A stretch of DNA of 64,000 nt, from IMG/VR virus record IMGVR_UViG_2648501839_000008; one strand, 5' to 3'. The notes under the pieces are model-generated. The model saw nothing but the letters and a program-made list of their open reading frames with translations, was not told the origin of the DNA and made no database searches. Positions within the stretch are counted from its first letter, which is position 1. The number at the start of each line of letters is the position of its first letter. The stretch is from a virus. Its lineage: Duplodnaviria; Heunggongvirae; Uroviricota; Caudoviricetes. The position numbers and the translations under genes are program-made. Positions 1 through 64,000 of this stretch are shown piece after piece.

Positions 1-128
1 GAAAGAGTTGCGGCTGGCGATTGCCAGCCGCCTTTCTCGTTCCATCCTGGAACTGTGTCTTACCGACACATTGTCATCCTGACGCCGATAAGATACATGA
101 TTTAAAATGATAGGTAAACACTTACTTA

Positions 129-719
129 CTATTTGTTATAAACAAAACCAATATCTTTCTTGTGAGGCATATCTGCTGCTGAAAAAGCTGCGATCTTCGC
201 GAGTCGATCACATATTTCATTTTCACGATGCCCGGCGTGACCTTTAACCCACTTCCAGCGAACATTATGTCGACTTGCGGCCTCATCCAGACGCTTCCAC
301 AGATCAACATTCTTTACCGGTTTTTTGTCAGAAGTCATCCATCCATTGCGTTTCCACCATTTCATCCACTGTGTCATGCCGTTTTTCAGATACTGGCTAT
401 CAGAGTGCAAAATAACGTTGCATGGATATTTCAAACGCTCCAGCCCGATAAGTGCCCCCATCATCTCCATGCGGTTATTGGTGGTGCTATGAAAACCATC
501 TGAGAACTCGCGTTCCTCACCACGATACTGGAGAACGATACCGTAACCGCCCTGGCCACCCGGATTTTTAAGGCAAGAGCCATCACTAAAGATTTTCACG
601 GTTTTAAGCTGGGGATTGAACTCTACGACAGGCGTTGTGGGATTGGTGCGGGGAGAATTTTTGTTTTTGTCTTTTTTGCGAGTTTTTGCTTGCGATCGGG
701 CTGGTGTCTTCGTCGTCAT
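129..719 (-). CDS. rnhA: Ribonuclease H (RNase HI-like)
   Basis: Translation aligns by eye along RNase HI ([20 protein letters not shown]...[17 protein letters not shown]). Start placed at internal ATG 719-717 (MTTKT) because AGGAG lies 6 nt upstream; the ORF-track start at 803 adds 28 unsupported residues. Confidence 0.85.
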
Positions 720-1300
720 ATAAACTCCTGAATCAAGCGCCGCGCCGATTTTTCCTCGCGCGTGCGCACACGCGTGCGTGTTAATAATTATTAAAATAAA
801 CAAATTACTTCCCAGAACAGGTTTTTATAAACCTGAACTGAACGAACGAAGTGAGTGAAGTTCACCTCGAACGAAGTGAGAGGTTGTCTTTTCAGGTAAT
901 ACTCTCCCAGGGAGGTGAGTATAAAATTCCTCACCAACCTGGTCGTTTCATAACCTGAAAAGCTATGGTCTAAGTCTACTGCCAGCTTAGACTTGGGAAG
1001 TTATGGATGACAGCACCCCAGAACCGAGATCTTCCCACACTTTATGAAGGGGAGTACTGGATTCAACCTCTCGAAACACCCCAGACTCGACAATCATAAA
1101 GTGACCCTTGTCTCTGCTCACTTTGGTTCCCCCTTCCCCGACACCTATACGGCACCGGTTCTACGCTGGTAGTGAGCTTTTTTAAACCTGACGCCAGTGA
1201 CGCTTACCCCCACCCATCAGGTCGAGCCTCCAGTCTACGACTGGAAACTATCAGATCTTAGCACTTACAATTCACTTTATGAACAGTTTGTACTTATCTA

Positions 1301-1531
1301 TCATTGTGATTGATTATTTTCTCGACCATGTAGTTGAACATTCAAGGCAAACACCTCATTGATCAACTCACCTAAAAGCTGTTCAACAAGTTCGCGATGC
1401 TCGCCAAGATGCAAGCACTTAATTGCCCACTCGTACAAGTTGAAAGCCTGCTCACGATCTTTCATCATTTCACGAGCCTGGGCCAGAAAATCGCTCTCTA
1501 CGAGCGCAACGACATTAGTCGGGTATGACAT
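1301..1531 (-). CDS. Hypothetical small protein
   Basis: ORF 1301..1555; preferred start ATG 1531-1529 is preceded by CCACTTTAAGGAAACCAAC, a variant of the conserved initiation box seen at other genes here. Confidence 0.45.
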   Translation of the reverse strand: MSYPTNVVALVESDFLAQAREMMKDREQAFNLYEWAIKCLHLGEHRELVEQLLGELINEVFALNVQLHGRENNQSQ

Positions 1532-1637
1532 GTTGGTTTCCTTAAAGTGGTTCATAAAATCGATTTTAAAGCGTCTGGGAAGGGGGTCTAGTGGATTCTG
1601 TAGTGATGTTCAGGTCTGGGAGTCTCTGATACAAAAC

Positions 1638-1696
1638 AGCCTGCTTCCGTATATTAATAATTAATATGTAGTTATTTATATATACAGAAGCAGGCT
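1638..1696. terminator. Long hairpin (17-bp arms around an AT-rich loop) downstream of the dam-like gene; near-identical copy at 48172-48230
   Basis: Inverted repeat AGCCTGCTTCCGTATAT ... ATATACAGAAGCAGGCT read directly from sequence. Confidence 0.5.
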
Positions 1697-1717
1697 AATT
1701 ACAGACGCCAGAGCAAA

Positions 1718-2311
1718 CTAAGCAGCCTTCTTTGATGGTCTTTTTTTCCTGATCACATTCGCAGGATCATACCCTCCCAGACTTTTCATGACGTCCAAAG
1801 GGATCTTGCTTATAGAGTGCCCAGCGTCCTGACAAAACCCTCGAAAAACAACGAGCATACTGCCACCGGGGTTGATGTTTACTTCTACCTGACCCAAATT
1901 GACGTCAGGCTCGACAAACGCAACGCGGCCACCAGACAGAATAATCGTCTCATTCGCATACTCTGTTGCACGCTCATACCACTTTGTATCGAGGGATTGA
2001 GGAATTAGCATCACTGTTGTAACTCCGCGAGCCTGCTCACGTATAGCCGCATCAATCCAGGGGGAGATTTTGGAGTAGGGTGGATTGAGGAAGGCAATTG
2101 TACCTGGCTGCCCCCATTCAGATTTCAAAGCATCGCGCTCAACGCCTATGAAAATAGGCAGCTTTGCATTGTCCTTGTTGCAGGCAACGTCAACATCAAA
2201 TGTCACTCCAAGATAACGTTGAATGGCAGAAAACAGCCAATCAGGTGTTCTCCAGAGGTCACGAAGAGAGTTGTCGCGCTTTCGCTGTTTGATTTTTTCG
2301 GCTGCAATCAT
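1718..2311 (-). CDS. dam: DNA N6-adenine methyltransferase (phage Dam-like)
   Basis: WRTPDWLF and NPPYS motifs typical of phage N6-adenine MTases; no restriction endonuclease partner in the window. Confidence 0.8.
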   Translation of the reverse strand: MIAAEKIKQRKRDNSLRDLWRTPDWLFSAIQRYLGVTFDVDVACNKDNAKLPIFIGVERDALKSEWGQPGTIAFLNPPYSKISPWIDAAIREQARGVTTVMLIPQSLDTKWYERATEYANETIILSGGRVAFVEPDVNLGQVEVNINPGGSMLVVFRGFCQDAGHSISKIPLDVMKSLGGYDPANVIRKKRPSKKAA

Positions 2312-2493
2312 CTTCTTTCTCGATAGGTAAGTGATTACCTATTTTTGCATTTGATTTTATGTATGGCAATCAAATAAAACGCGCCAGAAATGCGAACAAG
2401 AAGCTCTCTGGCGCGTTTTTGTGGTGCTGGGTATGGGTTAGCTTACCCAGCACTATAAAGCTCTCTATGGGCTTTATTTTCAGTAGGGGAACG

Positions 2494-3303
2494 TCATCCA
2501 ATAGTGTACTCCGCGACAAACTTCTTAACGATCGGTGATTCTTCGTTCAATGTTAGATTTCCACCGTCTCTAACAGCAATTCCTGTAGCTGGAAATACAG
2601 CCATCATTTGCCCAGCCTGAGTTGACGCAGTGTTAAGCGGATACGGTTTTTCTGGATTGCTCATTAAAGCAATCTTAATACTATTACTTGTAGCCTTCTT
2701 TTCTGTGAGAAGGTGTCTCATGGAAATTACCGTGTAAACACTAATATCTGGACCTCCGCTAAACCAATTAAGAAGGTTTAATATCTTATCCTTTGCTTTG
2801 ACAGGCGCGTTTTCGTAAGCGTCTAAGAAAATATCTTTTTCTAAGCCTGCTTTATTGAAAAACAAATCATCTTTATCACTTAAAGTAAAACGAGGACCTC
2901 TTGCAGTACGAGCTTTTTTATTTGTATTGCTATCATTTGACTGTTGAACTTTTAATTCATCATTAACCTCAACACACTCTTCAACCTCAATAAACCCCAA
3001 TTGTTCTGGCTCGTTTTCGGCAGATTCAACACTTTCAGCCTTAATTACGTTTATAGGCTCATGAGCTAACTCCAACTCATTTAAAGCGGAGCTGAAATCA
3101 CCTGCTTTTTCTTCATTGAACAGTTCTTCGGCAACATCATCAGAACTCATGGCTACGCCAGCATCGAGGCCGAGAAGCAGATCGTCAATATCATCAGTAT
3201 TTTCAACCTGTGCAGCTTTTTTTACTGGTTCATCAAGTGATTGCAACATGGCTGTCAGCTCATCCAGATCATCATTTGTCATTACATTTTCAACCGAACT
3301 CAT
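2494..3303 (-). CDS. Hypothetical protein with highly acidic N-terminal half
   Basis: 269-aa ORF; residues 1-120 are strongly D/E-rich. No recognisable catalytic motif. Confidence 0.6.
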   Translation of the reverse strand: MSSVENVMTNDDLDELTAMLQSLDEPVKKAAQVENTDDIDDLLLGLDAGVAMSSDDVAEELFNEEKAGDFSSALNELELAHEPINVIKAESVESAENEPEQLGFIEVEECVEVNDELKVQQSNDSNTNKKARTARGPRFTLSDKDDLFFNKAGLEKDIFLDAYENAPVKAKDKILNLLNWFSGGPDISVYTVISMRHLLTEKKATSNSIKIALMSNPEKPYPLNTASTQAGQMMAVFPATGIAVRDGGNLTLNEESPIVKKFVAEYTIG

Positions 3304-3463
3304 GTAAGTCTCCTTCTGTTTAGTTGCATTTGCGTTTCGATGGCTACATTTTGACTAAACCTATCAGGCGGAAAAGTATTAAATACAGGCAGGAAATGAT
3401 TGAAAGGCGACTGTTCTTTAAAAGAAAGCCTGCTTCAAACTCTCTTTAAAGCAGGCTTTTGTT

Positions 3464-4021
3464 TTACACAATTTCAGAGGGTAATTTAAAAAATCCGTAT
3501 TTATTACGTGCCTTAAAGAAGCATTGCATCATTAAGTTTGTGTCATATAAGGCACTATGTGCTTTGGCATGATCGTATATAAAGCCAAGAGAGAAGGCCA
3601 ATTCTTCAAGGCGAGGACGTTTACCGTCTTCTGTGGCCCACAATCCCGATAACATAGTATCTATAACGGGAACGTCTGGCAGTCTTACTCCATACCCTGA
3701 AAACTCGTGTCGAATAAATGGTATATCAAACGCTTCGCCGTTATGAGCAATCCACGCACTACATGCCCCCATATAAGCGCCAATTTCGCTGGCATGATTT
3801 GACAACAAAGGTTCAGCTGCGAGCTGTTCTAATGAAATGCCATGAACGGCTTGAGCTTTCGGATCTATGTTTCTGCGAGGGTTAAAACGCATCTCCAGAC
3901 TATCAATATGTCTCTGTGTCTCCAGTTCATAGCGGGTAATTGCGATTTCAATAATTTTATGACCAGCAAGGAAATCCAGTCCCGTAGACTCGATATCGAT
4001 GCCTGCAACAATCGTTGTCAT
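3464..4021 (-). CDS. DEDDh-family 3'-5' exonuclease (DnaQ-like)
   Basis: Exo I GIDIESTG, Exo II HNGEAFDIPF and Exo III HSALYDT motifs in the correct order. Confidence 0.8.
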   Translation of the reverse strand: MTTIVAGIDIESTGLDFLAGHKIIEIAITRYELETQRHIDSLEMRFNPRRNIDPKAQAVHGISLEQLAAEPLLSNHASEIGAYMGACSAWIAHNGEAFDIPFIRHEFSGYGVRLPDVPVIDTMLSGLWATEDGKRPRLEELAFSLGFIYDHAKAHSALYDTNLMMQCFFKARNKYGFFKLPSEIV

Positions 4022-4030
4022 CAGAACTCC

Positions 4031-4450
4031 TTACAACTTCTTAGCGCCCTTAAGTAGTGCGCTACGTACAAATTGAGCCGCTTTTTTCAAAGTTTCTTCA
4101 CTGGTTTCACAGACAATCGGATCTTTCCACTTACCTGACGCAGTGTTGAGAATATTGATTTGGTTGCTATCCAGACAAACAGAGATATAAAGCACCGTGC
4201 CACCAGCCAGCATCAAATGCATAGGAAACAGAGGCTTTTTACTGTCTTCACTGAACTGAGACATGGCGATGTTAATGGCTTCACCTACTTGTGCGCCAAC
4301 AAGCCCCTGCGCAGTTTCGAATATGGCACGAATAGCCAGGCGAGCCTCTCGATCGCTCATAAGCGACCGGGAATGTTCGTCCGCTACACGAATCAAAGCC
4401 TCTGTTGTTTTCCGATCCAGTTCATCTTCAAGCAACATTTCACTAAACAT
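4031..4450 (-). CDS. Hypothetical protein
   Basis: 139-aa ORF in operon context; no motif recognised. Confidence 0.5.
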   Translation of the reverse strand: MFSEMLLEDELDRKTTEALIRVADEHSRSLMSDREARLAIRAIFETAQGLVGAQVGEAINIAMSQFSEDSKKPLFPMHLMLAGGTVLYISVCLDSNQINILNTASGKWKDPIVCETSEETLKKAAQFVRSALLKGAKKL

Positions 4451-4511
4451 TTTTTATCCTTAACCCATTTTGAGAGTTTTATTGTCGCAATGTCGAAGAG
4501 GCGAACAATTT

Positions 4512-5156
4512 CTAATGAACGGTCACTCGGCCACAGAACCGGTTTTCTATCTTTTCTACAGCGTTATCTAGCATTCTCATCACTGATCTGGCTCTTGCTT
4601 CAACCGTGCGATATCGGTTGGAAACGACGAAGGTTTGCAGATCCCCCCTTTGCGGATGCAGGTGAATTTTTGTCAGTTCCCCGCACATCAACGCATCAAT
4701 ACGAGCGACATACAGACGGTCTAATGATGCTCGTTGTGACCGCAAGTAATCTCGCTCTGAGAGAGCGACCCCCGGGCGTAGGCCAGCAATGGCGTTAAAG
4801 TTTGAAATAGCAGTTTTGTGGCAAAACTTTTCGATATCGAGGGCTAACTCAATACATCGATCTTCATTGGTATGGCCGACCAAATCCAACGTGTAGGCCA
4901 TAACATCAGCAGGTGTGCGATCGATAACAAAGCCTTCAACACCACGCGTAAGTAGCTCTATATGCTTTGCTATTTCCATTTGAATCTGAAGCCGCTCATA
5001 TAGAGGCATAGACTCACCTACTCGAACACCGAGTCGGCTCATCAAACTTCCGACACCAGCATCCACGTAAGGGATTCCGTAATGTTTGTCGATATATTTT
5101 GCCAGGGTTGTTTTCCCACTGCCCTGAGCACCAGTGATCCCAATCCGGTAATCCAT
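4512..5156 (-). CDS. P-loop nucleotide kinase, putative deoxynucleoside monophosphate kinase
   Basis: N-terminal Walker A GITGAQGSGKTT; sits between DHFR and exonuclease genes in a nucleotide-metabolism block. Confidence 0.55.
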   Translation of the reverse strand: MDYRIGITGAQGSGKTTLAKYIDKHYGIPYVDAGVGSLMSRLGVRVGESMPLYERLQIQMEIAKHIELLTRGVEGFVIDRTPADVMAYTLDLVGHTNEDRCIELALDIEKFCHKTAISNFNAIAGLRPGVALSERDYLRSQRASLDRLYVARIDALMCGELTKIHLHPQRGDLQTFVVSNRYRTVEARARSVMRMLDNAVEKIENRFCGRVTVH

Positions 5157-5632
5157 TACGACCTTCTGTATACGATCTGCGAAAAGCCAGGCTCTTCCTC
5201 GCTGGCTCGTTGGGTAAAAACTGTTTCAACAGGCACAAAGCCTAAATTACGCATCATGCTTGCCGGGAAGAATGCATCGGCGTTTGGCACATCAACGCCG
5301 ATGTGGGAGAGCCAAATCTCTTCAACATGCGGCATGAATAGCGAGTAAATTTGTTCCCCGCCAATCACCCACACAGGCTCTGGTAATCGCAACACATCAT
5401 CCACACCAGCAGGGTAGAATCCATTTGGTACAAAGCCATGAGAGCGCGTCAAAACGAGGTTATGACGCTCTGGAAGAGGGCGTTTGAGACTTTCCATCGT
5501 TTTACGCCCCATAACGACAGTGGCTTTTTTGGTGAGTCTCTTAAATAGCTTCAGATCGGTAGAACAACGCCAGGGCAGTTCGTTCGCTATGCCGATCTCA
5601 TAGTTACGGCCAACAGCAGCTATCATCTTCAT
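5156..5632 (-). CDS. frd: Dihydrofolate reductase
   Basis: MIAAVGRNYEIG..LPW N-terminus and VIGG motif characteristic of DHFR. Confidence 0.85.
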   Translation of the reverse strand: MKMIAAVGRNYEIGIANELPWRCSTDLKLFKRLTKKATVVMGRKTMESLKRPLPERHNLVLTRSHGFVPNGFYPAGVDDVLRLPEPVWVIGGEQIYSLFMPHVEEIWLSHIGVDVPNADAFFPASMMRNLGFVPVETVFTQRASEEEPGFSQIVYRRS

Positions 5633-6042
5633 TTGCTCACCTCATAGATGACCGGTCTATGATGAGAGTCAGCTAAAGCGGCACGGAGTCGAGGATCGTG
5701 CACCAGCGCAGCGATAAGCAGATCGCCTTTATGCTCCGCTAATGTGCGCTTAATATGCTTCTCATAACTGGTGCCATTCGGTACGAGATGAAGCCAGTCG
5801 TAATCAACGCCAAAATCTTTCAGCCATCGTTTAGTGGGCGCTTCAAGAGTTTCAGAGCGGCTACTGATAAGCACCACTTCAGCCCCTGAGCGAGCAAAAC
5901 CACGCAACATACGGCTGGTGGGGAAAATGAGTTCATCACCGGCAATGAGCTGGCCTGCATCCGCGTCAGATACAGATTTACGATGGCTGGTATTTGCCAG
6001 CACACCTTCAATTTCGCATAAGACATACATACCTCTTGCCAT
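5629..6042 (-). CDS. Hypothetical protein, possibly HAD-like hydrolase
   Basis: ORF 5629..6090; start trimmed to ATG 6042 so it does not overlap the thyA stop. Weak HAD-like pattern (EIEGVL, VVLISSR); function call is tentative. Confidence 0.4.
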   Translation of the reverse strand: MARGMYVLCEIEGVLANTSHRKSVSDADAGQLIAGDELIFPTSRMLRGFARSGAEVVLISSRSETLEAPTKRWLKDFGVDYDWLHLVPNGTSYEKHIKRTLAEHKGDLLIAALVHDPRLRAALADSHHRPVIYEVSK

Positions 6043-6043
6043 A

Positions 6044-7174
6044 TCACACCGCCACTGGAACCTTGATCCACGGTAGAGGGTCATAGCCAAGAATCAGAAT
6101 ATCGTCCCATTTGAAATCATCCAGCTCAGACCATTCATGAGGGAAAATAACGACCGGATCTGAATGCTCTGGAGCCTGTCGTTTCATTAGCTCACACACA
6201 CCTTCCATGTGGTTGTTGTACAAATGCACGTCAAAGCCAAAATGTACAAATGCACCGGCCATGTGACCCGTAATCTTCGCGAGAAAATGAGTGAGAATGC
6301 CATAGCCAGCAATATTGAATGGCATACCAACAAAAGTGTCTACGCTACGCTGTACGAGGCAGGAGTTGAGGATGCGTTTGGGGATTCCAAGTTCATCCAG
6401 TTCAGTTTCAGTAACACTGCCGTCCATCTCCAGATCGTATAGCATCTTGGTGTAGATAGACTCATAACCGAGGCGACTGTGTTGAAGACCAATGTCAGTT
6501 GCCATCGTTAAACGGGTTTCAAAATCAAGCTCACGACTCCACAAAGAGAAGACAAAGTGGCAAGGTGGCAGTTTCATATCCTCAAGCTCGCCTACGTTCC
6601 ATGCGTTAAGCATGATACGACGATCGGTGGGGTTCGTGCGCAGTGTATCGACAATACGCTGTAGCTGATCGATTTCACGGGACAGCACTACGCGATCTTC
6701 ACTGATACCCAGGTATCCCTCGACTTTGTACCCGCGTTCACGGAAAGTATCGATCTTGCTCAGATATTCACTATGGCTCACGATGCGGGTATCTTCCCAT
6801 CGACGCCACTGCTTACCGTAAACCGGCCCCAAATCGCCATTCTCATCGGCCCATGCATCCCAAATCTTAACGCCGTTATCCTTGAGAAATTGGATGTTGC
6901 CCGTGCCTTTCAGATACCACTCAAGTTCGACAAGCAGTGGCTTAAGATTTACCGCCTTTCCAGAAATAAGCGGCACAGTCCCACCAGTAAGCATGTAGTA
7001 AGAGGGAACGTAGCAGGTGCTTAAAGTACCAGTGCCTGTGCGATCATCAGCCTGCACGCCGCTTTTAAGCACCGTCTCAATAACTTTTGCATACGATGCG
7101 TTTGTTACCTGACCGTTCGTATGCTCACGATTCAAAAGGAGTGACACAAAAACCTCACAAAGATAAGTAATCAC
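6044..7174 (-). CDS. thyA: Thymidylate synthase with two internal insertions
   Basis: DRTGTGT, WNV.ELEDM.LPPCH (catalytic Cys) and DVHLYNNH motifs. The 7174 start is GTG with no RBS; an alternative GTG at 7147 has GAGGT upstream. Confidence 0.9.
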   Translation of the reverse strand: MITYLCEVFVSLLLNREHTNGQVTNASYAKVIETVLKSGVQADDRTGTGTLSTCYVPSYYMLTGGTVPLISGKAVNLKPLLVELEWYLKGTGNIQFLKDNGVKIWDAWADENGDLGPVYGKQWRRWEDTRIVSHSEYLSKIDTFRERGYKVEGYLGISEDRVVLSREIDQLQRIVDTLRTNPTDRRIMLNAWNVGELEDMKLPPCHFVFSLWSRELDFETRLTMATDIGLQHSRLGYESIYTKMLYDLEMDGSVTETELDELGIPKRILNSCLVQRSVDTFVGMPFNIAGYGILTHFLAKITGHMAGAFVHFGFDVHLYNNHMEGVCELMKRQAPEHSDPVVIFPHEWSELDDFKWDDILILGYDPLPWIKVPVAV

Positions 7175-7318
7175 TTATTCATTAAGTGAGTTTACATTTA
7201 TTGAGGGAACAAGGCCAGATAGATAAAAAAATGGTGGCCATAGGCCACCAAAAACGAATAGTTGTTTCAGAAATTTAACGCGCCAACGCAATATACACAG
7301 ATAGATAACTACCTACAA

Positions 7319-8188
7319 TTATTTTTTGATCATTCCGTACATTGCTGAGGCTTTAGCTTGCTCAACAAAGGAGGATAAATCGACATCACTATAGGTTGGA
7401 GACTTCAGAATCTTTCCATCGGAAATTCGAAAACCGATCATCTTATCGGTGCCATCAGCATGGCGAAATCCCAGGTCAGAAGAGTCGTATTTGCAGTTGG
7501 CCACAGCATGGCGACGCTCTTCGGCATCTGCAGGCCATAATTTTGTCATGTTGGACCGATGAATTTCGCCAACCAGCTCGACGACATTGATACCGAGGAA
7601 ATCAGCCAGTCGATAGGTCATCATGCACGCCACATAGATTTTGTTCATTACACGGCGCAGTTCCTGAATCAGCTCAGAATCCTTAACAGTCTTGTTCTCA
7701 AGTTTATCTGCCAGCTCTTCGAGCATACATGACGCCTCACGAGCTTCCTGAAATGGCATTGCCATATCATCGAAAACAGTGTTACCAGGCACAAAAATTG
7801 TCTGCATAAAGCGATCAATGCTCTGTTCCTGCGTGTAATAGGTCATGCCGGTAGAAATACCACCTTTGATGGCGACCATCGTACCAACACCAACGTATAA
7901 AAAGTCGGCCATTGCATCCAGCAGTTGCTCAATATCCCCATTCATTGCGGCTGGAATACCTTCCACTACAGCTTCTTCATGAATCAGGCTTGCACGGAGA
8001 CGAAGCAGCTCTGGTGTCGGCATAACGCGTCTCGGATGCTGGAAGAGTTCATGAAACTGATCGACCATCTTGTAAATACTTTCAGTAGCTACACCATGAC
8101 CTTCATGCAACTCATATGGTTCTGGCTTAAATCCAATGAGTCGATCGGTGGCAAGTTTCAGGTGGTCAGTCAGTTTGGTAAAGTTCAT
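7319..8188 (-). CDS. Hypothetical protein, possibly MazG/HisE-like nucleotide pyrophosphohydrolase
   Basis: 289-aa ORF; EE..E...GD...L.D acidic pattern resembles the all-alpha NTP-PPase fold. Function tentative. Confidence 0.5.
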   Translation of the reverse strand: MNFTKLTDHLKLATDRLIGFKPEPYELHEGHGVATESIYKMVDQFHELFQHPRRVMPTPELLRLRASLIHEEAVVEGIPAAMNGDIEQLLDAMADFLYVGVGTMVAIKGGISTGMTYYTQEQSIDRFMQTIFVPGNTVFDDMAMPFQEAREASCMLEELADKLENKTVKDSELIQELRRVMNKIYVACMMTYRLADFLGINVVELVGEIHRSNMTKLWPADAEERRHAVANCKYDSSDLGFRHADGTDKMIGFRISDGKILKSPTYSDVDLSSFVEQAKASAMYGMIKK

Positions 8189-8265
8189 GCTAGTTTTGTT
8201 CCTTCTTAATTCTTGTGATCCATTGTGGCCCAGCGTTGCCAGGCCACATAATGCTTTGTATCGGT

Positions 8266-9408
8266 TTACAGGTCAGCAAACTGGCTTAGAGAAGCCTTAT
8301 CCACGGTAGAATCGATCTGACCTACCAGATATGTGCTTTGCTCTGCCTCTTGTGGTGCAATTTGCAGTGTGTCGGTTAACAACCACTTGTTCATCCAGAC
8401 CAGCGGATCGGTGGTAACCTCTGGAAATAAAGCCTTCAGGCCAAGACGATTCATAGCCAGATTGGTGCGGTATTTTACATAGGTTTTGAGAATATCCGCG
8501 TTTAAACCAATCATCGAACCGTCTTTGAAGAGATAGTCTGCCCAGTTCATTTCTTGTTCGGCGACTGATTTCATGGTGTCGTAAATGACGTTTTCTTCAT
8601 CAGCAGCAATCTCTTTCCACAATAAACCTTCGCGACCGGTACGCATGAAGCGGAGCATGCGTTCAGTTCCTTCGCAATGCAGAGCTTCATCACGGGCAAT
8701 AAAGCGCATAATTTTGGTGTTACCCTCAAGCAACTTCCGTTCGCCAAAGGCAAACGTACATGCAAAACTTACATAGAAACGGATCGCCTCAAGCGCATTA
8801 ATGGACACCAACGTGCGGAAAAGCTGACGGTGCAAAGGGTATGGCTCCCAGCCATATTCATTTACGTACAGACGTTCAAACTCCTTCTGACCTAACGACT
8901 GGCGCTCGCAGGTCATCCCATAAAGCCTGTCATATTCAGCAGAGATACTGATCGCTCGGTTGATGATTTCTTCATCCGTAACAATACCGTCAAAAACAAT
9001 GCTCGGATCGTCCACCATGCCACGAATAATGTGGGTGTAGCTGCGGCTATGGATAGTCTCAGAGAAAGACCATGTTTCAACCCACGTTTCCAGTTCAGGA
9101 ATAGAGATAAGCGGCAGCAACGTTGCATTTGGGCTACGTCCCTGAACTGAATCGAGTAACGTTTGATAACGGAGATTGCTCAGAAAAATGTGACGTTCGT
9201 GGTCCCGCAGCTTCGTGTTGAAGTCGATACGATCGCTCGAAATATCAACTTCTTCCGGCCGCCAGAAGAAAGACAATTGACGTTCAATCAACTTTTCAAA
9301 ATCACGGTATTTTTGCTGATCGTAACGTGCCACGTTGACAGATTGTCCGAGGAACATAGGCTCTTTGGTTGCATCATTAGCACCCAAACGGAACGTTGAA
9401 TATGACAT
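8266..9408 (-). CDS. nrdB: Ribonucleotide reductase class Ia small subunit
   Basis: Near-colinear with E. coli NrdB from MSYSTF onward ([44 protein letters not shown]). Start ATG 9408 is preceded by AAGGAAAAACAC; the ORF-track start at 9444 is rejected. Confidence 0.95.
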
Positions 9409-9513
9409 GTGTTTTTCCTTTTGCTTTTTGATGTGTTTAAACAAGTTGTTATCTTATTTGTTTAAACAAGGCTTACAAATCAAAGAGAAGGTGGGGATAT
9501 ACCCCACCATATG

Positions 9514-11829
9514 TCAGATTTTGCAGGCTCCGTCGCACTCATCTTCTGGCTCGACGGCTACAGCTTGCGTAAGTGGATTCTTCGGTTCGTCGTCATCACG
9601 CTTTCCTGCCCCATCTCTGGTGTTGTGGTAGTAAAGCGTTTTAACTCCCATCTTGTAGGCGAGAAGCAAATCTGACAGTAGCGTCATCATTGGGACTTTA
9701 TCGCCTTCAAAGCGAGAAGGGTCATAGTTGGTATTGGCTGAAATAGCCTGGTCAAAGAACTTCTGGATGATCGCCACCTTTGTCAGATAGCCGCGGTTGT
9801 CCGGCATATTCCACAGGTATTCATACTGCTCCTTCAGTTTTTCAAACTCAGGCACGACCATCTTAACGATGCCGTCCTTAGAAGATTTCACCGACACCGG
9901 TCCACGAGGCGGTTCGATGCCGTTGGTGGAATTAGTGATCTGGCTGGAAGTCTCGCATGGCATTTGTGCCGTCAGTGTGGAGTTGCGAAGGCCGTATTTT
10001 GCAATACGCTCACGCAGTTCTTCCCACGGCATCTTTAACTCAAAGTTGGTTTCGCCGCTTTCGTCTAATGAAGAACGGTAATGGTCGATCGGCAACTGAC
10101 CAATTGCGTATTTGGTCTGCTCAAACCAGTCACACTCACCTTTTGCTTCGGCAAGTCGGCAGCTGGCGTCAAGAAGGTAATACTGGACAGCTTCGAACGT
10201 TTCATGCACCAGTTTATTGCCAGCGGTATCAGAATAACGAACGCCATTCTTTGCCAGGTAATAAGCAAAGTTGGTTACACCGATTCCCAGGCTACGACGA
10301 GCTTTGGCTGGCACTTCGGCTGCCTCCATCGGATAGTCTTGATAATCCAGTAACGAATCCAGTGCAGCAACGGCATAGAATGCCACCTCTTTAAGAGACT
10401 CCAGTGAACGAATGGCTCCGAGGTTAAAAGCGGATAAAGTGCACAGCGCGATCTCACCGTTCGGGTCGTCGGTAAATGTCAGTGGACGAGTAGGTAAAGT
10501 GATCTCCATACACAGGTTTGACTGGCGGACAGGTGCAAGAGCAGGAATGAAAGCGCCATGCTCATTAATATGATCGACGTTCGCAATATAAATTCGGCCC
10601 GTGGACGCTCGTTCCTGCATCAGAGATGAGAACAGCTCAATGGCAGGTACTGACTTCTTGCGAATTGAATCATCGGCTTCGTATTTATGGTACAGCTTTT
10701 CAAACAGATCCTGGTCTGTGAAGAAGGCTTCGTACATATCAGGCACATCATGCGGGCTGAACAGAGTGATGTTCTCGCTTCTGACGAGTCGACGGTACAT
10801 CAGACGGTTACTCATGACGCCGTAATCAAGATGGCGAACGCGGTTTTCATCGATACCACGGTTATTTTTCACCACCAGCAGACTTTCAACTTCAAGATGC
10901 CAAATCGGGTAAAACGCTGTTGCTGCGCCACCACGGACACCACCTTGCGAGCAAGATTTAACAGCAGTCTGGAAATGCTTCAGGAATGGAATAACTCCGG
11001 TATGGGTGGCTTCACCATTGCGGATCTCGCTGCCAAGCGCACGGATACGGCCAAAACCAATACCAATTCCAGCACGACGTGAAACGTAGTCGATAATTGC
11101 GGCTGAAGCTGCACTAATACCTTTCAGACTATCGCCAGACTCAATCAGCACACAACTGGAGAACTGACGGGTTGGAGTACGGACGCCGGCCATGATTGGT
11201 GTGGGCAGAGACAGTTTGAACGTACTTGTAATGTCATAGAAACCTTTGACCATCTCCATACGTGTTTTGCCCGCGCAGTCGTCTTCCCAATTCTGGAACA
11301 GACACATGCCAACCAGCATATAGATATGTTGCGGACCTTCGTGAATCTCACCAGTAACACGGTTTTGTACGAGATATTTGCTTTGCAGCTGCACCGTAGC
11401 CGCATAGCCAAAAAGATCGTCACGTTTAGGCTTAATGTAATTGCCGAGTTCTTCGATCTCTTCAAACGAATAATGTGTCAGCAAATCCTTGTCATAAACG
11501 CCCTTGTTAACGTTCTTGACAATGTGTTGGTAGAAGTTCGGATAGTCGTAACGACCGAAGGCATCTTTGCGGATTTTAAAAATGTTCAGGCGGGCAGCCA
11601 CCTGTGAGTAATTTGGTGCTTCCGGTGAGATCAAATCAGCGGCAGATTTAACCAAAGCCTCATGCAACTGGCTGGTGGTCATCCCATCAAAAATGCTGGC
11701 CGCAGCTCCCATTGCTACAGCGGATGCGCTTACGCCACGAATGCCTTCTACGCCATACATTACGACGCGGTTGTATTTTTCTTCGGATAACGGCTCTGTT
11801 TGGCCGTTACGTTTTACGATGCTTATCAT
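9514..11829 (-). CDS. nrdA: Ribonucleotide reductase class Ia large subunit
   Basis: 771 aa, colinear with E. coli NrdA (YLVQNRVTGEI, PTPIM.GVRTPTRQFSSCVLIE, SNLC.EI, ends GACKI). No intein or intron interruption seen. Confidence 0.95.
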   Translation of the reverse strand: MISIVKRNGQTEPLSEEKYNRVVMYGVEGIRGVSASAVAMGAAASIFDGMTTSQLHEALVKSAADLISPEAPNYSQVAARLNIFKIRKDAFGRYDYPNFYQHIVKNVNKGVYDKDLLTHYSFEEIEELGNYIKPKRDDLFGYAATVQLQSKYLVQNRVTGEIHEGPQHIYMLVGMCLFQNWEDDCAGKTRMEMVKGFYDITSTFKLSLPTPIMAGVRTPTRQFSSCVLIESGDSLKGISAASAAIIDYVSRRAGIGIGFGRIRALGSEIRNGEATHTGVIPFLKHFQTAVKSCSQGGVRGGAATAFYPIWHLEVESLLVVKNNRGIDENRVRHLDYGVMSNRLMYRRLVRSENITLFSPHDVPDMYEAFFTDQDLFEKLYHKYEADDSIRKKSVPAIELFSSLMQERASTGRIYIANVDHINEHGAFIPALAPVRQSNLCMEITLPTRPLTFTDDPNGEIALCTLSAFNLGAIRSLESLKEVAFYAVAALDSLLDYQDYPMEAAEVPAKARRSLGIGVTNFAYYLAKNGVRYSDTAGNKLVHETFEAVQYYLLDASCRLAEAKGECDWFEQTKYAIGQLPIDHYRSSLDESGETNFELKMPWEELRERIAKYGLRNSTLTAQMPCETSSQITNSTNGIEPPRGPVSVKSSKDGIVKMVVPEFEKLKEQYEYLWNMPDNRGYLTKVAIIQKFFDQAISANTNYDPSRFEGDKVPMMTLLSDLLLAYKMGVKTLYYHNTRDGAGKRDDDEPKNPLTQAVAVEPEDECDGACKI

Positions 11830-11846
11830 GTATCACCAAATAAAGA

Positions 11847-11868
11847 GGGCCACTAAATATAGTGGCCC
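11847..11868. other. Perfect 8-bp-stem hairpin in the nrdA 5' leader
   Basis: GGGCCACT-AAATAT-AGTGGCCC palindrome between a palindromic box (11878-11895) and the nrdA start. Confidence 0.4.
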
Positions 11869-11902
11869 ATGTTAATAGATAAGCACTTACCTATCAATGA
11901 AA

Positions 11903-12472
11903 TCAAATGAGAGACTTAAGAACATCGCGCACCTGGCGGAACTGATCTGTTTGCATACCGGTATGGATGGCAGCCACCGCATCAGCCAAATGTTCGTTTT
12001 TGTTCACGAGAACATCCTGTCCAGATTGCTTACGACGCAGCCACGGTGCTTTAGGGTGTTTTTTCGTAGCCCACTGGATAATCTCTTCTTTCGATGTAGT
12101 AAGTTTATTGCCGACAAAATGCTTAATTTCGTTTGGAGTAACCTGGATCAATGGCTTATCCACACACGCAAGTACACCGATACAAATACCGTAAGACGTC
12201 TGCGAACGAGAGTTTTGGCTCCCAACCGGTAGCTCACAAAAAACCATATTTGCCTTATCAATGATTGGTTTCGCAACACGCCATATTTCACTGGCGCGGC
12301 GCAGATCGTCACTGTTCACACGAACGGTCTTTTTGTTACTCCCCGCTTTAGTCTCAACAAGAGTAAGGCCGTGAATCTCAAGTTCGTCCGTTTCAAGGTC
12401 TAAAGTGCCCACAGCAAGCCCAAAGTTGCTCATAGAGGGATCAACACCAACTACGCTGATTTTTTTACTCAT
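11903..12472 (-). CDS. Putative RuvC-like Holliday junction resolvase
   Basis: N-terminal VVGVDPSMSNFGLAV resembles the RuvC-fold first catalytic motif; 189 aa. Confidence 0.55.
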   Translation of the reverse strand: MSKKISVVGVDPSMSNFGLAVGTLDLETDELEIHGLTLVETKAGSNKKTVRVNSDDLRRASEIWRVAKPIIDKANMVFCELPVGSQNSRSQTSYGICIGVLACVDKPLIQVTPNEIKHFVGNKLTTSKEEIIQWATKKHPKAPWLRRKQSGQDVLVNKNEHLADAVAAIHTGMQTDQFRQVRDVLKSLI

Positions 12473-12481
12473 ATAGTCTCC

Positions 12482-13225
12482 TTACCATGTTCCCCATATA
12501 GGGTTTTCCAATAATCTCGCCTCCAACGAATTGGCTACTATTGCCGTTTGCAACGTTGGTTGGGGATAGTTTGCAAAGTCTGAATACTCATTTACCTGCG
12601 TGACACGTTTATCTACAGCATGTTTAACGCCACTTGCTATGAAATGACGCATGATGCCCAACAGCCTCCGACTGTCTGCACTATCGTTTGCTAAAACATG
12701 AGGGAGCTGAAGTTCGATTTCTACCATTTCTCCATACTTACCAACAAACTGTAGTTTGTCCGCACTGTACTTTTTATCCCTCCTTTGGATAAGGAAACCA
12801 GTAAAAGCATCACCTGGCGATGCCAAACTATCCACCCGCTTATTGGCAAGTCGAATAAGGTTCGTGAAAGCCATACAGAGATGCGCATCCATTGCCCCAA
12901 AGAACCCTTCGCTATTAATGTTAAGATCTTCAGTTTCATGGGATGCAATAAACCCAGGCCCGACGTTGGGAAGATATCCCCCCTCAACAAAAGGATTAAT
13001 CAGGATCGGCGCAATACATCCAGGTGGTAGTGATTTCAAACTTTGCATCAATGGTGTCTCGGATATTAGACCAAGCAACGGGGCGAATTGTGCTTTGTCA
13101 ATATTATTGCTGCCCCACAGAATACGTGGAGCCGCACCATTGGAAGTATGCCCATTGATCAGTTTTATCGACTGCATCACCGCAAACACCTGCAAAAACT
13201 GCGAGCGGCTTAATTTAAACGACAT
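12482..13225 (-). CDS. Hypothetical protein
   Basis: 247-aa ORF between the SbcC-like and RuvC-like genes. Confidence 0.6.
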   Translation of the reverse strand: MSFKLSRSQFLQVFAVMQSIKLINGHTSNGAAPRILWGSNNIDKAQFAPLLGLISETPLMQSLKSLPPGCIAPILINPFVEGGYLPNVGPGFIASHETEDLNINSEGFFGAMDAHLCMAFTNLIRLANKRVDSLASPGDAFTGFLIQRRDKKYSADKLQFVGKYGEMVEIELQLPHVLANDSADSRRLLGIMRHFIASGVKHAVDKRVTQVNEYSDFANYPQPTLQTAIVANSLEARLLENPIWGTW

Positions 13226-15131
13226 AGCTGCGCCCCTCTTTAACTTCCAGAGTAATAGTTTCGCGGAACCATGACTTCATCTCTTTATGGGAGATAATCA
13301 GCACAGTGCCCCGTTCGCGAGCTTTGGACTCCAGAATACCCATGAGGCGTTCAAGACCGGCTGTATCGAGTGCATCGTCAATTTCGTCGCCGATAAACAA
13401 ATCGATGTTTTTACTCGCCCGGTTACTGACCAGATCTTGCAATGCCAAAGAACACGCAATGCGAACCTTCCGCTTCTCACCACCAGAGAGGGTCTGGAAC
13501 GACTTACTTGAACCTTTCTTCTGCACACTAATGTTGAATTTGTCGCGATACTCACCTTTTTTAGTGACATCCATCGTCGACCACTCAGCAGTAATATTCC
13601 CGTCAGACAACGTATTGAGATACTCGGCTGTGCGTGTATTCAGGAAAGGCGTAACAGAGGTCAAAATATGAGAACGCACCCCGGCAGGAGAGTAGACCTG
13701 ACGAGCTTTTTCCAATAGCAACGTTTGTTCCTGAATAGCCTTCAACTCATCTTTTAAGGACTTGAAGGTAGACTTACTGGATACCAGGTTATCTTCGTGT
13801 CTGGCGATAAGAGCAATAAACGGATTAATCTCTTTTGATATACGATCGACCTCAGTACGAGCACGAGTAACAAGAGACTCAATAGCAACAACCTCCTTCT
13901 CACGATGACGCAAAGATGAGAGTTGTTTAGTAAGTTCTTCAATCCGGGCAATGATAGCCGTTACATCAGGTGTCGTTTTAACAAGGGCAGACTCAATGCT
14001 TAACGCCTTCTCAAGATTCGTTTTGTGTTTAGCCATTGCCTCTGCAAGTGTCTTCGCCTGACCAATTTCCTGACGTGCTTGTTCAATGAAATTCTCCTTC
14101 ACCGTTGATAGATCTTCTTCGCAGTAGGCTTTGCCACAAGTAGGGCATGGTGATCCTACTTTAGTACCAACCTCTTCTGCTTTGGTCTTAAAATTGCGCG
14201 CGCGGCTCATTGCATCAGCCTGACTATTTTCTGTAGCTTTGATGCTTGCCCGAATATCAGTTATCGCACCACGCACTTTGAGCAACTTGGCGTCATGTTC
14301 TTCTTTTGAGGCTAACTTTTTGCGCTCACTTTCGATTGCCTTCTCGGTATCACGGATCTGTTCGGGAAGAGTGCGGATCTCAAGTTCAACTTCCGTTAAC
14401 TCAACTTCGGCACTTGCCAGCCCGGCCAGGGCATCGTCATAACGTTTAGAACGCTCTTGTTCCCATGATTCAGAGGAGGCTTTCGCGGACTCAATTTCTG
14501 ACTGTGTTGCCTCAATGGTCGAGATTGTCGACTCCAATTTGGTTTTAACCACGTCCATACGTGCGGCAGCTGCGTTAGCTCGTTCACGAGCAATAGCGTA
14601 GGCGCGTGTCAGTCTGTCAACGCCAGCGGCTTCTTCTACGATGGTTTTGAGGTTTTTGTCGGACATTCCAGGTAGATCTGGCATAGCTTCTTGGCTTGCA
14701 TAGATGGAAGCCATGAAAACCTCTTTAGATGCACCGATCAGACGTTCGACGAACTCTTGCGTCAGCGCATCTTTGCCTTTCGTCATATCGCCGTCTTCAC
14801 CACGAACGATAAGCCGATTTTTGAACTCTTTGTGTTTACGGTGACGAATGATCGCATATCTCTTGCCTTCATCCTCGATGGTTACTGCAACACGACAGTT
14901 CTTTTCATGGTCGGTAGACAACACATCGTCACCATTCACACCATGAGCTGTTTCGCCATAAAGACACCACATCAGGCTATTCATTAGCGTTGACTTTCCA
15001 GAGCCATTACTTGATGCGGAGCTATCATCACTATTAACACCCTGAATGAGCACTAAACCACGCTGCTCTAACTCGACCTCCGCGCTGGCGATAGCCATAA
15101 AATTCTCAACCTGGAGCTTTAAAAACTTCAT
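13215..15131 (-). CDS. sbcC: SbcC/Rad50-like recombination ATPase
   Basis: N-terminal Walker A (GSGKSTLMNSLMWCLYG), long central coiled coil with CPTCG zinc hook, C-terminal LSGGEKR signature and D-loop. Confidence 0.85.
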   Translation of the reverse strand: MKFLKLQVENFMAIASAEVELEQRGLVLIQGVNSDDSSASSNGSGKSTLMNSLMWCLYGETAHGVNGDDVLSTDHEKNCRVAVTIEDEGKRYAIIRHRKHKEFKNRLIVRGEDGDMTKGKDALTQEFVERLIGASKEVFMASIYASQEAMPDLPGMSDKNLKTIVEEAAGVDRLTRAYAIARERANAAAARMDVVKTKLESTISTIEATQSEIESAKASSESWEQERSKRYDDALAGLASAEVELTEVELEIRTLPEQIRDTEKAIESERKKLASKEEHDAKLLKVRGAITDIRASIKATENSQADAMSRARNFKTKAEEVGTKVGSPCPTCGKAYCEEDLSTVKENFIEQARQEIGQAKTLAEAMAKHKTNLEKALSIESALVKTTPDVTAIIARIEELTKQLSSLRHREKEVVAIESLVTRARTEVDRISKEINPFIALIARHEDNLVSSKSTFKSLKDELKAIQEQTLLLEKARQVYSPAGVRSHILTSVTPFLNTRTAEYLNTLSDGNITAEWSTMDVTKKGEYRDKFNISVQKKGSSKSFQTLSGGEKRKVRIACSLALQDLVSNRASKNIDLFIGDEIDDALDTAGLERLMGILESKARERGTVLIISHKEMKSWFRETITLEVKEGRSYVV

Positions 15132-15360
15132 ATAACACCTTTGATACCGTGTGTTAGCTTTTGACCTTCTTTCAATCTGAACTCCGTATGCGCCGGGAAG
15201 GATCTGCGCCTCAATATGCCTTTTCTGGTTAACCTTCCAAGATAAAACGCTACGGGATTTCCTTGTGGCGGGTAGGGCTTGTGAAACATCACCGTCTGGC
15301 CTCGTTCAAGTCTTTTCATCGTGATGGCAAAGTCTCGAAAGCTCCCATAACGACTTTGCC

Positions 15361-16446
15361 TCACACAGCCTCCGAACTCTCCGCTTCGGTGAGGATTTCC
15401 TGACACAAAATATCCAACTTGCTCAGATCAAATCCGCCGTCAGTATCGTGGACAATCTTGCAATAAGCGGATACCGACTCTCCCAAGCTATCGATTTTGC
15501 TGGTTTCCGTTGTGCTTGCTGTCCCTTCCATCATTGATGACTTACGGATGAAGTTGCACACGACACCTTTTGCACCCATTGTTTTGAGGATGTTCTGGTA
15601 CTTAATGCCTTCTTCATCGTTCTCAATTACGGCGCGGAAACGCACGTAGTTGCCGCGAATTTGGTCATCGGCAACATAATCTTCCAGGTTAATGAATTTA
15701 GGCGCACTGGTTTCGTAGTGACTGAAACTGCCGTCCGGGTTTACGATCATGTAACCAGCCAGAGATCCAACATCTCCCCAATTTTGATGGGTCAGCGCAC
15801 CGACACTGATAACTCCAGGAATGACCTCTTTGTGGTTGTGGTAATGCCCACTAAGCACGAGACGAAAGCCGATATCCTTTAACTCCTGCGCATCGATACC
15901 GACGTCAGGCATTGTTGGAATGGCTTTGTTAATGGATGTATGGATAACAACGTCATGATTATCACCTTCTACGATCTTACGTAATGCTTTCAGATCGCTG
16001 ATAAGCTCTGCATGATTGTTACGCCAGCTAATCAGGTGGACAGTCACATCACCAATTTTTATTGAATGTGGGCGCTTGCCACATACGATTACCACGCCGA
16101 TAGAACTCAGCGATGCTGCTGCGTTGGCGCTATATACTGAATCGTTGGTTTCAAGATCGTGATTACCGGCCAGCATTACTACTGTCAGATCAAGCTCGTT
16201 GATAATCCACTTGTACGTTTCAGTTACGTAATGCAAAACAGAAGGGGACACAGTCCCTCGGACGTGAAATGTATCACCGGCAACCAACATGTACTTACAA
16301 CCGGCCTTCTTCATGGCGATGGCTGCTTCTTTCGTTGCTTCCAACTGTATTTCAAGTCTGGAGTTAAGCCCCTCAGCGTTCGTCGTGGAGAACGCATCCC
16401 ATTTGTGGTAGTGGCAGTCAGAAATGACGCCGTATGGCAAAGTCAT
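15361..16446 (-). CDS. sbcD: SbcD/Mre11-like nuclease (calcineurin-like phosphoesterase)
   Basis: ISDCHYH, VAGDTFH and LAGNHDLE metallophosphatase motifs; conserved initiation box directly upstream of ATG 16446. Confidence 0.85.
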   Translation of the reverse strand: MTLPYGVISDCHYHKWDAFSTTNAEGLNSRLEIQLEATKEAAIAMKKAGCKYMLVAGDTFHVRGTVSPSVLHYVTETYKWIINELDLTVVMLAGNHDLETNDSVYSANAAASLSSIGVVIVCGKRPHSIKIGDVTVHLISWRNNHAELISDLKALRKIVEGDNHDVVIHTSINKAIPTMPDVGIDAQELKDIGFRLVLSGHYHNHKEVIPGVISVGALTHQNWGDVGSLAGYMIVNPDGSFSHYETSAPKFINLEDYVADDQIRGNYVRFRAVIENDEEGIKYQNILKTMGAKGVVCNFIRKSSMMEGTASTTETSKIDSLGESVSAYCKIVHDTDGGFDLSKLDILCQEILTEAESSEAV

Positions 16447-16661
16447 GTGTTTTTCCTTTGTGGTTATTTTGATACAAATTTTAAGAGCAATGAGAAGGTA
16501 AACAACTATGCATAACGGTATGTTAGGAATGAAACGAGCGACTTAATATACAAAATTTATAAGTAAGTATATACCTATTTATTGTGACGCAACTTTGCTT
16601 GTCTGTATGACTAAAAATAAGACAGGATCACTGTAGAACGCTATGAGAGCTATTTTGAGGA

Positions 16662-16682
16662 GGCGTAGATTCTATCTACGCC
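16662..16682. terminator. Hairpin downstream of gene 16701..17345
   Basis: GGCGTAGAT-TCT-ATCTACGCC inverted repeat. Confidence 0.4.
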
Positions 16683-16700
16683 AATATGCGATCTGGAGGG

Positions 16701-17345
16701 TTACAGCGCGTCAGTGGGCTTTTTACGCGCTGCGTTTATGCTTATGACGCCAGCTTTTGGACGTGGGTCAACAAGGTTAAGCTCTTCTTCACTGTGGTAT
16801 TCGAGGTCGAACTCACGTTTTACATGTCTGATGTAGATTGCGGTGAGCTGGCTATCTTTGGTCAGGAAGTGTCCGTAGGATTTACGGATCACTTCTTCTA
16901 CCTTTTCGAGTTTCTCACCACCCATACAGAGATGATTAAACCGGCTGTGTTTACGCAACATTTCGTCTACTGGACCTGAGTAAATTTTGTCTACTTTCCC
17001 AAAACGGATGATTTTCCCTGTGTCTGCGGATACAAGGCAAATCAGCTTGTCTGGTGATAAACGATCTCGCCACGTCACACCTGAACGGAGTGTGTTGAAG
17101 TAGGGGGCATCCAATCCGATGATCGGTTTACGAAATGCGAGCAATGGAACGTACCTGATGCAACTGTTTAAATGAAAATTCACACCAGCCTTATCAAGTT
17201 TAATTCTGGTTTCGTAGATCGGGCACTTCGCCGCTATACCGCAGATGTCACAAAGCAACTTCTGCTTATTCAGGTTGGAATTTGATTCGATAGTGTAGGA
17301 GCCGTCTTCAAGACGACGAACCCAGCGCGTGCGTTTTAGATCCAT
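16701..17345 (-). CDS. Hypothetical protein
   Basis: 214-aa ORF, Cys-containing; function unknown. Confidence 0.55.
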   Translation of the reverse strand: MDLKRTRWVRRLEDGSYTIESNSNLNKQKLLCDICGIAAKCPIYETRIKLDKAGVNFHLNSCIRYVPLLAFRKPIIGLDAPYFNTLRSGVTWRDRLSPDKLICLVSADTGKIIRFGKVDKIYSGPVDEMLRKHSRFNHLCMGGEKLEKVEEVIRKSYGHFLTKDSQLTAIYIRHVKREFDLEYHSEEELNLVDPRPKAGVISINAARKKPTDAL

Positions 17346-17423
17346 ATGTCATTTTTCTGTGATTGTTAGCCGAGGCAACGATAACCCACTAGGTGCGCCG
17401 AAGGTAGTAAATGCCTGTTTTAA

Positions 17424-17510
17424 TTATTCACATATCCACAGGATAGATCCTAATAAAGAGATCCATAGATAGATCCTTGTATAGATCAAATAAGATCCCC
17501 GATCGCTGTA
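17424..17510. promoter_or_regulatory. Origin-like region: two tandem DnaA boxes followed by a cluster of about six GATC sites
   Basis: TTATTCACA (17424-17432) and ATATCCACA (17432-17440) match the DnaA box TTATNCACA; GATC recurs about six times over the next 70 bp. Confidence 0.6.
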
Positions 17511-17544
17511 AGCCGCGCCACGACTGGTCTGAAGCCATGTTCAT

Positions 17545-17646
17545 GTATGCTGCCAGCGGTAATTGATAGTCTGTCAACGGTTCGCCGTATGCTGCCAACT
17601 GTTTTTGGTATGCTGCCAGCGGCAAATCAAGTATGCTGTCAGCGGT
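17545..17646 (+). repeat. Upstream iteron set: four direct 16-bp repeats
   Basis: Copies of GTATGCTG(C/T)CAGCGGT at 17545, 17587 (degenerate), 17608 and 17631, all in one orientation. Confidence 0.85.
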
Positions 17647-17666
17647 TGAATGACAAAGGTGTCCAC

Positions 17667-18761
17667 ATGTCCACAAAAAATAAAAAAGGTAAAAATAACA
17701 AAGAAGTAGAAGATAATCTCGACAACTTTGAAGAAGGTTCCCTTGAATTGTACACAGGGGAACTTGTCCCTAATAGCAACAATACAGTCCAACCAATTGC
17801 GTTGATGCGGCTGGGGTTGTTCGTGCCCACGCTCAAGGGGACAAAATACAGCAAGCGTAACAAGCCAAATGAGATCGATGCTTCAAAGGAGCTTGTTCAG
17901 CTCGAAGTAGCCCGTTCTGAAGGCTATTCCGATATCAAGATAACCGGTCCTCGTCTCGACATGGATCATGATTTCAAAACGTGGGTGGGCGTTGTGCGTT
18001 CGCTGGCAGAATACGGCGAACCTAACGGTCGTGTCGAGTTAAGCATCACGAAATTTGCGAAGTTTTGTGGCTATCCATCGTCACAGATCCGCAAAACACT
18101 CCGCGACCGGCTTACAAACAGTCTTTTGAAGATCATGCGTACAACTCTGTCTTTCCAGAGAACGTATGAAGAAAAGAACGTCGACGGCTCTAACAAGATC
18201 TCGCTTCTGATGGTGCACCTCATCAATAGCGTGGACTACAACGAGCAGAAAGATACGGTGGTGTTCTATGCAGAACCGAAGCTGGCCGAACTATATCGCT
18301 TTGACCATAAGGTTCTTTTGCAGTTAAAGGTTATCAATAAGCTACCACGCAAAGAAACAGCACAGGCTCTGTACACCTTCATCGAAAGTCTTCCAACCAA
18401 GCCTGCGCCGGTATCGCTTGCTCGATTGCGTGCGCGACTCAATTTGAGTAGCAGGAATGTCAGCTCGCAGAATCAGACTATACGTAACGGCTTAAAAGCT
18501 CTCCAAGATTTGGGCTATCTCGAATACAGCGAGATTAAGCGTGGGCGGTCGATCTATATCCAGATTCACAGCCGCAATCCAAAACTCAAAGTCGCACCGC
18601 CAAAACCTGAAGACATCGAACCCAAAAAACCAGATGAGAAAGCTGGGGAAATTGATGCCAAACAGAACATTATCAACAAGATAACCGAACTTTCGCAGAA
18701 TTTGACGCCTGAAAATATCAAGATGATTGAGATCCTTTCCAATAGTCTCAAACTGCTTTGA
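17667..18761 (+). CDS. repA: Plasmid replication initiator RepA (P1 RepA-like)
   Basis: NNTVQPIALMRLGLFVP, ITGPRLDMDHDFKTW and YTFIESLP match P1 RepA as recalled. Start set at ATG 17667; the ORF-track start at 17547 would translate the iterons. Confidence 0.85.
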   Translation: MSTKNKKGKNNKEVEDNLDNFEEGSLELYTGELVPNSNNTVQPIALMRLGLFVPTLKGTKYSKRNKPNEIDASKELVQLEVARSEGYSDIKITGPRLDMDHDFKTWVGVVRSLAEYGEPNGRVELSITKFAKFCGYPSSQIRKTLRDRLTNSLLKIMRTTLSFQRTYEEKNVDGSNKISLLMVHLINSVDYNEQKDTVVFYAEPKLAELYRFDHKVLLQLKVINKLPRKETAQALYTFIESLPTKPAPVSLARLRARLNLSSRNVSSQNQTIRNGLKALQDLGYLEYSEIKRGRSIYIQIHSRNPKLKVAPPKPEDIEPKKPDEKAGEIDAKQNIINKITELSQNLTPENIKMIEILSNSLKLL

Positions 18762-19293
18762 TATGCTGTCAGCGGTGAAATGTATGCTATCAGCGGCTAT
18801 TTTTCTGAAAAGTATGCTGTGAACGGTTAAAGATATGCTACCAGCGGTATAGTGAGATGAACGTATGCTGTGAGCGGTAAATCATCTATCACCACTCAAT
18901 GCTCTGTCATACCTCCCCAGTGGTTACTAACCTCGAAGAGTGCATTCCATATAGGTTTGCGCTCACTAACATTCTATTGCTATTGCGCTGATTGCTTGTA
19001 GTGAAAGGCATTTATTGCCTGCTACTCCCTGATAGAACGTATGCTGTCAGCGGTGTTTTATTGAGGAATTTTTGTTTGGATATGCTATCAGCGGTAATTA
19101 ATGGCATATGTCAGACATTCGTATGCTGCCAGCGGTAATTTTGTTCTGGTTATACCCATACCGGTACACATTATTCATGCAATGTCTTAAGTATGCTGCC
19201 AGCGGTAAAAAATCGAGTAAAGTATGCTGTGAGCGGTGAGATAGACTCTCGATATGCTATCAGCGGTAGTTGATTGTGTATGCTGTCAGCGGT
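18762..19293 (+). repeat. Downstream iteron sets: two clusters totalling about 12 direct repeats
   Basis: (G/A)TATGCT(G/A)(T/C)(C/G)A(G/A)CGGT at 18762, 18782, 18812, 18834, 18863, 19039, 19080, 19121, 19191, 19222, 19252, 19278; about 150 bp without repeats separates the clusters. Confidence 0.85.
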
Positions 19294-19309
19294 GACGACT
19301 ATGAAATAT

Positions 19310-19331
19310 GACTGCGGAACGTGCCGCAGTC
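19310..19331. terminator. Hairpin after the minus-strand operon ending at 19341
   Basis: GACTGCGG-AACGTG-CCGCAGTC inverted repeat. Confidence 0.45.
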
Positions 19332-19340
19332 AGTTTGCAT

Positions 19341-19553
19341 TTAGTGTATTTTCTTTAACAGACCCCAAAGTGTTCCGGCTTTTGTAGTCAGTTTTCCTGT
19401 TTCTGGATCGTACATACGCCATTCACGCCGCTGGTGGACGATATACCCATCTTCACGTTCCAGACGCTCAAGAATGCCAGGTTGCTTGAAACCCTTAGCA
19501 CGCCAGTAGCCGCTTGTTTTCTCGATTTCCAGACCTGCCAGTGTTAATGCCAT
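19341..19553 (-). CDS. Hypothetical protein
   Basis: 70-aa ORF, translationally coupled to the upstream gene. Confidence 0.5.
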   Translation of the reverse strand: MALTLAGLEIEKTSGYWRAKGFKQPGILERLEREDGYIVHQRREWRMYDPETGKLTTKAGTLWGLLKKIH

Positions 19554-19888
19554 TATCCAACCTCCTTGCAGTCATCGAAAAGGTAGCTTTGCTGAGAAGC
19601 GTGAACGCCATAGAAGCCCTTGTATTTGTTGTATACGAAGTGGTCTTCTCCGACGCCGGTTAATTTGCCATTACGGTTTGTGAGATATGGGGATGACAAT
19701 ACTCGATCGTCACGCACAACATAGAACTGGTCGCCGCTGTCTACGACCATCGCTCCATATGGTGCTTTTATGACGTCGGTAAGAGCGCCATTCTTAACGT
19801 CGGCTACAGACATTTCACACTGATAAACAGTGGTGTCGGCCACAACGATCGAAGAAAGGAACAACAGCGCGAATGGGATGGCCTTCAT
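19553..19888 (-). CDS. Hypothetical secreted protein
   Basis: N-terminal signal peptide (MKAIPFALLFLSSIVVA); 111 aa. Confidence 0.55.
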   Translation of the reverse strand: MKAIPFALLFLSSIVVADTTVYQCEMSVADVKNGALTDVIKAPYGAMVVDSGDQFYVVRDDRVLSSPYLTNRNGKLTGVGEDHFVYNKYKGFYGVHASQQSYLFDDCKEVG

Positions 19889-20064
19889 GCTGCCACCTCT
19901 TTGATTACATCAAATGCTGAATTAAATACGAGCACGATAGCCAAAGCGTTTATGACTACGTCGTTCACCGGGGAAAAGACTTTACGAATGACACCAGTGA
20001 AAATGCAGTCGATGACAAAAGCTATTGACACGATGAGTAACAAGTATTCAATAAAAATCTTCAT
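19885..20064 (-). CDS. Small hydrophobic protein, about 59 aa (below ORF-track cutoff)
   Basis: ATG at 20064-20062 opens a hydrophobic ORF whose stop overlaps the next start (ATGA); translated by hand. Confidence 0.3.
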   Translation of the reverse strand: MKIFIEYLLLIVSIAFVIDCIFTGVIRKVFSPVNDVVINALAIVLVFNSAFDVIKEVAA

Positions 20065-20103
20065 GATAGGTAGATACTAACTTATATAAATTTTACTGTA
20101 AAC

Positions 20104-20379
20104 TCACTCAAAAGTGCTGATGCTTAAAATACGCTCAAGATGTGCGGCATCTTCATCACTGATTTGTTGAGTCTCTTCTACGTACCAACAGTTGCCGTTA
20201 TGCCAACAAACACCATCATCATCAACCATCACTGAATCAGCGTCATGACCTGTATATTCAACGAGAATACGCTGGATCAGTGCGTCAGTTTCTTCGTCGT
20301 TAAGGCCATCGGCTTTGACCATAAAAAGCGGAAACACGTCATAGACAGTGCTGGTAACGATTCGAACTAAAACTCTCAT
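20104..20379 (-). CDS. Hypothetical protein
   Basis: 91-aa acidic ORF with the conserved initiation box upstream of ATG 20379. Confidence 0.55.
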   Translation of the reverse strand: MRVLVRIVTSTVYDVFPLFMVKADGLNDEETDALIQRILVEYTGHDADSVMVDDDGVCWHNGNCWYVEETQQISDEDAAHLERILSISTFE

Positions 20380-20434
20380 GTGTTTTTCCTTTTGTGGTTA
20401 ATGTTTACTTATTTTGTTAGTTATGAATAGGCGA

Positions 20435-20860
20435 TCAATCATCTTGTTTAGGGAAAAACTGTTCAATAACTCTGTCAACGGCTGTGTCTATATGGAGTAG
20501 ATGCCACACAACCATATCTTTGCTCCCCATGCCTTGTGTGAATATCACGTCATACTTACGCCATGCGCAGTGGAACCAATATGCTGAGTCATCAATTGGT
20601 AAATCCTCTCCCGCCTCTTTGAAGTATTTCAGCAGCATTGCTTGCTCTGCCGTTGGCGTTGGACCTATTTCCTGAGCGTACATACGGATAAATCGCTGCC
20701 AGTCTGTCTCGTCGGTGGTCGGATCTGGTGGATTCATTTCGGCGATAGCGTTTCGTAGCTGATGCGCCCAATCAGGTTCAGGAAAGCCTTTTGATACTTC
20801 ATCATCAATAACATCCAGAGCCGCGTTTGCGGCATCGTAGAGTTTCTTAATAGCTGTCAT
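20435..20860 (-). CDS. Hypothetical protein
   Basis: 141-aa ORF; leader contains the AAACAATTTGTTT palindromic box. Confidence 0.55.
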   Translation of the reverse strand: MTAIKKLYDAANAALDVIDDEVSKGFPEPDWAHQLRNAIAEMNPPDPTTDETDWQRFIRMYAQEIGPTPTAEQAMLLKYFKEAGEDLPIDDSAYWFHCAWRKYDVIFTQGMGSKDMVVWHLLHIDTAVDRVIEQFFPKQDD

Positions 20861-20916
20861 ATTTTCTTAACCCTTTAAACAAATTGTTTTCTTAATAAGA
20901 TAATTGCGATAAAAAA

Positions 20917-20934
20917 GGCGTCCAACTGGACGCC
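20917..20934. terminator. Rho-independent-type terminator hairpin
   Basis: GGCGTCCA-AC-TGGACGCC preceded by an A-run (T-run on the coding strand). Confidence 0.55.
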
Positions 20935-20951
20935 TGAACTTTTAAGGGGAG

Positions 20952-21782
20952 TTATTTCACTGTAATGAAAGGAGTGTTAGCCCCTTGAGTCATGTACTGC
21001 GGTAACTGGCCATTCCATTTATTGATGGCTTCCAGCTCCATAACGTTCGGGTTTTGACGCAGAGCTTCACCGCGCAGACGAATGGCGTCGGCTTCTGCTT
21101 GCGCACGAGCACGGATAGCATCAGCTTCACCATTAGCCTGTTCACGTAGCATATTCGCCTCAGCTTTACGCTGTTCAACTTCCTGCTGACGTTGCAGAGT
21201 ACGCTGGTTAGCCGTTACTTTGGCGTTGATAGATTCAATGACGGTTTTTGGGTAATCAGGCTTTCCAACCCATGACAGGCTCAGTACCTCAATACCAACC
21301 GGAGACATCTCTTTCTGAATATCTTTCAGTGCGTTGTCCAGCAATTGCGCCTTACCACCGTCGATAAATGAGTCAGTGGTCATACGGCTGGCCAAACGGT
21401 TTAGAGAGTCGGCAATTTTCTGACGCAGATCTGATTCGGTGATATCGTCTACGCCTTTGCGATAGGTCTGGAACACCGTCGTTACCTTGTCACGATTAAC
21501 CAGATACGCAACGCCAATTTTGTGACCAATAGCAGTACCGTCACTCATCTGGAATGTGAACGGCTCGTCGTAGGTCTTCATTTGTTTGAAGGTCGGGAAT
21601 ACGTAAAGTTCGGTGTTAAGACCTGTCCATTGGCGACCAACGCCAACCACTTCACCGATCCCTTTGTCTTCACCTAATTTGTTTACTTTGATGCCAACGT
21701 ATCCAGGCTCCACGCGATCACAGCCAGTAAGACCCATTGTGCAAATAGCCGCCAGAGCAACTGCAAGTAAACCTTTCTTCAT
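20952..21782 (-). CDS. SPFH/band-7 domain lipoprotein (HflC/prohibitin-like)
   Basis: Lipobox LTGC after the signal peptide; C-terminal Ala/Glu/Arg-rich coiled-coil stretch typical of SPFH proteins. Confidence 0.7.
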   Translation of the reverse strand: MKKGLLAVALAAICTMGLTGCDRVEPGYVGIKVNKLGEDKGIGEVVGVGRQWTGLNTELYVFPTFKQMKTYDEPFTFQMSDGTAIGHKIGVAYLVNRDKVTTVFQTYRKGVDDITESDLRQKIADSLNRLASRMTTDSFIDGGKAQLLDNALKDIQKEMSPVGIEVLSLSWVGKPDYPKTVIESINAKVTANQRTLQRQQEVEQRKAEANMLREQANGEADAIRARAQAEADAIRLRGEALRQNPNVMELEAINKWNGQLPQYMTQGANTPFITVK

Positions 21783-21785
21783 TAC

Positions 21786-21986
21786 TTATTTCCCCTTTGC
21801 TTTGATTAATGAGTTGATAAACTTACGACCAGCAATAAGACCGATTACAGGAGCACCAAAACCAACGATAACTCCAAACATGACGGCTAAATCACTCTTG
21901 GTAGAAATCAGCGACGGAACCAGTAAACCGTAGATGAGAGCCACTGAAAGGCCTGTGGCTACTGCCAATAGATAGATTTTGATCAT
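21786..21986 (-). CDS. Small membrane protein, possible NfeD-like partner of the SPFH protein
   Basis: 66 aa, two predicted TM helices, directly upstream of the SPFH gene; conserved initiation box upstream. Confidence 0.55.
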   Translation of the reverse strand: MIKIYLLAVATGLSVALIYGLLVPSLISTKSDLAVMFGVIVGFGAPVIGLIAGRKFINSLIKAKGK

Positions 21987-22053
21987 GTGTTTTCCTATGT
22001 GGTTGTTATGCGAAAATAATAAGTAAGTACTTATATATTTTCAAGAGATAAAA

Positions 22054-22074
22054 AAGGCGTCCTGTGGACGCCTT
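22054..22074. terminator. Rho-independent-type terminator hairpin followed by a promoter-like element
   Basis: AAGGCGTCC-TGT-GGACGCCTT; on the coding strand it is followed by TTGAAA-17 nt-TATTAT. Confidence 0.55.
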
Positions 22075-22078
22075 GTGT

Positions 22079-23152
22079 TTACTCTTCTACTGACTCGGTG
22101 GGGTTGTCTTTTGCTCTTCGGTCGTCGATTGCCTGCAAAGCCGCAATGATTTCAGCCAGTGGCTTCTCCCGATACATCTCGACGATCTGCGATTTGGTGT
22201 ATTTCTTGTCACCAATTTCAACTCGCCCGCTGGCGTTCTTTGGCAGGTATCCTTCTTCCAGCATGTACTCGACGAGCGATTCGATAACGTCGAGGCCACG
22301 AGTAGGATCGAAGTAGAATTTCCAGGTGCATTTGCCATACGGTGGTGCAACTTTGTTTTTGATGCATTCTGCGCCTACGTCCTGGCCGATCTTCTCTTTA
22401 CCATCCTTCATCACCGATGCACCAAGACGGATACGTACAGAAGCGTAGAACTTCGGTGAATCTCCACCTGGCGACGTAGTAGGGTCGCCAAACATTACAC
22501 CGATTTTTGTGCGAACCTGATTCAAGAAGATGATGCAGGCGTTGTATTTGCGTGCCCACAAAGCCAGAGTAGGGAAGTTCGCACTTGTCGCACGAGCCAG
22601 TGCCGTATTGTCGTTCATGTTTAGCTGATCTTTGTCTTTGGCAGTGCCTTCAGCCATCTTTTCGAACTTCTCGGCTTTGGAGTTCGGAACCATAGACGCA
22701 AGTGAGTCAGCCACGATACAGATAGGTGCTGATTCAGGGATAAGCTCTTCATCACGTACCAATTTAAGTATTGTGCCGATCAACTCTACAGAGTCTTCGA
22801 AGGTGTCAGGCTGCTTGTATACCCACTGACCGTCATCCTCATCTGCGTTCAGGCCATTGGCTACAGCCAGGCCAACGTCAAAACTGTTTTCATGATCGAG
22901 GAATACCGCCAGACCATCTTGTTTTTGAGCGGAGATCATCGCTGCTGTTGCAAGGAACGTTTTCCCTGCACTTGGAGGACCGAATACTTCGACGATACGA
23001 CCACATGGGAAGCCGCCATCGTAACGACCAGAAATAGCTTTGTTTAACGGTGGAAAGCCTGTATCAATCCAATGAGTTACTTTCTGAATTTCGTCGTTGC
23101 TACCGATTTTCTTTTTCAGAGCAAGTGCCAGTGCGGATTTTCCTTTTGCCAT
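22079..23152 (-). CDS. RecA/UvsX-like recombinase
   Basis: Walker A GPPSAGKT in a RecA-fold context (GFPCGRIVEVFGPPSAGKTFLA); AAGGAG RBS. Confidence 0.8.
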   Translation of the reverse strand: MAKGKSALALALKKKIGSNDEIQKVTHWIDTGFPPLNKAISGRYDGGFPCGRIVEVFGPPSAGKTFLATAAMISAQKQDGLAVFLDHENSFDVGLAVANGLNADEDDGQWVYKQPDTFEDSVELIGTILKLVRDEELIPESAPICIVADSLASMVPNSKAEKFEKMAEGTAKDKDQLNMNDNTALARATSANFPTLALWARKYNACIIFLNQVRTKIGVMFGDPTTSPGGDSPKFYASVRIRLGASVMKDGKEKIGQDVGAECIKNKVAPPYGKCTWKFYFDPTRGLDVIESLVEYMLEEGYLPKNASGRVEIGDKKYTKSQIVEMYREKPLAEIIAALQAIDDRRAKDNPTESVEE

Positions 23153-23154
23153 GA

Positions 23155-23427
23155 TCAGGCTCCTTTTGTTTCGTTGATTCGTTTTAAAGCGGCGGATTCA
23201 TCGAATACAATCGCATCGTGGTTAAGGAGTCTGGATACACGAGCGAGGATTTTTACGACCTGCTCGCTGACTAATCCAAACTCGCGATCTGTCGCTTTCA
23301 TTCCGGCAGCGCCTAGAATTGACGGCAGTGCGATGACAGCGTACTCACCGTGATAAAAGACAATCTCTTTTGCCAGTTGGGCAGGGGTGGTTGTAGCGCC
23401 ATTGATAATCGATTTAAGCATTAGCAA
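23155..23427 (-). CDS. Hypothetical protein
   Basis: 90-aa ORF between the FEN and recombinase genes. Confidence 0.5.
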   Translation of the reverse strand: MLMLKSIINGATTTPAQLAKEIVFYHGEYAVIALPSILGAAGMKATDREFGLVSEQVVKILARVSRLLNHDAIVFDESAALKRINETKGA

Positions 23428-24416
23428 TACCTTTCGAATGGAAGAACAAACACTTCAAGGTCTTCAAGGAACGAACGGAAATTCAGCTCGTAGCACAGTT
23501 GCTCGAATGCTTTCACGTCACGATTGCCTTTGATTGTTTCGATTTCGGTAGGCGGAAACTTCGTCTCAATCAGGTTCATTAGCGTGATGTTTCTCTTGAA
23601 CGCTTCGAGCATTCGACAGCCTGTTTTCTCGTTGAAGGCATTCTTCGCTAGTTTGTTGAAGGCGGTCTTATGACGCCCTTTATTAACCACGATTGAGCCG
23701 TCGTTGATGCCGCGTACCATCGTTGCGACACTTCCCCATTCATGCAGCAGCTCTTTCGCACCGCCAGCACCAATGCCACCAACACCGCTAATGTTGTCCG
23801 AGTTATCGCCTTGTAATGCTTTTGCTTCCAAAAATGCGCGAGGCGTGGCGAATCCTGTCAGCTCCGCAAATTGCTCAAAATTAACCTGCTTGTTTTTGGC
23901 GTCTTCACGCAGGCTTACCCAGCTTACGTTTTCGCGAACTAACTGAAGCCAGTCGCTATCGCCTGTTAACAGATAGATGTGTTCAACGGTTGGCTGCGGT
24001 GCCATGCGGGATACCAGCAGCCCGGCCAGATCATCCGCTTCTGCATCTTTTGCAATGATTTGGTTAATACCAAGCGCGGTCATCATTTTGAGGATGTATG
24101 GCTTCTGGATAGCAAAGCCTTCCTTCATCTTTTTCATATCAGGATCGTCGTCGCGATTTGCTTTGTAGTCCGGGTAAAAGTCGCGACGCTTGTCACTAAA
24201 TCCATCCCAAAGAATCATAGGTCGGGCATGGAGGATGGAGGCATAACGACGGACGTTCTTAACAAAGCCGAAAGCAGCCTGTACTTCCATTTCGCCGTTG
24301 TGCAATTTGTCAGATTGTTGGTGGTAATAACCCAGGCTATTGCCATCTACGAAGAGATAATTCACCGGTACATTCCTTCCAAAAAGTAAGGCGTCCGTAG
24401 ACGCCTTACTGGTCAC
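23421..24416 (-). CDS. 5'-3' exonuclease / flap endonuclease (FEN)
   Basis: LFVDGNSLGYY, EADD, GDSDW and GVGGIG motifs. The 24416 GTG start lacks an RBS and would translate a terminator hairpin; the real start may be GTG 24365, which has GGAAGGAA upstream. Confidence 0.85.
   Translation of the reverse strand: MTSKASTDALLFGRNVPVNYLFVDGNSLGYYHQQSDKLHNGEMEVQAAFGFVKNVRRYASILHARPMILWDGFSDKRRDFYPDYKANRDDDPDMKKMKEGFAIQKPYILKMMTALGINQIIAKDAEADDLAGLLVSRMAPQPTVEHIYLLTGDSDWLQLVRENVSWVSLREDAKNKQVNFEQFAELTGFATPRAFLEAKALQGDNSDNISGVGGIGAGGAKELLHEWGSVATMVRGINDGSIVVNKGRHKTAFNKLAKNAFNEKTGCRMLEAFKRNITLMNLIETKFPPTEIETIKGNRDVKAFEQLCYELNFRSFLEDLEVFVLPFERYC
24386..24409. terminator. Hairpin between the SSB-like and FEN genes
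   Basis: GTAAGGCGTC-CGTA-GACGCCTTAC inverted repeat. Confidence 0.45.
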
Positions 24417-24425
24417 GTAATGGGA

Positions 24426-25454
24426 TTACAGAGAGTCCAGCTCTCTCAGTAGGTCATCCAGACCTTCATCTTCCGTCGCAGATGCGGTTGCTACAGATGT
24501 CGCTGCGACTGCTTCAGACTCTTTGACTGATACGGCAACGGCAGCGGAACTTGCCTCTGGTTTAAATTCAGTTTCAACGGCACGGAGGATTTCTTCATCA
24601 ACCAGACTGGTTGGTTCAGAAGCCGGTGTGTGCGCGGTTGCTACAGCCGTCGCTCCTTCTGTATGACCAGTGACAGAGCCAAATCCAGGTAGTGCCGCAG
24701 CCGATGTTTTCGCGGTTGAGGAAATTGCTGGTGCAGATGCTGCGGCAGTTGGTGCAGCGATGCCAATCAGACGACCCATAGTGCGAACTGTCGACAGAAG
24801 ACGAGTTTCATCAGCCTGATTTGCGTATGCGATCAGATCATGCTGGGTGTTCCAGAATTTATCTTCGATATCGCCTTTGTAGACTTTACGCTTAGGCGAG
24901 ACGTCATATTTGGTATCGCGACCAGAGCCAGTACGTTTAATCAGGAATGCGTAGCCTTCCTCTTTGCTCAGTGGATTGCCGATATCATCAGCGATGTCTT
25001 CGGTGATTGCTTTGCAGATATCATCGAATACAGTAGACGGCAGCTCGATTAACTGGCATTTCTCAGCATCTGCGAAATCCTCACGAGCAGAAAGAATGCC
25101 GTTGACCAGGTAGCGAGGAGTGGCACGCATTTGACCGATGCGTTCTTCCATTGCTTTGTTACCCTTGTGACGAGCGCGACCTTCCATCACCATTTCGCAT
25201 AGCTGACAAGCGCGACCGTGAGTATGTTGCTCACAAATATAAGCGTTGGTTGCTTCTTTACCTTCCTCGTTCTGATACTTAACGTAGTGCATACCGAAAG
25301 TCTGGAAGAACTTACCGTTTGGGTCGTCTTTATTCGGGAAGATGCGGATATAGTTGACGCCGTCTTTTAAACGAGTCAGATCAACGTTGTTGCCACGTTT
25401 GGCGGCAATGTCTTCACGAGTTTTGTTAAGCAAATCAAGTAATGTCTTAGACAT
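24426..25454 (-). CDS. Single-stranded DNA-binding protein (T4 gp32-like)
   Basis: Cys/His zinc-binding pattern (CEQHTHGRACQLC), Ala/Ser-rich linker and acidic C-terminal tail (EDEGLDDLLRELDSL). Confidence 0.65.
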   Translation of the reverse strand: MSKTLLDLLNKTREDIAAKRGNNVDLTRLKDGVNYIRIFPNKDDPNGKFFQTFGMHYVKYQNEEGKEATNAYICEQHTHGRACQLCEMVMEGRARHKGNKAMEERIGQMRATPRYLVNGILSAREDFADAEKCQLIELPSTVFDDICKAITEDIADDIGNPLSKEEGYAFLIKRTGSGRDTKYDVSPKRKVYKGDIEDKFWNTQHDLIAYANQADETRLLSTVRTMGRLIGIAAPTAAASAPAISSTAKTSAAALPGFGSVTGHTEGATAVATAHTPASEPTSLVDEEILRAVETEFKPEASSAAVAVSVKESEAVAATSVATASATEDEGLDDLLRELDSL

Positions 25455-25571
25455 GTGTTTCTCCTTGTTGTGATTTGGCCGATGGCGCTATGCGCGTTGG
25501 GCTTTCGTTCATTCGTGGCTCTTTCGAGCTGTTAAATGATAGATCAGTACTTACTTATTATCTATCAAAAA

Positions 25572-26003
25572 TCAACGGGGAGTAATAAAGCGTTCAGAGC
25601 CTAATCGCTCTAATTCAACGATAGCCATCTTCGACGCCTGAACGATCATGTCTCGGCGATGCGAAAAGGCGGCGACAGCATGTTTGTATATGTCTGCGAT
25701 GTGCCGTGCTTCATCCAACTTCTGCCGTTTAGACAGATACTGTGGGTTTGTTTTAACCTTAGCGTCTAGTACAGATTCGTTAAACTTAATGCCGTTCATA
25801 CTCAAGTTTTTACGCTCTGTGTCGTATAGCTTTGCTTCAACAGCTTCAAGGTTAAGTTTTGCCTCTGCGACACTTCTTTCTGCATGGGCGAGCTTTGAAC
25901 CATACTCCATCAACAGGCGAGGTTGTTTACGCCAGACGTCTTCCAGATTGTCTCTGTCAAACTCGAGATCAGACATTATTTTCTCGTAAATATCGGTGTT
26001 CAT
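25572..26003 (-). CDS. Hypothetical coiled-coil protein
   Basis: 143-aa ORF. Confidence 0.55.
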   Translation of the reverse strand: MNTDIYEKIMSDLEFDRDNLEDVWRKQPRLLMEYGSKLAHAERSVAEAKLNLEAVEAKLYDTERKNLSMNGIKFNESVLDAKVKTNPQYLSKRQKLDEARHIADIYKHAVAAFSHRRDMIVQASKMAIVELERLGSERFITPR

Positions 26004-26146
26004 ATTGATATGCTCAAACTTACTTTCGTGTATCTGATTATATCAAACAAATAGAGCTTTACTGTCATGATTGGCGGTAGACAGTATCGGCGCTAAGGTG
26101 CAGAATCAGGAGGCACACCGAGCAAAGCAAATTGAGAATAAAACCA

Positions 26147-27130
26147 ATGGATAAGGCTAACAAACAAGTCAAAGCAACAAAGTCAGTGCCGACTAAAAAA
26201 ACAGCCCTCCCCCCAAAAGCTAAGTCTGTAAAGCCAGCGGCAGAAAAGAATAAAACTGAAGGTATGACATATCCGAAAACCAGTGCGGATGGACACGCTG
26301 GAGAGTACTTGTTTGCCTATTGGATTTCTCGTTATTTCAGATGGCCTTGTCGATTGCTAGATATTGATATGGGATTGGATGCTCAGGTTGAAATATATGA
26401 AAATAATCTTTCGACAGGTTTTTTTATCGGCGTTCAGATAAAAACCACCTCACGCAAAATGAAGAGAAGGTTAAGCGTACAAATACCTTATAAAAATATA
26501 ACCTATTGGGGAAGTTGTGATTTTCCTGTGGTAATTGTTTTGATATGCCTACACGATGATAATGAATTAGACGAACCTGCTATTTATTGGAAGCATTTAG
26601 ATAAAAAAACAATTTCTAAAATAAAGGATAAAGCATTAAGAAGTGACTCTGGATGTGCTCCTGTAACTTTCAATAAGGATGATTATCTGTCTGAATGGGC
26701 AGACAAACAAAAGTGGGTCGACATGTGGCTTACAGAAGAAGATAAAGAGATAATTGAGCTTGCAAAGCGAGTAAACAAGACGTTGCTAGAGATAGGTGTT
26801 CCTCTTGATAAATTCGGAGACGAGTATGACCGCAGCACCTACCTGTGTAGCCCTGAGCGGGTAGTACCAGACTTGAACTCTATGATGAATGAATATGAAA
26901 AAATAAATAACCATATACGTGTAAAGCGTCGATTAGTAGAATTCGATCCTGTAGTGTCGATTTGTTCACAAAATTATGAAAAGTATCTACCTAAAATCCT
27001 TGAATATTTTGAAGATGTGGTCGCACGTAGTGTCGGTTCATACTCGATTGCAGAACATTTCGAACCATACAGTGATCGTAATCATATTCTGAATCGAATA
27101 ATTATAGAGAAAGCCCCTAATTCAAGATAG
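26147..27130 (+). CDS. DUF4365-like (Mrr-like PD-(D/E)xK fold) protein with uncharacterised C-terminal domain
   Basis: Plus-strand, AT-rich gene in a minus-strand backbone. GHAGEYLFAYWISRY..DIDMGLDAQVEI..GVQIKT matches the DUF4365 signature as recalled. First ATG is 26147; the track start 26132 is TTG. Confidence 0.6.
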   Translation: MDKANKQVKATKSVPTKKTALPPKAKSVKPAAEKNKTEGMTYPKTSADGHAGEYLFAYWISRYFRWPCRLLDIDMGLDAQVEIYENNLSTGFFIGVQIKTTSRKMKRRLSVQIPYKNITYWGSCDFPVVIVLICLHDDNELDEPAIYWKHLDKKTISKIKDKALRSDSGCAPVTFNKDDYLSEWADKQKWVDMWLTEEDKEIIELAKRVNKTLLEIGVPLDKFGDEYDRSTYLCSPERVVPDLNSMMNEYEKINNHIRVKRRLVEFDPVVSICSQNYEKYLPKILEYFEDVVARSVGSYSIAEHFEPYSDRNHILNRIIIEKAPNSR

Positions 27131-27136
27131 TCAAAT

Positions 27137-27164
27137 GAAAAGCTCGTCAATTGACGAGCTTTTC
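27137..27164. terminator. Bidirectional terminator hairpin between convergent genes
   Basis: GAAAAGCTCGTCAATTGACGAGCTTTTC perfect palindrome between the plus-strand gene and dnaE. Confidence 0.6.
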
Positions 27165-27303
27165 ATTAGGCGACTTTCTTACCAAAAATATTGGATAGCG
27201 TGACTCTGGTCTGGCGCTTCAGCCTGTACTGTCTCACATCGCCAATCTTGTTTACTTCCATAAACTCTTTGCTCTTTGGCCACCTTCATGGTGTTCGCTT
27301 TGT

Positions 27304-30300
27304 TCATTTGCTAATAGTCTCCGCTACCTCTGCAAGAATTGCTTCCAGCTTTTCGCCTTCCTCTAGGCGAAAGTACAAAATATTCGGGTTAAATCCGTAG
27401 AAAACAGTCACATCCAGCTCCGGCAGATACTCTTTGCGTCCAACCAGGTCGGATGGTTTGCTCTTGTTGTTGAAGAGCGATGTCGCCCGGCTGCCACACG
27501 TCAGCACATAGGTTGGACGCACCAGATTGATCTCTTCACGCATAAAGTCGGTGAACTGGCCGATCTCGTCTTTGGTGTAGTCTTTTTCTTTGTCTTTAAC
27601 CTTCTTGCAAACGCCTGTGACATAGAGATCGCCCATGCGTAAATCTCCAGCCGTCAATAGCTTGGCCTTAAAATCGTCGTATCCGTTCTCCATAAAGTAA
27701 CCGGTTCGAGCATCATTGCCGTTCGCATTGTCCAGAATGATCATGATTTTCGGCTTAATACCAATGCTGGGGCGGATTAGTTCATCACCTAAGCCCATTT
27801 CAGCCGCCATCCGTGTCATGAGCACGTTAATCTCAGCCGAACGTTTGGGGTTCATCTCAAACGGACGTGAGGCTTTAACTGCGTCTATGACAAGGTTTCC
27901 CATCAATTCAGCCTGGTCGCGTAGGCGCTCTGGATCAGTTGCTGGCAGACTACCTGGCTCGATGGATGCAAACGCCCCTACTTTTTGCAGCGATTCGCGC
28001 ACTCGACTATTACAGGCACGTTTCTCGACAGCTTCTTCGAATTGCGCCAGTGACTCGAATTTGCCGCCAACTTTTTCTCGCGCTCTCATGATGGCTTGGC
28101 AGCCATTCTCAGAACACCCCTTCACAGCAGAGAAGGGCGCATACAGCACCTGGCTGCCATCTTCAAGCGTGCGGATCTCGATTCGGTTGGATGACACGTT
28201 AACGTCTGGTGGCAATACGCGAATACCATAGGTCAGCGCATCTTTAACCAGCCCCTGGTGTTTATCTTCGCCAAGAATAGTGAGAGCAGCAGCGAAAAAC
28301 TCTGCGGGATAATGAGTTTTCAACCACATAGATTGATAACTGATCAAGGAGTAAGCAACAGAGTGTGATTTGTTGAACTGGTAGGCACCATTTTTTTCGA
28401 ATGCGGTCCAGATCTCCTTCGCTTTCATCTCTGATAGCCCTGGGTGTGACGCTGTCACGCGTACTGCGTTTATAGGTAGTTTTGCGCCGTGTTCAAGCGC
28501 CTCTTCGACAGTTTTCAGTGTTCCGTCTTCGCATTTAAAATGTTCCGCACGGTGAATGCGCTGTGTAGTGCCATCTTCCAGCTCAACGTCTATCCAGCCA
28601 GCTTGAGCCTGAACGATGAACTTCTCACCCATGCTCTTCATTTTCTCCATGTCTTTTTTGCCGATCGCTTTACGAACGCCGTCAGCTTCAGCCATTGTGA
28701 AGCCCGCAAGCAATCGAGTCGCGTTCATCGTCTGTTCCTGATAAAGAATCACGCCATTTGTTTCTGCGGTAAGTTCATCAAGAACGGGGTGTAATGATTC
28801 CGGCGTCATAAAGCCTTTGGCGACAGAAACATAATCATCCAACATGCCTGACTGAATTGGCCCCGGCCGGAAGAGCGCAGTCGTAGCAACGACCGTTTTA
28901 AAGCTCATTGGCTCAATTCCACCACCTAAATCTTTAAGCAGCTTGCGCATTGGGCCTGATTCAAGCTGGAAAACACCTTGAGTGTACCCAGCAGCAAAAC
29001 CATCCAGCACCTTGCGATCTTCAAGAGAAATGGCATCAAGATTGATATCCTCACCTGTGTTCTCTTTAATGTAGCGTTTTGCACTATCGAGCAAATCGAG
29101 AGTCGCCAGGCCAAGTACGTCCAGCTTAATTAGGCCCATAGCCTCGCAGTAACGCTTGTCAAATGCGATACAACGCGCGTCACCACGTCGTTCAACCGGT
29201 GTTCGTTCTGTCAGAGGAACACCTGCTACGATCATCCCTGCCGCATGTCTACCATAGCCACGCATAAGGCTTTGTAACTTGCAGGCTGCATTGAATGCAT
29301 CAGGATATTTTGTCGCGTATTTGTCGAGGCTTGCCAGTTGTTCGCGCAGCTCTTCCAATGGAAGGCTATCATCCTCGACGTTCTTCAGTTCTTTTGATAC
29401 CGCCATATCTGCGGACTCCACACCATAAATACGAGCGGTGTCACGTAGTGCAGAGGCCGCGCCCAGGTAGGTGAAGTTCGGAATGCCTGCAACGTAATCT
29501 TCGCCGTAGCGTTCATTCAGATACTCGATCACCTCATGGCGACGTGCCTGGCTGAAGTCCAAGTCCGCATCTGGCAAGTCGAGACGCTCAGGGTTGATGA
29601 AACGTTCAAACAGAAGACCGTGACGGATAGGGTCGACGTTGGTTATGCCTATGCACCATGCCACCAAAGAGCCAGCGGAGGAACCACGACCAGGCCCGAC
29701 AGGAATGCCAGTTTCACGGCTGTGATTCATCAGATCGCGTACCATCAGGAAGTAACCACAAAATCCCAGGCGAGTAAGCGTGTCCATTTCGTACTTAAGT
29801 CGCTCAACATAAACCCTGTTCTCAGAAGCCGGTGGTGTGTAGCCAAACTCTTTTGTGGTAAGACGTTTACGCAGCCCAGCAACGGCCAGTTTCATCAGCG
29901 TTGCAGGCTCGTCGTCTGCCATCTTTGGCAGTGCTGGTGGCAATTCATGCCAGCGCCATGTGCAGGCATCGATAATGGTATCCTGCGTTGTTGAGGCCAT
30001 TGCAGCTGTTACCGGCACATCCATGCGAACGGAGAAGGCTTTCAGCGCCTCAAGGAGATGGCGGCGACCATTGACGGCGTTATCTCGCTGGTGGGGGATA
30101 CGCAGACGATGCGGCTGGTCGATTTTGATGTTGTTCGTAACCATGTGCGCAATGTCTTTAATGTCTGCATCGTCGATCGATTCGTAATAAGCGGGATAGA
30201 ACGCTACTGGCTCTATTTTCAGTGCGCTGGCGACTTTCATCGCCCGGACGTTAATCTGGTCGTAGAATGGGGTAGGGTGCGGATAAACCACACTATAGAA

Positions 30301-30822
30301 GTTGTCTTTTCCACCCGCTGTAATCAGTGAGCTTATGATTTTTGCAAAATCGTTGCGTTGGAACACGCTACCGATGTCGGCAGTGAGCAGGATGATGTTG
30401 CCTTTGGCATATGTAGAAACCAACTGTTCGAGCGAGAGACGCGGTACAAAGTAGAACTGTTCTCGTGTGTTGGCCGCCGTCATTAGTTCGCAGATGTCTC
30501 GATATCCCTGCTCATTTTTAATTAGAGCGGTAAAGGAGTAGTTCCGCCCACGCTCTAATGATTCCATACATCCCATAGACTCTTTAGCAAGTTTAGCCCG
30601 GTGCTCGTATGTGGGATCATCAACAATGTTTAGTTTCACACCACAAATAACCGCCATGTCGTCACCAGCGGCACGTTGTAGTGGAATAACACTCGCAATA
30701 TTCATGCTATCTGCCGAAATTACAGCGGTGTAGCCAGCTTCTCTGGCAATCTTCACCGCGTTTTCTGCTTTTAGAGCCGACTCCCCAAGAGAGAAGTCAG
30801 TTCGAACCATCAGAGCCTTCAT
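27304..30822 (-). CDS. dnaE: DNA polymerase III alpha subunit (DnaE-type)
   Basis: 1172 aa; GPGRGSSAGSLVAWCIGIT, LLFERFINPERLDLPDADLDF and other blocks colinear with bacterial DnaE. Confidence 0.95.
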   Translation of the reverse strand: MKALMVRTDFSLGESALKAENAVKIAREAGYTAVISADSMNIASVIPLQRAAGDDMAVICGVKLNIVDDPTYEHRAKLAKESMGCMESLERGRNYSFTALIKNEQGYRDICELMTAANTREQFYFVPRLSLEQLVSTYAKGNIILLTADIGSVFQRNDFAKIISSLITAGGKDNFYSVVYPHPTPFYDQINVRAMKVASALKIEPVAFYPAYYESIDDADIKDIAHMVTNNIKIDQPHRLRIPHQRDNAVNGRRHLLEALKAFSVRMDVPVTAAMASTTQDTIIDACTWRWHELPPALPKMADDEPATLMKLAVAGLRKRLTTKEFGYTPPASENRVYVERLKYEMDTLTRLGFCGYFLMVRDLMNHSRETGIPVGPGRGSSAGSLVAWCIGITNVDPIRHGLLFERFINPERLDLPDADLDFSQARRHEVIEYLNERYGEDYVAGIPNFTYLGAASALRDTARIYGVESADMAVSKELKNVEDDSLPLEELREQLASLDKYATKYPDAFNAACKLQSLMRGYGRHAAGMIVAGVPLTERTPVERRGDARCIAFDKRYCEAMGLIKLDVLGLATLDLLDSAKRYIKENTGEDINLDAISLEDRKVLDGFAAGYTQGVFQLESGPMRKLLKDLGGGIEPMSFKTVVATTALFRPGPIQSGMLDDYVSVAKGFMTPESLHPVLDELTAETNGVILYQEQTMNATRLLAGFTMAEADGVRKAIGKKDMEKMKSMGEKFIVQAQAGWIDVELEDGTTQRIHRAEHFKCEDGTLKTVEEALEHGAKLPINAVRVTASHPGLSEMKAKEIWTAFEKNGAYQFNKSHSVAYSLISYQSMWLKTHYPAEFFAAALTILGEDKHQGLVKDALTYGIRVLPPDVNVSSNRIEIRTLEDGSQVLYAPFSAVKGCSENGCQAIMRAREKVGGKFESLAQFEEAVEKRACNSRVRESLQKVGAFASIEPGSLPATDPERLRDQAELMGNLVIDAVKASRPFEMNPKRSAEINVLMTRMAAEMGLGDELIRPSIGIKPKIMIILDNANGNDARTGYFMENGYDDFKAKLLTAGDLRMGDLYVTGVCKKVKDKEKDYTKDEIGQFTDFMREEINLVRPTYVLTCGSRATSLFNNKSKPSDLVGRKEYLPELDVTVFYGFNPNILYFRLEEGEKLEAILAEVAETISK

Positions 30823-31000
30823 GTGTTTTTACCTTTCTGGTTTTTTTGATTTTGTCATTGGGGAAGCCTACGAACTTCCCATACATCGAAATCGCAACTT
30901 CTTTTGCTGATTGGTGACAATCGGGCTTGTCTGGACACACCAGGCAAGCCTTGCCAGTTTCAGAAGCAGCGATAAGAGAGCCGAAACATCCTTTACGCAC
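30797..31000 (-). CDS. Small Cys-rich hypothetical protein
   Basis: 67-aa ORF with four Cys (possible zinc ribbon), overlapping the dnaE start. Confidence 0.4.
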   Translation of the reverse strand: MRKGCFGSLIAASETGKACLVCPDKPDCHQSAKEVAISMYGKFVGFPNDKIKKTRKVKTHEGSDGSN

Positions 31001-31002
31001 GA

Positions 31003-32238
31003 TTAACCAAATATTTTTTGAACAACTTCACGTGCCGCTTGCGCAGAAGCTGAAGGGAGTTTGTTAATGAAAGAACGCTCAATACCTGTCACAAAGTCGC
31101 CTCGCATCATTCCAATCTTGGCCGACAACAAAAGTTCACGAGGGCCAATCGGCTGACTGATCAGGTGTTCTTCGTATCCATCGCGAACGATACCGGCAAA
31201 CTTAACCATCTTTTCAGCGTATTCATCCACGATGCCAGCATTTATCAACATGCTGATCTCTGCCTCTTTGCTCATGTATTTCACATTCGAAACGATGCCA
31301 AAACGCGAAAAGTTAGCGGCGTTCTGGATGTTTGTACCCTGGTACAAGCCGGTTTCATCACCAGATCCGTTCGTGTTGCCAGTGCCAATGAAAGCAAACC
31401 GTTCATGCGGAGTAATGCGACGCCATTCTGGAGTCGCCTCTTTGATGACCAACGCTTCACCTTCCAGCACTGGCTGATACACGCCAAGAATCTGTGGAAA
31501 CGCAAAGTCGTATTCATCCGCGAGGTAAACCCAGCCATGCTTCATTGCGAGCGCAAGCAAGCCAGGCTCGAAATACGTAGAGCCATCACGCGCCAGAATT
31601 TGTCCCGTAACATGAGCCTCTTCCATTGATGCTGTATGTTGGGCACGGATTAACGGACGATTGAGCAAAGCACATAGTTGTGTAGGCAATGAAGATTTGC
31701 CTGTTCCTGCATGACCCCACAAATAGCCTGGTATGCCAAGTTCAAGCATCATGAAAATGTCTTTGATCAGTTCGAAGTCGCCATATACGTATCCCTTCTT
31801 CACTTCTGGAACGAACTCTGGAAACGGCGTATTGACGTTGACGCTAACCATGAGCGGCGTCCCACGTTTTGTTCCGAGTTCTTTCACCGTTACATTTAGC
31901 AGTTCGTGAGCTGCGACCAGATCTGTCTTGTACTCAACTGTGCCTGTATAGCCTGGGCTATTGGTCACGCCAGATGATTTGGCCATTTCGCTTTTTTGCT
32001 CGGCACGTTTAGCTTGAATTGCATCAAGTGCCTTTTTCGATAGCGTTGGCTCATCTGGAAACTGCGTTGTGTACATTTTCAGTACGGTGTCAGGATCGGC
32101 ATCTTTTACTGACTCAGGAATGCCCTCGCAATTACCATTGGCTACATGGGACTTAAAATAGTGAAATGATTTTCCGCACCACTTGCAAACAAGGTAATCA
32201 GAAGGATTTTTTTCATTTTGCAGTGCAGTAGTAGTCAT
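31003..32238 (-). CDS. AAA+ ATPase, MoxR/CbbQ-like (phage CobS-like)
   Basis: Walker A LWGHAGTGKSS with an N-terminal Cys cluster; paired with a downstream vWA protein. Confidence 0.8.
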   Translation of the reverse strand: MTTTALQNEKNPSDYLVCKWCGKSFHYFKSHVANGNCEGIPESVKDADPDTVLKMYTTQFPDEPTLSKKALDAIQAKRAEQKSEMAKSSGVTNSPGYTGTVEYKTDLVAAHELLNVTVKELGTKRGTPLMVSVNVNTPFPEFVPEVKKGYVYGDFELIKDIFMMLELGIPGYLWGHAGTGKSSLPTQLCALLNRPLIRAQHTASMEEAHVTGQILARDGSTYFEPGLLALAMKHGWVYLADEYDFAFPQILGVYQPVLEGEALVIKEATPEWRRITPHERFAFIGTGNTNGSGDETGLYQGTNIQNAANFSRFGIVSNVKYMSKEAEISMLINAGIVDEYAEKMVKFAGIVRDGYEEHLISQPIGPRELLLSAKIGMMRGDFVTGIERSFINKLPSASAQAAREVVQKIFG

Positions 32239-32333
32239 GCGTTTTTCCTTTGTTTTCTAATGAGCTTTCAACTTCTTATATAAATATACCATCAAATATC
32301 GTAAGTGATTACTTATCATTAAGGCTATTCTAA

Positions 32334-34442
32334 TCACTTCAAAATGATACGAGATAGTTCAGTAACTACAGATGAACCAAGACTATCAACGCTCGTTACT
32401 AGGGCATGGTTTGCGTAAAATCTCTCCGGTGCGTCAGTCATGATGCCAATTGCCATCAAATCAATGTCAGTCTGCGTTTCAATTTGCTTCGCAACCGAAC
32501 GCAAATGAGCGTCAAAACCTCTCCCAACAGCCCACGGCGCGCCATCGCTTAGAACAAGCATGATCTTCTTGTCCTCCATGCGACCAGAAAATAACGATGC
32601 AAGGCTGGCTATGCTTTCACCATCCACGTTATTAAGAAGTGGGAATGTGTAGCCTACGCACCCCATACGTGAGCGAACTTCGCGAGAATTTGCCTTTTCA
32701 TTCCAATTTTTGATGATAGGTAGCATTAAAGATTCAAAGCGAGAGAACTCATACTTGATTGCCTTAAGCTCTCCTGCTGCCATATGACTACCAAATGTTG
32801 TGAAGCCGGTGATAATGTTGGGAACATTTATTCGATCAAGCGCATCGGCGATGGTATATGCACTTGCAAGAGCCAGTTTAATCGTTTCGCCGCTCATTGA
32901 ACCTGATAAATCAATCACTTGTTGAACACAGGCGTTAACGGCCTTAGATTCTTCTTTTTTACGAAACACGCGATCATCATTCATTGCTAATCTGTAGATA
33001 CTAGAACCATGAATGCGCCCCCGACGCTGGCCCGGTATAAACTGAACTCTGTTTCTGCTTGCAATTGCACGCTCCAGGTCTTTTGCCAGCGTCGACGAAA
33101 CACCTGACGAAAGATGCTTTTCAATATATTTGTCGAAGAGTTGGTTGCCTTCAGGAACGATGCGATAACGGCTGATTGGATATCCACCTAAATCAATATC
33201 GGAGAATGTTTTAATAAGCCGTTTGATATGGGCTTCTGCCTGATCAATCGAACCGATGAAGTCGTATGAGCGATTGTATGGCCTGTATTCGCTTTTCGAG
33301 CTTTCTGTTAACTCGCTTTTAATCGTTTCGGATAGTGCATCTTCTGTCATGCCTCCGACTTCATCTTCCATGCTATCAAGCTCCTCTAAAGCCTCTTCCA
33401 GACTCATTTTGGACGGAGTGGGAATGTCTGAAGAGCCGTCTTCTGCCGTTTTTCTTTTTTCGTGATCCGAGGTAGTTGCTTCTGTCGTCGCGCTATTGGA
33501 AGTATCAGAATCTAATACCTCTTTATCATTTTTTGTATCATCGAATATTGTTTCTGATGATTCAGAATTATCTGAATCATCACTATCGTTATCATCATGT
33601 ATGTACTTACCGTGTGACCCATCATCTATAGATATGTGGTTATCTAGCATCTCATGTGTCTTGTGATCTTCATTGTCTTCATTACTTTCTCCAGAGGAAT
33701 CCGCTTGGTCAGCGTCTGAAGGATCGGGAGTTTTTCCCGGAGCTGACTCCTTACCTTTGCTTTCACTTTCTGTGTCTTTGAGGATCTTAGCTATGGTCGC
33801 AGCCACCTTTAAACAATCCTCGGTGCAAGACATGTTACGCACGGCCACATCGATACCATGTTCTTTTAATAATGAAATTGGTTTCTCAATGACAGGCCAG
33901 TATTCATCCATGAAATCTACGAACGGTGCTTGGCCATCCCAGGCTCTTACAACCGGACAGAGAAAGAAGTTTAGAAAAAGCGCGCGCTGATCTTTGCCAC
34001 AATAAGTAATAGCCTCTGAAGCCTTTGGTTTAAAGACTTTTTCGATTATCAGGCGCTGAGTTGCCATCAGATTACGTCTTGTTCCGTTAAAGACCTGCCC
34101 CATTTTTCGCTCGATGAACACGTCTTCTAAGGCATTCCATAGTGACCAGGAAGGGACGTGTCCTTTTTCTCTCATTTTGTTGGACACATGAATATCGGTA
34201 AACAAAATGTGAGCAACTTCATGATCTAGAAATCCGCGTACTGCATTCATCAATGCCGGTGTTGCGTTATCTGGGATTGATGGGATGTTTACGAGAATTG
34301 GCTCTCCATCATCGTTATAGCGTACATAAGCGTCGTCCCCTCGTTCTGCAACAGGGATGTTTTTACCTGAAAGGAGAGCGACTACTCGTTTTACACTGTC
34401 ACGGAAGTCCTGAACCTCTTTGATGGAACGTTTTTTGGACAT
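32334..34442 (-). CDS. von Willebrand factor A domain protein (phage CobT-like) with a long acidic low-complexity insert
   Basis: C-terminal vWA with MIDAS motif DLSGSMSG; a D/E/S-rich disordered stretch of roughly 150 residues in the middle. Confidence 0.75.
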   Translation of the reverse strand: MSKKRSIKEVQDFRDSVKRVVALLSGKNIPVAERGDDAYVRYNDDGEPILVNIPSIPDNATPALMNAVRGFLDHEVAHILFTDIHVSNKMREKGHVPSWSLWNALEDVFIERKMGQVFNGTRRNLMATQRLIIEKVFKPKASEAITYCGKDQRALFLNFFLCPVVRAWDGQAPFVDFMDEYWPVIEKPISLLKEHGIDVAVRNMSCTEDCLKVAATIAKILKDTESESKGKESAPGKTPDPSDADQADSSGESNEDNEDHKTHEMLDNHISIDDGSHGKYIHDDNDSDDSDNSESSETIFDDTKNDKEVLDSDTSNSATTEATTSDHEKRKTAEDGSSDIPTPSKMSLEEALEELDSMEDEVGGMTEDALSETIKSELTESSKSEYRPYNRSYDFIGSIDQAEAHIKRLIKTFSDIDLGGYPISRYRIVPEGNQLFDKYIEKHLSSGVSSTLAKDLERAIASRNRVQFIPGQRRGRIHGSSIYRLAMNDDRVFRKKEESKAVNACVQQVIDLSGSMSGETIKLALASAYTIADALDRINVPNIITGFTTFGSHMAAGELKAIKYEFSRFESLMLPIIKNWNEKANSREVRSRMGCVGYTFPLLNNVDGESIASLASLFSGRMEDKKIMLVLSDGAPWAVGRGFDAHLRSVAKQIETQTDIDLMAIGIMTDAPERFYANHALVTSVDSLGSSVVTELSRIILK

Positions 34443-34540
34443 GGCTAATCCTTTGTTATGAAAACAAATTATTTACTAGTGTGTTTAATGTAGCACTGCG
34501 CGAACAGGGAACTAAGCCATTCGCGCAGGTAGAAGAGGGA

Positions 34541-34753
34541 TTAACAGGTTCTGACGGCTAAAGACCCGGAGCCGGTATTGATAAGCGTGAAGCGTTTGTT
34601 GTTAAGTTCGAATATAAAGCCAGTTGTGTCATTCACACCAACCTCAATCTGCTCATTCGGTAGCTCGGTGAGGATGTCAGCTACACACTCATCAGCTAAT
34701 TTTTGTACGTGTCCGATCTCAAGAGCTATTAGGCTGGAAATAGTGGTGTTCAT
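34541..34753 (-). CDS. Hypothetical protein
   Basis: 70-aa ORF. Confidence 0.45.
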   Translation of the reverse strand: MNTTISSLIALEIGHVQKLADECVADILTELPNEQIEVGVNDTTGFIFELNNKRFTLINTGSGSLAVRTC

Positions 34754-35004
34754 TCAATCAATCCATTCTTACTTATACTATTGTAAGGAATACTACTAAA
34801 ATTTATATCAATACTGAATACATCCATATTAGATGCAAGTTAATTTTCTTACCTATTTGGGGCTAGTTTTTCACCATGCATTGGTCTTCGTCCGGTCTTT
34901 AAAGTGCCTGCCGAAAAAAATGATAATAGCTTTACAACCCTAACCTTTGATGTAATATCGGTAAGCACTTACCAGAGAGAATTGAACGCGCAAAGGTTGT
35001 AACA

Positions 35005-35391
35005 ATGTCTGACAACAAGATTGAATTTATAGAAAGTCGCTACGCTGCTTTTATCGCAGGGTTGATTGAATCCTCACCTATGAGCCAGGCCCAGATAGCC
35101 AAAACAATTGGGTATAAAAACGCCAACAACCTTTCTTTAATTAAAAGCGGCAAAATTCCTTTGCCTATCGATAAGGTTCGTCCGCTGGCGCTGGCACTGG
35201 GTATTGAGCCAAGTCGTCTTATGATGATGGTGCTGGAAGAACGCCAACCCGAACTCGCAGCATTTTTATACAAAGAAGGCACTGCTCCTCTTAACGAGGA
35301 CGAAAAACAGGTTCTTGCTGCATATAACGAGCGATTCGGTAAAGAGAAAGGCGCATCACAAAAGGTTGTTGAGGCCATAAAGTCTCTATGA
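35005..35391 (+). CDS. HTH XRE-family DNA-binding protein
   Basis: SQAQIAKTIGYKNANNLSLIKSGK helix-turn-helix; convergent with and slightly overlapping the tyrosine recombinase gene. Confidence 0.7.
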   Translation: MSDNKIEFIESRYAAFIAGLIESSPMSQAQIAKTIGYKNANNLSLIKSGKIPLPIDKVRPLALALGIEPSRLMMMVLEERQPELAAFLYKEGTAPLNEDEKQVLAAYNERFGKEKGASQKVVEAIKSL

Positions 35392-36489
35392 AAAATTTAC
35401 ACGAATAAGCTCTGTCGATAGACGATCTCCCTTGAATTTGTGGTCAATTTCGTCTAAATCCGGTTGCTCTACGATTGATGCGATGTACGTCGAGAAACTT
35501 TCTAAGGCGTCTCGCATCTCGTCCATATAATCGTGCCGGTCGTAGACCCGATCTATCCCCTCAAGACTGTGGTTCATGATTTTACGTGATACCTCCTGGC
35601 TTATGCCTAATGCTGGGAAGTAACTACGCGCAGTACGACGCAAATCTCGTGGTGTAAATGGCTCAAGCTCCATCAGTTCTGGTCGTTCCAGGATACGGCG
35701 TAATGCCTGGGCTATTGCCACTTTAGACATCGGAAGATCTTTCCCGATTTTTTTATTCGAAGGCACAAGCCACTGGCTGCCTTTACCATATTCGAATAAC
35801 TCTTCAATGCATGTGCGCATTAATGTGCTTAAAGGCAGAGAATGCTCACGGGCTGATTTGTTTCTCTTGCCTTGATTCCAAACCCCACGCTGGAGGTTGA
35901 ACTCACTTTTTTTAGCCCGCAGTACTTCGTCAGGTCGTCTTGCGGATACAAGACATAGCCTGGCCGCCCATTTTGTACCAGCACACACATTGAAGTAGTC
36001 CCATATATTCCAGAACACCCATACCTCTGCGTCGGTTAGCTTCCGCTCGCGAGGTGTGGGCTTTGCGCCACCGGCAACTTTGTTAAGTGACATATCGTTT
36101 AACGGTGACACGTCGATCATCCCCTGGAAGGCGCACCAGCTGAGGAACTGCTTCATCAGAGAGAAAACGCGGCGACCCATAACAATTTTGCCATCCAGTA
36201 TTAGTGGGTTGACCAGTTGGTTCACCATGAACCTATTAATATCACTTACTTTTACATCGGCAATGTGCGGCAAAACATGTATCAAAATACAATGAACAGC
36301 GATCTCTGGCCGACGTCTTGTTATCAGCAGAGATAAGCGAGTGAATAACATGAATGCGTCCGAGAATCTCATGTCATTGCTGACCTGGGAGATCATAACG
36401 GCCTGCATTTGAGATGCTCTTTCGAGATACTCAATCGCCTCTTTTGAGGTGTTCTCCGCAGCGCGTGCTCTGTCAAAGCTATTTTTCAT
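35386..36489 (-). CDS. Tyrosine recombinase / integrase-family protein
   Basis: C-terminal RRTARSY ... MNHSLEGIDRVYDRHDY contains the R..H..R..Y catalytic pattern. Confidence 0.8.
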   Translation of the reverse strand: MKNSFDRARAAENTSKEAIEYLERASQMQAVMISQVSNDMRFSDAFMLFTRLSLLITRRRPEIAVHCILIHVLPHIADVKVSDINRFMVNQLVNPLILDGKIVMGRRVFSLMKQFLSWCAFQGMIDVSPLNDMSLNKVAGGAKPTPRERKLTDAEVWVFWNIWDYFNVCAGTKWAARLCLVSARRPDEVLRAKKSEFNLQRGVWNQGKRNKSAREHSLPLSTLMRTCIEELFEYGKGSQWLVPSNKKIGKDLPMSKVAIAQALRRILERPELMELEPFTPRDLRRTARSYFPALGISQEVSRKIMNHSLEGIDRVYDRHDYMDEMRDALESFSTYIASIVEQPDLDEIDHKFKGDRLSTELIRVNFS

Positions 36490-36699
36490 ATGACAATCAC
36501 CGAGTTACGCCGATGCACTGTATAAGTAAACAGTATATTAGGCATAGATTCTTATAGGATCAAGAGTAAAAGTAACTCATTTTCAGTAATGATTCCATAC
36601 ATAGTAGGTATGGAATCATTTAGACGTTGTTTTTTGAATTTTAAGGGAAACAGGAGTGAGTTTGGTGGGAATAAAAACGGCTCCTGTGAGCCGTTTAAA

Positions 36700-36945
36700 T
36701 CAGAGGGTGCTGACGTATGCAGCCAGTTCTGTGTATCCGCCAATCGGTTGGCCATCGATCAGTACCTGGGGGATAGTCTCTACCGGTTTACCAACAATTT
36801 CACTAAGTTTTTCCTTGTCGATACCGGCAGTGGTGATGTCGATGTACTCATAATCACCGTAGCCATGTCCCTTTAGTTGCTTCGCCAGCTCGACCGCACG
36901 TTTGCAGTATGAGCAGTTATCTCGTCCGTAGATAGTGATCGTCAT
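36700..36945 (-). CDS. Glutaredoxin-like protein
   Basis: MTITIYGRDNCSYCK with CxxC active site; start set at ATG 36945 (GAGGT RBS) rather than track start 37023. Confidence 0.8.
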   Translation of the reverse strand: MTITIYGRDNCSYCKRAVELAKQLKGHGYGDYEYIDITTAGIDKEKLSEIVGKPVETIPQVLIDGQPIGGYTELAAYVSTL

Positions 36946-37119
36946 TGTTACCTCATAGAATTGATATGCAACTTTACTTACAAAGAAGATAGGTATGTGC
37001 ATACTTATCATTGCAGTCTGCATTATAAAGCTATTAAAGCCTCGATCAATCTATTAATTAAGGCATTGTTTGGTTAACATTACCCTAATATTTTATAGTT
37101 AGTAGAGTGAAATACATAC

Positions 37120-38382
37120 ATGCCTTTTTTAATTTTCATTATTATACTACTGCTCACCGTGATTTTTTGGGATTGGGTTGTTTTAAATGGTCAAATTGTT
37201 GGAACATTGGCTACAGCATTTGCTTTTATAGCAACAGCATGGAATGCCTACGAAGCGAGAAAAAGTGCAAAAGCAGCTTTTTCAGCCCTTCAATTAACAA
37301 CAGAATCATTGTTCGAAATGCGAAAGAGTGCATTTAAACAATGGTTTGATTCCTTATTAAATCAACATGATGAGCTATGTCTTCTTGCAAAACAAATTAT
37401 CGATAAACGCAAAGTTAATTTAAACAGCGATGAGTTACATAGACTATATTACCCATTGGTAAAACAGCATGAGGTAATACAGTATGTGAAGCATATTATT
37501 AATATTTTTGAGTATGTGGATAGTTCATTTTATATTGATGGGGAATGTCTAAAGGAAAAAAGAGCGTATGTGTCACAATTAATTTTCAAAATCCCACCTC
37601 AGATGAAGTTGATCATTGCTATCTTTGGATTAAAAATCGATTATTGTGAACATATTAATTCGGGAAAACTGTGTTGTTTATTGAATAAATATGATTTTTT
37701 CAATGATGAAATATTTTTTGATGATGCTTATTCAGATATGCCTTATCTGGATGCATTCATAAACCTTAGATTCAACAAAATATTCAAATCTCGAATGATA
37801 AATTATTTTGATAATATCATTAAAAGTTATTATGTTCCATCGGACGTTAAAAGGGACTGGATGTTTCGAAACCCAAAGCTCGTGCCGTCGGTTCTTATGA
37901 ATTATAAAACTCCTTGTTCTCCTATAATTAATGATTACTTTGAGAAGTTGCCTTTACATGTAAGAAACTACTTTGAGGAACTACTTAAAACCGCGAATGA
38001 TAGAGTTACTCATTTTGACGTTTACATCCCACGCCTTATTGGTTGTTCAATCGTGCAACATTACGAAGATGTGCCTTCCGAAAAAAACAGGTTAAATGAC
38101 AGGAATGATGTAATAGCTATGGCTGAAGATTACATCGAGAAAAGAAAATATAATCAACTGGATTACATACTTGAAGATATATACTTCAAGAGTGACGAAG
38201 ATATAATCCCTGGCCACCATTTGATTGTGGCATTTGATGACTATGAATTTAAATTATCACTCATTAAGATAAATGAGAATAAAGATAGCGATAATCTTTT
38301 AAATCGAATTTATACTGAATCCAGTAGCATGGTTAAAGAATATAAGCGCGAAATATTAAAACTGGGCGACTATGTAAAGTAA
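37120..38382 (+). CDS. Membrane-anchored hypothetical protein, candidate abortive-infection-type accessory gene
   Basis: 420 aa, very AT-rich, two N-terminal TM helices then an alpha-helical soluble region; plus-strand in a minus-strand backbone. Confidence 0.6.
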   Translation: MPFLIFIIILLLTVIFWDWVVLNGQIVGTLATAFAFIATAWNAYEARKSAKAAFSALQLTTESLFEMRKSAFKQWFDSLLNQHDELCLLAKQIIDKRKVNLNSDELHRLYYPLVKQHEVIQYVKHIINIFEYVDSSFYIDGECLKEKRAYVSQLIFKIPPQMKLIIAIFGLKIDYCEHINSGKLCCLLNKYDFFNDEIFFDDAYSDMPYLDAFINLRFNKIFKSRMINYFDNIIKSYYVPSDVKRDWMFRNPKLVPSVLMNYKTPCSPIINDYFEKLPLHVRNYFEELLKTANDRVTHFDVYIPRLIGCSIVQHYEDVPSEKNRLNDRNDVIAMAEDYIEKRKYNQLDYILEDIYFKSDEDIIPGHHLIVAFDDYEFKLSLIKINENKDSDNLLNRIYTESSSMVKEYKREILKLGDYVK

Positions 38383-38400
38383 ATTGCACTGTTCAACAAA

Positions 38401-38420
38401 AAAGGGGCCGAAGCCCCTTT
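38401..38420 (+). terminator. Rho-independent terminator of gene 37120..38382
   Basis: AAAGGGGCCGAAGCCCCTTT followed by a T-rich tract. Confidence 0.65.
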
Positions 38421-38574
38421 GAATTTTGCGCTGAAAAAAGTGTTGCTAGGATGTTAGCAAGCTATGGTTAAGAACGTCTGCCGTAATTATCTATCACAGC
38501 GTTGAGCGGTCTGGTTTATGTTAGCGGAGTCTTAATCGAGTTGATTAAAAGGCCAAACCGCTCAACGCTGTGTC

Positions 38575-38660
38575 TGGCGGAGAGTAATGGAATCGAACCA
38601 TCATCGTTTGCACAATGGGACGGTTTTCAAGACCGCTTGAGCACCATGCTCCCTACTCTC
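38575..38660 (-). tRNA. tRNA-Ser (anticodon UGA), type II with long variable arm
   Basis: Reverse complement folds by eye: acceptor GGAGAGT/ACTCTCC, anticodon loop CUUGAAA, T-loop GGTTCGATTCC, 3' GCCA. Confidence 0.6.
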
Positions 38661-38981
38661 CAGCTATTGTGATGGTCGGTGCTGAACTCCGACACAGGGT
38701 TGTAGCAAGCCCCGCAAAGCGCGCACTACTGTAGTTGCGGCACATCAGCCTGTGCATTCATCACAATGGTAAGATCACTACCTTTCGACCAGTCATTGTG
38801 CACATGAACGACGATTAACCGTAATGATATTATCGTTGTGTTGTGAAGCCAGATGCTTATCTTCTGGTTGCTTCAAAGAGCTGCACTTCCTCACAACGGT
38901 AAGAGCACTGGTCTGACTCTATCGATTTACGGCCTTGTGGGTCAGTATCGCCGATTCGCCCAATGCTCTTACCTGTTGTGT

Positions 38982-39057
38982 TGGTGCCGGTTAACGGACT
39001 TGAACCGCTGGCCATTCGCTTACAAAACGACTGCTCTACCAACTGAGCTAAACCGGC
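38982..39057 (-). tRNA. tRNA-Thr (anticodon UGU), tentative
   Basis: Reverse complement GCCGGTTTAGCTCAGTTGGTAGAGC...GGTTCAAGTCC...AACCGGCACCA; anticodon loop UUUGUAA, with one mismatch in the anticodon stem. Confidence 0.55.
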
Positions 39058-39061
39058 AATT

Positions 39062-39148
39062 TGGTGGGGAGTGATGGAGTCGAACCACCCGAGTCGCCAT
39101 GACAGTAGATTTACAGTCTACACCGCTACCTCTACGGACTAACTCCCC
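39062..39148 (-). tRNA. tRNA-Tyr (anticodon GUA), type II
   Basis: Reverse complement GGGGAGT...GTAGACTGTAAATCTAC...GGTTCGACTCC...ACTCCCCACCA. Confidence 0.6.
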
Positions 39149-39153
39149 TAAAT

Positions 39154-39228
39154 TGGCGATGGTGGGTGGATTCGAACCACCGACCAGTTGGTTAACAGCC
39201 AACTGCTCTACCGCTGAGCTACACCATC
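39154..39228 (-). tRNA. tRNA-Asn (anticodon GUU)
   Basis: Reverse complement GATGGTGTAGCTCAGCGGTAGAGC..GTTGGCTGTTAACCAAC..GGTTCGAATCC..CACCATCGCCA. Confidence 0.65.
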
Positions 39229-48238: not shown

Positions 48239-49942
48239 TTAATTATTAAGCAATCTGCTCACACGTAGTTTGTTAAGACTTGATCTAGAGGCCAGTTTCG
48301 TTAATGCACCTATTGCTTTATTCGTGATTTTTTGCTGTTCTTCTGTTAGTTCTTGCATACTTTTGAATCTGAGCAACCCCTTTCTCACTAAATCCAAAGC
48401 ATCCTGATTGCGGGATAGTATCCACTTTAAATAATCATCTTCAGAGAAACTGTTAAGATATGCTATGTCACTATGATTAAATTTGCCTTCAATTATTTTG
48501 TATAAAACATTCTCTAAATTAGTCTCTTCAGGCTTCTTATCCATCAATTTTTTTTGAATTAGCAGACCTAACTTTTCGTTACCAAATATCTCTACATACA
48601 AATTCCGAAAAGCAGTATAAGCATCATCTTGGCTAACAAAGGCATCTGCATATGCCTCTATATAACTATCACAATCAATCTCCAATCTATTTAAGATATC
48701 AATCAAGCCTATGAAGTGAGCAACAGGTATGTGTGAAAGATTGTCGTTAATTACACATTTTATCTTAGAAATAAACTCAGATTCATTGTCCTTGAATGAG
48801 TCACTAAAAATATCCCAAACATTGTTAACATCACATAAAGCCTTGTGTTCTTTATATTGTTTATTTTTTTCTTCTATTATACCTCGAATATTGCTTTCAG
48901 TAGAAAGATAACCATTCTTGAGATAAAAATCTATGTCATCATCGAAAGCAATTTCCGCTCGTTCATAAATAACATCAAGACTATTAATAAATGAATATAC
49001 AGAATCATCCTTTTTATCATCTAACATGTAATCAAATACATGTATGTTTTTAATTGATTCTTTAAACAAGGCATAATCAACACCTGGAACACCAGAATAG
49101 TAAACCACTGAAAACAGAACCAATCTATTGATAAAACTTTCTCTAACCTTATCCTCTGCCAAGCTTAGCTCATTCCTAAGATTAACCAGAGATGTTTTTA
49201 TTTTATTTAATATACGGATATTTTTAATGCCTAAGTCATTTGCTAAGACTTTTAACAAAAGAAAATCAGAATCAGTTTCATAAAAAACTTTACGTAAGTT
49301 CTTCTCAGGCGTAGGATCGTATTTTATTTCGACATCAATTACTTTTTCTCTGTACTCTAAAAACTGTTTTTTTGCAGTTTCATCATGTAAATTATCTTCA
49401 TTTAAAATTAGAACAACTTTGCAACCTTTTCTTCTTGCTAATTCATCAATTACCCCCATAATTTCTTTAACTTCTAGCGAATTACCTTTTCTTTCAACAT
49501 CATCAATACAAACCAAATAATTATTAACAAATTTATACTCAAGAGATGACAGCAGGTTATCTGTTTTGAACCCAAAAAAATCGTTCTTTCCGAAATGTAT
49601 TAAAAATTTTGACAAGGAGTTGTATTTCAACCATCCCCAAAACCCATTTCTATAACGAATCATAGTTCGATCCGTTTCAGATAAAATTAGTTCTTTATAT
49701 TTCTTTTCATTAATTGGTGTGGCACAATGATAAAGAGCTTTTTTAATATCACCAATAGAGTTAACCCCAAACAAAGAAACATACGAATATGCATTAAAAT
49801 CTAATCCTTCAGAATGCTTAGTATAAAAACTATTCCAATAATGAGTTTTACCAACGCCCCAATCTCCTTTTATGACGGCAACCCGATGATCTGAAACTAG
49901 AAAATTTTTTAGAAATGATTCTATCGATTCCATTAGTATCAA
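48239..49942 (-). CDS. KAP-family P-loop NTPase
   Basis: N-terminal Walker A in VAVIKGDWGVGKTHYW, Walker B VCIDD; 567 aa with markedly lower GC than flanking genes. Confidence 0.75.
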   Translation of the reverse strand: MILMESIESFLKNFLVSDHRVAVIKGDWGVGKTHYWNSFYTKHSEGLDFNAYSYVSLFGVNSIGDIKKALYHCATPINEKKYKELILSETDRTMIRYRNGFWGWLKYNSLSKFLIHFGKNDFFGFKTDNLLSSLEYKFVNNYLVCIDDVERKGNSLEVKEIMGVIDELARRKGCKVVLILNEDNLHDETAKKQFLEYREKVIDVEIKYDPTPEKNLRKVFYETDSDFLLLKVLANDLGIKNIRILNKIKTSLVNLRNELSLAEDKVRESFINRLVLFSVVYYSGVPGVDYALFKESIKNIHVFDYMLDDKKDDSVYSFINSLDVIYERAEIAFDDDIDFYLKNGYLSTESNIRGIIEEKNKQYKEHKALCDVNNVWDIFSDSFKDNESEFISKIKCVINDNLSHIPVAHFIGLIDILNRLEIDCDSYIEAYADAFVSQDDAYTAFRNLYVEIFGNEKLGLLIQKKLMDKKPEETNLENVLYKIIEGKFNHSDIAYLNSFSEDDYLKWILSRNQDALDLVRKGLLRFKSMQELTEEQQKITNKAIGALTKLASRSSLNKLRVSRLLNN

Positions 49943-49956
49943 TCCTTTAATTCATA

Positions 49957-49982
49957 TATTGGGCGTAACAAACGCCCAATAT
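49957..49982. terminator. Hairpin between the par operon and the KAP NTPase gene
   Basis: ATATTGGGCG-TAACAAA-CGCCCAATAT inverted repeat. Confidence 0.5.
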
Positions 49983-49984
49983 AA

Positions 49985-50344
49985 TCAACCTTTCTTCATC
50001 AACTCTCGTTTAATTTCATCGGTACGCATCGTAACGTCGGCAGCTGTGATCGCCTCGTTAAGCTTCACGATGTCCTCGATTTCCTGCGGTGACTTCTCTG
50101 CCAGATGGAAAATGGCTGCTCGAATCACGTCAGAACGAGTGAACTTCTCGAAGCGAGGGATGAACTTCATCATCTCCAGCAGTTCGAAGTATTCGTCTTC
50201 CAGTGACATTGTGCGGCTTTTAATTTTCTCTTTGCCACGAGTCGGGCGTCCCTGTGGTCTGACTGGTTGGCGCAAAGGAGTTGTGTTCTTAGCCGGTGCA
50301 TCAGGCTCTTTGCGCTTTGCTAGGTCACCCATTTTCATGGACAT
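49985..50344 (-). CDS. Putative centromere-binding partition protein (ParG-like ribbon-helix-helix)
   Basis: 119-aa basic protein translationally coupled to ParA; C-terminal region RSDVIRAAIFHL is compatible with an RHH fold. Confidence 0.5.
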   Translation of the reverse strand: MSMKMGDLAKRKEPDAPAKNTTPLRQPVRPQGRPTRGKEKIKSRTMSLEDEYFELLEMMKFIPRFEKFTRSDVIRAAIFHLAEKSPQEIEDIVKLNEAITAADVTMRTDEIKRELMKKG

Positions 50345-51012
50345 TATTCTTCTTCCTCCAGACTCAACAGATAATCTACAAATTCTTCAAACTCGGCTTC
50401 AGCCTTTTTGTCGCGCTCGCTACCGGTCATTTCGAAGATAGAACGACCAGACTCTTCCGCATCATCGTAGACGTTGCGGTTATATAGATTGACTGGCGCA
50501 GACTCGATGCCAAACGTCTCGACAATCTCTTTAGCCGCCAGAATGCGAGACACTTGTGATGGCAAAGCCGGGCACTGGTTCATGACCGCGCGGACCTTCA
50601 CTTTATCGTTTACATTACGAACATTGTCGATAATAGGATCGATGTCACGCAGAGATTTCAAATCACGACGCTTAGGACGAAGCGGGATAATGATAACGTC
50701 GGCCATCAGCATCGCTTGTCGCTGAATTTCGGAGTCAAAGCCACCAGCATCTACCACTACAAACTCAGCTCTACCCTGAAGCGATTTTAGGTGCTTAATG
50801 ATGTCATCCTGGACGTATGCAAAAGGAATCAGCTCAAGGTCTTCGTTCTGTCGACGGTCTTCACACCAGCTCGTTGTCGTGCGCTGAATATCTATATCGG
50901 TAATATAAACCTTCTTCTTCTTTTTGACTTTCAGGCAAACGGCAATTTGCTGGGCAACGGTGGATTTGCCAGGCCCGCCCTTTGTGCCGCCAACCACAAA
51001 GATCTTGGTCAT
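50344..51012 (-). CDS. parA: ParA/ParF-type partition ATPase
   Basis: Deviant Walker A GGTKGGPGKST at the N-terminus; 222 aa (small ParA class). Confidence 0.9.
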   Translation of the reverse strand: MTKIFVVGGTKGGPGKSTVAQQIAVCLKVKKKKKVYITDIDIQRTTTSWCEDRRQNEDLELIPFAYVQDDIIKHLKSLQGRAEFVVVDAGGFDSEIQRQAMLMADVIIIPLRPKRRDLKSLRDIDPIIDNVRNVNDKVKVRAVMNQCPALPSQVSRILAAKEIVETFGIESAPVNLYNRNVYDDAEESGRSIFEMTGSERDKKAEAEFEEFVDYLLSLEEEE

Positions 51013-51188
51013 TAGAGAGTTCCCTTTGCGTATATAATTATCGTCTGAAACAACTTGTTTTCTTATATGTGATATAGCCTAAATGCCTACGGCTGCGGTG
51101 TAAAGGTTAAATGGTAGGTGCTGCCTTAGAATTTTTAGGCGAGAATCAATGGCTGTTAACAAAAAAGGCGACCGAAGTCGCCTAATTG

Positions 51189-51941
51189 TTAATCTTTTAG
51201 ATATAAACCAACTGGGGTTCTTGTTTTGCGGGAGATGATAAGTACGATAAATTTCTCAACGTTAACTTGCACCTTATTTGGAAACCAAGAGCTTAATTCT
51301 GGATCAAGTAACAATCCTCTGTTCCACGGCAAAAAGCCGGTTTCTTTTCCCATCCCATATTCGCCTAACACATCCTCGAACGTCTCAGTTTTTGCGTTGT
51401 AAATTCTTACATCACCTGTTCGCATTAATGGACCGGCCCAGATTTTTGCGCCAGGAATGGTCTGATTGTAATCACAGACAAGATGTTCGTACCAATGAAG
51501 GAGGAAGCGATACGTGAGGTTGCACAGTCCCCTTTGCCTTATTGCTCTTTCTGTCTCAACACCTGCAATCTGATAGCAGTCAATCTCTACCCCATCCTCG
51601 ATGAATGTGTATTCACGCAATGCAATTCTGCCTGCTATCGTGTTTCTGCTCTGATCGAGCATGTCGGAACGCAGAATTGCTTGAATAATGTCCGAATCAG
51701 ACATTCCATCTTCGCCTCTGTCCAGAATGAAGTCCATCAGTTCACCCTGATCTCGTGCTCCAACTTTCTCCATCAGGATATACAGACAGATATCATCATC
51801 AGGCTCGATAATGGTTATTTCGGATATTTTGAAAAGCGATGCTTCGTTGATGAGGTAGCCAAAACGTGAAACGCGAGTTTCCCCACGGTGAGGAAACTCA
51901 TAAAGATTTTTAGAGTATGTGCGTTCTAGTGTAGGTGCCAT
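51189..51941 (-). CDS. Hypothetical protein
   Basis: 250-aa ORF. Confidence 0.6.
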   Translation of the reverse strand: MAPTLERTYSKNLYEFPHRGETRVSRFGYLINEASLFKISEITIIEPDDDICLYILMEKVGARDQGELMDFILDRGEDGMSDSDIIQAILRSDMLDQSRNTIAGRIALREYTFIEDGVEIDCYQIAGVETERAIRQRGLCNLTYRFLLHWYEHLVCDYNQTIPGAKIWAGPLMRTGDVRIYNAKTETFEDVLGEYGMGKETGFLPWNRGLLLDPELSSWFPNKVQVNVEKFIVLIISRKTRTPVGLYLKD

Positions 51942-52309
51942 CTTAGAGCAGTACCATCAGCAGTTGTATTGCTGACAATGCTACCATGAGTATTAAGAAA
52001 GCGGCGAATTGCACTCTCAATAATTTCAGAGAATTGGTCACTAAACCGTGCTAATTCAGGGTATTGTTTTGCTGGCTTCACAATGAAACGAACACGATCG
52101 TTCAGGAAAATCGCTTCAGCCAACGGTTTTACACTGGCACCAGCATTCTCAACATCGTCTTTGAAAGTTACGATGAAGCGAGTGTCTTTTGGCGCAGTCG
52201 CATCGTTGTTAAGTTTACGCACCTCAAGTTTGCGCTTATTCAGCACATGAGTTGCGATAACACTCGTGCAATCGCGAATTGTTTGTATAGAACGTTTTTC
52301 GTTCAGCAT
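51926..52309 (-). CDS. Hypothetical protein
   Basis: 127-aa ORF. Confidence 0.55.
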   Translation of the reverse strand: MLNEKRSIQTIRDCTSVIATHVLNKRKLEVRKLNNDATAPKDTRFIVTFKDDVENAGASVKPLAEAIFLNDRVRFIVKPAKQYPELARFSDQFSEIIESAIRRFLNTHGSIVSNTTADGTALRWHLH

Positions 52310-52486
52310 GTGTCCACCTTAGCCGGTATTAACTTAATGTCATAGCGGCGACCCTTGTCAGGGTTTAGAGGCTACGAGTATGCGTCGCAGCATTAATGCA
52401 AGGGATGATTTACTTGACATCCATGTGCCAAATCTACCTTGTGCTCTAATAATATGCAAATTTTATGTTAGAAAACTCCTCTTCTG

Positions 52487-52717
52487 TTATGGTACTTTTC
52501 TGCCCCATCCACACAATCGCTCCCCTATCATATTGTGAAAAAGTACCTCTCTTTCAGTCTCTTCGGTCATGAGATCATCACGGCTGATGTATAGCGGTGT
52601 AGCCGCATCGCAGAAAAGCACACCAGCGGGTTGAGGCTTAATCACGCAACCACTTATTGTGCAACTCATGATGAACAGTAGAAGCATCCTTGCTCCGTAA
52701 CTCATCAAGTGTTTCAT
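52487..52717 (-). CDS. Putative o-spanin (outer-membrane lipoprotein) embedded in the i-spanin gene
   Basis: Alternate-frame ORF with signal sequence and lipobox (LLLFIMSCTISGC), overlapping the 3' third of the i-spanin ORF. Confidence 0.45.
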   Translation of the reverse strand: MKHLMSYGARMLLLFIMSCTISGCVIKPQPAGVLFCDAATPLYISRDDLMTEETEREVLFHNMIGERLCGWGRKVP

Positions 52718-52889
52718 TTTTGACGTCCAATGTGCTTTGAAGTCGTTTCCTGTCTTCCTGTTTTGCCTTCTCTTCCATTGCTCGTCGCGCCGCATTTCCG
52801 CCCATCGTGTAAGCGCCGACCAGAACGAAAAGAACGGCAGCCAGCGTAATCAAAGCAACTTTTAGCTTTGTCATCAGGCTGCCTAGCAT
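52638..52889 (-). CDS. Putative i-spanin
   Basis: N-terminal TM helix followed by a charged coiled-coil region; 83 aa, short for an i-spanin. Confidence 0.45.
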   Translation of the reverse strand: MLGSLMTKLKVALITLAAVLFVLVGAYTMGGNAARRAMEEKAKQEDRKRLQSTLDVKNETLDELRSKDASTVHHELHNKWLRD

Positions 52890-52890
52890 A

Positions 52891-53583
52891 TTAGACCATC
52901 CCTTTCTGGTGTCTTCTTACCTGCGACCAGGCAATGAATCCGGCCACAACAATAGTGGCAATGCCGAAGATGATGCGTACTGTATCCCCGCTAGAGATAT
53001 GACCTTGTGCCTTATCCATAGCAGCGGAAACCTGCGGCATAACATCGGCCAGCTGCGCCAGACCAATACCTGCTGTAACAGTTGCGCCTGCAGTTTCTTT
53101 AGTTACAGGAACAGCCTTCACGGTTTTCACCGGCTTAACGACGCCAGCTCGACGCAGACCTTCCTCAATAACTTCTGCCGCATACCAGGTGTTCAGCGTT
53201 TTTAGCGGACCTCGCCCATTCTCATGGCGAATGATTGCCTCAACCAAAGGTCGAAGAATGTCGTAATCATGCAGATCGATGATCATGTCTGCGGTTACAC
53301 CAACGGCTTTAGACACCTCATTAATGTAGGCGTCAGTGTTGTTTTCATTCGGCGGTGCCCAACGTTCAATAACTTCACGAATGGTATCGATACTTGAGCC
53401 GTCTTTTGCGCGACGTTTGTCGTGGTAGGTAATTAGAGTCACCGCCAGCGCACGAATCCCCCAAACAGGGTCTTTAAACGTGCAAAAGCGCGGTTCGTCT
53501 GGATTCGCAATCAGACCTTGCCACGGTGATCCTTTATCAAGATTACCGGGGTTATTATTACGAATGCCTCTCGGAGTCTTCAT
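52891..53583 (-). CDS. Conserved phage protein with C-terminal TM anchor, possible lysis-cassette component
   Basis: GIRNNNPGNL motif near the N-terminus and a C-terminal hydrophobic helix; start ATG 53583 has AGGAG upstream. Enzymatic class unresolved. Confidence 0.4.
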   Translation of the reverse strand: MKTPRGIRNNNPGNLDKGSPWQGLIANPDEPRFCTFKDPVWGIRALAVTLITYHDKRRAKDGSSIDTIREVIERWAPPNENNTDAYINEVSKAVGVTADMIIDLHDYDILRPLVEAIIRHENGRGPLKTLNTWYAAEVIEEGLRRAGVVKPVKTVKAVPVTKETAGATVTAGIGLAQLADVMPQVSAAMDKAQGHISSGDTVRIIFGIATIVVAGFIAWSQVRRHQKGMV

Positions 53584-53596
53584 CCTTGATCTCCTG

Positions 53597-53932
53597 TTAT
53601 TGCAGTCCATTTTTTACGCCATACGCGGCTAACCCCAAAAGCAGTGCAGTAATAATGAACGACGTTATTTTAGAAACAATGCCGCCAAAGAACCCACTGG
53701 AGATGGAATCTAACCGGTTAAGGAGTTTGTCCAGGTTGGAGTGTTGAATACTATGTTGCGCCGGGGTCATATCACCAAAGTAGGTTTTCAGCTGATCATT
53801 GACCTCCTGGCCAATTTCTTCACGTAGCTCTTTACCTAATTTGCCAACAACCTCCCGAGCAACGATCGCGGCAATACGCTCAACTTGCTCTGTTGTAACG
53901 CCCGCCATCTCGTTCGACATGTTTTCCTCCAT
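53597..53932 (-). CDS. Putative holin-like membrane protein
   Basis: 111 aa with a single C-terminal TM helix, immediately upstream of the lysis-type genes. Confidence 0.35.
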   Translation of the reverse strand: MEENMSNEMAGVTTEQVERIAAIVAREVVGKLGKELREEIGQEVNDQLKTYFGDMTPAQHSIQHSNLDKLLNRLDSISSGFFGGIVSKITSFIITALLLGLAAYGVKNGLQ

Positions 53933-54001
53933 GAAAAGTCAAATCGGGATGGCGGATTTATATCACATTTCACCTTCTTGTTGTAGGTGTGTACTTACTT
54001 A

Positions 54002-54232
54002 TCATTCAACATTGCAACGGACTGATGAGAAAGCACCTACTCCAACCCATCGCCAGTTATAGATGCTACCCGCTTTGTATAAGGTATAGTCGTTCACTTT
54101 TTTAACAGCATATATGGGTATGACTGTCTCCTGTCCACCAATGATAGCCTCACCATAACATATGGGTGTCGGCAATTTCTGACAGCCAGTAAGAGAGAGA
54201 ACAACAGCTATTGTTAGAAATAATCTTTTCAT
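54002..54232 (-). CDS. Small lipoprotein, candidate receptor-blocking superinfection-exclusion factor
   Basis: 76 aa, lipobox LSLTGC; located immediately downstream of the tail-fibre genes. Confidence 0.45.
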   Translation of the reverse strand: MKRLFLTIAVVLSLTGCQKLPTPICYGEAIIGGQETVIPIYAVKKVNDYTLYKAGSIYNWRWVGVGAFSSVRCNVE

Positions 54233-54242
54233 CGTTTACTCA

Positions 54243-54851
54243 TCAGTTATACAGATTTCTATTTATTACCGGTACTCTGCCATTTACGCTAAAACTATGG
54301 CCGCCATTAAGTTGGTTTACGAATATGGAACTAACAGTATTTCCATATGCCGCATATCCATAAACCATTGTCATGGCCCCGCCCGGTACTGGAACCGCGA
54401 ACACATTTGCATATGTTGGGATTATCGCTGGCGGGTAATCAAAAACATGCCCTCCAGAACTGTTCCACTCCGTATTATTAAGAAAGGTAAATGAAAGTGG
54501 GATATTTGCCGTATTATAGATCTCCTCTCCTCGCGCATTGAAAAAACTCATGCCCCAAGTTTCTTTTTTGGCTATACCTTTCGAAAATACGTATATCGTG
54601 GCACTAGAGTCGCTACCCTGACCTCCGAAACTGTAAATCACCTGGTTGTTACGCACTATTCTGTTGGCTATTAATGAAACAGCTTTCGAATAGGCAACAA
54701 AAATCATCGGTGAACGATCTGGAGATATTTGGGTGTTAAACTCTGTCCCGCCAGACAAAGAAACAACCTGCTTTCTCTGAAAAACGATAGGAGACAAAGA
54801 AGGAGACATCCAGACCTTCCCGTCAGATCGATATATCTTGCTTCCGTACAT
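54243..54851 (-). CDS. Hypothetical protein, tail-fibre associated
   Basis: 202-aa Ser/Gly/Asn-rich ORF, translationally coupled (TAATG) to the upstream 84-aa ORF. Confidence 0.55.
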   Translation of the reverse strand: MYGSKIYRSDGKVWMSPSLSPIVFQRKQVVSLSGGTEFNTQISPDRSPMIFVAYSKAVSLIANRIVRNNQVIYSFGGQGSDSSATIYVFSKGIAKKETWGMSFFNARGEEIYNTANIPLSFTFLNNTEWNSSGGHVFDYPPAIIPTYANVFAVPVPGGAMTMVYGYAAYGNTVSSIFVNQLNGGHSFSVNGRVPVINRNLYN

Positions 54852-55105
54852 TATTTTTGAAAAACCAATATGTTTAAATTGCCACTAGCTCCAGACCATG
54901 AAATGGTATTTCCAGAAACCGTAAGACTTGTGTATTTCCCATTGGTTACGTCCATTATGTAATAGTCGATTCCCAATCCCGCCTCAACCTCATATGTTCT
55001 ACTTCCAGAACCAGAGGGAGTAAAATAATCGAGGTAATAAACAGGGGCCAACGCATCGACCATCTCCTGTCTTGATGGCGACCATACCTGTGCACCATAG
55101 CTCAT
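54851..55105 (-). CDS. Hypothetical protein, tail-fibre associated
   Basis: 84-aa ORF directly downstream of the tail-fibre gene. Confidence 0.5.
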   Translation of the reverse strand: MSYGAQVWSPSRQEMVDALAPVYYLDYFTPSGSGSRTYEVEAGLGIDYYIMDVTNGKYTSLTVSGNTISWSGASGNLNILVFQK

Positions 55106-55165
55106 AAATATATCCTTATACTTTTAAGCAGGGGCTGGTTTAGTTCCAGCCCCGATTGAAGTTGT

Positions 55166-56788
55166 TTATTCTTTAGGTGAATTTAACTTCGTTTCAAGCT
55201 CCTCAACCCTTTTGGTCAATTGCTGAATATGATGAATGAGTGGTACAACCAAACGCTCATACATCACTCCTTCAGCGACCATACCATTTGAGGAAATATC
55301 TTCTGGAGAATCATTATTTGTTGGTTCACGCCAATGGACATATTGCGGGGCAATCTCACCAACCTCTTCAGCAATAAGGCCGTAATACCCCCAATCCTTT
55401 CGGTCACCTCGACAAATTGAACGATACCAAACAGGTCTTAATGACAAAAGTTCATCAGCATATCGATCTTGTAATGTTTCAATATCCTTTTTATAGCGCC
55501 TTGAAGATGTTGAACGCCAAACTGTATTGATACCTGGGTTTGGATCAATGTACATATTGGCACCGCTAGTAGTTGTGCCAATATCCCATATAGCAAACCC
55601 TCCACTACCGCCTGATTTGACAACCAGTGTTTCAGCAATAATATCCAGGTTGCCACTATAGCCTGTCAGTGATGATCTGCTTGCATAGGAACTTAGAAGG
55701 TTTGTTACCTCTGTTTTCGTATAAGCATTAAGGTTAGCCGCAGTCAAAGTAATATCGGCAGAGCCATCAAACGCCACACCAGCAATTTTCCTTGCTGTCT
55801 GCAATTTTGTGGCTGTTGCGGCATTACCAGTAGTATTCTGATTACCGGTTGTATTCACACCAGGGATTGAATCCTTAGCAGTATATACCTGCGCCCACGC
55901 TGACCATGCCGCATCTGTGGTATCTCTTCGTGAGCGAATGAAAACTGGCGCATGTGCACCGCTCGTACCACTCCAGCCAATAAGCAACTCGCCCTCACCA
56001 GCAGCACTCGCACCTTTCATGTGCAATACGTTGCCATACGTGGTCGGGTAGCTATTGTTGTACGCCTCGTACATTTGAATGCCAGCAGTGCCTTGAGTAG
56101 AGCCGCTTAATGCCGTAACTCGGCCACGAGATACCAGTGTATTAATGTTGATATCGCCTGAGCCATCAAACTTAACACCATTGATGTTTCTCGCTGTTTG
56201 CAACTTCGTAGCTGTTGAAGCATTACCGTTCAAACTACCATTTACGCCACCAGTCACATTTAGTCCATTACCAATTGATACCGCACCGCTGGTATTATTA
56301 ATTGTAATAGGTCGCAAACCGTTCCATGAACCTAATGTGTCTCCTGATGCTGTTAGCATGAAATATGTGTTCGATCCATCATTACGGATAAAGAACCCAA
56401 AGCTACCGTAAGCAATGCGGAAACCATTTGCATATTTTGAAATGATCTCGCCAGAAGATGTCAAACCTCCAGATAATGTACCACCGGTAAGAGGTAATGC
56501 ACCGACATCAGAGGCTGTTGGTTTGTTTTTCGTGTTATATACTCTTCGCCATCCCGGAGAATAATCTGTGCCATTAAATACATAGATAAACTCCGCATTA
56601 GTGAGAGCACCAGAGACACTCGTCGTTGTGGCCGTTGTTATACGGATCGTATAATTGTTTGAGCTACTACCGTTATTAAATACCTCTATAACAGCTCCTG
56701 CCAATGGAATAACGCCACAACCAGTTTCACTATTTGGTATGGTTGCACTATTGGCATAGGCCCACGCACTTTGTGTTAAATGCTCCAT
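55166..56788 (-). CDS. Tail fibre protein with C-terminal intramolecular-chaperone (peptidase S74-like) domain
   Basis: Two phage tail-fibre repeat units (GVNTTGNQNTTGNAATATKLQTAR.I.GV.FDGS) and a C-terminal region resembling autoproteolytic chaperone domains (SRRYKKDIETL...YGLIAEEV). Confidence 0.8.
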   Translation of the reverse strand: MEHLTQSAWAYANSATIPNSETGCGVIPLAGAVIEVFNNGSSSNNYTIRITTATTTSVSGALTNAEFIYVFNGTDYSPGWRRVYNTKNKPTASDVGALPLTGGTLSGGLTSSGEIISKYANGFRIAYGSFGFFIRNDGSNTYFMLTASGDTLGSWNGLRPITINNTSGAVSIGNGLNVTGGVNGSLNGNASTATKLQTARNINGVKFDGSGDININTLVSRGRVTALSGSTQGTAGIQMYEAYNNSYPTTYGNVLHMKGASAAGEGELLIGWSGTSGAHAPVFIRSRRDTTDAAWSAWAQVYTAKDSIPGVNTTGNQNTTGNAATATKLQTARKIAGVAFDGSADITLTAANLNAYTKTEVTNLLSSYASRSSLTGYSGNLDIIAETLVVKSGGSGGFAIWDIGTTTSGANMYIDPNPGINTVWRSTSSRRYKKDIETLQDRYADELLSLRPVWYRSICRGDRKDWGYYGLIAEEVGEIAPQYVHWREPTNNDSPEDISSNGMVAEGVMYERLVVPLIHHIQQLTKRVEELETKLNSPKE

Positions 56789-59306
56789 TATTTTGCAATA
56801 ACGTCACTAACTGTGCTGTTGTTATTGCTCCGCCATTACTTCCTGTAGTTAACCAACCAGTAGGAGATGCCGGGCAACCTATATTTGCTGGCGACAAGGA
56901 AATATTTGCCGAGCCGTCAAACGACACCCCATTGATAGTACGCGCAGTCTGCAACTTCGTTGCAGTAGCCGCGTTGCCCGTTGTATTCTGATTACCAGTC
57001 GTATTAACACCTGGCAAATTAATATTCGCAGTACCATCAAAGCTCACGCCGCCGATAGTTCTTGCCGTCTGAAGTTTTGTAGCAGTTGCAGCATTACCAG
57101 TGGTGTTCTGATTACCCGTAGTATTTACACCTGGAAGGTTGATATTTGCAGAACCGTCGAAACCAACTCCACCGATAGATCTTGCCGTCTGCAATTTCGT
57201 TGCTGTACTTGCATTACCATTTAATGTTCCGGTGATCCCACCAGTAACAGACAACGGACCTGAAACTGTTCCTCCGGTTGTTGGCAGTGCTCCAATATCT
57301 AACGGCGTCGGTTTCTGATGTGTGCTATACATCGTATAAACAACACCATCGGTAACGCTGGAAGGCTTACTCGCTGAATATGTTGGCGATGTATAAATAG
57401 AAACTGTCGCATTTGCAGTACAATCCCAATGGATATTTACACTAGTCGCATAATTGCCAATCTCAACGTAAATATCATATGTATCGCCGGATGTGTTGAT
57501 CCAGGCGAAATTCGTTAATCCGACGGCTGTACGCTTCCACAAAGCACCGGTAATCCCTTTGGGGTTTCCATTGCCTGCTCGTAGAACCAGTTCTGAAATG
57601 CCTGCCTGATGTGGGGAGCCGACGTTGTAACCAGCGCCACCAATCAATGCGATGTAAACGATGGAACTCGCTTGTGGCATGGTAACCGTAGCCAGTTTGA
57701 ACCACCCAGCCCCGCCAGAGAAAGACATCGTTACTGAATTTAAAGTACCAATATCTTTCGGCGTTAATGTGATATCCGCAGTCAGTGCTTTACCGTTAAC
57801 TTTTCGGTTAGATGGCACCCTGCTATTCGCATTGTCATTGGCTGCTTTAACTGCTTTTGGCGTTGCGGCCAGCGATTCACTGGTGCTGTCGACAGCACTG
57901 CTAAGTTTCACAACACCTTTGGTGGTAAGGCTTGCGTCTTCCATCGCAACGGCACCGGCAATCTCTTCAGCACGATCAGCGGCAGCTTCTGCACGGGTCG
58001 CAGCGGATTCAGCAGCAGCTTTGCTCTGAGATGCAGCCGTCGCACTGCCTGCCGCCTCTGTTGCTTTCGTGGATGCCGTTGAAGCACTCCCCTTCGCAGC
58101 TGATGCCTGCTTGGTCGCCTCATCTTTTGAAGCGGATGCCGAGGTGGCTGATGCAGACGCAGAACTTGCAGATTCAGCAGCTGCCTCTTTAGAGGAAGCG
58201 GCATTATCTTCAGAAGCCTTTGCATTTGTTTCAGAGGATTTTGCTGCCGATGCTGAATTTTTAGCGGCTGTAGCCTGATTCGTCGCCTCAGTCGCTTTTG
58301 CGGTAGCTGTTGTCGCTGACGACGACGCGCTTTCCGCAGATTTTCCTGCCGCAGTTGCACTTGATGAAGCACTATCCGCACTTGCTGAGGCTGCGCTTGC
58401 TGACGCTTCTGCCGCAGATTTCGAACTGTTTGCAGACGATGCACTCTGCCCGGCTGCCGTTTCAGATGCTTTTGCGTTTGTCTCTGACGCTTTTGCTGCC
58501 TTAGACGAATTTTCAGCTTCTGTTGCAAATGATGCAGCCGCGTTTGCACTCGATGAAGCGTTAGTCTCTGATGCTTTGGCTGCATCCTTAGATGCAGAGG
58601 CACTGGACGCAGATGTTGCTGCCTCCGATGCTTTGGTCGACGCTACAGACGCTGATTCTGCTGCCGCTAGATATGCTGATTCTGCGTTCGTTTCAGATTT
58701 TTTCGCAGCAGTTGCACTCGCACTTGCGGCACTTTGTGAGGATGCCGCAGCGGATGCACTTTGAGACGCTTGAGAGGCTTTTTCTCCAGCGGTATTGGCG
58801 CTTTCTGCTGCTGCGGCAGCACTGGCCGCCGCCTCACGAGCTTTGTCACCAGCGGCATCAATCGCGTCAGTGTTATTTTTATACCACTCAACGTTTTCGT
58901 TGTGCTCGTTGACGATCTGCATCAGCGGCTTAACGGTCACTTCTGTACCGTCTTCACGCTCGATTGTCACCTCATCCAGAGCAGTCAACCAACTACGCAT
59001 GGACTTGGAATCAGCCGACATACGCGACATTAGCGCGGTAAAGCGCGCGCTAAACTGTGTTAAGTCGCCTTCATAGGTAGTAATGATTCGGCACGGAACT
59101 TCAGACTGAGTTTCACCGGTATAAGGTTCTGAGAGAACAATGTTCGTATCGCTTGTTACGCGCTTGATCTCATACAGCTTATTGTCGGGGCCAATGACGA
59201 TCATCCCCGGCAACACACCATTAGCTGTTACGTTCCAGGCTGTCCCAACCCCAACCAGAGTATTACTACCCTGTGTAAATGTGATAGTACCTTCCCTGTA
59301 CCACAT
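56748..59306 (-). CDS. Side tail fibre protein (Stf-like) with Ala/Ser-rich repeats and three tail-fibre repeat units
   Basis: About 320 residues of KASETNA-type Ala/Ser low complexity, then three tandem tail-fibre repeat units; 3' end overlaps the next fibre gene by 41 nt. Confidence 0.8.
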   Translation of the reverse strand: MWYREGTITFTQGSNTLVGVGTAWNVTANGVLPGMIVIGPDNKLYEIKRVTSDTNIVLSEPYTGETQSEVPCRIITTYEGDLTQFSARFTALMSRMSADSKSMRSWLTALDEVTIEREDGTEVTVKPLMQIVNEHNENVEWYKNNTDAIDAAGDKAREAAASAAAAAESANTAGEKASQASQSASAAASSQSAASASATAAKKSETNAESAYLAAAESASVASTKASEAATSASSASASKDAAKASETNASSSANAAASFATEAENSSKAAKASETNAKASETAAGQSASSANSSKSAAEASASAASASADSASSSATAAGKSAESASSSATTATAKATEATNQATAAKNSASAAKSSETNAKASEDNAASSKEAAAESASSASASATSASASKDEATKQASAAKGSASTASTKATEAAGSATAASQSKAAAESAATRAEAAADRAEEIAGAVAMEDASLTTKGVVKLSSAVDSTSESLAATPKAVKAANDNANSRVPSNRKVNGKALTADITLTPKDIGTLNSVTMSFSGGAGWFKLATVTMPQASSIVYIALIGGAGYNVGSPHQAGISELVLRAGNGNPKGITGALWKRTAVGLTNFAWINTSGDTYDIYVEIGNYATSVNIHWDCTANATVSIYTSPTYSASKPSSVTDGVVYTMYSTHQKPTPLDIGALPTTGGTVSGPLSVTGGITGTLNGNASTATKLQTARSIGGVGFDGSANINLPGVNTTGNQNTTGNAATATKLQTARTIGGVSFDGTANINLPGVNTTGNQNTTGNAATATKLQTARTINGVSFDGSANISLSPANIGCPASPTGWLTTGSNGGAITTAQLVTLLQNNGAFNTKCVGLCQ
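56911..57250 (-). repeat. Three tandem DNA repeats of about 117 bp encoding tail-fibre repeat units
   Basis: Units at about 56911-57013, 57028-57133 and 57147-57250 are roughly 75-80 percent identical by eye; related copies at about 55770-55880 and 56160-56250 in the next gene. Confidence 0.7.
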
Positions 59307-59399
59307 GTTGAATATGCTCCTTGATTTGGTGGGCTATCCTTGCCCACCATTAAGTAAGTACATACTTATTTTTACCGATATAAATATTTTTTTCTACCA

Positions 59400-62300
59400 T
59401 CACAGAAGGCCAATTCTTACTCGTAAGACGTTGTTATCGTCATAAACGTCAATCCGCTGACCATTTATAACCAATCGCCCATTGCCGCCGCTATTACCGT
59501 TGATCTCAAGCGTTCCATTTTTGCCGAACCGCCATCCAGATCTACCGCTAACAAAATTGGTAGATTGCAGATCGCCTACTTTTGCATTGGTGATTGTGCC
59601 ATCCTTGATATACGCACCATTCATATAGGCGATACTGTTTTCGATAACAAATGGCGTGGTGATCTTCCCGTTAACAGAGTTGACCAAACCAAATCTGTCC
59701 GCCTGCACCAAAAACTGAGAAAGACCGGTGGTGTCGATACCAAGCGCAATACCGGCAACATACTTCTGCCCTCCGCTCGTTGAAGTCTCCATTTTCAACG
59801 TCCACGCGGTTGAGACTTTTTTGTTGGTATCAGCAATGGCTGTTGCCTGCTGTTGAATTGTCGCGGTATTTCCATCCACCTCTGCTTTCAGAGTATCGAT
59901 TCGCCCACTTAGAGCATTATCTGCCTGCGTTCTCGCTGTCGTTTCAGTTGTGACCGCCGCAGAAATGTTGGCTGCTGTTTGAGACTCTAAGTTTGTGATT
60001 TGAGTCGCCAATGCCGCATCTTGCTCTGTACGCGTTTTCGTTTCGGTTGCTACAGCCGCTTTAATATCCTCTTTGTATTGAGAGGTCAGCTTGGTGATCT
60101 GAGATGACAACGCCGAGTCAGCATCAGTTCGAGCCTGCGTTTCCACTGCAACGGCCGCACTAATATCTTTCGCAGTCTGTGCTTTTAAACTTGAAACCTC
60201 TTTTGTTAAAGCGGTATCGCCATCTGCACGAGCCGTTGTTTCTTTGGCAAGAGACGCCTCGAGATCATTAGCTTTTGCTGTAAGAGATGTAATCTGGCTG
60301 GACAATGCACTATCGGCGTCAGTCCTTGCCTTTGTCTCTACAGCAACGGCTGCGACAATGTCAGTTCCGGTCTGCGCCCGCAGGCTGTTAATTTCTCGTG
60401 AGAGCGCCTCGTCAGCACTTGCTCTAGCCTCCTGCTCCTGAGTGATGGCGGCGGATATATCACCGTCAACCTTTGCTTGAAGCTGGTTTATTTGTTTAGC
60501 TAACGCAGAGTCTCCGCTCGCACGCGCCTCCTGCTCACTGCGTATTGCAGCAGAAATATCATCATCAACTTTTGCCTGAAGTTGGGTGATCTGGCTTGCC
60601 AGAGCCGAATCTTCCGTTGCTCGGGCTTCTTGCTCTTCCTTAATGGCTGCGACAATATCGTTGCTTACTTTCGACTCAAGCTGAGTTATTTGTTTCGTCA
60701 AAGCTTCATCGGCAGATGTACGAGCCTCCTGTTCTGTACTAATCGCCGCGCTGATATCTCCTTCAAACTTAGATTGCAGCTGAGTGACACGCTTTGCCAA
60801 CGCTTCATCGCCATCGGCACGAGCGGTGGACTCTTCCAGAATACTGGCCTTAATGTCTTCGCCAATTTCTACGCGAATTTCCTCAACCTTCGTGGCCATT
60901 GCAGACATATCATCAGCAAAGGTTTTCTGTGTTGTTGCGATCTTCGCGTTATTGACCATCTGCTTGTGCTGGTCTTCATCTTGACGAAGAGCCAGGTCAA
61001 TATTTGTTTTAGCTAACGCCTCAATGTTCGTAGTCAGTTCTGCACTGGCACGATCGACCTCTGCAACCGTCTTTTTCATTTCTTCAACGGCTGCGGAACT
61101 TTCCTCTACCGTCGACTGCAACACTTCCAGTTGTTTAGCGTTTGCGGCATCACCTTCAACACGAGCCTCGCTTTCCTTAGCAATAAGAGCCGCCGCTTCG
61201 TCTCTTGCAGCCTTTATTGCCTCGACTGTATTAGCGAGAGCTTTATCGTGTTCAGATACGGTGTTTTCGATTTCAACAATTGCAGCATCAGTAGCATCAA
61301 TTTTTTCAAACGCTTCATTGACCTTGTCGATCGTTGCCGAAACCTCACCTTTAAGCTCGGTTTGTGCGTTCTCCAAAGCATCGCTACGCTCGTTGAATTT
61401 TATTTCAAAACCCGCGAGGTTATCGCTGAACTGCTTATCTAATTCAGCTATATCTTCCTTAACGTCGTTTACCGCCCCCTCCAAAGATTCGACGCTCTGG
61501 TTGATATGCTCATTTAACTCGTCAACTGCTTCTTGAGAGGCTTTGCTGTTGATGTCCTCAAGCAGAGCCTGACCAAGCTCGGAAGATGTAATTTTGCCAG
61601 CCAGGAACGACAGTACATCGCGAGTTGTCGCCTCTGTACCCAAGTTTGAGTTCGGAGGGCTTAACATACCTCGCTTGTTCGATGCTCGAACCCAGTAATA
61701 CCACGTTTCGCTATCCCCAAGACCAGCATGTGTAAAGGTGGTGCTTGCAGACTCTGCGATCAGTTTCGCCGTATCCAGATTGTTGGTCTGGGATGCGTAA
61801 ACATTAATGTGATCAAGGTCTACCGAATCTGGATTAACCCAATTCAGTATCACATTACGATAGTCTCCAACGGCCGTTAATGACGTTGGTGCATCCGGCG
61901 GTGTCATTGTGCCCAGCACCTGATAAACGGTACTGATAATTTCTGTTTTTTTACCGTTGAATGAAACCGCATACAGTTGGAAGTCGTAGCGTCCATTCTC
62001 CGCGACATTAACGATTTCGTATTGCTCTTCGGTTACACGCGCCGATTGCCAGTTCGATACATTGTTTTCATCAGAACGTCGCCAACTGATCCAATACTCT
62101 GGAGATTTCCCTTCCCATGTTGCAGTCAGTTTTACTGACAGGTTGCCCGGGCTTGAGAGGTAAGTCCCTTCAGTGATTTGCAAATTAGACGGCTTGGAGT
62201 AAGTCGGGTCCAATACCGTCGTATTCTGCGGGATAAGCGTTGCACCATTGTCGATCGCCTCATATTTAGACGGATTGTTTTCAACAGCGGTGATGTCAAA

Positions 62301-64000
62301 GCTACCCGACGTTTCCCCCTGAGCGATGTTAACGATGCGAACGCGCATAGGTTCGAGATCTGGTTCTGTAATTGTCCAGACACCGTTCAAAACAGGCGTT
62401 TCCGCTGACGACAGAGCTTTTGAAAACGTAACCTTTGTTATGTTTTCGCCAGTTTCAAGAACATCGCGCTCAACGATTTTGCCTTCCTGATTCAATATCC
62501 GAATAAAGCTGCCGCTTTTAGCTAACGACACAGGCGCATCGAGAGTGATGCTGTTTTTGGTAAACTCCACAATTCGACCGGAGTTACGTTTACCTGCACG
62601 ATATTTGTTCTGAATCAGAACGGTTTCACCGGGCATCAGAAATGAGGCGTCTAAGCCGGCAGTAAATGTAATTACATCCGACTCCATTCTGGCGGTATAC
62701 AAAAGCCACAAACCAACTCGGTGAGCCTGGCCTCGGCTTGTACATCCAAATGCTACGACTTCTGTTTTACGCTCACCATAACGGCGCATTGCGTCCTGAT
62801 CTTCAACGTACTCGATGTTTTGCTTATAACCGTCCTCCTTGTTGTTGTAGGTTACGAGCGCAACGGATGGGCGATCTTTACGCGCAGAACCTTTATAGGT
62901 AAACAGTCCATCTTTGACGTTGGAGTTGGTAAACATCATTACTGGATCTGATGGGCTATCCTGCATGATGTTAACCATGCCACCAGCCCAAAACACCATG
63001 CCGCGGAATGCACCGGCAATATCCTGAATTAATCGGTATGCGTCTTGTCGACTGGTGATCTGCGTATTGATTGCAAAGCGTTTCTCTTTACCCCCAAAGC
63101 CATCATCGACCTCTTCGTCACAATATCGACCAATCTGGTAGAGCTGGCCGAGGTCAATCATGGATTCCGACACAAATTGCCCAAGACCATACCGAGTATT
63201 GGTAAGCAAATCGTAGAGAATCCACGCAGGGTTTGAAGAAGACAACAGCTTAAAAGTACCGTCCCATACGCCGACATAAGTATTGGTGTATTCGTTGTAG
63301 TTTGACGGCACTCGAATTTTGATACCGCGCACCAAATACGAACGGGAAGGCATTGTGCTACCAAACTGCTCTGAATTGACCTTTAAGCCAACAAGTGCAG
63401 AGTTAGGGTAGTTCATGGGGGTATCTACAATCTCACCGATGGAATCAACCCAAGTATCGTTGTAGAGGTACTGGCTACTGTTATCATCCGTAAGACGAAT
63501 CACCCGAACCTTGTATGCACGGCCAGGTTTAGGCAGTTTCAGCTCATAGCTACGGTAATACACGCCGGTTTTCTTTGCCGTTAGCGTGATATCAACGCTT
63601 TTCTCACCTTCTGCCACTACATCAGAAAATGTTGCGTCTCCGTTGGCGATCTGGAATTTGTACTTCACCGTAGTGCCATTTGTATCGCCAGAGCTTTTAT
63701 CAACGCTACGTAAAGAGGGGAATTTCATGATGACACGAACGCGATCAGCTTCATCGTTATCGATTGAAACCGTAACGTCGTGTGTTTTTTTAAGCTGAAT
63801 ATTTACGGACTTAGGCGTTTCGACAAAATCAAAACCAGCCATTGGCGTCTGGTCTTGTGAGCCGTCACGAAAATCCCATGTAATACCGCTGAAGTTGGAA
63901 GAGCCATCTTCATTCAAGATCGGTAAATCGTCGATGAAGATCGACTTTGCGCCATTTACCAGGCCACCGATAACCCCCTCGCCAAGAAGGTCGAGGATGG
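59400..64000 (-). CDS. Lambda J-like tail tip / host-specificity protein (5'-partial)
   Basis: Colinear with lambda gpJ by eye (YPNSALVGLKVNSEQFGS, FGCTSRGQAHRVGLWLL, KYVAGIALGID..LSQFLVQADRFGLV). The frame stays open upstream of the track start 63917 (a TTG) to the window edge, so the N-terminus lies beyond 64000. Confidence 0.9.
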   Translation of the reverse strand, partial: ILDLLGEGVIGGLVNGAKSIFIDDLPILNEDGSSNFSGITWDFRDGSQDQTPMAGFDFVETPKSVNIQLKKTHDVTVSIDNDEADRVRVIMKFPSLRSVDKSSGDTNGTTVKYKFQIANGDATFSDVVAEGEKSVDITLTAKKTGVYYRSYELKLPKPGRAYKVRVIRLTDDNSSQYLYNDTWVDSIGEIVDTPMNYPNSALVGLKVNSEQFGSTMPSRSYLVRGIKIRVPSNYNEYTNTYVGVWDGTFKLLSSSNPAWILYDLLTNTRYGLGQFVSESMIDLGQLYQIGRYCDEEVDDGFGGKEKRFAINTQITSRQDAYRLIQDIAGAFRGMVFWAGGMVNIMQDSPSDPVMMFTNSNVKDGLFTYKGSARKDRPSVALVTYNNKEDGYKQNIEYVEDQDAMRRYGERKTEVVAFGCTSRGQAHRVGLWLLYTARMESDVITFTAGLDASFLMPGETVLIQNKYRAGKRNSGRIVEFTKNSITLDAPVSLAKSGSFIRILNQEGKIVERDVLETGENITKVTFSKALSSAETPVLNGVWTITEPDLEPMRVRIVNIAQGETSGSFDITAVENNPSKYEAIDNGATLIPQNTTVLDPTYSKPSNLQITEGTYLSSPGNLSVKLTATWEGKSPEYWISWRRSDENNVSNWQSARVTEEQYEIVNVAENGRYDFQLYAVSFNGKKTEIISTVYQVLGTMTPPDAPTSLTAVGDYRNVILNWVNPDSVDLDHINVYASQTNNLDTAKLIAESASTTFTHAGLGDSETWYYWVRASNKRGMLSPPNSNLGTEATTRDVLSFLAGKITSSELGQALLEDINSKASQEAVDELNEHINQSVESLEGAVNDVKEDIAELDKQFSDNLAGFEIKFNERSDALENAQTELKGEVSATIDKVNEAFEKIDATDAAIVEIENTVSEHDKALANTVEAIKAARDEAAALIAKESEARVEGDAANAKQLEVLQSTVEESSAAVEEMKKTVAEVDRASAELTTNIEALAKTNIDLALRQDEDQHKQMVNNAKIATTQKTFADDMSAMATKVEEIRVEIGEDIKASILEESTARADGDEALAKRVTQLQSKFEGDISAAISTEQEARTSADEALTKQITQLESKVSNDIVAAIKEEQEARATEDSALASQITQLQAKVDDDISAAIRSEQEARASGDSALAKQINQLQAKVDGDISAAITQEQEARASADEALSREINSLRAQTGTDIVAAVAVETKARTDADSALSSQITSLTAKANDLEASLAKETTARADGDTALTKEVSSLKAQTAKDISAAVAVETQARTDADSALSSQITKLTSQYKEDIKAAVATETKTRTEQDAALATQITNLESQTAANISAAVTTETTARTQADNALSGRIDTLKAEVDGNTATIQQQATAIADTNKKVSTAWTLKMETSTSGGQKYVAGIALGIDTTGLSQFLVQADRFGLVNSVNGKITTPFVIENSIAYMNGAYIKDGTITNAKVGDLQSTNFVSGRSGWRFGKNGTLEINGNSGGNGRLVINGQRIDVYDDNNVLRVRIGLL
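59800..60900 (-). repeat. About 12 tandem 93-bp (31-codon) repeats inside the J-like gene
   Basis: Protein-level periodicity (EQEARxxADxALxxQIxxLxAKVxxDIxAAI) and matching DNA periodicity. Confidence 0.7.

Follow-up and report, generated by a model that had tools for sequence, protein, structure and literature searches.

A probable gene for a large, structured noncoding RNA in SSU5/pHCM2-type phage-plasmids

Large structured RNAs that have been characterized are often ribozymes or unusual RNA-protein machines, and to our knowledge well-supported structured RNAs of more than 400 nt that lack a known function are rare. The described systems closest to the locus reported here are the ColE1 RNA II, the immunity RNAs c4 of phage P1 and CI of satellite P4, the orphan RNAs GOLLD and ROOL, and the hok-family mRNAs. 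Folding of RNA II is functionally essential. The c4 and CI RNAs are only ~77 nt long and carry short loops that are complementary to sites in their own operons. The hok family consists of plasmid-borne mRNAs of ~400 nt that are highly structured and are made constitutively.

The DNA analyzed here (64,000 nt, hereafter the window) comes from an SSU5/pHCM2-like phage-plasmid. Its first kilobases match those of Escherichia phages CMS-2020a, PhiR41_1 and Cyrano at 98-99%, and those of Salmonella phage SSU5 and Klebsiella phage-plasmids at 80-84%. In order of relatedness, PhiR41_1, CMS-2020a and Cyrano are closest to the window, followed by SSU5, pHCM2 and the Klebsiella phage-plasmids. An earlier note, made from the letters of the window, had singled out positions 803-1300 as a repeat-rich stretch devoid of ORFs of 60 aa or more, and had suggested that it is a structured noncoding RNA or a cis-acting site. 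The longest ORF inside this stretch is indeed only 48 aa, and all genes around it lie on the minus strand. The genes and the short ORFs are as follows.

3464-4021, minus strand: 3'-5' exonuclease
2494-3303, minus strand: 269-aa protein
1718-2311, minus strand: Dam-family methylase
1301-1531, minus strand: 76-aa protein (the small gene), with its stop codon at 1303-1301
129-719, minus strand: RNase HI (rnhA), on the other side of the ORF-free gap from the small gene
791-937, minus strand: 48-aa ORF, the longest within the ORF-free stretch
987-1121, minus strand: 44-aa ORF
1044-1172, plus strand: 42-aa ORF

A repeat search recovered all of the inverted and direct repeats that had been listed, each where it had been described or a few bases away, and added further arms.

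888-900 and 950-962: inverted repeat CTTTTCAGGTAAT/ATAACCTGAAAAG, enclosing CCAGGGAGGTGAG/CTCACCAACCTGG
907-919 and 930-942: inverted repeat CCAGGGAGGTGAG/CTCACCAACCTGG
968-974 and 986-992: inverted repeat GTCTAAG/CTTAGAC
843-855 and 868-880: two copies of the direct repeat CGAACGAAGTGAG
1038-1047 and 1094-1103: an example of the further arms, CACTTTATGA/TCATAAAGTG

The comparisons described below indicate that ~797-1250 on the minus strand is very probably a stand-alone gene for a ~450-nt noncoding RNA of SSU5/pHCM2-type phage-plasmids. Its parts, given in the direction of the predicted transcript, are as follows.

1286..1297, no strand assigned: degenerate copy ATAAGTACAAAC of the palindrome GTAAGTACTTAC, just past the stop codon of the small gene
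1255..1283, minus strand: putative sigma-70 promoter of the RNA, read from the sequence (-35-like TTCATA at 1283-1278, 17-nt spacer, TG at 1263-1262, -10 element TAAGAT at 1260-1255)
797..1250, minus strand: noncoding RNA of ~450 nt, delimited by the conservation block, by strand and structure, and by the transcript peak at CYRAN_81 of phage Cyrano
1229..1245, minus strand: 5'-terminal hairpin TCCAGTC GTA GACTGGA, with a retained stem and hypervariable sequence
903..1226, minus strand: multi-helix core, predicted from covariation in alignment A7
1064..1072, minus strand: loop segment GAGAGGUUG, candidate pseudoknot partner of CAACCUCUC at 878-886
865..883, minus strand: 3'-domain hairpin 1, CCUC[UCACUUCGUUC]GAGG, with one direct-repeat copy in its loop
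834..864, minus strand: 3'-domain hairpin 2, UGAACU[UCACUCACUUCGUUCGUUC]AGUUCA, with the second direct-repeat copy in its loop
793..835, minus strand: presumed 3'-end region, comprising hairpin CAGGUUUAUAAAAACCUG, conserved UUCUGGGAAGUAA and the T-rich tract UUUGUUUAUUUU

When window positions 100-2400 were aligned with nine relatives, the resulting profile gave an identity of 0.86-1.0 for ~810-1225, of ~0.75 for the flanking coding regions and of ~0.5 for 1225-1300. Because it is more identical than its flanks, the noncoding block is the most constrained sequence of the neighborhood, and the profile shows that purifying selection acts more strongly on the predicted RNA than on the protein genes at its flanks. 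Judged by this alignment, the true extent of the conserved element is ~797-1250. Thus, a structured block is present where it had been proposed, but the limits of 803-1300 needed correction, as 1251-1300 is poorly conserved and holds the putative promoter and a palindrome remnant.

The element is widespread. A search of PLSDB with positions 780-1310 matched 687 plasmids of Klebsiella, Escherichia, Enterobacter, Salmonella, Citrobacter and Cronobacter, S. Typhi pHCM2 among them, and 677 of these plasmids are typed as non-mobilizable. The neighboring small gene is found on 728 PLSDB plasmids, compared with the 687 that have the RNA, and an unrelated RNA described below (type 2) accounts for 30 more. 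The RNA was also matched in 232 of 5426 complete E. coli genomes, where it is single-copy and lies on plasmids of ~105-120 kb in all but two cases; at 25 sampled matches among these genomes, RefSeq has no annotation under the RNA. The copy in Cyrano is 97% identical to that of the window. From IMG/VR and PLSDB we assembled 55 distinct copies, all at least 88.7% identical, which constitute subgroup 1a. A divergent subgroup, 1b, was reached by searching with the neighboring small protein; its members score 160-173 bits with nhmmer, versus ~560 for subgroup 1a, and occur also on ~109-kb plasmids of a plant-associated Cronobacter and a soil Enterobacter. A relative from Moellerella has neither the type-1 nor the type-2 RNA at the locus. 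A pattern scan of metagenomes returned SSU5-like contigs and four other matches that we treated as chance: three are closely related bog-metagenome contigs in which the pattern lies beside the start codon of a gene, and the remaining one has the pattern inside a 442-aa ORF.

Several comparisons bear on the strand and the fold. The window's copy folds more stably than dinucleotide shuffles on either strand (z = -3.11 for plus and -3.79 for minus), and relatives preserve the fold by compensatory changes, which shows that it is no accident of a single copy. For the 55 copies of subgroup 1a, RNAalifold gives -139 kcal/mol for the minus strand versus -102 for the plus strand. The predicted minus-strand pairs include 787 G-U cells and only 15 A-C cells, and therefore only the minus-strand RNA stays paired. 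These data place the RNA on the minus strand, that of the surrounding genes. Within subgroup 1a, pairing holds in 99.7% of cells, and double-sided changes are seen at 12 pairs. In the mixed alignment of 1a and 1b (A7, 122 pairs), 94.9% of cells are paired and 36 of the 122 pairs change on both sides, versus 23.5 +/- 2.6 in shuffles, none of 500 attaining the observed number. The covariation score of A7 is 0.363; shuffles give 0.220, again with none of 500 as high, and controls with slid partners give 0.05-0.10. Because most double-sided changes separate just the two clades, the number of independent events is modest. Taken together, the alignments show a predicted fold of at least 15 helices, most of which have compensatory substitutions.

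High sequence conservation and the presence of direct and inverted repeats would also be expected of a purely DNA-level site, such as an origin, a packaging or partition site, or an array of protein-binding sites, with transcription being incidental. However, compensatory changes maintain pairing across the whole 450 nt, the G-U to A-C asymmetry confines that pairing to minus-strand RNA, the transcript peak described below is discrete, and the 13-nt direct repeat has no other occurrence in the window. We therefore consider this form of the cis-acting alternative highly improbable. The comparison across relatives instead agrees with the RNA reading of the earlier note, in that the region is retained and its pairing is preserved through compensatory changes.

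Upstream of the RNA, the positions T1260, A1259, A1256 and T1255 of the -10 element, as well as G1264 and T1263, are invariant in the 55 copies, in the midst of a variable stretch. The pattern TAnnAT recurs at an equal distance from the 5' hairpin both in 1b and in the unrelated type-2 RNA. A simple promoter scan did not list the TAAGAT site, and we thus refer to the promoter as putative. The palindrome copy at 1286..1297 is upstream of or overlaps the -35 region, and SSU5 and pHCM2 have a perfect GGTAAGTACTTACC palindrome at the same place. The core of palindrome GTAAGTACTTAC occurs 18 times in the window, where 1.5 occurrences are expected. Based on promoter position and the limit of conservation, the 5' end of the RNA is estimated to lie at 1248-1251 and its 3' end at ~805-793.

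The 5'-terminal hairpin takes at least seven different, unrelated sequences in the 55 copies, all of which form the stem; double-sided changes occur in four of its seven pairs, and variants with G-U pairs are compatible with the minus strand only. A hairpin is present at this position also in 1b and in the type-2 RNA. The core that follows is predicted to begin with a long hairpin, ACCUGAUGGGUGG...UCAGGU, which is succeeded by a branched 5' domain and then by four or five further helices. Core helices include the hairpin CACUUUAUGA...UCAUAAAGUG, the stem UGGGAAG/CUUCCCA enclosing GGGGUG/CAUCC, CUAAGCUGG...CUUAG, and CCAGG-GGUGAG...CUCACC-CCUGG.

In the 3' domain, hairpin 1 is invariant in stem and loop throughout 1a and takes the form CCUC[UCACUCCGUUC]GAGG in 1b. 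Hairpin 2 is GAAACC[UCACAUUCGUUC]GGUUUC in 1b, so that three of its six stem pairs change on both sides, with 100% of cells paired. In 1b, both 3'-domain stems differ and the loops keep UCACnUYCGUUC. The segments GAGAGGUUG and CAACCUCUC are invariant in 1a and 1b, have a perfect complementarity of 9 nt and are paired in the single-sequence MFE fold, which makes a pseudoknot between them a plausible candidate. Some segments may pair in more than one way: CUUUUCAGG has two mutually exclusive pairings, each of which fits the data, GAGG can pair with an upstream CCUC or with a downstream CUUC/CCUC, and GGUUU of 1b is likewise able to pair either way. A GAAGGGG/CCCCUUC pseudoknot was considered and is not claimed, as inspection of the alignment showed that the pairing is lost in 1b. 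At the presumed 3' end, the terminal hairpin CAGGUUUAUAAAAACCUG has compensatory variants, and conservation stops at GGGAAGUAA (~805), with the T-rich tract next. This tract is weak in Klebsiella copies. In a terminator scan the 3'-end region of the window's copy fell below criteria, with no canonical intrinsic terminator.

Transcript data for a close relative are available from Misson et al. 2023 (PMC9928086), who re-analyzed RNA-seq of E. coli LF82 carrying the phage-plasmid Cyrano. Inside the Cyrano copy of the element, on the strand of the flanking genes, these authors annotated a 44-aa "hypothetical protein," CYRAN_81, and tabled it among the "morons" expressed in the lysogen, at 12x the local background (PMC9928086). 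The S1 table gives log2(fpkm+5) values for two replicates in each of five conditions (PMC9928086). The values for CYRAN_81 are 6.8/6.9 in LB stationary phase (BLB), 9.3/9.0 in B1, 6.9/6.9 in B6, 9.0/8.2 in MB1 and 10.35/10.3 after 6 h in macrophages (MB6), for a range of 6.8-10.35; they refer to a 135-nt interval and come from a strand-resolved library, with the paper silent on strand-specific counting (PMC9928086). Across the same conditions, the flanking genes range over 3.1-5.8 (CYRAN_80, the small gene) and 2.6-5.0 (CYRAN_82, rnhA) (PMC9928086).

CYRAN_81 is thus expressed at 12-40x the level of both flanking genes in lysogens, where the 76-aa protein gene is not co-expressed with the RNA. 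Its profile resembles the profiles of the repressor and integrase genes. The data show a discrete transcript peak over the RNA in the plasmid state of at least one close relative, Cyrano, and this peak, which is confined to the element, agrees with a separate transcript that has a conserved -10 promoter of its own, a 5' hairpin and a T-rich 3' end. CYRAN_43, the most highly expressed "moron" of Cyrano, has no homologue in the window.

The annotation of CYRAN_81 raises the question of whether the transcript is an mRNA for a short peptide, such as this 44-aa product, or for a hok-like type I toxin. Size, structure and plasmid location resemble those of hok-family mRNAs, and an ORF of 36-44 aa is annotated in Cyrano. 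However, the Klebsiella and AnCo3 copies have this ORF in frame-shifted or truncated form, and 1b lacks it and has another ORF instead; none was found to be common to 1a and 1b, and none is hydrophobic. In the 55-copy alignment the loops carry frame-breaking indels of 1-2 nt, and all three codon positions are equally conserved across copies. Thus, a search for a conserved toxin ORF came up empty, and we give almost no credence to the element's being a toxin or small-protein mRNA. A conserved small ORF, which the earlier note had named as an outcome that would speak against an RNA, does not exist inside the element. The other such outcomes named there, absence or poor conservation of the region in relatives and lack of a transcript, are likewise contradicted by the data.

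Conservation, covariation with its G-U/A-C asymmetry, the lack of a conserved ORF and the RNA-seq peak all back the reading as a structured noncoding RNA. An independent gene is indicated by the conserved -10 element, the discrete transcript, covariation and the missing ORF, with the ends and the terminator being provisional.

Searches for membership in described classes were negative. The Rfam scan that had been suggested, performed with Rfam 15 (4227 covariance models) on window positions 1-4000, gave no match at E <= 1 inside 797-1250, and neither a tRNA nor a tmRNA was detected in this region by ARAGORN. Literature searches on SSU5 and pHCM2 turned up no account of this RNA. The element does not resemble a type III ToxI-like RNA, as there are only two copies of the 13-nt repeat, 25 nt apart, and the downstream gene is variable. 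Nor does it resemble RNAs of the P1 c4 type: complementarity to the rest of the window extends over 12 nt at most, as does complementarity to 47.7 kb of PhiR41_1, and both are at the level expected by chance. The lack of any loop-complementary site of at least 13 nt in the window or in the rest of the sister genome speaks against an antisense mode of action inside the element. The RNA is a new family without a detectable relative among described families, and its kind is that of the large orphan structured RNAs of mobile elements.

A second RNA occupies the same locus in a sister lineage. In 30 Klebsiella plasmids, a sequence of ~480 nt that cannot be aligned with the RNA described above (type 1) lies between the small gene and rnhA. 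Its layout is the same as that of type 1, with a palindrome, a -10 element and a 5' hairpin, and 15 pairs change on both sides among six sequences. The type-2 loci also had no match in an Rfam scan. Homology between the two types was sought with nhmmer in both directions, and nothing was found; a covariance model of the central domain gave a best E value of 2.7 in type-2 loci, and we treat the two RNAs as unrelated. That two unrelated RNAs of similar size occupy one locus in sister lineages suggests an exchangeable, lineage-specific RNA cassette.

The gene neighborhood is constant on one side of the RNA only. The order methylase, 76-aa gene and RNA is the same across relatives. The 76-aa protein has no Pfam family and matches only a PHROG of no known function; its AlphaFold model (pLDDT 72.5) is a helical bundle with no PDB fold match at E < 1. 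The gene after the RNA varies. Most 1a and type-2 copies have rnhA there, a DUF262 gene takes the place of rnhA in an S. Tennessee plasmid, and in subgroup 1b the RNA is followed by a 207-aa protein of unknown function or directly by a 103-aa protein. One type-2 plasmid has an opposite-strand gene at this position. Adjacency of RNase H to the RNA is not conserved across relatives. A protein search with the RNase HI over genome contigs returned chromosomal rnhA genes only. Further downstream are genes for a ~165-aa protein, a ~60-aa protein, a TerB/TciA-like protein and a DUF3927/TciB-like protein, and SSU5 has an antirepressor gene (ant) ~1.8 kb downstream of the RNA.

This arrangement could reflect a cis-acting leader or attenuator, in which a constitutive and normally terminating transcript would read through, upon a signal, into the downstream early genes from rnhA or its replacements onward. 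By analogy, such a leader might be likened to the immI operon of phage P1, in which c4 RNA lies ahead of icd-ant. The RNA is directly upstream of these genes in the same orientation, its 3' domain has alternative pairings, the SSU5 ant gene lies within reach at the distance given above, and high RNA-seq signal over the RNA with background over the next genes is expected for efficient attenuation. However, the first downstream gene differs between relatives and even lies on the opposite strand in one case, a conserved sensor of 400 nt far exceeds known leaders in size, even a 10-fold rise of the RNA leaves the downstream genes at background, and the scan found no canonical terminator. We therefore judge a leader function to be unlikely.

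The frequent presence of rnhA immediately downstream, in most type-1a and type-2 copies, brings to mind a replication primer or R-loop origin like ColE1 RNA II. In this scheme, an RNA-DNA hybrid would form near the 3' end and be processed by RNase HI into a primer for lytic or plasmid replication. In its size of ~450 nt and its elaborate fold, the RNA is similar to RNA II. It contains G-runs (GGGUGGGGG, GGGGAAGGGGGAA), and beyond its 3' end lie an AT-rich tract and an inverted repeat of alternating GC. In addition, the locus is within a DNA-metabolism module, and the RNA is expressed in the plasmid state. Against this, the RNA is kept where rnhA is absent downstream (1b, S. Tennessee and one type-2 plasmid), the G-runs are in the 5' half and not at the 3' end, and typing assigns the plasmids to Rep/iteron replicons (IncFIB and others). 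A consensus scan found no RNA I-like promoter facing the 5' part of the RNA; the only plus-strand promoter-like site nearby, at 1242-1271, points away from it. No shift in GC skew was seen near the element, which sits at the window edge. A primer function thus appears quite improbable.

We tentatively prefer, at somewhat under even confidence, a folded RNA that acts in trans and offers a pair of identical loops to a partner. Transcription would start at the conserved TGn-TAAGAT promoter, the stem-loop would protect the 5' end, and the RNA would end at the T-rich tract past GGGAAGUAA, leaving little transcription into the next gene. In the lysogen, the RNA might then serve, though we say so with low certainty, as a trans-acting and compactly folded scaffold. 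Two adjacent hairpins of its 3' domain would each display one and the same 11-nt loop (UCACnUYCGUUC), and these loops would be read by a partner. The partner would most plausibly be a dimeric phage or host protein that is bound or sequestered; a nucleic acid is a less plausible choice. The RNA may thereby help to maintain the plasmid-prophage state or contribute to its immunity. The trans-acting reading is favored because no single-stranded sequence other than the loops is retained on covarying stems in both 1a and 1b, because no antisense target was found within the element, because the RNA is retained whatever gene comes next, and because its gene neighbors are silent while it is expressed.

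A broader possibility, about which we are somewhat more doubtful, is that the RNA represents an undescribed class of large structured RNA, perhaps RNP-forming or catalytic. It would then be a core, lineage-specific determinant of the SSU5/pHCM2 plasmid-prophage lifestyle (lysogeny maintenance, immunity or incompatibility, or defense) that can be exchanged with a nonhomologous RNA of the same size in the sister lineage.

The RNA stands out for its size, its conservation, its occurrence in clinically important Enterobacteriaceae and the transcript data that already exist. It lies in heavily studied bacteria, on phage-plasmids of ~110 kb including pHCM2 of S. Typhi; its carriers comprise the 232 E. 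coli genomes and hundreds of Klebsiella, Enterobacter and Salmonella plasmids. Elements of this type are known carriers of resistance genes (PMC9600943). As the most conserved stretch of its neighborhood that is also made in the lysogen, the RNA gives experiments direct access to the question of how these elements stay in the plasmid state or exit from it. Mis-annotation as a hypothetical-protein "moron" in one published genome (Cyrano) and the lack of annotation in RefSeq make entry in RNA family databases advisable, so that spurious ORFs are no longer called at the element.

Each of the systems introduced at the outset shares some properties with the RNA and differs in others. Like ColE1 RNA II, it is a plasmid-borne transcript of several hundred nucleotides that is made constitutively in the plasmid state and folds elaborately, and its link to RNase H consists of gene adjacency in most copies. 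Unlike RNA II, it has no RNA I-like antisense promoter, its adjacency to RNase H is not conserved, the element has Rep-type replicons, and no similarity in sequence or model was found.

The c4 and CI immunity RNAs are likewise noncoding RNAs of a phage-plasmid or satellite that are made in the lysogen within an early or immunity operon. As with c4, the RNA lies upstream of an antirepressor gene in SSU5, and the different RNA at the same place in the sister lineage recalls type-specific immunity determinants. However, at ~450 nt it is far from their ~77 nt, it has no complementary site in the window or the sister genome, and it has no match in the Rfam library, which presumably includes the c4 model.

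The hok-family mRNAs resemble the RNA in being plasmid-borne, ~400 nt long, heavily structured and constitutively transcribed, and differ from it in that it has no conserved peptide ORF and no evident antisense partner. With GOLLD and ROOL, the RNA does not match their Rfam models, is smaller than both, has a host range of Enterobacteriaceae phage-plasmids, and is not beside tRNA genes, which ARAGORN places in the window only at 38575-39228. It is nonetheless like these two in being an unusually large orphan noncoding RNA of many helices, supported by covariation and carried on mobile elements.

Klebsiella phage-plasmids that belong to a sister lineage carry a different structured RNA in the interval between the small gene (which encodes a 76-aa protein) and rnhA, the phage RNase HI gene. 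This type-2 RNA is ~480 nt long and unrelated to the type-1 RNA found in the window. Six type-2 sequences reveal 15 covarying pairs, and no match to the RNA was found in Rfam. The type-2 RNA is a candidate for a separate, new RNA family. It is found at the following locations.

L161 (Klebsiella plasmid locus), 3226-3760: type-2 RNA
L162 (Klebsiella plasmid locus), 3226-3780: type-2 RNA
28 other Klebsiella plasmids: type-2 RNA

A recurrent palindrome has the core GTAAGTACTTAC and the extended form TA(A/G)GTAAGTACTTAC(C/T)TAT(C/T)ATT. Its core is present in 18 copies in the window (1.5 expected) and in 11 copies between 55 and 103 kb of SSU5 (locus L164; 0.6 expected). The copies in the window include those listed here.

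114-125: palindrome copy
2327-2338: palindrome copy
22023-22034: palindrome copy
25543-25554: palindrome copy
39981-39996: palindrome copy
59354-59365: palindrome copy
about 12 further positions: palindrome copies

Among copies that were checked, the palindrome adjoins gene ends or starts, often directly after stop codons. One copy lies immediately upstream of the putative promoter of the type-1 RNA; it keeps the perfect form in SSU5 and pHCM2 and has a degenerate one in the window (1286-1297). Subgroup 1b, a divergent set of type-1 RNAs, carries a different palindrome, AAATAGnCATTTnGCTATTT, at this same position. The recurrent palindrome could be an operator, a weak bidirectional terminator or an activator-dependent promoter element; a -10-like TATCAT abuts it.

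Other features surround rnhA (129-719, minus strand). Between its ribosome-binding site and the 3' end of the type-1 RNA is an inverted repeat, ACACGCACGCGTGTGCGCACGCGCG (734-786), that is GC-rich, alternates purines with pyrimidines and is kept in type-1a relatives, the main subgroup. This repeat could fold into a hairpin within the rnhA leader or be a Z-DNA-prone tract; an Rfam match to an HCV stem-loop was judged spurious. The encoded RNase HI carries an N-terminal extension of ~40 residues, rich in lysine and arginine, ahead of the Pfam RNase_H domain, which begins at residue 40. Annotated start codons differ among relatives, yielding products of about 500-765 nt. Directly downstream of rnhA lies a pair of hairpins whose loops contain GGA, UCAGGAUGA and UUCCAGGAUGGAA (39-84, minus strand). 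They give a weak CsrB-like match in Rfam (16.8 bits, E = 0.11); the following gene may have a CsrA-binding leader here.

The phage-plasmid PhiR41_1, the closest annotated relative, carries a full-length methionyl-tRNA synthetase gene (28059-30092; L310:13760-15793), a stretch that probably falls outside the window, as well as a UmuD-like gene. The window itself contains a tRNA cluster.

38575-39228, minus strand: four tRNA genes (Ser-TGA, Thr-TGT, Tyr-GTA, Asn-GTT)

Two of the published "morons" (lysogen-expressed genes) of the phage-plasmid Cyrano look like annotation artefacts.

OV696614.1 78657-78791 (L169:2709-2843): CYRAN_81, an unconserved ORF within the type-1 RNA
OV696614.1 39144-39356 (L312:145-357): CYRAN_40, overlapping opposite-strand genes for tRNA-Thr and tRNA-Ser

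Given this overlap, the high read count reported for CYRAN_40 probably derives from the tRNAs.

Follow-up and report, generated by a model that had tools for sequence, protein, structure and literature searches.

Do three neighbouring phage genes, encoding an orphan DNA methyltransferase, a strongly acidic protein and an exonuclease, form a cluster directed against host defence, or do they belong to other business of the element that carries them? The question arises from a stretch of 64,000 nucleotides of a Caudoviricetes virus (IMG/VR record IMGVR_UViG_2648501839_000008), referred to throughout in its full length as the window, for which a preliminary description had proposed an anti-defence cluster. 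The window is 98-99% identical to the Escherichia phages PhiR41_1, Cyrano and CMS-2020a, and PhiR41_1 and Cyrano are SSU5-like phage-plasmids of about 108 kb, elements found widely among clinical Enterobacteriaceae and able to harbour resistance genes (PMC9600943, PMC7969092). The genes concerned, with a fourth at their upstream end, all lie on the minus strand:

4031..4450, minus strand: 139-residue protein of unassigned function (phrog_5373), directly upstream of the exonuclease gene
3464..4021, minus strand: DnaQ/epsilon-like DEDDh 3'-5' exonuclease, 185 residues (PF00929, phrog_192)
2494..3303, minus strand: open reading frame of the acidic-arm winged-helix protein, 269 residues (phrog_5235), with a strong AAGGAG ribosome-binding site upstream
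1718..2311, minus strand: orphan phage Dam-family N6-adenine DNA methyltransferase, 197 residues (PF05869, TIGR01712, phrog_111, PADLOC oMTase)

Transcription therefore runs from the exonuclease through the acidic protein to the methyltransferase, the reverse of the order first described, in which the methyltransferase was followed by the acidic protein and the exonuclease lay downstream. The exonuclease itself is as had been proposed, matching the RNase_T family (PF00929, E 1.1e-20) and the PHROGs family of DNA polymerase exonuclease subunits (phrog_192), with the DEDDh catalytic residues D9, E11, D99, H155 and D160 invariant in 25 homologues. Its assignment as a true Pol III epsilon was rejected, as it scores 71 bits against the NCBIfam epsilon equivalogs (cut-offs 196-222) and its 185 residues comprise the catalytic domain alone. 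The neighbours of the exonuclease gene encode thymidylate synthase, DHFR, a kinase and ribonucleotide reductase, and the genome encodes its own Pol III alpha; the methylase and acidic genes likewise belong to this SSU5-like phage-plasmid's module for replication and nucleotide metabolism. A gene of 139, 139 or 112 residues occupies the place of the small upstream gene in distant loci L085, L083 and L086, respectively. Lambda O-like iterons or an origin in or beside the acidic gene were considered and rejected, a scan of positions 800-4600 having found no direct, inverted or tandem repeats of any meaning, terminators aside. We incline to the view that the methylase and acidic genes are two unrelated, separately terminated genes of the replication module, the first an ordinary orphan and the second encoding not a free-standing DNA mimic but a likely adaptor or regulator.

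Judged by its sequence, the methyltransferase belongs to the phage Dam family and is an orphan of the ordinary sort. It scores above the cut-offs of both Pfam PF05869 'Dam' (E 1.5e-37; 129.3 bits, cut-off 28.1) and TIGR01712 phage_N6A_met (112.5 bits, cut-off 97.05), falls in the PHROGs DNA methyltransferase family phrog_111 and finds its best PADLOC models in 'oMTase, orphan methyltransferase', while its counterpart in Cyrano is annotated 'Adenine methyltransferase'. The (D/N)PP(Y/F) signature of motif IV is present as NPPY:

2075..2086, minus strand: NPPY codons (residues 76-79), catalytic motif IV of N6-adenine methyltransferases, read from the translation

Searches of the neighbouring proteins against Pfam, PHROGs, NCBIfam and PADLOC found no restriction-type nuclease, nor is a restriction nuclease listed in the Cyrano annotation of the region corresponding to the window, which bears out the earlier statement that this Dam-like enzyme has no restriction partner. 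The family is represented in 1254 phage records, among them those of Stx-converting and T1-like phages, whose orphan methyltransferases share with the window's enzyme the passing of family cut-offs, the NPPY motif, small size and the lack of a partner nuclease. What sets the window gene apart from known phage orphans of the Dam family is an element-specific palindrome in its promoter region, and otherwise nothing of note.

The methylase most likely modifies adenines of the element's own DNA and, by analogy with characterised family members, its target is probably GATC. The window shows no avoidance of this tetranucleotide (266 observed, 321 expected), which is compatible with GATC methylation and not diagnostic of it. 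Methylation of the element's DNA would afford protection in new hosts from restriction enzymes blocked by that methylation, and would maintain methylation at Dam-dependent sites, above all in the GATC heptamers of a P1-type plasmid origin. Enterobacterial hosts possess Dam already, so the latter role may be redundant. The origin in question lies elsewhere in the window:

17413..17534, plus strand: P1/P7-type plasmid origin oriR core, with tandem DnaA boxes and GATC heptamers, 77-83% identical to P1/P7 oriR

Seven GATC sites fall within 163 bp (17339-17501), against 0.83 expected per 200 bp, and a Rep3-type repA (Rep3_N domain gene at 17547-18761) adjoins the origin. The P1/P7 oriR used for comparison has an annotated DnaA box and five Dam sites, and the likeness takes in the DnaA boxes, the GATC heptamers and the repA alongside. 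The oriR of the element is 15 kb from the methylase and acidic genes, and its tie to the element's own methylase is one that we infer. Methylated DNA is reported, in work cited in PMC2865523, to be necessary for P1 plasmid replication (Abeles & Austin 1987), and the oriR is a candidate target of the element's adenine methylation. The role earlier suggested for the methylase, in self-protection or origin methylation, is reasonable in the light of this origin and its seven GATC sites.

The arrangement of transcription signals also bears on whether the genes act together. A hairpin and T-run closes each of the three (z -3.9 to -5.1):

3424..3459, minus strand: terminator-like hairpin then UUUCUUUU, after the exonuclease gene (inverted repeat I2; fold -20.9 kcal/mol, z -3.9)
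2380..2415, minus strand: terminator-like hairpin then GUUUUAUUU, after the acidic gene, between it and the methylase gene (inverted repeat I14; fold -20.6 kcal/mol, z -5.1)
1637..1697, minus strand: long hairpin then GUUUUGU, after the methylase gene (inverted repeat I4; fold -29 kcal/mol, z -4.8)

That each gene has its own terminator-like hairpin indicates three separate transcription units. Two further features precede the methylase gene:

2341..2369, minus strand: sigma-70-like promoter candidate for the methylase, TTGCCA-17-AAAAAT with TG, 9 of 12 matches in a consensus scan and weak alone
2324..2341, no strand assigned: 18-bp palindrome TAGGTAA-N4-TTACCTA, lying 12 nt before the ATG of the methylase gene, a copy of a repeated operator-like motif

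The palindrome is located between the promoter-like site and the ribosome-binding site, and copies recur at many other promoters of the element; the general form TAAGTA-N6-TACTTA, with two mismatches or fewer, is matched 18 times in the window, where 2.24 +/- 1.41 matches are expected. As the palindrome is common to many promoters, the methylase appears to be part of a co-regulated gene set of the element. An exact scan of viral contigs with the strict palindrome TAAGTAAGNNNNCTTACTTA gave 4 matches.

The acidic protein, which matches the PHROG phrog_5235 of 'unknown function' (E 2e-148), is divided into two dissimilar parts:

2929..3303, minus strand: acidic arm formed by the N-terminal residues 1-125, with a net charge of -30 and largely disordered by prediction; three islands in it are conserved (residues 12-25, 39-47 and 68-79)
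3229..3276, minus strand: conserved N-terminal amphipathic acidic helix motif DDLDELTAMLQSLDE, residues about 10-25, the sole N-terminal block with pLDDT near 80
2497..2886, minus strand: C-terminal winged-helix domain, residues about 140-269, from the predicted structure

The extreme acidity first noticed in the N-terminal half of this 269-residue protein is real, the arm having 35 D/E against 5 K/R (pI 4.05), whereas residues 136-269 have a net charge of about 0. Prediction with two different alignments, one of 62 sequences, gave the arm a pLDDT of 45-66 save for helix 10-31, and the C-terminal domain one of 95-98; the predicted model of the latter has a three-helix core, then a beta-hairpin wing, as in a winged helix, with helices 146-165 and 257-266 flanking the core as extras. 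The arm evolves faster and is rich in indels, at 39% median identity compared with 75% for the C-terminal half. Of 131 distant members, 44 have an N-terminal motif of the type D-x-L-D-A-L-L that begins no later than residue 30, where shuffled sequences give 6.6. The motif bears some resemblance to beta-clamp-binding or FliM/CheY-type 'EIDALL' sequences, a reading that was set aside, the key glutamine being absent. Likewise rejected was a kleisin-like reading (N-terminal helices, linker, C-terminal winged helix), as matches to MukE/F and Nse were weak and generic and there is no SMC gene nearby.

In its overall composition the arm is near T7 Ocr, which has 34 acidic and 6 basic residues in 116 (PMC3439906), and the extreme acidic excess over about 120 residues is what it shares with Ocr and ArdA. 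It was such acidity that led the preliminary description to suggest a DNA-mimic anti-restriction protein, one that could form an anti-defence cluster with the orphan methylase and the exonuclease. The fast evolution of the N-terminal half could indeed reflect an arms race, the methylase is the next gene in 76 of 76 SSU5-like loci, and many 6-bp palindromes are missing from the element (AGCGCT 0 against 10.7 expected, GAGCTC 0 against 11.8, GAATTC 1 against 10.1), so that restriction clearly matters to it. Against this, there is no similarity to Ocr or ArdA in sequence or fold: neither the acidic protein nor 62 family members match any Pfam family, those of Ocr and ArdA included, the protein has no match among NCBIfam or PADLOC models or in a sequence search of the PDB, and no DNA mimic is found among its structural matches. 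Structure prediction, which was to show whether the charges are patterned as in a DNA mimic, gave instead an arm that has no confident tertiary fold, and whose variation in length and indels is ill suited to a fixed array of charges. A charge-hydropathy plot was dropped as a test of disorder since Ocr falls on the same side as the arm and is not told from a disordered chain, which leaves the low AlphaFold confidence as the chief argument against a folded mimic. The arm is furthermore fused to a conserved winged-helix domain, and its gene lies in the replication module and not among the first-expressed genes.

The distribution of the family is also at odds with a three-gene cluster. Outside SSU5-like elements, 35 of 39 distant loci have a DnaQ-like exonuclease gene upstream of the acidic gene and in the same orientation, whereas a Dam homologue is found in the sampled flanks of none of the 39. 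The acidic family occurs in addition in lytic phages such as RHEph10, again within the replication module, and within the window terminator-like hairpins part the three genes. Taken together these findings make an Ocr/ArdA-type mimic within an anti-defence cluster very unlikely, although by analogy with Ocr's acidic composition the arm may still act in a mimic-like way.

The acidic family comprises 652 clusters, with the winged-helix domain at the C-terminus, and is entered in PHROGs as of 'unknown function'; the 55 close homologues of the window's protein reside on contigs of about 105-115 kb and, like all homologues seen, are annotated 'hypothetical'. Of 136 distant representatives, 88% have an N-terminal region whose net charge is at most -10 (median -19), which indicates that acidity is selected and not due to chance, even as the length of this region varies widely across the family, with indels. 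The gene order exonuclease to acidic protein recurs in the phages nickie, RHEph10 and BUCTxx99 and in metagenomic contigs, and the exonuclease subfamily is present in 31 phage records, namely the 30 that have the acidic family plus one. The acidic protein is a hallmark of a phage clade with genomes of about 103-122 kb that takes in SSU5-like phage-plasmids, Pseudomonas Nickievirus, Rhizobium RHEph10-like phages and Stenotrophomonas phages, and the link to the exonuclease could be gene order inherited within this one clade rather than functional coupling.

Winged helices can bind proteins as well as DNA. In the acidic tails of SSB, T4 gp32 and T7 gp2.5, and in the activation domain of p53, the acidic segment is known to fold back as an intramolecular DNA mimic that tunes binding. 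Precedents in which a disordered acidic region recruits partners, or inhibits the DNA-binding domain of its own protein, are described for SSB (PMC7145534) and p53 (PMC9687289). The acidic protein resembles E. coli SSB with its tip, gp32, gp2.5 and p53 in joining a domain of DNA-binding type to an acidic disordered region with short conserved motifs, and its gene too is found among replication genes; it differs from SSB, gp32 and gp2.5 in that its fold is a winged helix and not an OB fold, and its acidic region is N-terminal and about 125 residues long, so the comparison is one of analogy. We consider the acidic protein most likely to be an adaptor or regulator that is tethered to DNA and serves the replication module. 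Its winged helix would provide an anchor on DNA or on a conserved partner, and its arm would recruit a replication or transcription partner through the short motifs; the arm may in addition bend back onto the winged helix and, as an intramolecular mimic of DNA, tune its binding. The most conserved residues of the winged-helix domain, whose net charge is near 0, are polar (T225, S227, Q229 and Q232).

A more specific function is suggested by the repeated palindrome. The best structural matches of the winged-helix domain are dimeric operator-binding repressors (Fur, PerR, MecI, ArsR and MarR), and in the putative recognition helix T225, Q229 and Q232 are invariant or nearly so, as would be predicted of a conserved DNA target. 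The protein could then be a phage transcription factor that binds TAAGTA-N6-TACTTA as a dimer, its arm contacting the RNA polymerase of the host, either to activate transcription or to mimic sigma region 1.1. Consistent with this, the palindrome is strongly over-represented in the element and close to promoters, that of the methylase included; it lies just after the winged-helix gene in the window and in loci L103, L119 and L112, and distant loci carrying the family have 22 sites against 2.3 expected, even at 57-64% G+C, a co-occurrence weakened by the fact that the loci were all chosen for carrying the gene. Across loci, however, the presence of the palindrome is uncorrelated with the sequence of the recognition helix, and it is absent from 12-16 kb in many gene-carrying loci, those of nickie, RHEph10 and BUCTxx99 among them. 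The element moreover encodes other candidate binders, namely a putative repressor, a small regulator and a Cra-like protein. The regulators themselves are only distantly alike: the Fur/PerR N-domains, MecI/BlaI, ArsR and MarR show 4-17% identity to the acidic protein, which has no metal-binding or sensor domain, no Pfam model match, and in addition the flanking helices and the acidic arm. We regard it as unlikely that the acidic protein is a transcription factor binding this palindrome.

In many family members a K/A/P-rich stretch separates the arm from the domain, an arrangement that, with the strength of the AAGGAG ribosome-binding site, would suit an abundant DNA-coating or nucleoid-associated protein, in which a winged helix like that of linker histones, joined to a basic linker, is kept soluble by the arm or uses it to displace host DNA-binding proteins. 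The winged-helix domain nevertheless lacks a net positive charge, the window's protein has only a very short basic linker, and H1 and H5 match the domain no more closely than numerous other winged helices do, all of which render such a protein highly improbable.

The adaptor or regulator that we favour might be part of something broader. It is conceivable, if doubtful, that the acidic-arm winged-helix family is an undescribed class of phage factor specific to phages that replicate by means of a DnaE-type polymerase together with a DnaQ-type exonuclease that stands alone, in which the tethered polyanionic arm organises the replisome or redirects host polymerase, or else decoys host DNA-binding defence proteins off replicating DNA. 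If true, this would be a class of DNA- or replisome-tethered factors with a long polyanionic arm bearing amphipathic helix motifs. The methylase is routine; the acidic winged-helix protein, a conserved and wholly unannotated hallmark of its clade that lacks a Pfam family, is a good target for a first study. The GATC-rich P1-type origin and the repeated 18-bp palindrome provide concrete handles on the regulation of the element, and sorting core replication factors from anti-defence cargo aids the reading of SSU5-like elements.

The three genes are as they were preliminarily described, though their order needs correction: all lie on the minus strand, and transcription runs from the exonuclease through the acidic gene to the methylase.

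1718-2311, minus strand: methylase, a Dam-family N6-adenine methyltransferase, 197 aa (PF05869 'Dam', E 1.5e-37; TIGR01712 'phage N-6-adenine-methyltransferase')
2494-3303, minus strand: acidic gene, encoding the acidic protein, 269 aa
3464-4021, minus strand: exonuclease, RNase_T/DnaQ-like, 185 aa

Both methylase matches exceed their cut-offs and its NPPY lies at residues 76-79; the DEDDh residues of the exonuclease are invariant in 25 homologues. The genes are separate units, each ending in a strong hairpin plus T-run: folding energies are -20.9, -20.6 and -29 kcal/mol (z -3.9, -5.1 and -4.8) for the hairpins 3' of the exonuclease, the acidic gene and the methylase, respectively, and a promoter-like site of its own precedes the methylase. 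One stem core, AAGCCTGCTT / AAGCAGGCTT (repeat families D13 and I22), is common to the hairpins after the methylase (1635-1697) and the exonuclease (3419-3460). Directly upstream of the exonuclease, 9 bp apart, is a phrog_5373 gene (4031-4450, ~139 aa) of unknown function; the very distant relative loci L085 (6142-7175) and L083 (1115-2127) have a same-sized gene in the same position, overlapping the exonuclease gene, and the product could be a subunit that partners the exonuclease.

The extreme acidity first noted for the N-terminal half of the acidic protein is borne out by its composition, residues 1-125 having 35 D/E and 5 K/R (net -30, pI 4.05); residues 136-269 have a net charge of 0. 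The protein has no match in Pfam, NCBIfam, PADLOC or PDB sequences. Among PHROGs it falls in phrog_5235, with a further match of the C-terminal part to phrog_3932, both families being labelled 'unknown function'. AlphaFold2 was run twice, with 27 close homologues and then with 62 diverse ones, and the outcomes agree: residues ~140-269, with pLDDT >90 (95-98 with the deeper alignment), are predicted to form a winged-helix domain with a three-helix core, beta-hairpin wing and flanking helices, and residues 1-135 have pLDDT 45-66, except for a helix at ~10-31 at roughly 80. Among close homologues the C-terminal half has a median identity of 75% and no gaps, the N-terminal half 39% and many indels, with only three short islands conserved, at 12-25 (DLDELTAMLQSLDE), 39-47 (IDDLLxGLD) and 68-79.

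The acidity had been read as the hallmark of a DNA mimic, and the composition is similar to that of Ocr (116 aa, of which 34 are acidic and 6 basic; PMC3439906). On a charge-hydropathy plot the acidic arm and Ocr could not be told apart. Known DNA mimics are compact proteins in which carboxylate positions matter, whereas the acidic arm has no confidently modelled fold, is variable in both length and sequence while keeping only short motifs, and is joined to a conserved winged helix, features that do not support the mimic claim. The acidic gene sits, moreover, in the replication module of lytic and temperate phages alike. From the lack of a confident fold, the variability, the winged-helix fusion and the replication-module setting, we infer that the arm would serve in recruitment or auto-regulation, as do the acidic tails of SSB, gp32 and gp2.5 and acidic activation domains (PMC7145534, PMC9687289); for all the likeness to Ocr, a mimic-like action, such as that of a decoy tethered near phage DNA, has a low probability.

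Three Escherichia phages of ~108 kb each, PhiR41_1, Cyrano and CMS-2020a, match the 1200-4500 region from end to end at 98-99% identity, and the annotated twins identify the element as an SSU5-like phage-plasmid. The twin genomes have tail and lysis genes, ParA, toxin-antitoxin pairs and RepA, with a replication set of Pol III alpha, helicase, primase, ligase, gp32-like SSB, UvsY, RecA and SbcCD. Local gene order is identical in SSU5 itself, and 78 viral contigs of the SSU5-like type keep one arrangement (exonuclease, acidic gene, methylase, 84-aa ORF, RNase H), with the methylase in 76/76 eligible loci and the exonuclease in 74/75. L043, L044, L049, L051 and L052, all SSU5-like viral contigs, carry a ~1-kb insertion between acidic gene and methylase, widening the gap from 188 bp to ~1257 bp.

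A distant set comprised 39 loci (28-48% identity); its sources were viral contigs, metagenomes and cultured phages. A DnaQ-like exonuclease lies upstream of the acidic gene on the same strand in 35 of them; of the four others, three have <1.5 kb of upstream sequence and one, L110, has ~4.2 kb. Of the 39, 20 have an AAA_28 kinase and 13 a thymidylate synthase, but a Dam homologue, looked for in all, was found in none. The methylase is therefore a later neighbour of the acidic gene, there in the SSU5-like branch only, and this, with the separate units, does not support the anti-defence cluster proposed for the three genes. One metagenomic contig carries thymidylate synthase, MazG, kinase, a 139-aa gene, exonuclease, one further gene and then the acidic winged-helix gene; in RHEph10, a lytic Rhizobium phage, 23 bp separate the exonuclease from the acidic-family gene that follows it, and the arrangement in Nickie and BUCTxx99 is similar.

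The view of the methylase as an orphan holds: no restriction nuclease was found among neighbouring genes (Pfam, PHROGs, NCBIfam, PADLOC), and the PADLOC models it fits best are 'orphan methyltransferase'. As an ordinary representative of a very common family of orphan phage methylases, it is of a kind already known. A role in origin methylation had also been put forward, and the window has a P1/P7-type origin.

17339-17534: P1/P7-type oriR with tandem DnaA boxes and GATC sites, 77-83% identical to P1/P7 oriR
17547-18761: repA, Rep3-type, directly downstream of oriR

Seven GATC sites fall within 163 bp (17339-17501), where 0.83 per 200 bp would be expected, as AGATCC-type heptamers beside the tandem DnaA boxes; the P1/P7 oriR annotation lists a DnaA box, five Dam sites and RepA iterons. 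Because P1 plasmid replication reportedly needs methylated DNA (Abeles & Austin 1987, as given in PMC2865523) and this origin is GATC-rich, origin methylation by the methylase is plausible, provided the enzyme targets GATC, and the original interpretation is reasonable. GATC itself is not avoided (266 in the window against 321 expected), whereas many 6-bp palindromes are, and strongly (observed/expected: AGCGCT 0/10.7, GAGCTC 0/11.8, GGCGCC 0/9.6, CCATGG 0/8.7, GAATTC 1/10.1); CTAG, too, is scarce, with 40 copies against 93 expected. This points to passive escape from restriction.

An 18-bp palindrome, TAAGTA-N6-TACTTA, often extended as GATAAGTAAGT...ACTTACTTATC, is present in 18 copies across the window, where 2.2 would be expected; among them are those at:

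111-128
2324-2341, past the methylase's promoter-like site and ahead of its ribosome-binding site
7164-7181
16560-16581
22020-22041
36990-37007
39978-39995
43500-43517
48070-48087
53984-54001
59351-59372

Most copies with context examined are just upstream of genes. Distant acidic-gene loci have 22 sites against 2.3 expected, even at 57-64% G+C, several with the palindrome just downstream of the acidic gene, and from this pattern it looks like the operator of a clade-conserved regulon. Binding by the winged-helix acidic protein is kept as a rival reading; however, other candidate regulators are present on the element, and the palindrome cannot be linked to this protein, since there is no correspondence between recognition-helix sequence and the presence of the palindrome.

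The C-terminal domain profile found 652 clusters (50% identity); nearly all the proteins are 220-340 aa long and carry the domain C-terminally. N-terminal net charge is -10 or lower in 88% of 136 distant representatives (median -19), many members have a K/A/P-rich stretch before the domain, and an acidic amphipathic D-x-L-D-A-L-L-type motif lies within the first 30 residues of 44/131 against 6.6 in shuffled controls. A Pfam search of 62 diverse members gave no matches, and all named homologues are 'hypothetical protein'. In a phage collection the acidic family occurs in 30 records and the exonuclease subfamily in the same 30 plus Xanthomonas phage JGB6 (31); the Dam family is spread over 1254 records of varied kinds. 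The phages sharing both families are SSU5-like, Nickievirus, Rhizobium RHEph10-like and Stenotrophomonas phages, all of 103-122 kb. Neighbourhood and co-distribution thus place the acidic gene with the exonuclease and with one phage clade's nucleotide-metabolism module. The two families mark this large clade, of temperate phage-plasmids and lytic phages, and the acidic winged-helix protein is its uncharacterised yet widespread hallmark.

Follow-up and report, generated by a model that had tools for sequence, protein, structure and literature searches.

A dispersed 20-bp palindrome as the probable operator of a global regulator in SSU5-type phage-plasmids

The C1 protein of phage P1 is the immunity repressor of a plasmid prophage, with many operators dispersed over a genome of ~100 kb, each heading a lytic function. 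It lacks an autocleavage domain, its operators are asymmetric 17-bp sites serving mainly early functions, and late promoters are activated by Lpa. Mycobacteriophages L5 and Bxb1 carry ~30 stoperators per genome, asymmetric sites of 13-14 bp located in short intergenic gaps in one orientation relative to transcription. Several stoperators are not linked to a promoter and presumably silence genes by obstructing polymerase. In plasmid RK2, KorA and KorB coordinate expression of replication, transfer and partition genes through short palindromic operators at many promoters of one replicon.

Here, we analyzed a 64,000-nucleotide stretch of DNA (the window) from an SSU5-like phage-plasmid with ~98% identity to Escherichia phage Cyrano. 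It contains a genuine recurrent box that lies between genes, is associated with predicted promoters, and has dyad symmetry but no covariation. The box is deeply conserved, with an altered sequence in one distant lineage. By analogy, the box would work like the P1 C1 or L5 gp71 systems, and it is a member of neither sequence family. As in P1, the putative operators of a plasmid prophage are scattered at the heads of lytic functions and the candidate repressor has no autocleavage domain, but the SSU5-type site is a symmetric 20-mer common to early and late operons, and the candidate is a small XRE-type helix-turn-helix (HTH) protein with no detectable similarity to C1. As with stoperators, there are ~30 intergenic sites per genome, some without an obvious promoter, whereas the boxes are symmetric and most overlap promoter-like sequence; across 96 sites, the box is not an asymmetric, orientation-dependent site of the P1 C1 or L5 type. 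The resemblance to KorA/KorB lies in the use of short palindromic operators at many promoters of a single replicon, although the proteins and sequences are different and a viral lytic program would be controlled. Restriction-modification C proteins and the N-domain of lambda cI share, according to structure modeling, the HTH fold of the candidate repressor, but have one or few operators per system versus ~30 for the SSU5-type box. A description of the motif was not found in the accessible full-text literature, and no account of an SSU5-type lysis-lysogeny switch was found there or in a phage-plasmid review.

All 15 boxes listed in a preliminary description of the window are present, at coordinates that are exact or off by 1-3 nt. 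The consensus is a fixed 20-bp dyad, ATARGTAAGT-ACTTACYTAT (hyphen at the center), and a 4-nt period runs through the palindrome (ATAA GTAA GT-AC TTAC TTAT). A weight matrix built from the 15 boxes gave leave-one-out scores of 14-32 bits. With both strands and overlapping registers included, the window contains 49 matches scoring ≥12 bits, versus 0.39 in 100 dinucleotide-type shuffles, showing that the enrichment is real. When the arms ATARGTA/TACYTAT were searched with ≤1 mismatch, a 6-nt spacer was found 10 times, a 2-nt spacer seven times and a 10-nt spacer once, with no other spacers between 0 and 10 nt and 0.00 matches in shuffles. The 2-nt-spacer matches are mostly internal registers of the 20-mer, and hence the unit is a fixed 20-bp palindrome. 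The variable spacer of 2-6 nt originally proposed was consequently rejected as an artifact of the 4-nt periodicity: only spacers of 2, 6 and 10 nt occur, in one 4-nt phase, and the spacer-2 matches represent internal 20-mer registers or copies with one degenerate outer half. A different spacing considered for Klebsiella pFF979 proved to be the same register mixture as in the window.

The placement of the boxes between genes was borne out, as 20/20 sites scoring at least 9 bits with a symmetric matrix are intergenic in a window that is ~86% coding and ~14% non-coding. Beyond the 15 boxes, we found a variant at 34957-34976 (discussed below) and ~5 weak sites. One of these (1282-1301) combines a good half-site (ATAGATAAGT) with a degenerate half and has stronger orthologues in SSU5 and Klebsiella; another (7297-7316) lies immediately 3' of a MazG-like gene, and a third (42622-42641) lies 14 nt 5' of ORF 42137-42607 (minus strand). 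The remaining two are weak motif-like centers, at 1660-1679 within a ~60-bp inverted-repeat element (CCTGCTTCCGTATA...TATACAGAAGCAGG) and at 48192-48211 within a second copy of that element (~48170-48230).

To characterize the symmetry of the box, we took 96 non-redundant sites, drawn from 10 elements, and aligned them in the direction of their genes. Base preferences were the same in both halves, and mirrored columns were indistinguishable. Watson-Crick matches at mirrored positions equaled the expectation for independent halves (e.g., 44 versus 40.8, 52 versus 51.9 and 41 versus 42.1), and compensatory changes were absent from all 10 mirrored pairs. A hint of strand polarity in the 15-site alignment (a better upstream half and A/C asymmetry at positions 4/17) disappeared with 96 sites and the symmetric matrix. 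Equivalent halves that vary independently are indicative of duplex DNA recognized by a symmetric protein, rather than of an RNA hairpin. The earlier proposal of a dyad-symmetric operator for a dimeric regulator is thus supported at the sequence level by equivalent halves, fixed spacing and lack of covariation, which would suit a dimer or a dimer of dimers. A palindrome acting in RNA or as a cruciform, via a hairpin that affects processing or stability, termination, or the control of translation, would be in keeping with the copies located in 5' leaders right before the ribosome-binding site. Such a hairpin could, for example, be the target of an FljA-like protein encoded elsewhere in the genome; FljA binds the fliC mRNA leader, and an FljA homologue (PF03614; described in Pfam as "Repressor of phase-1 flagellin") is present in Cyrano, SSU5 and pJN2-26. 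We nevertheless rejected the hairpin, which is extremely unlikely given the zero compensatory changes over 10 mirrored pairs, A-C and G-T combinations on both strands, absence of strand polarity in the 96 sites, and the many copies upstream of predicted starts. The motif also lacks the T-run of an intrinsic terminator. The FljA-like protein was likewise dismissed as a binder, as the symmetry tests speak against an RNA target, and is probably encoded by an accessory gene (moron).

The boxes precede a broad range of genes in the window, the genes given with coordinates here being on the minus strand. The leftmost copy (110-129, 30.4 bits) abuts the stop codon of an RNase H-like gene (129-719), upstream of a gene running off the left end of the window, and the orthologous site is kept in Cyrano, SSU5 and pJN2-26. 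The copy at 2323-2342 is 11 nt 5' of the ATG of an adenine methyltransferase gene (1718-2311) and overlaps the -10/+1 region of a conserved predicted promoter, TTGCCA-17-TGnAAAAAT (2369-2341). The thyX gene (6044-7147) has a box directly 5' of its SD and GTG (7163-7182; alternative register, 7159-7178), with an intrinsic terminator (7250-7232) ~50 nt upstream of the box. Upstream of nrdA (9514-11829), the box at 11875-11894 is located within the predicted promoter TTGATA-17-TAACAT (11897-11869) and is followed by a conserved GC hairpin (11868-11847). At 20066-20085, the box holds the -10 (TAGTAT) of the conserved predicted promoter TTTACA-17-TAGTAT (20102-20074); the ATG of a small ORF (19885-20064) is only 1 nt past this box, so the mRNA may be leaderless. 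The box at 22019-22038 (alternative register, 22015-22034) follows a terminator (22074-22054), precedes membrane-protein and stomatin-like genes, and fills the spacer of TTGAAA-17-TATTAT; this promoter, noted in the preliminary description, was recovered by our promoter scan at 22044-22016 (minus strand). Ahead of a gp32-like SSB gene (24426-25454), the copy at 25539-25558 covers the spacer and -10 of TAGATA-17-TATCAT (25564-25536).

Other copies are found near extended -10 elements or within leaders. The box at 16559-16578, upstream of sbcD (15361-16446), has an extended -10-like element 9-10 nt downstream, and the one at 32297-32316 is upstream of a CobS-like ATPase gene (31003-32238). The strongest copy (39977-39996, 34 bits), with an extended -10 (TGTGTATAAGAT) 8 nt downstream, is upstream of the region leading to a tRNA cluster (39228-38575). 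Similarly, the copy at 43499-43518 is upstream of ORF 42675-43457 and has an extended -10-like element (TGTGTAAGAAT) 7-9 nt downstream. The box at 36989-37008 is ~13 nt 3' of the -10 of a predicted promoter (TTGATC-16-TATAAT, 37049-37022), in the leader of a glutaredoxin gene (about 36700-36945). The copy at 48069-48088, 12 nt 5' of the ATG of ORF 47316-48056, is downstream of a conserved TTCCAA-17-TATCAT, and would therefore be part of the 5' leader, immediately ahead of the SD. Upstream of the holin/lysis cassette (53597-53920), the box at 53983-54002 is followed ~20 nt downstream by a conserved TGATATAAA, which places the box center near -42. The last copy (59350-59369) is upstream of the tail-fibre gene (56748-59306) and is followed by a GC hairpin.

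Association of the box with predicted promoters, as previously suggested, was indicated by both the promoter scan and orthologous alignments. Of 26 minus-strand promoter-like matches predicted in 60 kb, 7 fell on six box sites, with promoter-like matches overall being fewer than in shuffles. In alignments of orthologous regions from four genomes, -35 and -10 elements were conserved, with differing offsets to the box (at least five registers). Relative to these sigma-70-like promoters, boxes occupy many registers from about -42 to +15: at -10/+1 (Dam), in the leader (hyp31 and thyX), around the -10 (hyp60), in the spacer (memb56 and gp32), between -35 and -10 (nrdA), or in place of the -35 (sbcD, tRNA cluster, cobS and Ead). 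Hence, the alternative suggestion of a conserved promoter-spacer element does not hold generally, as the box is in the -35/-10 spacer only at some sites, and elsewhere replaces the -35, overlaps -10/+1 or is in the leader. Every register is inside the RNA polymerase footprint, matching the expectation for steric repression. Several sites have weak promoter matches only, and an evident promoter is missing at some late-region sites, namely those between terL and portal and between the major capsid gene and a terminator. The idea that the box itself serves sigma-70 or a phage sigma factor as a -10 or extended -10 was also rejected, as TAAGTA and TACTTA lack a T at -7. TATyAT at positions 18-23 is equally common on both strands, and so belongs to the dyad. 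For annotation of SSU5-type elements, the motif offers a practical guide to promoters and to the limits of operons.

In the Cyrano genome, 28 of 30 sites scoring at least 10 bits are intergenic and located ahead of early and late lytic genes. The box was described initially as controlling early promoters, a restriction that fails, since late genes have it too, namely holin (53983) and tail fibre (59350) in the window and portal, tail and other structural genes in the remainder of the genome. No site was found in Cyrano ahead of repA, parA, toxin-antitoxin genes or the MinD-like gene. Genes reported as expressed in the LF82 lysogen of Cyrano include genes of these kinds and CYRAN_45 (PMC9928086), and comparison with that expression list shows that genes expressed in the lysogen are mostly without a box. 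An exception is CYRAN_81, which has a weak upstream site yet is expressed in the lysogen (PMC9928086).

The best candidate binder is a predicted 128-amino acid XRE/lambda-repressor-like HTH protein encoded at 35005-35391 (plus strand), mentioned in the preliminary description as the HTH protein of the window, and homologous to the "putative repressor" CYRAN_45. Its gene is oriented opposite to the lytic genes, and the arrangement of integrase, repressor, small divergent ORF and cobT is found in every lineage examined. The HTH matched phrog_8 (E 1e-11) and Pfam HTH_19 (19.7 bits, below the 30.2 cut-off). A single-sequence structure model has pLDDT values of 84-92 over residues 11-50, and its fold matches were C.AhdI (rmsd 2.2 Å over 62 columns), the lambda cI N-domain, Stl and HigA, all weak (E 0.04-0.4). 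Sequence comparison with the PDB gave no informative match, and NCBIfam has no family for the repressor or its small neighbor. The recognition helix (NANN[LI]SLIKSGK) is conserved across the lineages examined. The gene occurs in 865 plasmids, with genus counts that are those of a core gene. A predicted promoter for the repressor gene (34931-34958, plus strand; TTTACA-16-TAATAT) has -35 and -10 elements conserved in five lineages, and the weaker, variant operator at 34957-34976 (ATCGGTAAGCACTTACCAGA) is located at its predicted +1. This variant box is conserved in elements of E. coli, Buttiauxella, Yersinia, Kluyvera and Klebsiella.

On balance, we think it probable that the box, at ~30 copies per genome, is the operator of the element's own global regulator, most likely this XRE-type repressor. 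Which protein binds, whether it represses or activates, and where transcription starts are inferred here from sequence. Under the proposed mechanism, the 20-bp dyad would be bound by one symmetric dimer or, in view of the 4-nt period, by two that are staggered, at ~20 copies in the window, each overlapping or closely following a host sigma-70-type promoter at the head of a lytic unit. Genes for nucleotide metabolism, for replication and recombination, for lysis and for the tail would belong to the units controlled. An occupied operator would prevent RNA polymerase from binding or from escaping the promoter, keeping the whole lytic program silent during plasmid replication, while the weaker operator at the +1 of the repressor's promoter may confer negative autoregulation. 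A 20-bp operator marking essentially every lytic unit would provide a regulon map together with a candidate master repressor. If so, repressor-expressing cells are predicted to be immune to SSU5, and deletion of the gene to cause derepression. SSU5-type phage-plasmids are abundant, with the repressor gene present in >800 plasmid records (Klebsiella, Escherichia, Enterobacter, Yersinia and Salmonella), and the group includes carriers of resistance genes.

Silence of box-linked genes in lysogens fits a missing activator equally well. Under this alternative, the box binds an element-encoded activator, or is read by a phage-modified RNA polymerase, and lytic promoters are switched on after induction, as modeled on P1 Lpa, Mu Mor/C or T4 MotA. 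A class of sites lacking a -35, with an extended -10 located 8-10 nt past the box (sbcD, tRNA, cobS, 43499 and Ead), the holin-site box centered near -42, and the lytic growth of SSU5, which retains all sites, are in line with activation. Nonetheless, there is no fixed distance from box to -10 once the symmetric TATyAT flank is discounted, and sense-specific -10-like hexamers are scattered from about -17 to +35 relative to the box. At several sites, the box coincides with the predicted start or follows it, with 1-15 nt separating it from the start codon, and early and late genes have the same box. Several linked promoters are near-consensus at both -35 and -10, so activation should be unneeded. 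We therefore regard an activator as unlikely.

Comparison with related elements is informative on the link between the box and the candidate repressor. Sites at orthologous positions occur in elements from E. coli, Salmonella, Klebsiella, Buttiauxella, Kluyvera, Xenorhabdus and Morganella. In the Acinetobacter AB-group relative, a different palindrome, ATMAGTCAGT-ACTGACTKAT, is found at the positions orthologous to the sites of sbcD, gp32, cobS, cobT and holin and to two sites in the intergenic region of the repressor, and the repressor homologue of this relative is 48% identical with a differing helix (RPNVLSMIKSGE). SSU5-type arms were not found in the Acinetobacter AB-group element, nor AB-type arms in the window. 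The operator thus seems to change together with the repressor helix, a co-variation seen in a single divergent lineage with another host, and, if the repressor reading is correct, the Enterobacterales and Acinetobacter groups are predicted to be heteroimmune. Among distant NrdA relatives in viral contigs (L031, 61% identity; L033-L041), no box of at least 14 bits was detected, and a quick palindrome search of L031 yielded nothing convincing. Phage SSU5 itself lacks the integrase-repressor module and keeps 28 sites; its contiguous junction is shared by 0/822 plasmid relatives. Loss of the module with retention of the sites is what one would expect if lytic growth does not need the repressor. 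SSU5 sites show no decay despite the missing repressor, however, suggesting that another binder is possible. Moreover, the same motif occurs in elements whose repressors are only 37-66% identical. Such conservation is unusual for a phage immunity determinant, and a conserved host factor would fit too.

Other candidate binders encoded by the element include two conserved ParB_N proteins (homologues of CYRAN_119/120), one box being 14 nt upstream of the first. The boxes could accordingly represent dispersed centromere-like or KorB-like sites, with roles in partition and long-range silencing. Dispersed partition sites affect phage gene expression in N15, and KorB of RK2 is a global regulator. This explanation is very improbable here, as the Pfam match covers the ParB N-terminal domain only, the genes are beside ATPase and acetyltransferase genes rather than parA, and ~30 sites right on core promoter elements are untypical of centromeres.

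A host factor that would account for the deep conservation of the motif across hosts is the nucleoid-occlusion protein SlmA, a TetR-family protein that binds its sites (SBS) as a dimer of dimers. At the boxes, SlmA could silence the promoters as a co-repressor contributed by the host; alternatively, its recruitment and activation there could block host division upon amplification of the element. The published 12-bp SBS is GTGAGTACTCAC, with G, T, A and G strict at positions 1, 2, 4 and 5, any purine at position 3 (the A variant has a Kd of ~60 nM) and any pyrimidine at position 6 (PMC3020112). The consensus core of the box, GTAAGT-ACTTAC, obeys this rule (PMC3020112). The 20-bp SBS consensus (GTAAGTGAGC-GCTCACTTAC, hyphen at the center) has the same length and center as the box, with 7/10 exact matches per half-site, or 8/10 if T and C are treated as equal at position 10 (PMC4423959); position 10 is a pyrimidine in 92/96 sites, and position 11 a purine in 94/96. 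Box and SBS are alike in being 20-bp dyads in which (n)AGT recurs every 4 nt. A promoter with an SBS in its -35/-10 spacer is repressed by SlmA, and multicopy SBS plasmids block division (PMC3573117).

Box and SBS differ, however, in base preference, location and evolution. Position 7 of the box is A in 91/96 sites and G in 0/96, and position 1 is A in 82/96, whereas the SBS has G at both; SlmA itself is indifferent between purines at box position 7 (SBS position 3), unlike the boxes (PMC3020112). Conservation within the core is lowest at the SlmA-critical A8 and G9 (72% and 60%), a perfect critical core is present in only 10/96 sites, and 72/192 half-sites fit GTRAGY. Critical SBS mismatches number zero in 10, one in 39, two in 25 and three to four in 22 of the 96 boxes, although bona fide SBS17 and SBS12 also carry 1-2 critical mismatches when aligned here (sequences from PMC4423959). 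Morganella and Xenorhabdus elements keep the outer arms while the core turns to TTCACA, TTCGAA or TTTTAA, and the Acinetobacter relative has C at position 7. Chromosomal SBS in E. coli are mostly in coding regions (2/24 intergenic; PMC5519180), compared with 20/20 intergenic boxes. In addition, tblastn detected no SlmA homologue encoded by the elements, and an element-encoded SlmA/TetR homologue was rejected as the binder. Taken as the explanation of the boxes, SlmA is thus doubtful and rather improbable.

The two proteins need not be exclusive: it is conceivable, if unlikely, that operators of Enterobacterales SSU5-type elements have converged on, or been shaped to overlap, the SBS, such that SlmA and the repressor share or compete for ~30 sites per copy. 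A functional match to SlmA sites would tie a plasmid prophage to the control of host division. In that case, ~5 plasmid copies per cell would already outnumber the 24-52 chromosomal SBS sites, and lytic amplification would create thousands of new sites, leaving SlmA active cell-wide and host division blocked. Alternatively, SlmA would be a co-repressor provided by the host that links induction to the state of the nucleoid. A perfect SBS core is present in the variant box at the promoter of the repressor gene (34957-34976), and the switch itself could then be under the influence of SlmA.

A palindrome of the form ATAAGTA-N(2-6)-TACTTAT had been described from at least 15 intergenic regions of the window, and all 15 listed boxes were found in its sequence. 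Aligned on the gene strand, they fall without gaps onto a perfectly palindromic 20-bp consensus (left half ATAAGTAAGT, right half ACTTACTTAT), with leave-one-out weight-matrix scores of 14-32 bits. The weight matrix gave 49 matches of at least 12 bits in the window versus 0.39 in shuffled controls, and an unbiased count placed TACTTAT among the most over-represented 7-mers (14 observed versus 3.6 expected). When arms ATARGTA/TACYTAT were allowed at most one mismatch, ten matches had a spacer of 6, seven a spacer of 2 and one a spacer of 10, with none at other spacers in the window and none in shuffles. The variable spacer of the preliminary description is an artefact of the 4-nt period of the motif, the spacer-2 matches being mostly registers within the 20-mers. 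All 20 sites scoring at least 9 bits with a symmetric matrix lie between genes, in a window that is ~86% coding; beyond the original 15, we found five copies of lower score and, at 34957-34976, a variant. Judged from sequence, the box is a highly non-random, deeply conserved 20-bp dyad and a candidate operator, standing at the heads of ~20 transcription units in the window and ~30 per genome.

The first 20 kb of the window are ~98% identical to Escherichia phage Cyrano (OV696614), which E. coli LF82 carries as the phage-plasmid pLF82; Salmonella phage SSU5 and Klebsiella phage-plasmids show ~76% identity to the same stretch. Whole-window blastn recovered Cyrano-like blocks for tail genes, lysis, partition, replication, recombination and nucleotide metabolism. 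Since several blocks lack a megablast match to Cyrano (17533-19341, 26002-27317, 36956-38397, 43527-44693, 48236-49984, 51119-52505 and 54003-56187), we regard the window as a mosaic relative of this phage. Nearly all window genes lie on the minus strand. Several of the replaced modules are flanked by boxes, which may coincide with module boundaries of the mosaic.

In Cyrano, 30 sites score 10 bits or more, 28 of them between genes. These precede early genes (gp32-like SSB, nrdA, thyX, dam, sbcD and the helicase region) and also late genes (portal, tail, tail fibre and holin), so the earlier restriction to early promoters is too narrow. No site of at least 10 bits precedes Cyrano's repA, parA, toxin-antitoxin genes or MinD-like gene. 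At orthologous positions, 28 sites occur in SSU5 and 32 in Klebsiella phage pJN2-26, and aligning the orthologous intergenic regions with MAFFT shows the box as an island of conservation. The motif is kept in elements with a CobT protein only 41-59% identical; Morganella and Xenorhabdus elements retain the outer arms ATAnGTA-N6-TACnTAT around six variable central bases.

Sites were pooled from the window, Cyrano, SSU5, pJN2-26 and 22-kb loci of Buttiauxella, Yersinia, Kluyvera, Morganella and two Xenorhabdus species, and removal of near-identical contexts left 96. With positions numbered across the dyad, half-site counts were T2 94/96, A3 88, R4 51 A and 35 G, G5 81, T6 96, A7 91, A8 69, G9 58 and Y10 92. 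When sites were oriented by gene direction, base preferences of the left and right halves were statistically indistinguishable, and Watson-Crick combinations at all ten mirrored pairs matched the expectation for independently varying halves, with A-C and G-T combinations seen on either strand. The absence of a Watson-Crick excess argues against hairpin selection as the reason for the dyad. Equivalent, independently varying halves imply that the dyad arises from each half matching the consensus, as for a symmetric DNA-binding protein, which supports the dimeric regulator proposed initially.

A consensus scan of the minus strand found 26 sigma-70-like matches in 60 kb, seven of which fall on six boxes; both 10-of-12 minus-strand matches within 20-40 kb are located on boxes. 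In alignments, the -35 and -10 elements are conserved among orthologues, and their register to the box differs by site. The box fills the spacer of TTGAAA-17-TATYAT at 22019, as first noted there, and at a Cyrano portal-internal site, while at nrdA (TTGATA-17-TAACAT) the order is -35, box, -10. The end of the -10 lies within the box at dam (TTGCCA-17-TGnAAAAAT); the box at 20066 (TTTACA-17-TAGTAT) contains the -10 and ends 1 nt from the ATG, and that at 48069 (TTCCAA-17-TATCAT) occupies a leader position 12 nt before the ATG. At sbcD, the tRNA cluster, cobS, 43499 and Ead, an extended -10 follows 8-10 nt past the box, which stands in place of a -35; at holin, TGATATAAA lies ~20 nt past a box centred near -42. 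The shortest gaps from box to start codon are 1-15 nt. Across the 96 sites, a positional count showed that -10-like hexamers favour no one offset, and TATyAT at positions 18-23 belongs to the dyad, because it is equally frequent on both strands. The proposed promoter association is supported in that some predicted promoters lie on boxes; a fixed promoter-spacer element is not supported, as registers vary. The same spread does not fit an activator site or alternative promoter. A spread of registers, always inside the polymerase footprint of these predicted promoters, is what steric repression predicts.

Running opposite to the lytic genes, the gene at 35005-35391 encodes a candidate repressor identical to CYRAN_45. 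This 128-aa protein matches phrog_8 (transcriptional regulator, E 1e-11) and, below threshold, Pfam HTH_19; the fold of a model predicted from the single sequence (pLDDT 84-92 for residues 11-50) matches C.AhdI, the lambda cI N-domain, Stl and HigA. In every lineage the gene order is integrase, repressor, small divergent ORF and cobT. Repressor identity between lineages is 37-66%, with a conserved helix (NANN[LI]SLIKSGK; AHNNISMLKSGK in Morganella and Xenorhabdus), and the gene occurs in 865 plasmid records, with almost the same counts per genus as the core SSB gene. Its predicted promoter, TTTACA-16-TAATAT, has the variant box ATCGGTAAGCACTTACCAGA at the predicted +1, conserved in five lineages, which suggests autoregulation.

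According to the LF82 study, expression in the Cyrano lysogen is confined to CYRAN_45 (the putative repressor), toxin-antitoxin genes and a small number of other genes, and ciprofloxacin induces the phage (PMC9928086). A good LexA-box match (CACTGTATAAGTAAACAGTA; CTGT-N8-ACAG) at 36518-36537 precedes the integrase gene (35386-36489, minus strand) by ~30 nt. The convergent integrase and repressor genes overlap at their 3' ends, and SOS-induced integrase transcription would read into the repressor gene in the antisense direction. Cyrano has a second LexA box at 89277, ahead of a UmuD-like S24 peptidase gene. Among Cyrano genes, CYRAN_43 is reported to reach by far the highest expression in the lysogen, 723 times background (PMC9928086); it encodes a 184-aa protein (phrog_28788; Cyrano 40268-40822), adjoins a LexA box and has no box upstream. 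It has no blastn match in the window, where 36956-38397 is a replaced block. SSU5, which was isolated as a phage and has been suggested as a cocktail component (PMC7969092), lacks the integrase-repressor module and retains the boxes; its contiguous junction was found in none of 822 plasmid relatives.

Repressor homologue and box also differ together in one relative. In an Acinetobacter baumannii plasmid of the related AB group, the repressor homologue is 48% identical with helix RPNVLSMIKSGE, and 40 kb hold 11 copies of a different 20-bp dyad, ATMAGTCAGT/ACTGACTKAT; these occupy orthologous positions at sbcD, gp32-like, cobS, cobT and holin, with two in the repressor intergenic region. SSU5-type arms are absent from this plasmid, as AB-type arms are from the window. 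A Klebsiella plasmid with a 101-aa homologue keeps both helix NANNISLIKSGR and the SSU5-type arms. Such co-variation is the pattern expected of an element-encoded binder, here in one divergent lineage whose host also differs.

Host SlmA is a rival binder. Its published binding sequence (SBS) is GTGAGTACTCAC, with strict G, T, A and G at positions 1, 2, 4 and 5, any purine at 3 and any pyrimidine at 6 (PMC3020112); biochemical work used a 20-bp consensus, GTAAGTGAGC/GCTCACTTAC (PMC4423959). Box and 20-bp SBS share length and centre, the box core GTAAGT/ACTTAC and the variant core GTAAGC/ACTTAC (34957-34976) satisfy the published rule, SlmA represses through an SBS in a promoter spacer, and multicopy SBS plasmids block division (PMC3573117). 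However, among the 96 sites position 7 is never G and position 1 is mostly A, conservation within the core is lowest at A8 and G9, which are critical for SlmA, and only 10/96 have a perfect critical core. The core is lost in Morganella, Xenorhabdus and Acinetobacter elements, chromosomal SBS sites lie mostly within coding DNA, and the elements encode no SlmA homologue; SlmA is thus not our main explanation. On sequence evidence, the mechanism with most support is that an XRE-type repressor encoded by the element globally represses its lytic programme; this protein would occupy the boxes and, through the weaker variant site at its promoter, regulate itself. The multi-operator regulon logic resembles that of P1 C1 and the L5 repressor, but site sequence, symmetry and protein set the present system apart from both. 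A description of this box or regulon was not found in the searchable literature.

Other elements were also observed. GC-rich stem-loops lie within 5-10 nt past many boxes (at 11847-11868, past the 25539 and 59350 boxes, and at the tail, L and Ig sites of Cyrano), their pairing kept through differing sequences between lineages (tail-gene arms GCGCA/TGCGT, GTGTC/GACAC and GCACC/GGTGC); they could be 5'-terminal stabilising hairpins or attenuators, and those at nrdA and after the capsid gene look like terminators past the box. A ~60-bp inverted repeat, CCTGCTTCCGTATA-(AT-rich)-TATACAGAAGCAGG, with a weakly box-like centre, occurs at ~1640-1700 and ~48170-48230, and Cyrano, SSU5 and pJN2-26 have orthologous copies; aligned over 145 columns (~130 nt including the element), the two window copies are 78% identical. 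Eleven direct copies of GTATGCTGYCAGCGGT, which look like replication iterons, surround a repA-like gene (17667-18761, plus strand), four upstream (17545-17654) and seven downstream (18812-19293); as this region has no Cyrano match, the replicon module of the window differs from that of Cyrano. Four tRNA genes (Ser-tga, Thr-tgt, Tyr-gta and Asn-gtt; 38575-39228, minus strand) lie ~750 nt downstream of the strongest box (39977); the annotation of Cyrano has three tRNA genes and SSU5 has one. A conserved FljA homologue (PF03614, "Repressor of phase-1 flagellin", E 1e-80), outside the window at Cyrano 100780-101301 and present as SSU5_121 and pJN226_0046, may be an accessory gene altering host flagellin expression. 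The tail-fibre gene contains an internal 120-bp tandem repeat (56947-57219; 2.3 copies, 75% match).

Follow-up and report, generated by a model that had tools for sequence, protein, structure and literature searches.

Start-associated sequences (SAS and ESAS) have been described in cluster K mycobacteriophages (Pope et al. 2011, PMC3203893; survey of 188 genomes, PMC12699233) and are the closest described analogue, by analogy and not by homology, of the sequence reported here, a conserved box directly before the start codons of early genes in an SSU5-like phage-plasmid. Both are short, asymmetric sequences of approximately 10–19 copies per genome, placed in a single orientation directly upstream of the starts of unrelated gene families and confined to the non-structural arm, and both contain a Shine-Dalgarno (SD) core, yet also conserved positions that are unable to pair with 16S rRNA. 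About half of the SAS have upstream inverted repeats; here 4 of 11 boxes (those of nrdB, dnaB, a TerB-like gene and the gene of a 189-aa protein) have an inverted-repeat element, palA, upstream, and palA is also found on genes lacking a box. The SAS (GGGATAGGAGCCC) is GC-rich with symmetric ends, whereas the box (AAAGGAAAAACAC) is A/C-rich and bears no relation to it; the SAS stands 3–7 bp from the start, whereas the box directly adjoins the ATG and is best conserved in its spacer; and host phylum and phage lineage differ, the host of the box belonging to the Enterobacteriaceae. Judged by these traits, the box is a feature of the same type as the SAS without belonging to their family.

In the Felix O1-like Citrobacter phage Mordin, 8 genes are preceded by a 26-bp repeat (PMC4611695). 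Mordin is likewise an enterobacterial phage, its repeat precedes several early-arm starts, and its authors likened the repeat to SAS (PMC4611695); its sequence, CCAACAATCCTAAACTGGAGAATCTA, is unlike that of the box, it belongs to another phage family, and it was reported as a genome-announcement remark without conservation analysis. No description of the present motif was found in the literature searched.

In phage T4, the replication and nucleotide-metabolism genes form the RegA regulon, in which one short motif lies over the SD–AUG region of many early, replication and nucleotide-metabolism mRNAs. The phage-plasmid is comparable in that the box keeps a constant register with the ATG of 9 early/replication genes and the replication module is of the T4 type; coordinate post-transcriptional control is established in T4 and putative for the box. 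It differs in that no RegA homologue was detected among ~60 hypothetical proteins, and in that the RegA site obtained by SELEX, AAAAUUGUUAUGUAA, is AU-rich whereas the box is A/C-rich. T4 gp32 represses its own mRNA only, by binding of its unstructured leader, where the lack of structure gives specificity and a pseudoknot nucleates binding. A gp32 homologue is encoded here as well, with a leader in which two invariant hairpins are followed by an unpaired A/C-rich tract up to the AUG, and the box leaders are by prediction the least structured in this genome; unlike the T4 pseudoknot, the hairpins are plain and have no covariation support, and a nine-gene regulon of such a protein would be new.

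Position and extent of the box

The window, i.e. the whole 64-kb stretch of DNA that was analyzed, is an SSU5-like E. coli phage-plasmid. Nine or ten of its early/replication genes have a conserved A/C-rich sequence (…ACAAAGGAAAAACAC) that extends from the ribosome-binding site (RBS) up to the ATG: nrdB, the genes of a SbcD-like nuclease, a gp32-like single-strand DNA-binding protein (SSB), DnaE, a CobS-like ATPase, primase and DnaB, and two small genes (Table 1). The exact 15-mer AAGGAAAAACACATG occurs 3 times in the window, and 7 times when up to 2 mismatches are allowed (0.30 expected), all on the minus strand and all at starts. A matrix of box positions −19..−1, with the ATG left out, was scored over 128,000 positions, scores below 16 bits being at chance level. 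The nine top matches (16.9–24.4 bits; starts at 9408, 20379, 16446, 45849, 47271, 25454, 32238, 21986 and 30822) all lie on the gene strand with the ATG of a real gene directly after each, and the ORFs that they open encode 66–1172 aa. Nine strong copies are thus found in the 64-kb window, and 11–12 in a full 111-kb relative.

The original prediction listed ten starts preceded by an almost invariant 18–20 nt sequence. All ten start codons are present on the minus strand with the given sequence upstream of each, and nine of them hold up in the matrix scan; the tenth, at 1531, falls within noise and is a weak relative. The length was overstated, since the common block is ~12–13 nt (−13..−1) and the upstream AACCAC is common to 4–5 sites only. 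The box was also used for correcting starts, and at 9 of 10 sites the start that it gives is the one called independently by PGAP in pUTAK-6-1, a 98%-identical plasmid. The exception is primase (45849), where PGAP and the SSU5 annotation both place the start downstream of the box ATG; in SSU5 this ATG opens a 23-codon uORF that ends in an ATGA overlapping the primase start.

Table 1. Coordinates in the window of the boxes, the gp32-like gene and the palA and palB elements; scores are from the box matrix.
Feature	Position	Strand	Score (bits)	Sequence	Remark
Weak box relative before 76-aa protein	1529..1550	−	10.3	CCACTTTAAGGAAACCAAC-ATG	Chance range
Box + ATG, nrdB	9406..9427	−	24.4	AAAGCAAAAGGAAAAACAC-ATG	Start is that of PGAP nrdB
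Box + ATG, SbcD-like metallophosphoesterase	16444..16465	−	23.6	AACCACAAAGGAAAAACAC-ATG	
Box + ATG, 91-aa acidic protein (phrog_2209)	20377..20398	−	24.0		
Box + ATG, 66-aa membrane protein	21984..22005	−	18.3	CAACCACATAGGAAAACAC-ATG	
Box + ATG, gp32-like SSB	25452..25473	−	20.2	TCACAACAAGGAGAAACAC-ATG	
gp32-like SSB gene	24426..25454	−			Pfam PF08804 gp32, E = 1.7e-66
Box + ATG, dnaE	30820..30841	−	16.9	ACCAGAAAGGTAAAAACAC-ATG	
Box + ATG, CobS-like AAA ATPase	32236..32257	−	20.1	GAAAACAAAGGAAAAACGC-ATG	
Box + ATG, before primase	45847..45868	−	22.0	AACCACAAAAGAAAAACAC-ATG	
Box + ATG, DnaB-like helicase	47269..47290	−	20.6	AAAAAACAAAGGAAAGCAC-ATG	palA (47290-47306) adjoins
palA	9437..9453	−		GATAACAACTTGTTTAA	Inverted-repeat element upstream of some boxes
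palA, further copies	20875-20891, 47290-47306, 51046-51062, 34460-34476(+)				
palB	22020..22037	.		TAAGTAAGTACTTATATA	Palindrome in spacer of promoter feeding box gene 21986
palB, further copies	111, 16560, 25540, 39978, 48070, 53984, 59351				

CAC at −3..−1 is found at 11 of 118 starts (1.55 expected, P = 5e-7). Across nine lineages, A[AG]CACATG was found 34 times in the sense direction, 33 of these at the start of an ORF of 50 aa or more, and once in antisense, with 0.64 copies expected per strand per locus; strong copies of the box never lie off starts or on the other strand, which disposes of equal occurrence at non-start positions. Among gap-preceded genes, i.e. those with a non-coding gap before them, the box is present on 11 of 38 in the early arm and on 0 of 32 elsewhere (P = 6e-4), and no late gene has it. 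Free intergenic space is not sufficient for its presence, as 66 gap-preceded genes have none. An Rfam scan of the window gave tRNAs only above the gathering threshold.

The same intergenic regions contain palA and palB, which are clear DNA-type palindromes (palB with 8 copies, 0.03 expected), and the AACCACA of the box is loosely like the DnaA box, TTATCCACA. The box could accordingly be read as a DNA-level site (operator, promoter element or DnaA-box-like AACCACA) that came to stand beside start codons by chance, but we regard this as the least probable of the readings and a very remote one. The box is confined to one strand and in exact register with the ATG, whereas promoter-like elements lie at varying distances from it, of ~23 to 85 nt; the box is not palindromic, and AACCAC is its least conserved part. 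A sigma-70 scan of the 9–28 kb stretch predicted a promoter upstream of 1 of 5 box sites, that of the 66-aa gene (21986), where a sigma-70-like promoter (22044-22016) lies directly upstream of the box. Since the nine matches of a matrix built without the ATG nevertheless abut an ATG, A[AG]CACATG stands at ORF starts and the promoter distance varies, the box is better read at the level of RNA.

Sequence constraint and conservation across lineages

Only AAGGA of the box is complementary to the 3' end of 16S rRNA (…CCUCCUUA), by comparison with the known rRNA sequence. The claim that conservation goes well beyond SD pairing is borne out by the spacer, whose information content in box genes exceeds 1 bit per position (0.67–1.68 bits over −7..−1) against ~0.1 in the other 107 genes; the excess lies mainly in the ATG-adjacent AAACAC and does not extend over the whole 18–20 nt. 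Conservation across lineages is likewise not limited to the SD hexamer, the spacer being more conserved than third codon positions. Its mean column entropy is 0.07–0.56 in 7 box genes, compared with 0.4–1.3 at −25..−13 and mostly 0.6–1.3 at third codon positions of the same genes (0.13 in the gp32-like gene) and with 0.39–1.26 in the spacers of 10 control genes, and it is retained in orthologues down to ~45% protein identity.

The box of the SbcD-like gene is the consensus copy, with an exact 20-mer match, and is conserved in 83 related loci. In the phrog_2209 gene, whose product has a pI of 4.2, CAC at −3..−1 is kept in 89% of unique orthologous upstream sequences (orthologues down to ~45% protein identity), and in the 66-aa gene it is kept in 100% of orthologous variants. 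The dnaE box has a site-specific GGT variant retained in all lineages, and the AAAGGAAAGCACATG block of the DnaB-like box is unchanged in SSU5. The primase box has an SD without its GG and is perfectly conserved, within ~33 nt identical with SSU5. In the CobS-like box the length of the A-run is polymorphic among lineages and the flanking leader has diverged; the A-run varies by plus or minus 1–2 nt between lineages. The nrdB box is preceded by two palA copies and a terminator hairpin. Gene membership also shifts: AAACAC-ATG is found on RecA, SbcC and NrdA in the distant lineage L155 and not in the E. coli lineage, and the UvsY-like gene and cobT have the box in some lineages only.

The constraint is on the sequence and not merely on A/C content. 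Positions −5..−1 are AACAC in 67% of orthologues, just 3 of the 32 possible A/C-only pentamers are ever found there, and most variants retain an ACA adjoining the AUG. The ACA that overlaps the AUG (−2..+1) is the most conserved feature, 95% of orthologues having A at −2 and 96% having C at −1, and ACA is enriched at −2 (20 genes) and −4 (8 genes) against 1.8 expected, and also at −14 to −17. Taken together, these comparisons indicate that the box is clearly kept by selection, probably for translation, its exact role being putative.

A merely historical likeness, left when a single promoter-leader cassette was duplicated before several genes, or was spread through recombination at module junctions, too recently for the copies to have diverged, would account for the longer common block AACCACA(A/T)AGGAAAA(A)CAC at 4–5 sites and for copies that are somewhat more alike inside the E. 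coli lineage than inside SSU5 (10.3 vs 8.9 identities of 13). The conservation profile counters this reading, which is largely refuted and in our estimate very improbable. Orthologous boxes are more alike (11.0 identities of 13) than paralogous ones (10.3 of 13), and site idiosyncrasies (GGT in dnaE, GAGAAAC in gp32, AGCAC in dnaB) are kept across at least 20% DNA divergence, so that the sites are old and vertically inherited and not recent copies; moreover, the flanking leader has diverged where the spacer has not, and some orthologous genes have the box in one lineage and lack it in another. Concerted evolution or gene conversion was rejected on the same ground, orthologous identity being no lower than paralogous identity.

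Candidate functions at translation initiation

In Salmonella, SD-flanking ACA motifs raise the translation of yifK and dppA by as much as 100-fold (PMC3879156). The ACA/CA-rich enhancers of the GcvB-silenced yifK, dppA and gltI (PMC3879156) resemble the box in their SD-flanking ACA, their unstructured A/C-rich leaders and their enterobacterial hosts, and their effect is sequence-specific, with G the worst substitution. The box shares ACA near the SD, an A/C-rich leader and a low predicted opening energy, about half as high in box genes (3.8 kcal/mol over −15..+10) as in others (7.7, P = 1e-5) at equal SD strength. Our preferred explanation, held tentatively and at somewhat less than an even chance, is that the box is a cis-acting, unstructured, ACA-type translation-enhancing initiation region of the early/replication class; it explains the data at least as well as a repressor or processing site.

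Under this explanation an RNA-level initiation module would serve the early/replication genes of SSU5-like phage-plasmids. It would consist of an SD of average strength (AAGGA), ACA(A) just upstream of the SD, and a fixed spacer AAAACAC that would set overlapping ACA triplets against the AUG (ACACAUG). Because the box has only A and C besides the two G of the SD it cannot fold on itself, and the RBS would stay open. The ACA triplets would act as sequence-specific enhancers of 30S binding, as in the yifK and dppA leaders, and a higher initiation efficiency may be the reason why early genes keep the box, for example in competition with host mRNAs right after induction.

Several observations argue against the enhancer. 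The best E. coli initiation region would be expected on the most highly expressed genes, yet CAC at −3..−1 was found at 0 of 56 E. coli ribosomal-protein, EF-Tu/EF-G, rpoA and neighbouring starts, by which a generic host optimum was rejected, and the box at 0 of the 32 gap-preceded genes outside the early arm; the restriction to the early class fits the prediction of a regulatory operator. The published ACA enhancer tolerates repositioning and occurs at variable positions (PMC3879156), whereas the register of the box to the AUG is fixed. The perfect conservation of the GG-less primase copy implies that something beyond SD-assisted initiation is conserved there. Targeting by GcvB itself found no specific support: R1 duplex energies over 118 leaders were marginally lower in box leaders (P = 0.026), many non-box leaders score better than box leaders, and the pairing of GcvB with the box is limited to a 7-nt AAACACA/UGUGUUU match.

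The same triplets suggest an RNA cleavage or processing signal. MazF is specific for ACA, and it has been proposed to cut at AUG-adjacent ACA and so to generate leaderless mRNAs, in a model that is contested. The ACA abutting the AUG might therefore be cut by a MazF-type ACA-specific endoribonuclease or another mRNA interferase, inactivating the mRNAs or making them leaderless under stress. That the ACA overlapping the AUG is the most conserved part of the box and that ACA counts peak at −2 and −4 would agree with this reading, as would the induction of the phage-plasmid element by genotoxic stress (PMC9928086). We nevertheless consider it very improbable: no nuclease is conserved alongside the box as its partner, close relatives differ in their toxin-antitoxin cassettes, and sequence does not distinguish cleavage from binding.

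An operator for a trans-acting translational regulator, with RegA-like logic, is plausible, though less likely than the enhancer. A phage or host protein would bind the SD-spacer-AUG block and so turn the replication and nucleotide-metabolism mRNAs on or off in concert; the candidates for such a protein are the gp32-like SSB, a FljA-family protein or some unrecognised protein. This reading is favoured by the confinement of the box to the early arm with none on late or host high-expression genes, a fixed register that includes the AUG, sequence-specific and not compositional constraint, the conserved primase copy without the SD core, and the presence of the box on different genes in different lineages but always in the same module. 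The module is T4-like, with gp32, UvsX/RecA, a weak UvsY-like match, UvsW, gp46/47-like proteins, NrdAB, Td and Frd, genes of a class that RegA controls in T4, and the gp32 homologue is itself a box gene whose leader is structured and then unstructured. On the other side, a search of the ~60 hypothetical proteins of the window and pUTAK-6-1 returned neither RegA (PF01818) nor any other RNA-binding Pfam domain, and the variation of the A-run by 1–2 nt is easily accommodated by a ribosome and less so by a rigid protein site. The small proteins of box genes are acidic or membrane proteins and unlikely RNA binders, by which, with the lack of a Pfam RNA-binding domain, an autoregulated RegA-like small protein was rejected. 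A phage-encoded antisense RNA was also rejected, as no trans-encoded anti-box RNA was found and all intergenic anti-box matches are the opposite strand of a box.

The FljA-family candidate was considered separately. In Salmonella, FljA binds the fliC 5' UTR and blocks translation (PF03614; PMC2652032). A full-length PF03614 protein (E = 1.5e-84) is encoded in pUTAK-6-1 and in 12 of 12 SSU5-like phage records, those of Klebsiella included, and the 5' UTR bound by FljA adjoins a AAGGAAAA ribosome-binding site, the sequence of which was verified. Klebsiella hosts are not known to have flagella or flagellin, which argues for a phage-internal target of the protein. Against this, its gene lies outside the 64-kb window and is not among the lysogeny-expressed genes reported for Cyrano (PMC9928086), and the fliC leader is no more like the box or palA than expected by chance. 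The fliC leader scores 14.1 bits, under every true box and in the same range as neighbouring fliD, and that of E. coli fliC scores −2.3; the palA matrix misses the fliC leader; and its best local alignment to the whole plasmid lies within the shuffle range (score 30, shuffles 24–32), so that a striking likeness to the leader at pUTAK 86701 is not significant. An FljA operator by analogy was accordingly rejected, the Salmonella/Citrobacter fliC leader failing the palA matrix, the box matrix and local alignment, and a PDB sequence search with the FljA-like protein found nothing. Both candidates are plausible, and no sequence test tied either the gp32 homologue or the FljA-family protein to the box. 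The search for an encoded repressor, which the original prediction suggested, thus gave no RegA among the ~60 hypothetical proteins, while the phage-plasmid family does encode a gp32 homologue and an FljA-family protein, both from families with precedent for translational repression. The interpretation in that prediction is partly supported: conservation beyond SD pairing is confirmed, and the extra function as a repressor or processing site is conjectural.

Significance for SSU5-like phage-plasmids

Clinical E. coli, Salmonella and Klebsiella commonly contain SSU5-like phage-plasmids, which carry resistance genes and whose gene regulation has hardly been studied. The box sets apart a distinct and conserved class of early/replication genes and is in that sense a handle on replisome control; it is also useful in start-codon calling and points to a leader ORF before primase. 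Start-codon-associated repeats have been unexplained in phage genomes since 2011, and the SSU5-like system, to which reporter fusions, toeprinting and ribosome profiling can be applied as standard methods, makes the question directly testable.

The furthest-reaching possibility, and a rather unlikely one, is that the box defines a post-transcriptional regulon in which an AUG-abutting operator and a trans-acting factor switch replisome synthesis as a whole between the plasmid and the lytic state. Its members would be the helicase, primase, polymerase, SSB, SbcD and ribonucleotide reductase mRNAs, and the most attractive readers of the operator are the gp32-like SSB, with single-stranded DNA as its titrant, and the FljA-family protein, kept by all relatives. 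If true, the regulon would amount to RegA-like control assembled from unrelated components, and it would give the first functional explanation of start-associated sequences, in a genetically tractable E. coli system.

Extent of the box and the genes that carry it

The window comes from an SSU5-like E. coli phage-plasmid, with 97-98% identity to Escherichia phage Cyrano and plasmid pUTAK-6-1 and 77-80% to Salmonella phage SSU5, and nearly all of its genes lie on the minus strand. Complete, PGAP-annotated pUTAK-6-1 (111,466 bp, 118 CDS) served to check the start codons independently, and ~160 related IMG/VR loci around the CobS-like and SbcD-like genes, plus the SSU5 record, formed the comparative set. 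All ten ATG codons of the original prediction were present on the minus strand, each preceded by the sequence described, with site 1531 (10.3 bits) merely a weak relative. The 15-mer AAGGAAAAACACATG was found in three exact copies, and in seven at two mismatches or fewer against 0.30 expected, every one at a start. Both strands were scanned with a matrix of positions -19 to -1 (counted back from the ATG), the start codon being left out so that the answer was not forced. The nine best hits (16.9-24.4 bits) were each followed directly by the ATG of a 66-1172 aa ORF, which argues against equal occurrence at non-start positions; hits below 16 bits were at chance level and away from starts. The common block is ~13 nt, AAAGGAAAAACAC, and the upstream AACCAC is common to 4-5 sites only, so that "almost invariant" over 18-20 nt was an overstatement. 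A box-like ACAACAAAAGAAACAC followed by ATG was also seen within the 3' end of the gene that precedes DNA ligase, where it opens a 19-codon ORF 37 nt ahead of the ligase start and looks similar to the GG-less copy at the primase.

Besides nrdB, the box precedes the genes for an SbcD-like nuclease, an acidic protein of 91 aa, a membrane protein of 66 aa, a gp32-family SSB, DnaE, a CobS-like ATPase, a primase (weak DnaG and Toprim matches) and a DnaB-like helicase; the small products are acidic or membrane proteins. In pUTAK-6-1 a non-coding gap, never shorter than 43 nt, lay ahead of all 11 box genes, and among gap-preceded genes the box was found in 11/38 of the early arm versus 0/32 elsewhere (P = 6e-4). 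Late genes (capsid, tail and others) carried ordinary AAGGAG-type sites and no box. CAC at -3 to -1 was found in 0/56 annotated starts of the E. coli ribosomal-protein, EF-Tu/EF-G and rpoA region, and the box is therefore not simply an optimum for host ribosomes. The primase box is without the GG of the Shine-Dalgarno (SD), yet ~33 nt are identical there between the window and SSU5. In SSU5 its ATG starts a separate upstream ORF of 23 codons, the stop of which overlaps the annotated start of the primase (ATGA); in the window this ATG shares the primase reading frame, adding 22 codons at the N-terminus. Two readings offer themselves: a mis-annotated primase start, or translation of the primase via coupling to a leader peptide. 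Absence of the box from late genes and from those host starts, together with the conserved GG-less primase copy, points to a regulatory role.

Other features of the element were recorded alongside. The replication arm has T4-like content, and a UvsW helicase is annotated in Cyrano too, beyond the window. The KAP-family gene of a low-GC island (0.32 versus ~0.46 elsewhere) was probably acquired, as an accessory or defence gene. The tRNA cluster gave the sole Rfam matches of the window; pUTAK-6-1 is annotated with four tRNAs (Ser, Thr, Tyr, Asn). Upstream of nrdA, a hairpin GGGCCACTATATTTAGTGGCCC with a T-run, conserved in all lineages, directly precedes the weak ribosome-binding site GGTGATAC and ATG; some distant lineages have come to carry a box-type spacer at nrdA, GGGAAAACAC then ATG.

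Coordinates of features in the window and in related elements
Feature	Coordinates	Strand	Remarks
palB copies	111-128, 16560-16577, 22020-22037, 25540-25557, 39978-39995, 48070-48087, 53984-54001, 59351-59368		Palindrome; window scan
palA strong copies	9437-9453, 20875-20891, 47290-47306, 51046-51062	-	Window scan
palA strong copy	34460-34476	+	Window scan
Sigma-70-like promoter	22044-22016		
HTH repressor gene	35005-35391	+	Equivalent to "putative repressor" CYRAN_45 of Cyrano
T4-like genes	25572-26003, 22079-23152, 13215-16446, 8266-11829	-	Weak UvsY-like mediator, RecA/UvsX-like recombinase, gp46/47-like SbcCD, gp32, NrdAB, thymidylate synthase, DHFR
gp32-family gene	24426-25454	-	Leader to ~25545
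nrdA hairpin	11847-11868	-	
Primase box and extension	45783-45868	-	
SSU5 primase leader	L084 5815-5910		SSU5 locus
Box-like site near ligase	42175-42193	-	
Low-GC island	48001-50000		
KAP-family P-loop NTPase ORF	48239-49942	-	Within the island
DUF4365 protein	26132-27130	+	Variable cargo
Sel1-repeat protein	43639-44676	+	Variable cargo
Three-tRNA cluster	38985-39228	-	
FljA-family gene	L002 33295-33819 = pUTAK-6-1 83295-83819	+	Outside the window

Conservation of the spacer beyond the Shine-Dalgarno

That conservation exceeds what SD pairing needs was borne out, the excess lying mainly in the spacer between SD and ATG and not being limited to the SD hexamer. Positions -7 to -1 carried 0.67-1.68 bits each in box genes, the level of the SD core, versus ~0.1 bit in the other 107 genes, and CAC at -3 to -1 was found at 11/118 starts versus 1.55 expected (P = 5e-7). 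The sole segment able to pair with the 16S rRNA 3' end is AAGGA, and predicted SD strength was equal in box and non-box genes. Seven box genes and ten control genes were compared, the former traced across lineages to ~45-60% N-terminal protein identity. Mean column entropy of the spacer was 0.07-0.56 bits in the box genes, with 0.4-1.3 bits farther upstream in their leaders and mostly 0.6-1.3 at third codon positions (0.13 in the gp32-like gene); in the controls the spacer (0.39-1.26 bits) was as variable as these two neutral proxies. Across nine representative lineages, 33/34 sense copies of A[AG]CACATG stand at the start of an ORF of 50 aa or more and one antisense copy was found, the expectation being 0.64 per strand per locus.

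Site-specific quirks (GGT at dnaE, GAGAAAC at the gp32-like gene, AGCAC at dnaB) were kept in all lineages, and identity over 13 box positions was no lower between orthologues (11.0) than between paralogous copies within a genome (10.3); it follows that the copies are of long standing and were passed on vertically. The same observations rule out recent duplication or gene conversion as their origin and make it quite unlikely that the likeness of the boxes reflects historical copying. The boxed gene set varies by lineage: a distant one (L155) has AAACAC|ATG on RecA, SbcC and NrdA as well, and the UvsY-like gene or cobT, both without the box in the E. coli lineage, is boxed in some. The length of the A-run differs by 1-2 nt among lineages.

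Predicted opening energy of -15 to +10 was 3.8 kcal/mol for box genes versus 7.7 for others (P = 1e-5), but openness by itself does not explain the pattern. In 67% of orthologues, weighted by gene, -5 to -1 reads AACAC; of the 32 pentamers that A and C alone can form, only 3 were ever seen there, deviations were mostly single transitions, and nearly all retained ACA adjoining AUG, with A at -2 in 95% and C at -1 in 96%. ACA triplets were most frequent at -2 (20 genes) and -4 (8 genes) versus 1.8 expected, a pattern matching the ACA translational enhancers that experiments have defined in the yifK and dppA leaders of Salmonella (PMC3879156).

Neighbouring palindromes and candidate readers

Two other motifs recur in the same intergenic regions. 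The 18-20-bp palindrome palB, TAAGTAAGTACTTACTTA, has eight window copies versus 0.03 expected, that at 22020-22037 within the spacer of a sigma-70-like promoter, and probably serves the element's HTH repressor as its operator. The 17-nt, partly palindromic palA, GAAAACAAnTTGTTTAA, gave seven window hits (five strong) versus 1.5 expected; pUTAK-6-1 has at least 14 copies, all intergenic, in sense orientation and 10-140 nt upstream of starts, many with a GATAAT-like -10 element ~13 nt upstream. It looks like a candidate operator at the start of early transcripts, and is reminiscent of the inverted repeats of ESAS in cluster K mycobacteriophages. The distance of palA and palB to the ATG is variable and the register of the box constant; this fixed register and strict strandedness, against roaming palindromes, place box function at the RNA level and make a DNA-level site highly improbable. 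An RNA-processing site, which the original prediction had also proposed, is unlikely.

An encoded RNA-binding translational repressor was looked for, as that prediction had advised. Pfam scans of ~60 hypothetical proteins of the window and pUTAK-6-1 found neither RegA nor a classical RNA-binding domain; a gp32 homologue and an FljA-family protein, from families with precedent for translational repression, were found. One box gene, whose 342-aa product is labelled a "hypothetical protein", encodes a single-strand DNA-binding protein of the gp32 family (PF08804, E = 1.7e-66). In its leader, two hairpins whose stems are invariant and whose loops vary, without covariation support, are followed by ~27 unpaired A/C-rich nt up to the AUG, a layout resembling the autoregulated T4 gene 32 leader. 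The FljA-family protein is full length (PF03614, E = 1.5e-84, with a weak Hfq-like C-terminal match), and a PDB sequence search found no solved structure for it. PF03614 is the family of the "repressor of phase-1 flagellin", and Klebsiella is not known to be flagellate. The gene was found in 12/12 SSU5-like phage records, six of them from Klebsiella, and in many related IMG/VR contigs; this conservation even in Klebsiella elements suggests that its mRNA target may be in the phage itself. The leader of Salmonella/Citrobacter fliC, the FljA target, was confirmed as …CAAGTTGTAATTGATAAGGAAAAGATC then ATG, and in none of three tests did it resemble the box or palA above chance. No trans-encoded anti-box RNA was found, and pairing of GcvB to box leaders was not distinctive. 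That the box is read by a trans-acting translational regulator, as its operator, is a strong alternative to the mechanism favoured below, plausible though less likely than not.

Relation to known start-associated sequences and likely mechanism

Among described phenomena, the nearest are the start-associated sequences (SAS) of cluster K mycobacteriophages (PMC3203893, PMC12699233), which share with the box its copy number, its orientation, its confinement to non-structural genes and a conservation that goes past 16S pairing, and whose function was still unknown in 2025 (PMC12699233). Inverted repeats lie upstream of part of the SAS copies; palA was seen upstream of 4 of 11 boxes, and on genes lacking a box as well. 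A similar repeat was noted in Citrobacter phage Mordin (PMC4611695). The sequence of the box is unrelated to that of SAS, and what is conserved in the box is the spacer that runs up to the ATG; it is therefore an analogue outside the SAS family. No description of the motif was found in the literature on SSU5-like elements. The box is real, selected, class-specific and sequence-specific, and the likeliest mechanism, held tentatively, is that it would serve early and replication genes as a cis-acting, ACA-type, structure-free translation-initiation module.

Follow-up and report, generated by a model that had tools for sequence, protein, structure and literature searches.

It is well established that the C1 repressor of P1, a plasmid prophage, acts at one short operator scattered over many lytic promoters, including those for replication. 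These operators are 17 bp long and asymmetric (ATTGCTCTAATAAATTT), and C1 is monomeric. In mycobacteriophage L5 about 30 copies of the gp71 stoperator, an asymmetric 13-bp site for one repressor, lie in short intergenic spaces, are oriented with transcription and act on elongation. The KorA/KorB regulon of the IncP plasmid RK2, with palindromic operators (OA = GTTTAGCTAAAC) at many backbone promoters, coordinates replication, partition and transfer; KorB is a ParB-family clamp. Type Ib partition systems, for example omega of pSM19035 and ParG of TP228, have a small ParA, a small partner with a basic tail and an operator in the parA promoter. The targets of omega and ParG are arrays of 7-bp or 4-bp repeats at a few promoters, and the sites of omega are the same at several promoters, where they are both operators and centromeres. 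In Salmonella the target of FljA is in the fliC leader just before the Shine-Dalgarno sequence. FljA-like repressors act on this leader post-transcriptionally (PMC2652032).

Clinical E. coli, Klebsiella, Enterobacter and Salmonella very commonly contain SSU5-like phage-plasmids, which also carry resistance genes. The core genes of these elements have matches in about 650–1,000 records of the plasmid collection. Lysis-lysogeny control of these elements is essentially unstudied, and a literature search on SSU5 regulation and on the motif sequence found no description of the motif examined here. One 17-bp site at nearly all lytic units is a handle for finding the master regulator, and it lets the early regulon be defined and promoters be annotated in hundreds of elements.

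The DNA analysed is a 64,000-nt stretch, called the window, with most genes on the minus strand. Over the nrdAB region it shares 98.5% identity with Escherichia phage Cyrano (the pLF82 phage-plasmid of E. coli LF82). Its identity to Salmonella phage SSU5 and Klebsiella phage-plasmids is about 77%, and a plasmid collection search matched 646 plasmid records to the window. Judged by these identities and matches, the window is a SSU5-like phage-plasmid in the reverse complement orientation of the Cyrano record. Three tRNA genes (38985–39228, minus strand) are annotated in Cyrano as Asn, Thr and Ser. An AT-rich insertion at 48239–49942 (32% GC) with a 567-aa P-loop (KAP-like) ORF directly adjoins the par operon and takes the place of the gene that Cyrano has there.

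Distribution and conservation of the dyad

The original prediction placed an AAACAA-N-TTGTTT dyad upstream of nrdB, the helicase gene, parA and gene 20435–20860. The dyad was found at 4/4 of these loci with the sequence described, and a fifth site, before the cobT-like gene, had been overlooked (Table 1). The dyad is enriched in the 64-kb window. With ≤1 mismatch, AAACAANTTGTTT has 5 matches versus 0.51 expected, a number reached by 0 shuffles, and TTGTTTAAACAA has 4 matches versus 0.32 expected. All of the sites (5/5) are in intergenic spacers before the ATGs of minus-strand genes, at measured distances of 13–32 nt rather than the 20–40 nt first proposed. Aligned on the coding strand, they give a longer, asymmetric consensus of 17–19 nt, AGAAAACAA-N-TTGTTTAAA. 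A 21-nt weight matrix made from the relatives picks out the same five sites as outliers at 24–33 bits; the rest of the window scores ≤13 bits, within the null range.

Table 1. Sites, genes and other palindromes, in window coordinates unless another genome is named.
Feature	Position	Strand	Remarks
Dyad site 1, AGATAACAACTTGTTTAAA	9436..9454	-	27 nt before nrdB ATG; 27.7 bits; kept in SSU5 and Klebsiella
Extra right-arm copy, TTGTTTAAACAA	9458..9469		upstream at nrdB
Dyad site 2, AGAAAACAATTTGTTTAAA	20874..20892	-	13 nt before ATG of 20435–20860; directly after terminator hairpin; 32.7 bits; orthologues SSU5 56846, Klebsiella 71384, pMT1 50065
Dyad site 3, AGTAAATAATTTGTTTTCA on minus strand	34459..34477		16 nt before cobT-like ATG; 23.8 bits on +, 15.8 on -, higher on + strand; orthologues SSU5 42727, pMT1 89257, perfect or 1 mismatch
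Dyad site 4, AGAAAACAATTTGTTTAAA	47289..47307	-	17 nt before DnaB-like helicase ATG; 30.4 bits; kept in SSU5 and Klebsiella
Dyad site 5, AGAAAACAAGTTGTTTCAG	51045..51063	-	32 nt before parA ATG; 29.9 bits; candidate par operator
Outliers of the weight matrix	9435–9455, 20873–20893, 34458–34478, 47288–47308, 51044–51064		21-nt matrix
nrdB	8266..9408	-	downstream of site 1
141-aa hypothetical gene, CYRAN_58 homologue	20435..20860	-	first gene of operon with Cra-like gene at end; downstream of site 2
cobT-like gene, 702 aa	32334..34442	-	downstream of site 3
DnaB-like replicative helicase	45931..47271	-	downstream of site 4
Small ParA ATPase, 222 aa	50344..51012	-	downstream of site 5; Pfam CbiA/ParA/MipZ on Klebsiella orthologue
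ParG-like ParA partner, 119 aa	49985..50344	-	next to parA
FljA-family gene	Cyrano OV696614 100780–101301; SSU5 96897–97343; pMT1 34465–34992		outside window; annotated only 'transcriptional regulator'
terS leader	Cyrano 55–134; SSU5 53–133; Klebsiella phage 26494–26550		outside window
GGTAAG-NN-CTTACC	2326–2339, 11878–11891, 34960–34973		second dispersed palindrome
ATAAGTA-NN-TACTTAT	7163–7178, 22019–22034, 39982–39995, 59355–59368		third palindrome

Two copies had been reported at 9433–9470, before nrdB. The sequence is there, but the family-type dyad is site 1. The two TTGTTTAAACAA copies are the right arm of that dyad and an extra right-arm copy upstream, which is 25 bp, start to start, from the downstream GTGTTTAAACAA copy at 9433–9444. 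The extra copy is kept in SSU5. In Klebsiella it is degenerate, and a second full dyad lies 25 bp off instead. An NrdR box at nrdB was rejected by inspection, the sequence being unrelated to the NrdR consensus. The ATG of gene 20435–20860 (window 20858–20860) is ATA in Cyrano, and the Cyrano annotation therefore starts the homologue further downstream.

The full family motif, GAAAACAANTTGTTTAA, is far commoner outside the window, which holds a minority of its sites. Genomes were counted at ≤3 mismatches to this motif, for which chance gives about 2 sites per genome. In Cyrano there are 19 sites, 16/19 in annotated intergenic spacers, besides a second site before terS. The first 100 kb of SSU5 contain 20, and about 16 were counted in a Klebsiella relative. 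Yersinia pestis pMT1 has 6, and 20 kb of a more distant Enterobacter kobei-type element contain 2. The motif recurs at some 15–20 promoters per SSU5-like genome. The Cyrano units served are the small early genes CYRAN_101–111, CYRAN_85, 87 and 93, the CYRAN_58-led operon, cobT, helicase, nrdB, parA and the terS leader. A regulon limited to replication, nucleotide metabolism and partition, as first suggested, is too narrow, as the small early genes dominate and the terS leader is also included.

Elements from E. coli, Salmonella, Klebsiella and Yersinia were used to align the regions upstream of parA, helicase, cobT and nrdB, each alignment taking in those for which the locus could be obtained. 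At about 76% genome identity, no block except the ribosome-binding site is as well conserved as the dyad, and the flanks diverge. The site of the Klebsiella parA orthologue (GAAAACATCTTGTTTTC) stands amid otherwise unalignable sequence. Absence from the homologous leaders of relatives had been named as grounds against the prediction; sites are present in those leaders. Co-regulation by one factor is supported by a single asymmetric 17-bp motif with a 13-bp perfect dyad core, conserved at four leaders, and by its recurrence across the 15–20 promoters of each genome. The family motif is absent from a distant Acinetobacter relative with the same gene order, which has a dispersed palindrome of its own, AGTCAG-N2-CTGACT. 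A pattern scan of the viral collection returned SSU5-like contigs mixed with chance matches.

One dyad copy (Cyrano 94603–94619, SSU5 90738, Klebsiella phage 39532) is followed by a conserved non-coding stretch (...taacgcaacgggagcg.ttctgagc...) that sits within an ORF annotated as hypothetical. This stretch could be a small RNA or an origin-associated element.

Other palindromes are also dispersed in these elements. GGTAAG-NN-CTTACC has 6 matches in the window at ≤2 mismatches versus 1.3 expected, and lies upstream of the Dam-methylase and nrdA genes and in the control region that separates the HTH repressor from its divergent neighbour. In SSU5 there are 7 copies, some of them before the portal and holin genes. 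The 'first leader box' of the original prediction may be this palindrome. ATAAGTA-NN-TACTTAT is the second most frequent perfect palindrome with 6-nt arms in the window and Cyrano, after the dyad studied here.

Site anatomy, promoter context and lysogen expression

In 34 aligned sites from two genomes, A2–A7 and T9–T14 are near-invariant (88–100% each) and both arms are equally conserved. The centre base shows no preference. It is uniform (14/14/13/11), and among 52 distinct site variants there were 42 one-sided arm changes and 0 compensatory double changes. The dyad hairpin is worth −0.7 kcal/mol, five leaders fold no better than shuffles (z −1.1 to +0.75) with pairings that differ in each, and no Rfam family matches. 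The weak hairpin, the non-significant z scores and the lack of compensatory changes give no support to a 'leader box' in the sense of an RNA element. Because the arms are equal, the centre is free, covariation is lacking and no stable RNA hairpin forms, the dyad reads as a protein-recognised DNA site. Two-fold symmetric conservation around a free centre is the mark of a dimeric DNA-binding protein. The flanking bases G0, A1 and A15–A16 are conserved yet non-symmetric, so a purely symmetric DNA binder does not account for them; they may reflect the start site or strand-specific reading.

A T found 12 nt upstream of the motif in 31/34 sites closes a −10 hexamer. This hexamer (GATAAT or TATTAT) ends exactly 12–13 nt before the motif in 20 canonical cassettes; in the early-gene cassettes the dyad follows the extended −10 at a fixed 11–12 nt. 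Of the 20 cassettes, 15/20 carry the extended −10 'TGn' (TGnGATAAT), which chance would give in 1 in 16. By sequence the canonical cassettes are extended −10 promoters for host RNA polymerase, and for this reason they should fire without an activator. Transcription is predicted to start about 4–5 nt before the motif, and the dyad would then cover about +7 to +19. The Shine-Dalgarno sequence follows the dyad at a variable spacing of 0–25 nt. Several promoters have a reversed copy 51 bp upstream (about −38), often the T-tract of the preceding terminator, and at others (terS, nrdB) a second copy lies at a distance of 25 bp. Several promoters are bracketed by paired dyads with a spacing of 25 or 51 bp.

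The five window sites are less canonical, with −10-like elements at variable distance, and we infer their relation to the start site. A sigma-70 consensus scan that covered the cobT, helicase and parA sites called no promoter immediately upstream of these three, so the dyad there could lie within a longer leader.

In RNA-seq of the LF82 lysogen the first genes after dyads have values of 5.7–25.5, where the prophage median is 9.8 (PMC9928086, supplementary table). The values are 7.1 for terS, 21 for helicase, 7.8 for cobT, 5.7 for CYRAN_58 and 12.9 for nrdB, and 5.7–25.5 for CYRAN_101, 105, 106, 108, 110 and 111 (PMC9928086). In the same lysogen parA is at 50, about 5x background, and the ParA partner at 89; Cyrano is induced by ciprofloxacin (PMC9928086). 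Dyad-linked genes are at background in the lysogen except parA. Promoters that are expected to be constitutive yet are silent in the plasmid state favour repression, although the absence of an activator would equally give silence in the lysogen.

Our preferred reading, to which we give a probability of about 0.6, is that the dyad is the operator of one element-encoded regulator that silences lytic genes in the plasmid state. The 17-bp operator, GAAAACAA-N-TTGTTTAA, would lie at or just after the start of about 15–20 host-RNA-polymerase promoters in each of the SSU5-like phage-plasmids. Its binder would be an element-encoded regulator, symmetric and probably dimeric, that stops RNA polymerase either from binding or from escaping the promoter. 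While the element is a plasmid in the lysogen, the early genes, helicase, nrdB, cobT and the terS leader would be kept silent, while at the weaker parA copy the same protein would merely throttle the partition operon. We infer both DNA binding at the dyad and repression by that binding.

Candidate regulators and alternative readings

The first candidate for the dyad binder is the ParA partner, which would, in the manner of omega of pSM19035 or ParG, act as both partition protein and transcriptional repressor. We make this assignment tentatively. The operon of the ParA partner carries the dyad and is the sole dyad-bearing unit expressed in the lysogen. A putative DNA-reading segment (KSRTMS) and the GRPTRGK tail are invariant between variants of the protein that are 48% identical overall. 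Two members of the family have sub-threshold RHH_1 matches at residues 49–85 (E = 0.005 and 0.11), and the AlphaFold model, of low confidence (pLDDT 62), has a helix pattern that fits RHH. The protein of the window has no Pfam, PDB or Foldseek match and no significant sequence link to RHH families, and an exhaustive HMM search found only 18 clusters. An RHH fold is weakly indicated. Weighing against this candidate, the ParA partner gene is lost from Yersinia pMT1, which retains six dyads, although pMT1 is a young and degenerate derivative.

The suggestion that the parA copy is an autoregulatory operator is plausible, as it is the only conserved symmetric element there and the parA operon is expressed in the lysogen. 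There is a single dyad and no other repeat array near parA. It is possible, if doubtful, that the ParA partner, besides its part in partition, is the master silencer of the lytic programme, and that the dyads, roughly 20 in number, are operators and centromere-like sites at once. Such silencing, if true, would couple plasmid segregation to the lysis-lysogeny decision.

A homologue of CYRAN_117 (C117), outside the window, is a second small RHH-like candidate, with a lysogen expression of 114. The HTH repressor C45 (35005–35388, beside the integrase) is lysogen-expressed and is unlikely to be the binder, because its own control region carries a different palindrome: 34754–35004 has no family dyad and has GGTAAGTGCTTACC instead. 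In PHROGs the candidate binder families are of 'unknown function', except the HTH protein, which is assigned to transcription regulation. Homologues of the FljA-like, ParA-partner, CYRAN_117 and C45 proteins all travel with the element, so co-occurrence cannot separate the candidates.

About 995 plasmid records, Yersinia and a 110-kb Acinetobacter group among them, carry the module of integrase and HTH repressor. The module is absent from phage SSU5, which may explain the description of SSU5 as virulent. A LexA (SOS) consensus box, CTGTATAAGTAAACAG, lies at window 36518–36533 directly upstream of the integrase gene. Perfect SOS boxes are also found at SSU5 88011 and Klebsiella phage 43777, where they overlie the promoter of a small gene, possibly for an antirepressor under SOS control.

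The dyad might instead be read as RNA. A FljA-family protein would bind the 5' leader before the ribosome-binding site, block translation and destabilise the mRNA, as FljA does on fliC. A full-length PF03614 (FljA) protein (E = 1e-80), with about 40% identity to true FljA, is encoded by each SSU5-like element examined. Its AlphaFold model (pTM 0.79) consists of two Sm domains in tandem, and every top PDB match is an Hfq. The motif is sense-oriented between the inferred transcription start and the Shine-Dalgarno sequence and is A-rich then U-rich, and its asymmetric conserved flanks agree with strand-specific reading. However, reverse-complement symmetry, a free centre and the lack of covariation are features of a DNA dyad and not of single-stranded RNA. 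Spacing is fixed to the −10 element and variable to the Shine-Dalgarno sequence (0–25 nt), reversed copies lie upstream of promoters, and in the window the cobT copy is reversed with respect to its gene, while the orthologous copies of SSU5 and pMT1 are near-perfect. The fliC leader has no significant match to the motif: it ranks 58 of 16,000 by the matrix, and 12% of shuffles reach its gapped alignment. Only the 8-mer CAAGTTGT, which is non-significant, is common to the motif and the Salmonella and E. coli fliC leaders. Moreover, the FljA-like gene is expressed at about 2x background in the lysogen, where the target mRNAs are already absent. An RNA operator is thus unlikely; if the FljA-family protein does the silencing, it would be a phage-encoded, Hfq-like global repressor at the RNA level. 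The distant Acinetobacter relative has a 179-aa 'Hfq' gene beside the helicase (31399–31938).

Positive control, which we hold to be very unlikely, would have an activator or antiterminator encoded by the element recognise the dyad or load there and modify RNA polymerase soon after initiation, so that the polymerase reads through the numerous terminators between genes. In the leader of terS (late operon), one or two dyads precede a GC-rich terminator hairpin with a T-tract, which is followed by the ribosome-binding site; this build suggests antitermination control of the late genes. The order of dyad(s), terminator hairpin and terS is found in all genomes and is as in lambda pR'-tR'. Terminators separate many of the units, and activator-dependent units would likewise be expected to be silent in the lysogen. 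Against this, most canonical cassettes have extended −10 promoters, for which activation should not be needed, and most dyad units are without a terminator between dyad and gene. The parA unit, furthermore, is expressed in the lysogen, where lytic regulators are off.

Binding by a host protein (IHF, another nucleoid protein or a transcription factor) is highly improbable: the core AAACAANNNNTTT resembles the IHF consensus WATCAANNNNTTR and an identical motif occurs across elements of E. coli, Salmonella, Klebsiella and Yersinia, but, whichever way it is oriented, the consensus deviates from that of IHF at two specified positions, and T9, T10 and G11, positions left free by IHF, are conserved at 88–100%. 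An explanation of the sites by IHF, which the original prediction had named as grounds against itself, is not supported; two positions of WATCAANNNNTTR mismatch and conservation is dyad-specific. We know of no enterobacterial factor with this dyad consensus. The different palindrome of the Acinetobacter relative agrees with element-encoded specificity, although a different host would explain it equally.

Comparison with known systems

An operator for one element-encoded regulator, as preferred here, invites comparison with FljA and fliC, the KorA/KorB regulon, type Ib partition, L5 and P1. The element encodes a protein homologous to FljA, but the fliC leader lacks a significant match and the dyad behaves as a DNA site. 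KorA/KorB operators are likewise palindromic and spread over many promoters, but proteins and sequence are unrelated to those here, and the ParB-like genes of this element are silent in the lysogen (PMC9928086).

The par genes of the window resemble type Ib systems in that a 222-aa ParA without an N-terminal DNA-binding domain is followed by a 119-aa partner, but no array of repeated sites is present at or near the par promoter. Instead of repeat arrays at few promoters, single 17-bp dyads are found at about 20. The L5 stoperators are similar in copy number, in their intergenic position and in their orientation, but the present site is a dyad whose position is tied to the promoter.

P1 shares with this element a plasmid prophage state and a short site at many lytic promoters. 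As for C1, there are many enriched promoter copies, and the genes downstream are silent in the lysogen. The site here, in contrast, is a dyad of unrelated sequence, and no C1 homologue was seen in the element. Since its sequence is unrelated to the operators of these systems, the dyad would not be claimed for any particular one of their families, and the finding is most likely a new example of a global operator in a temperate element.
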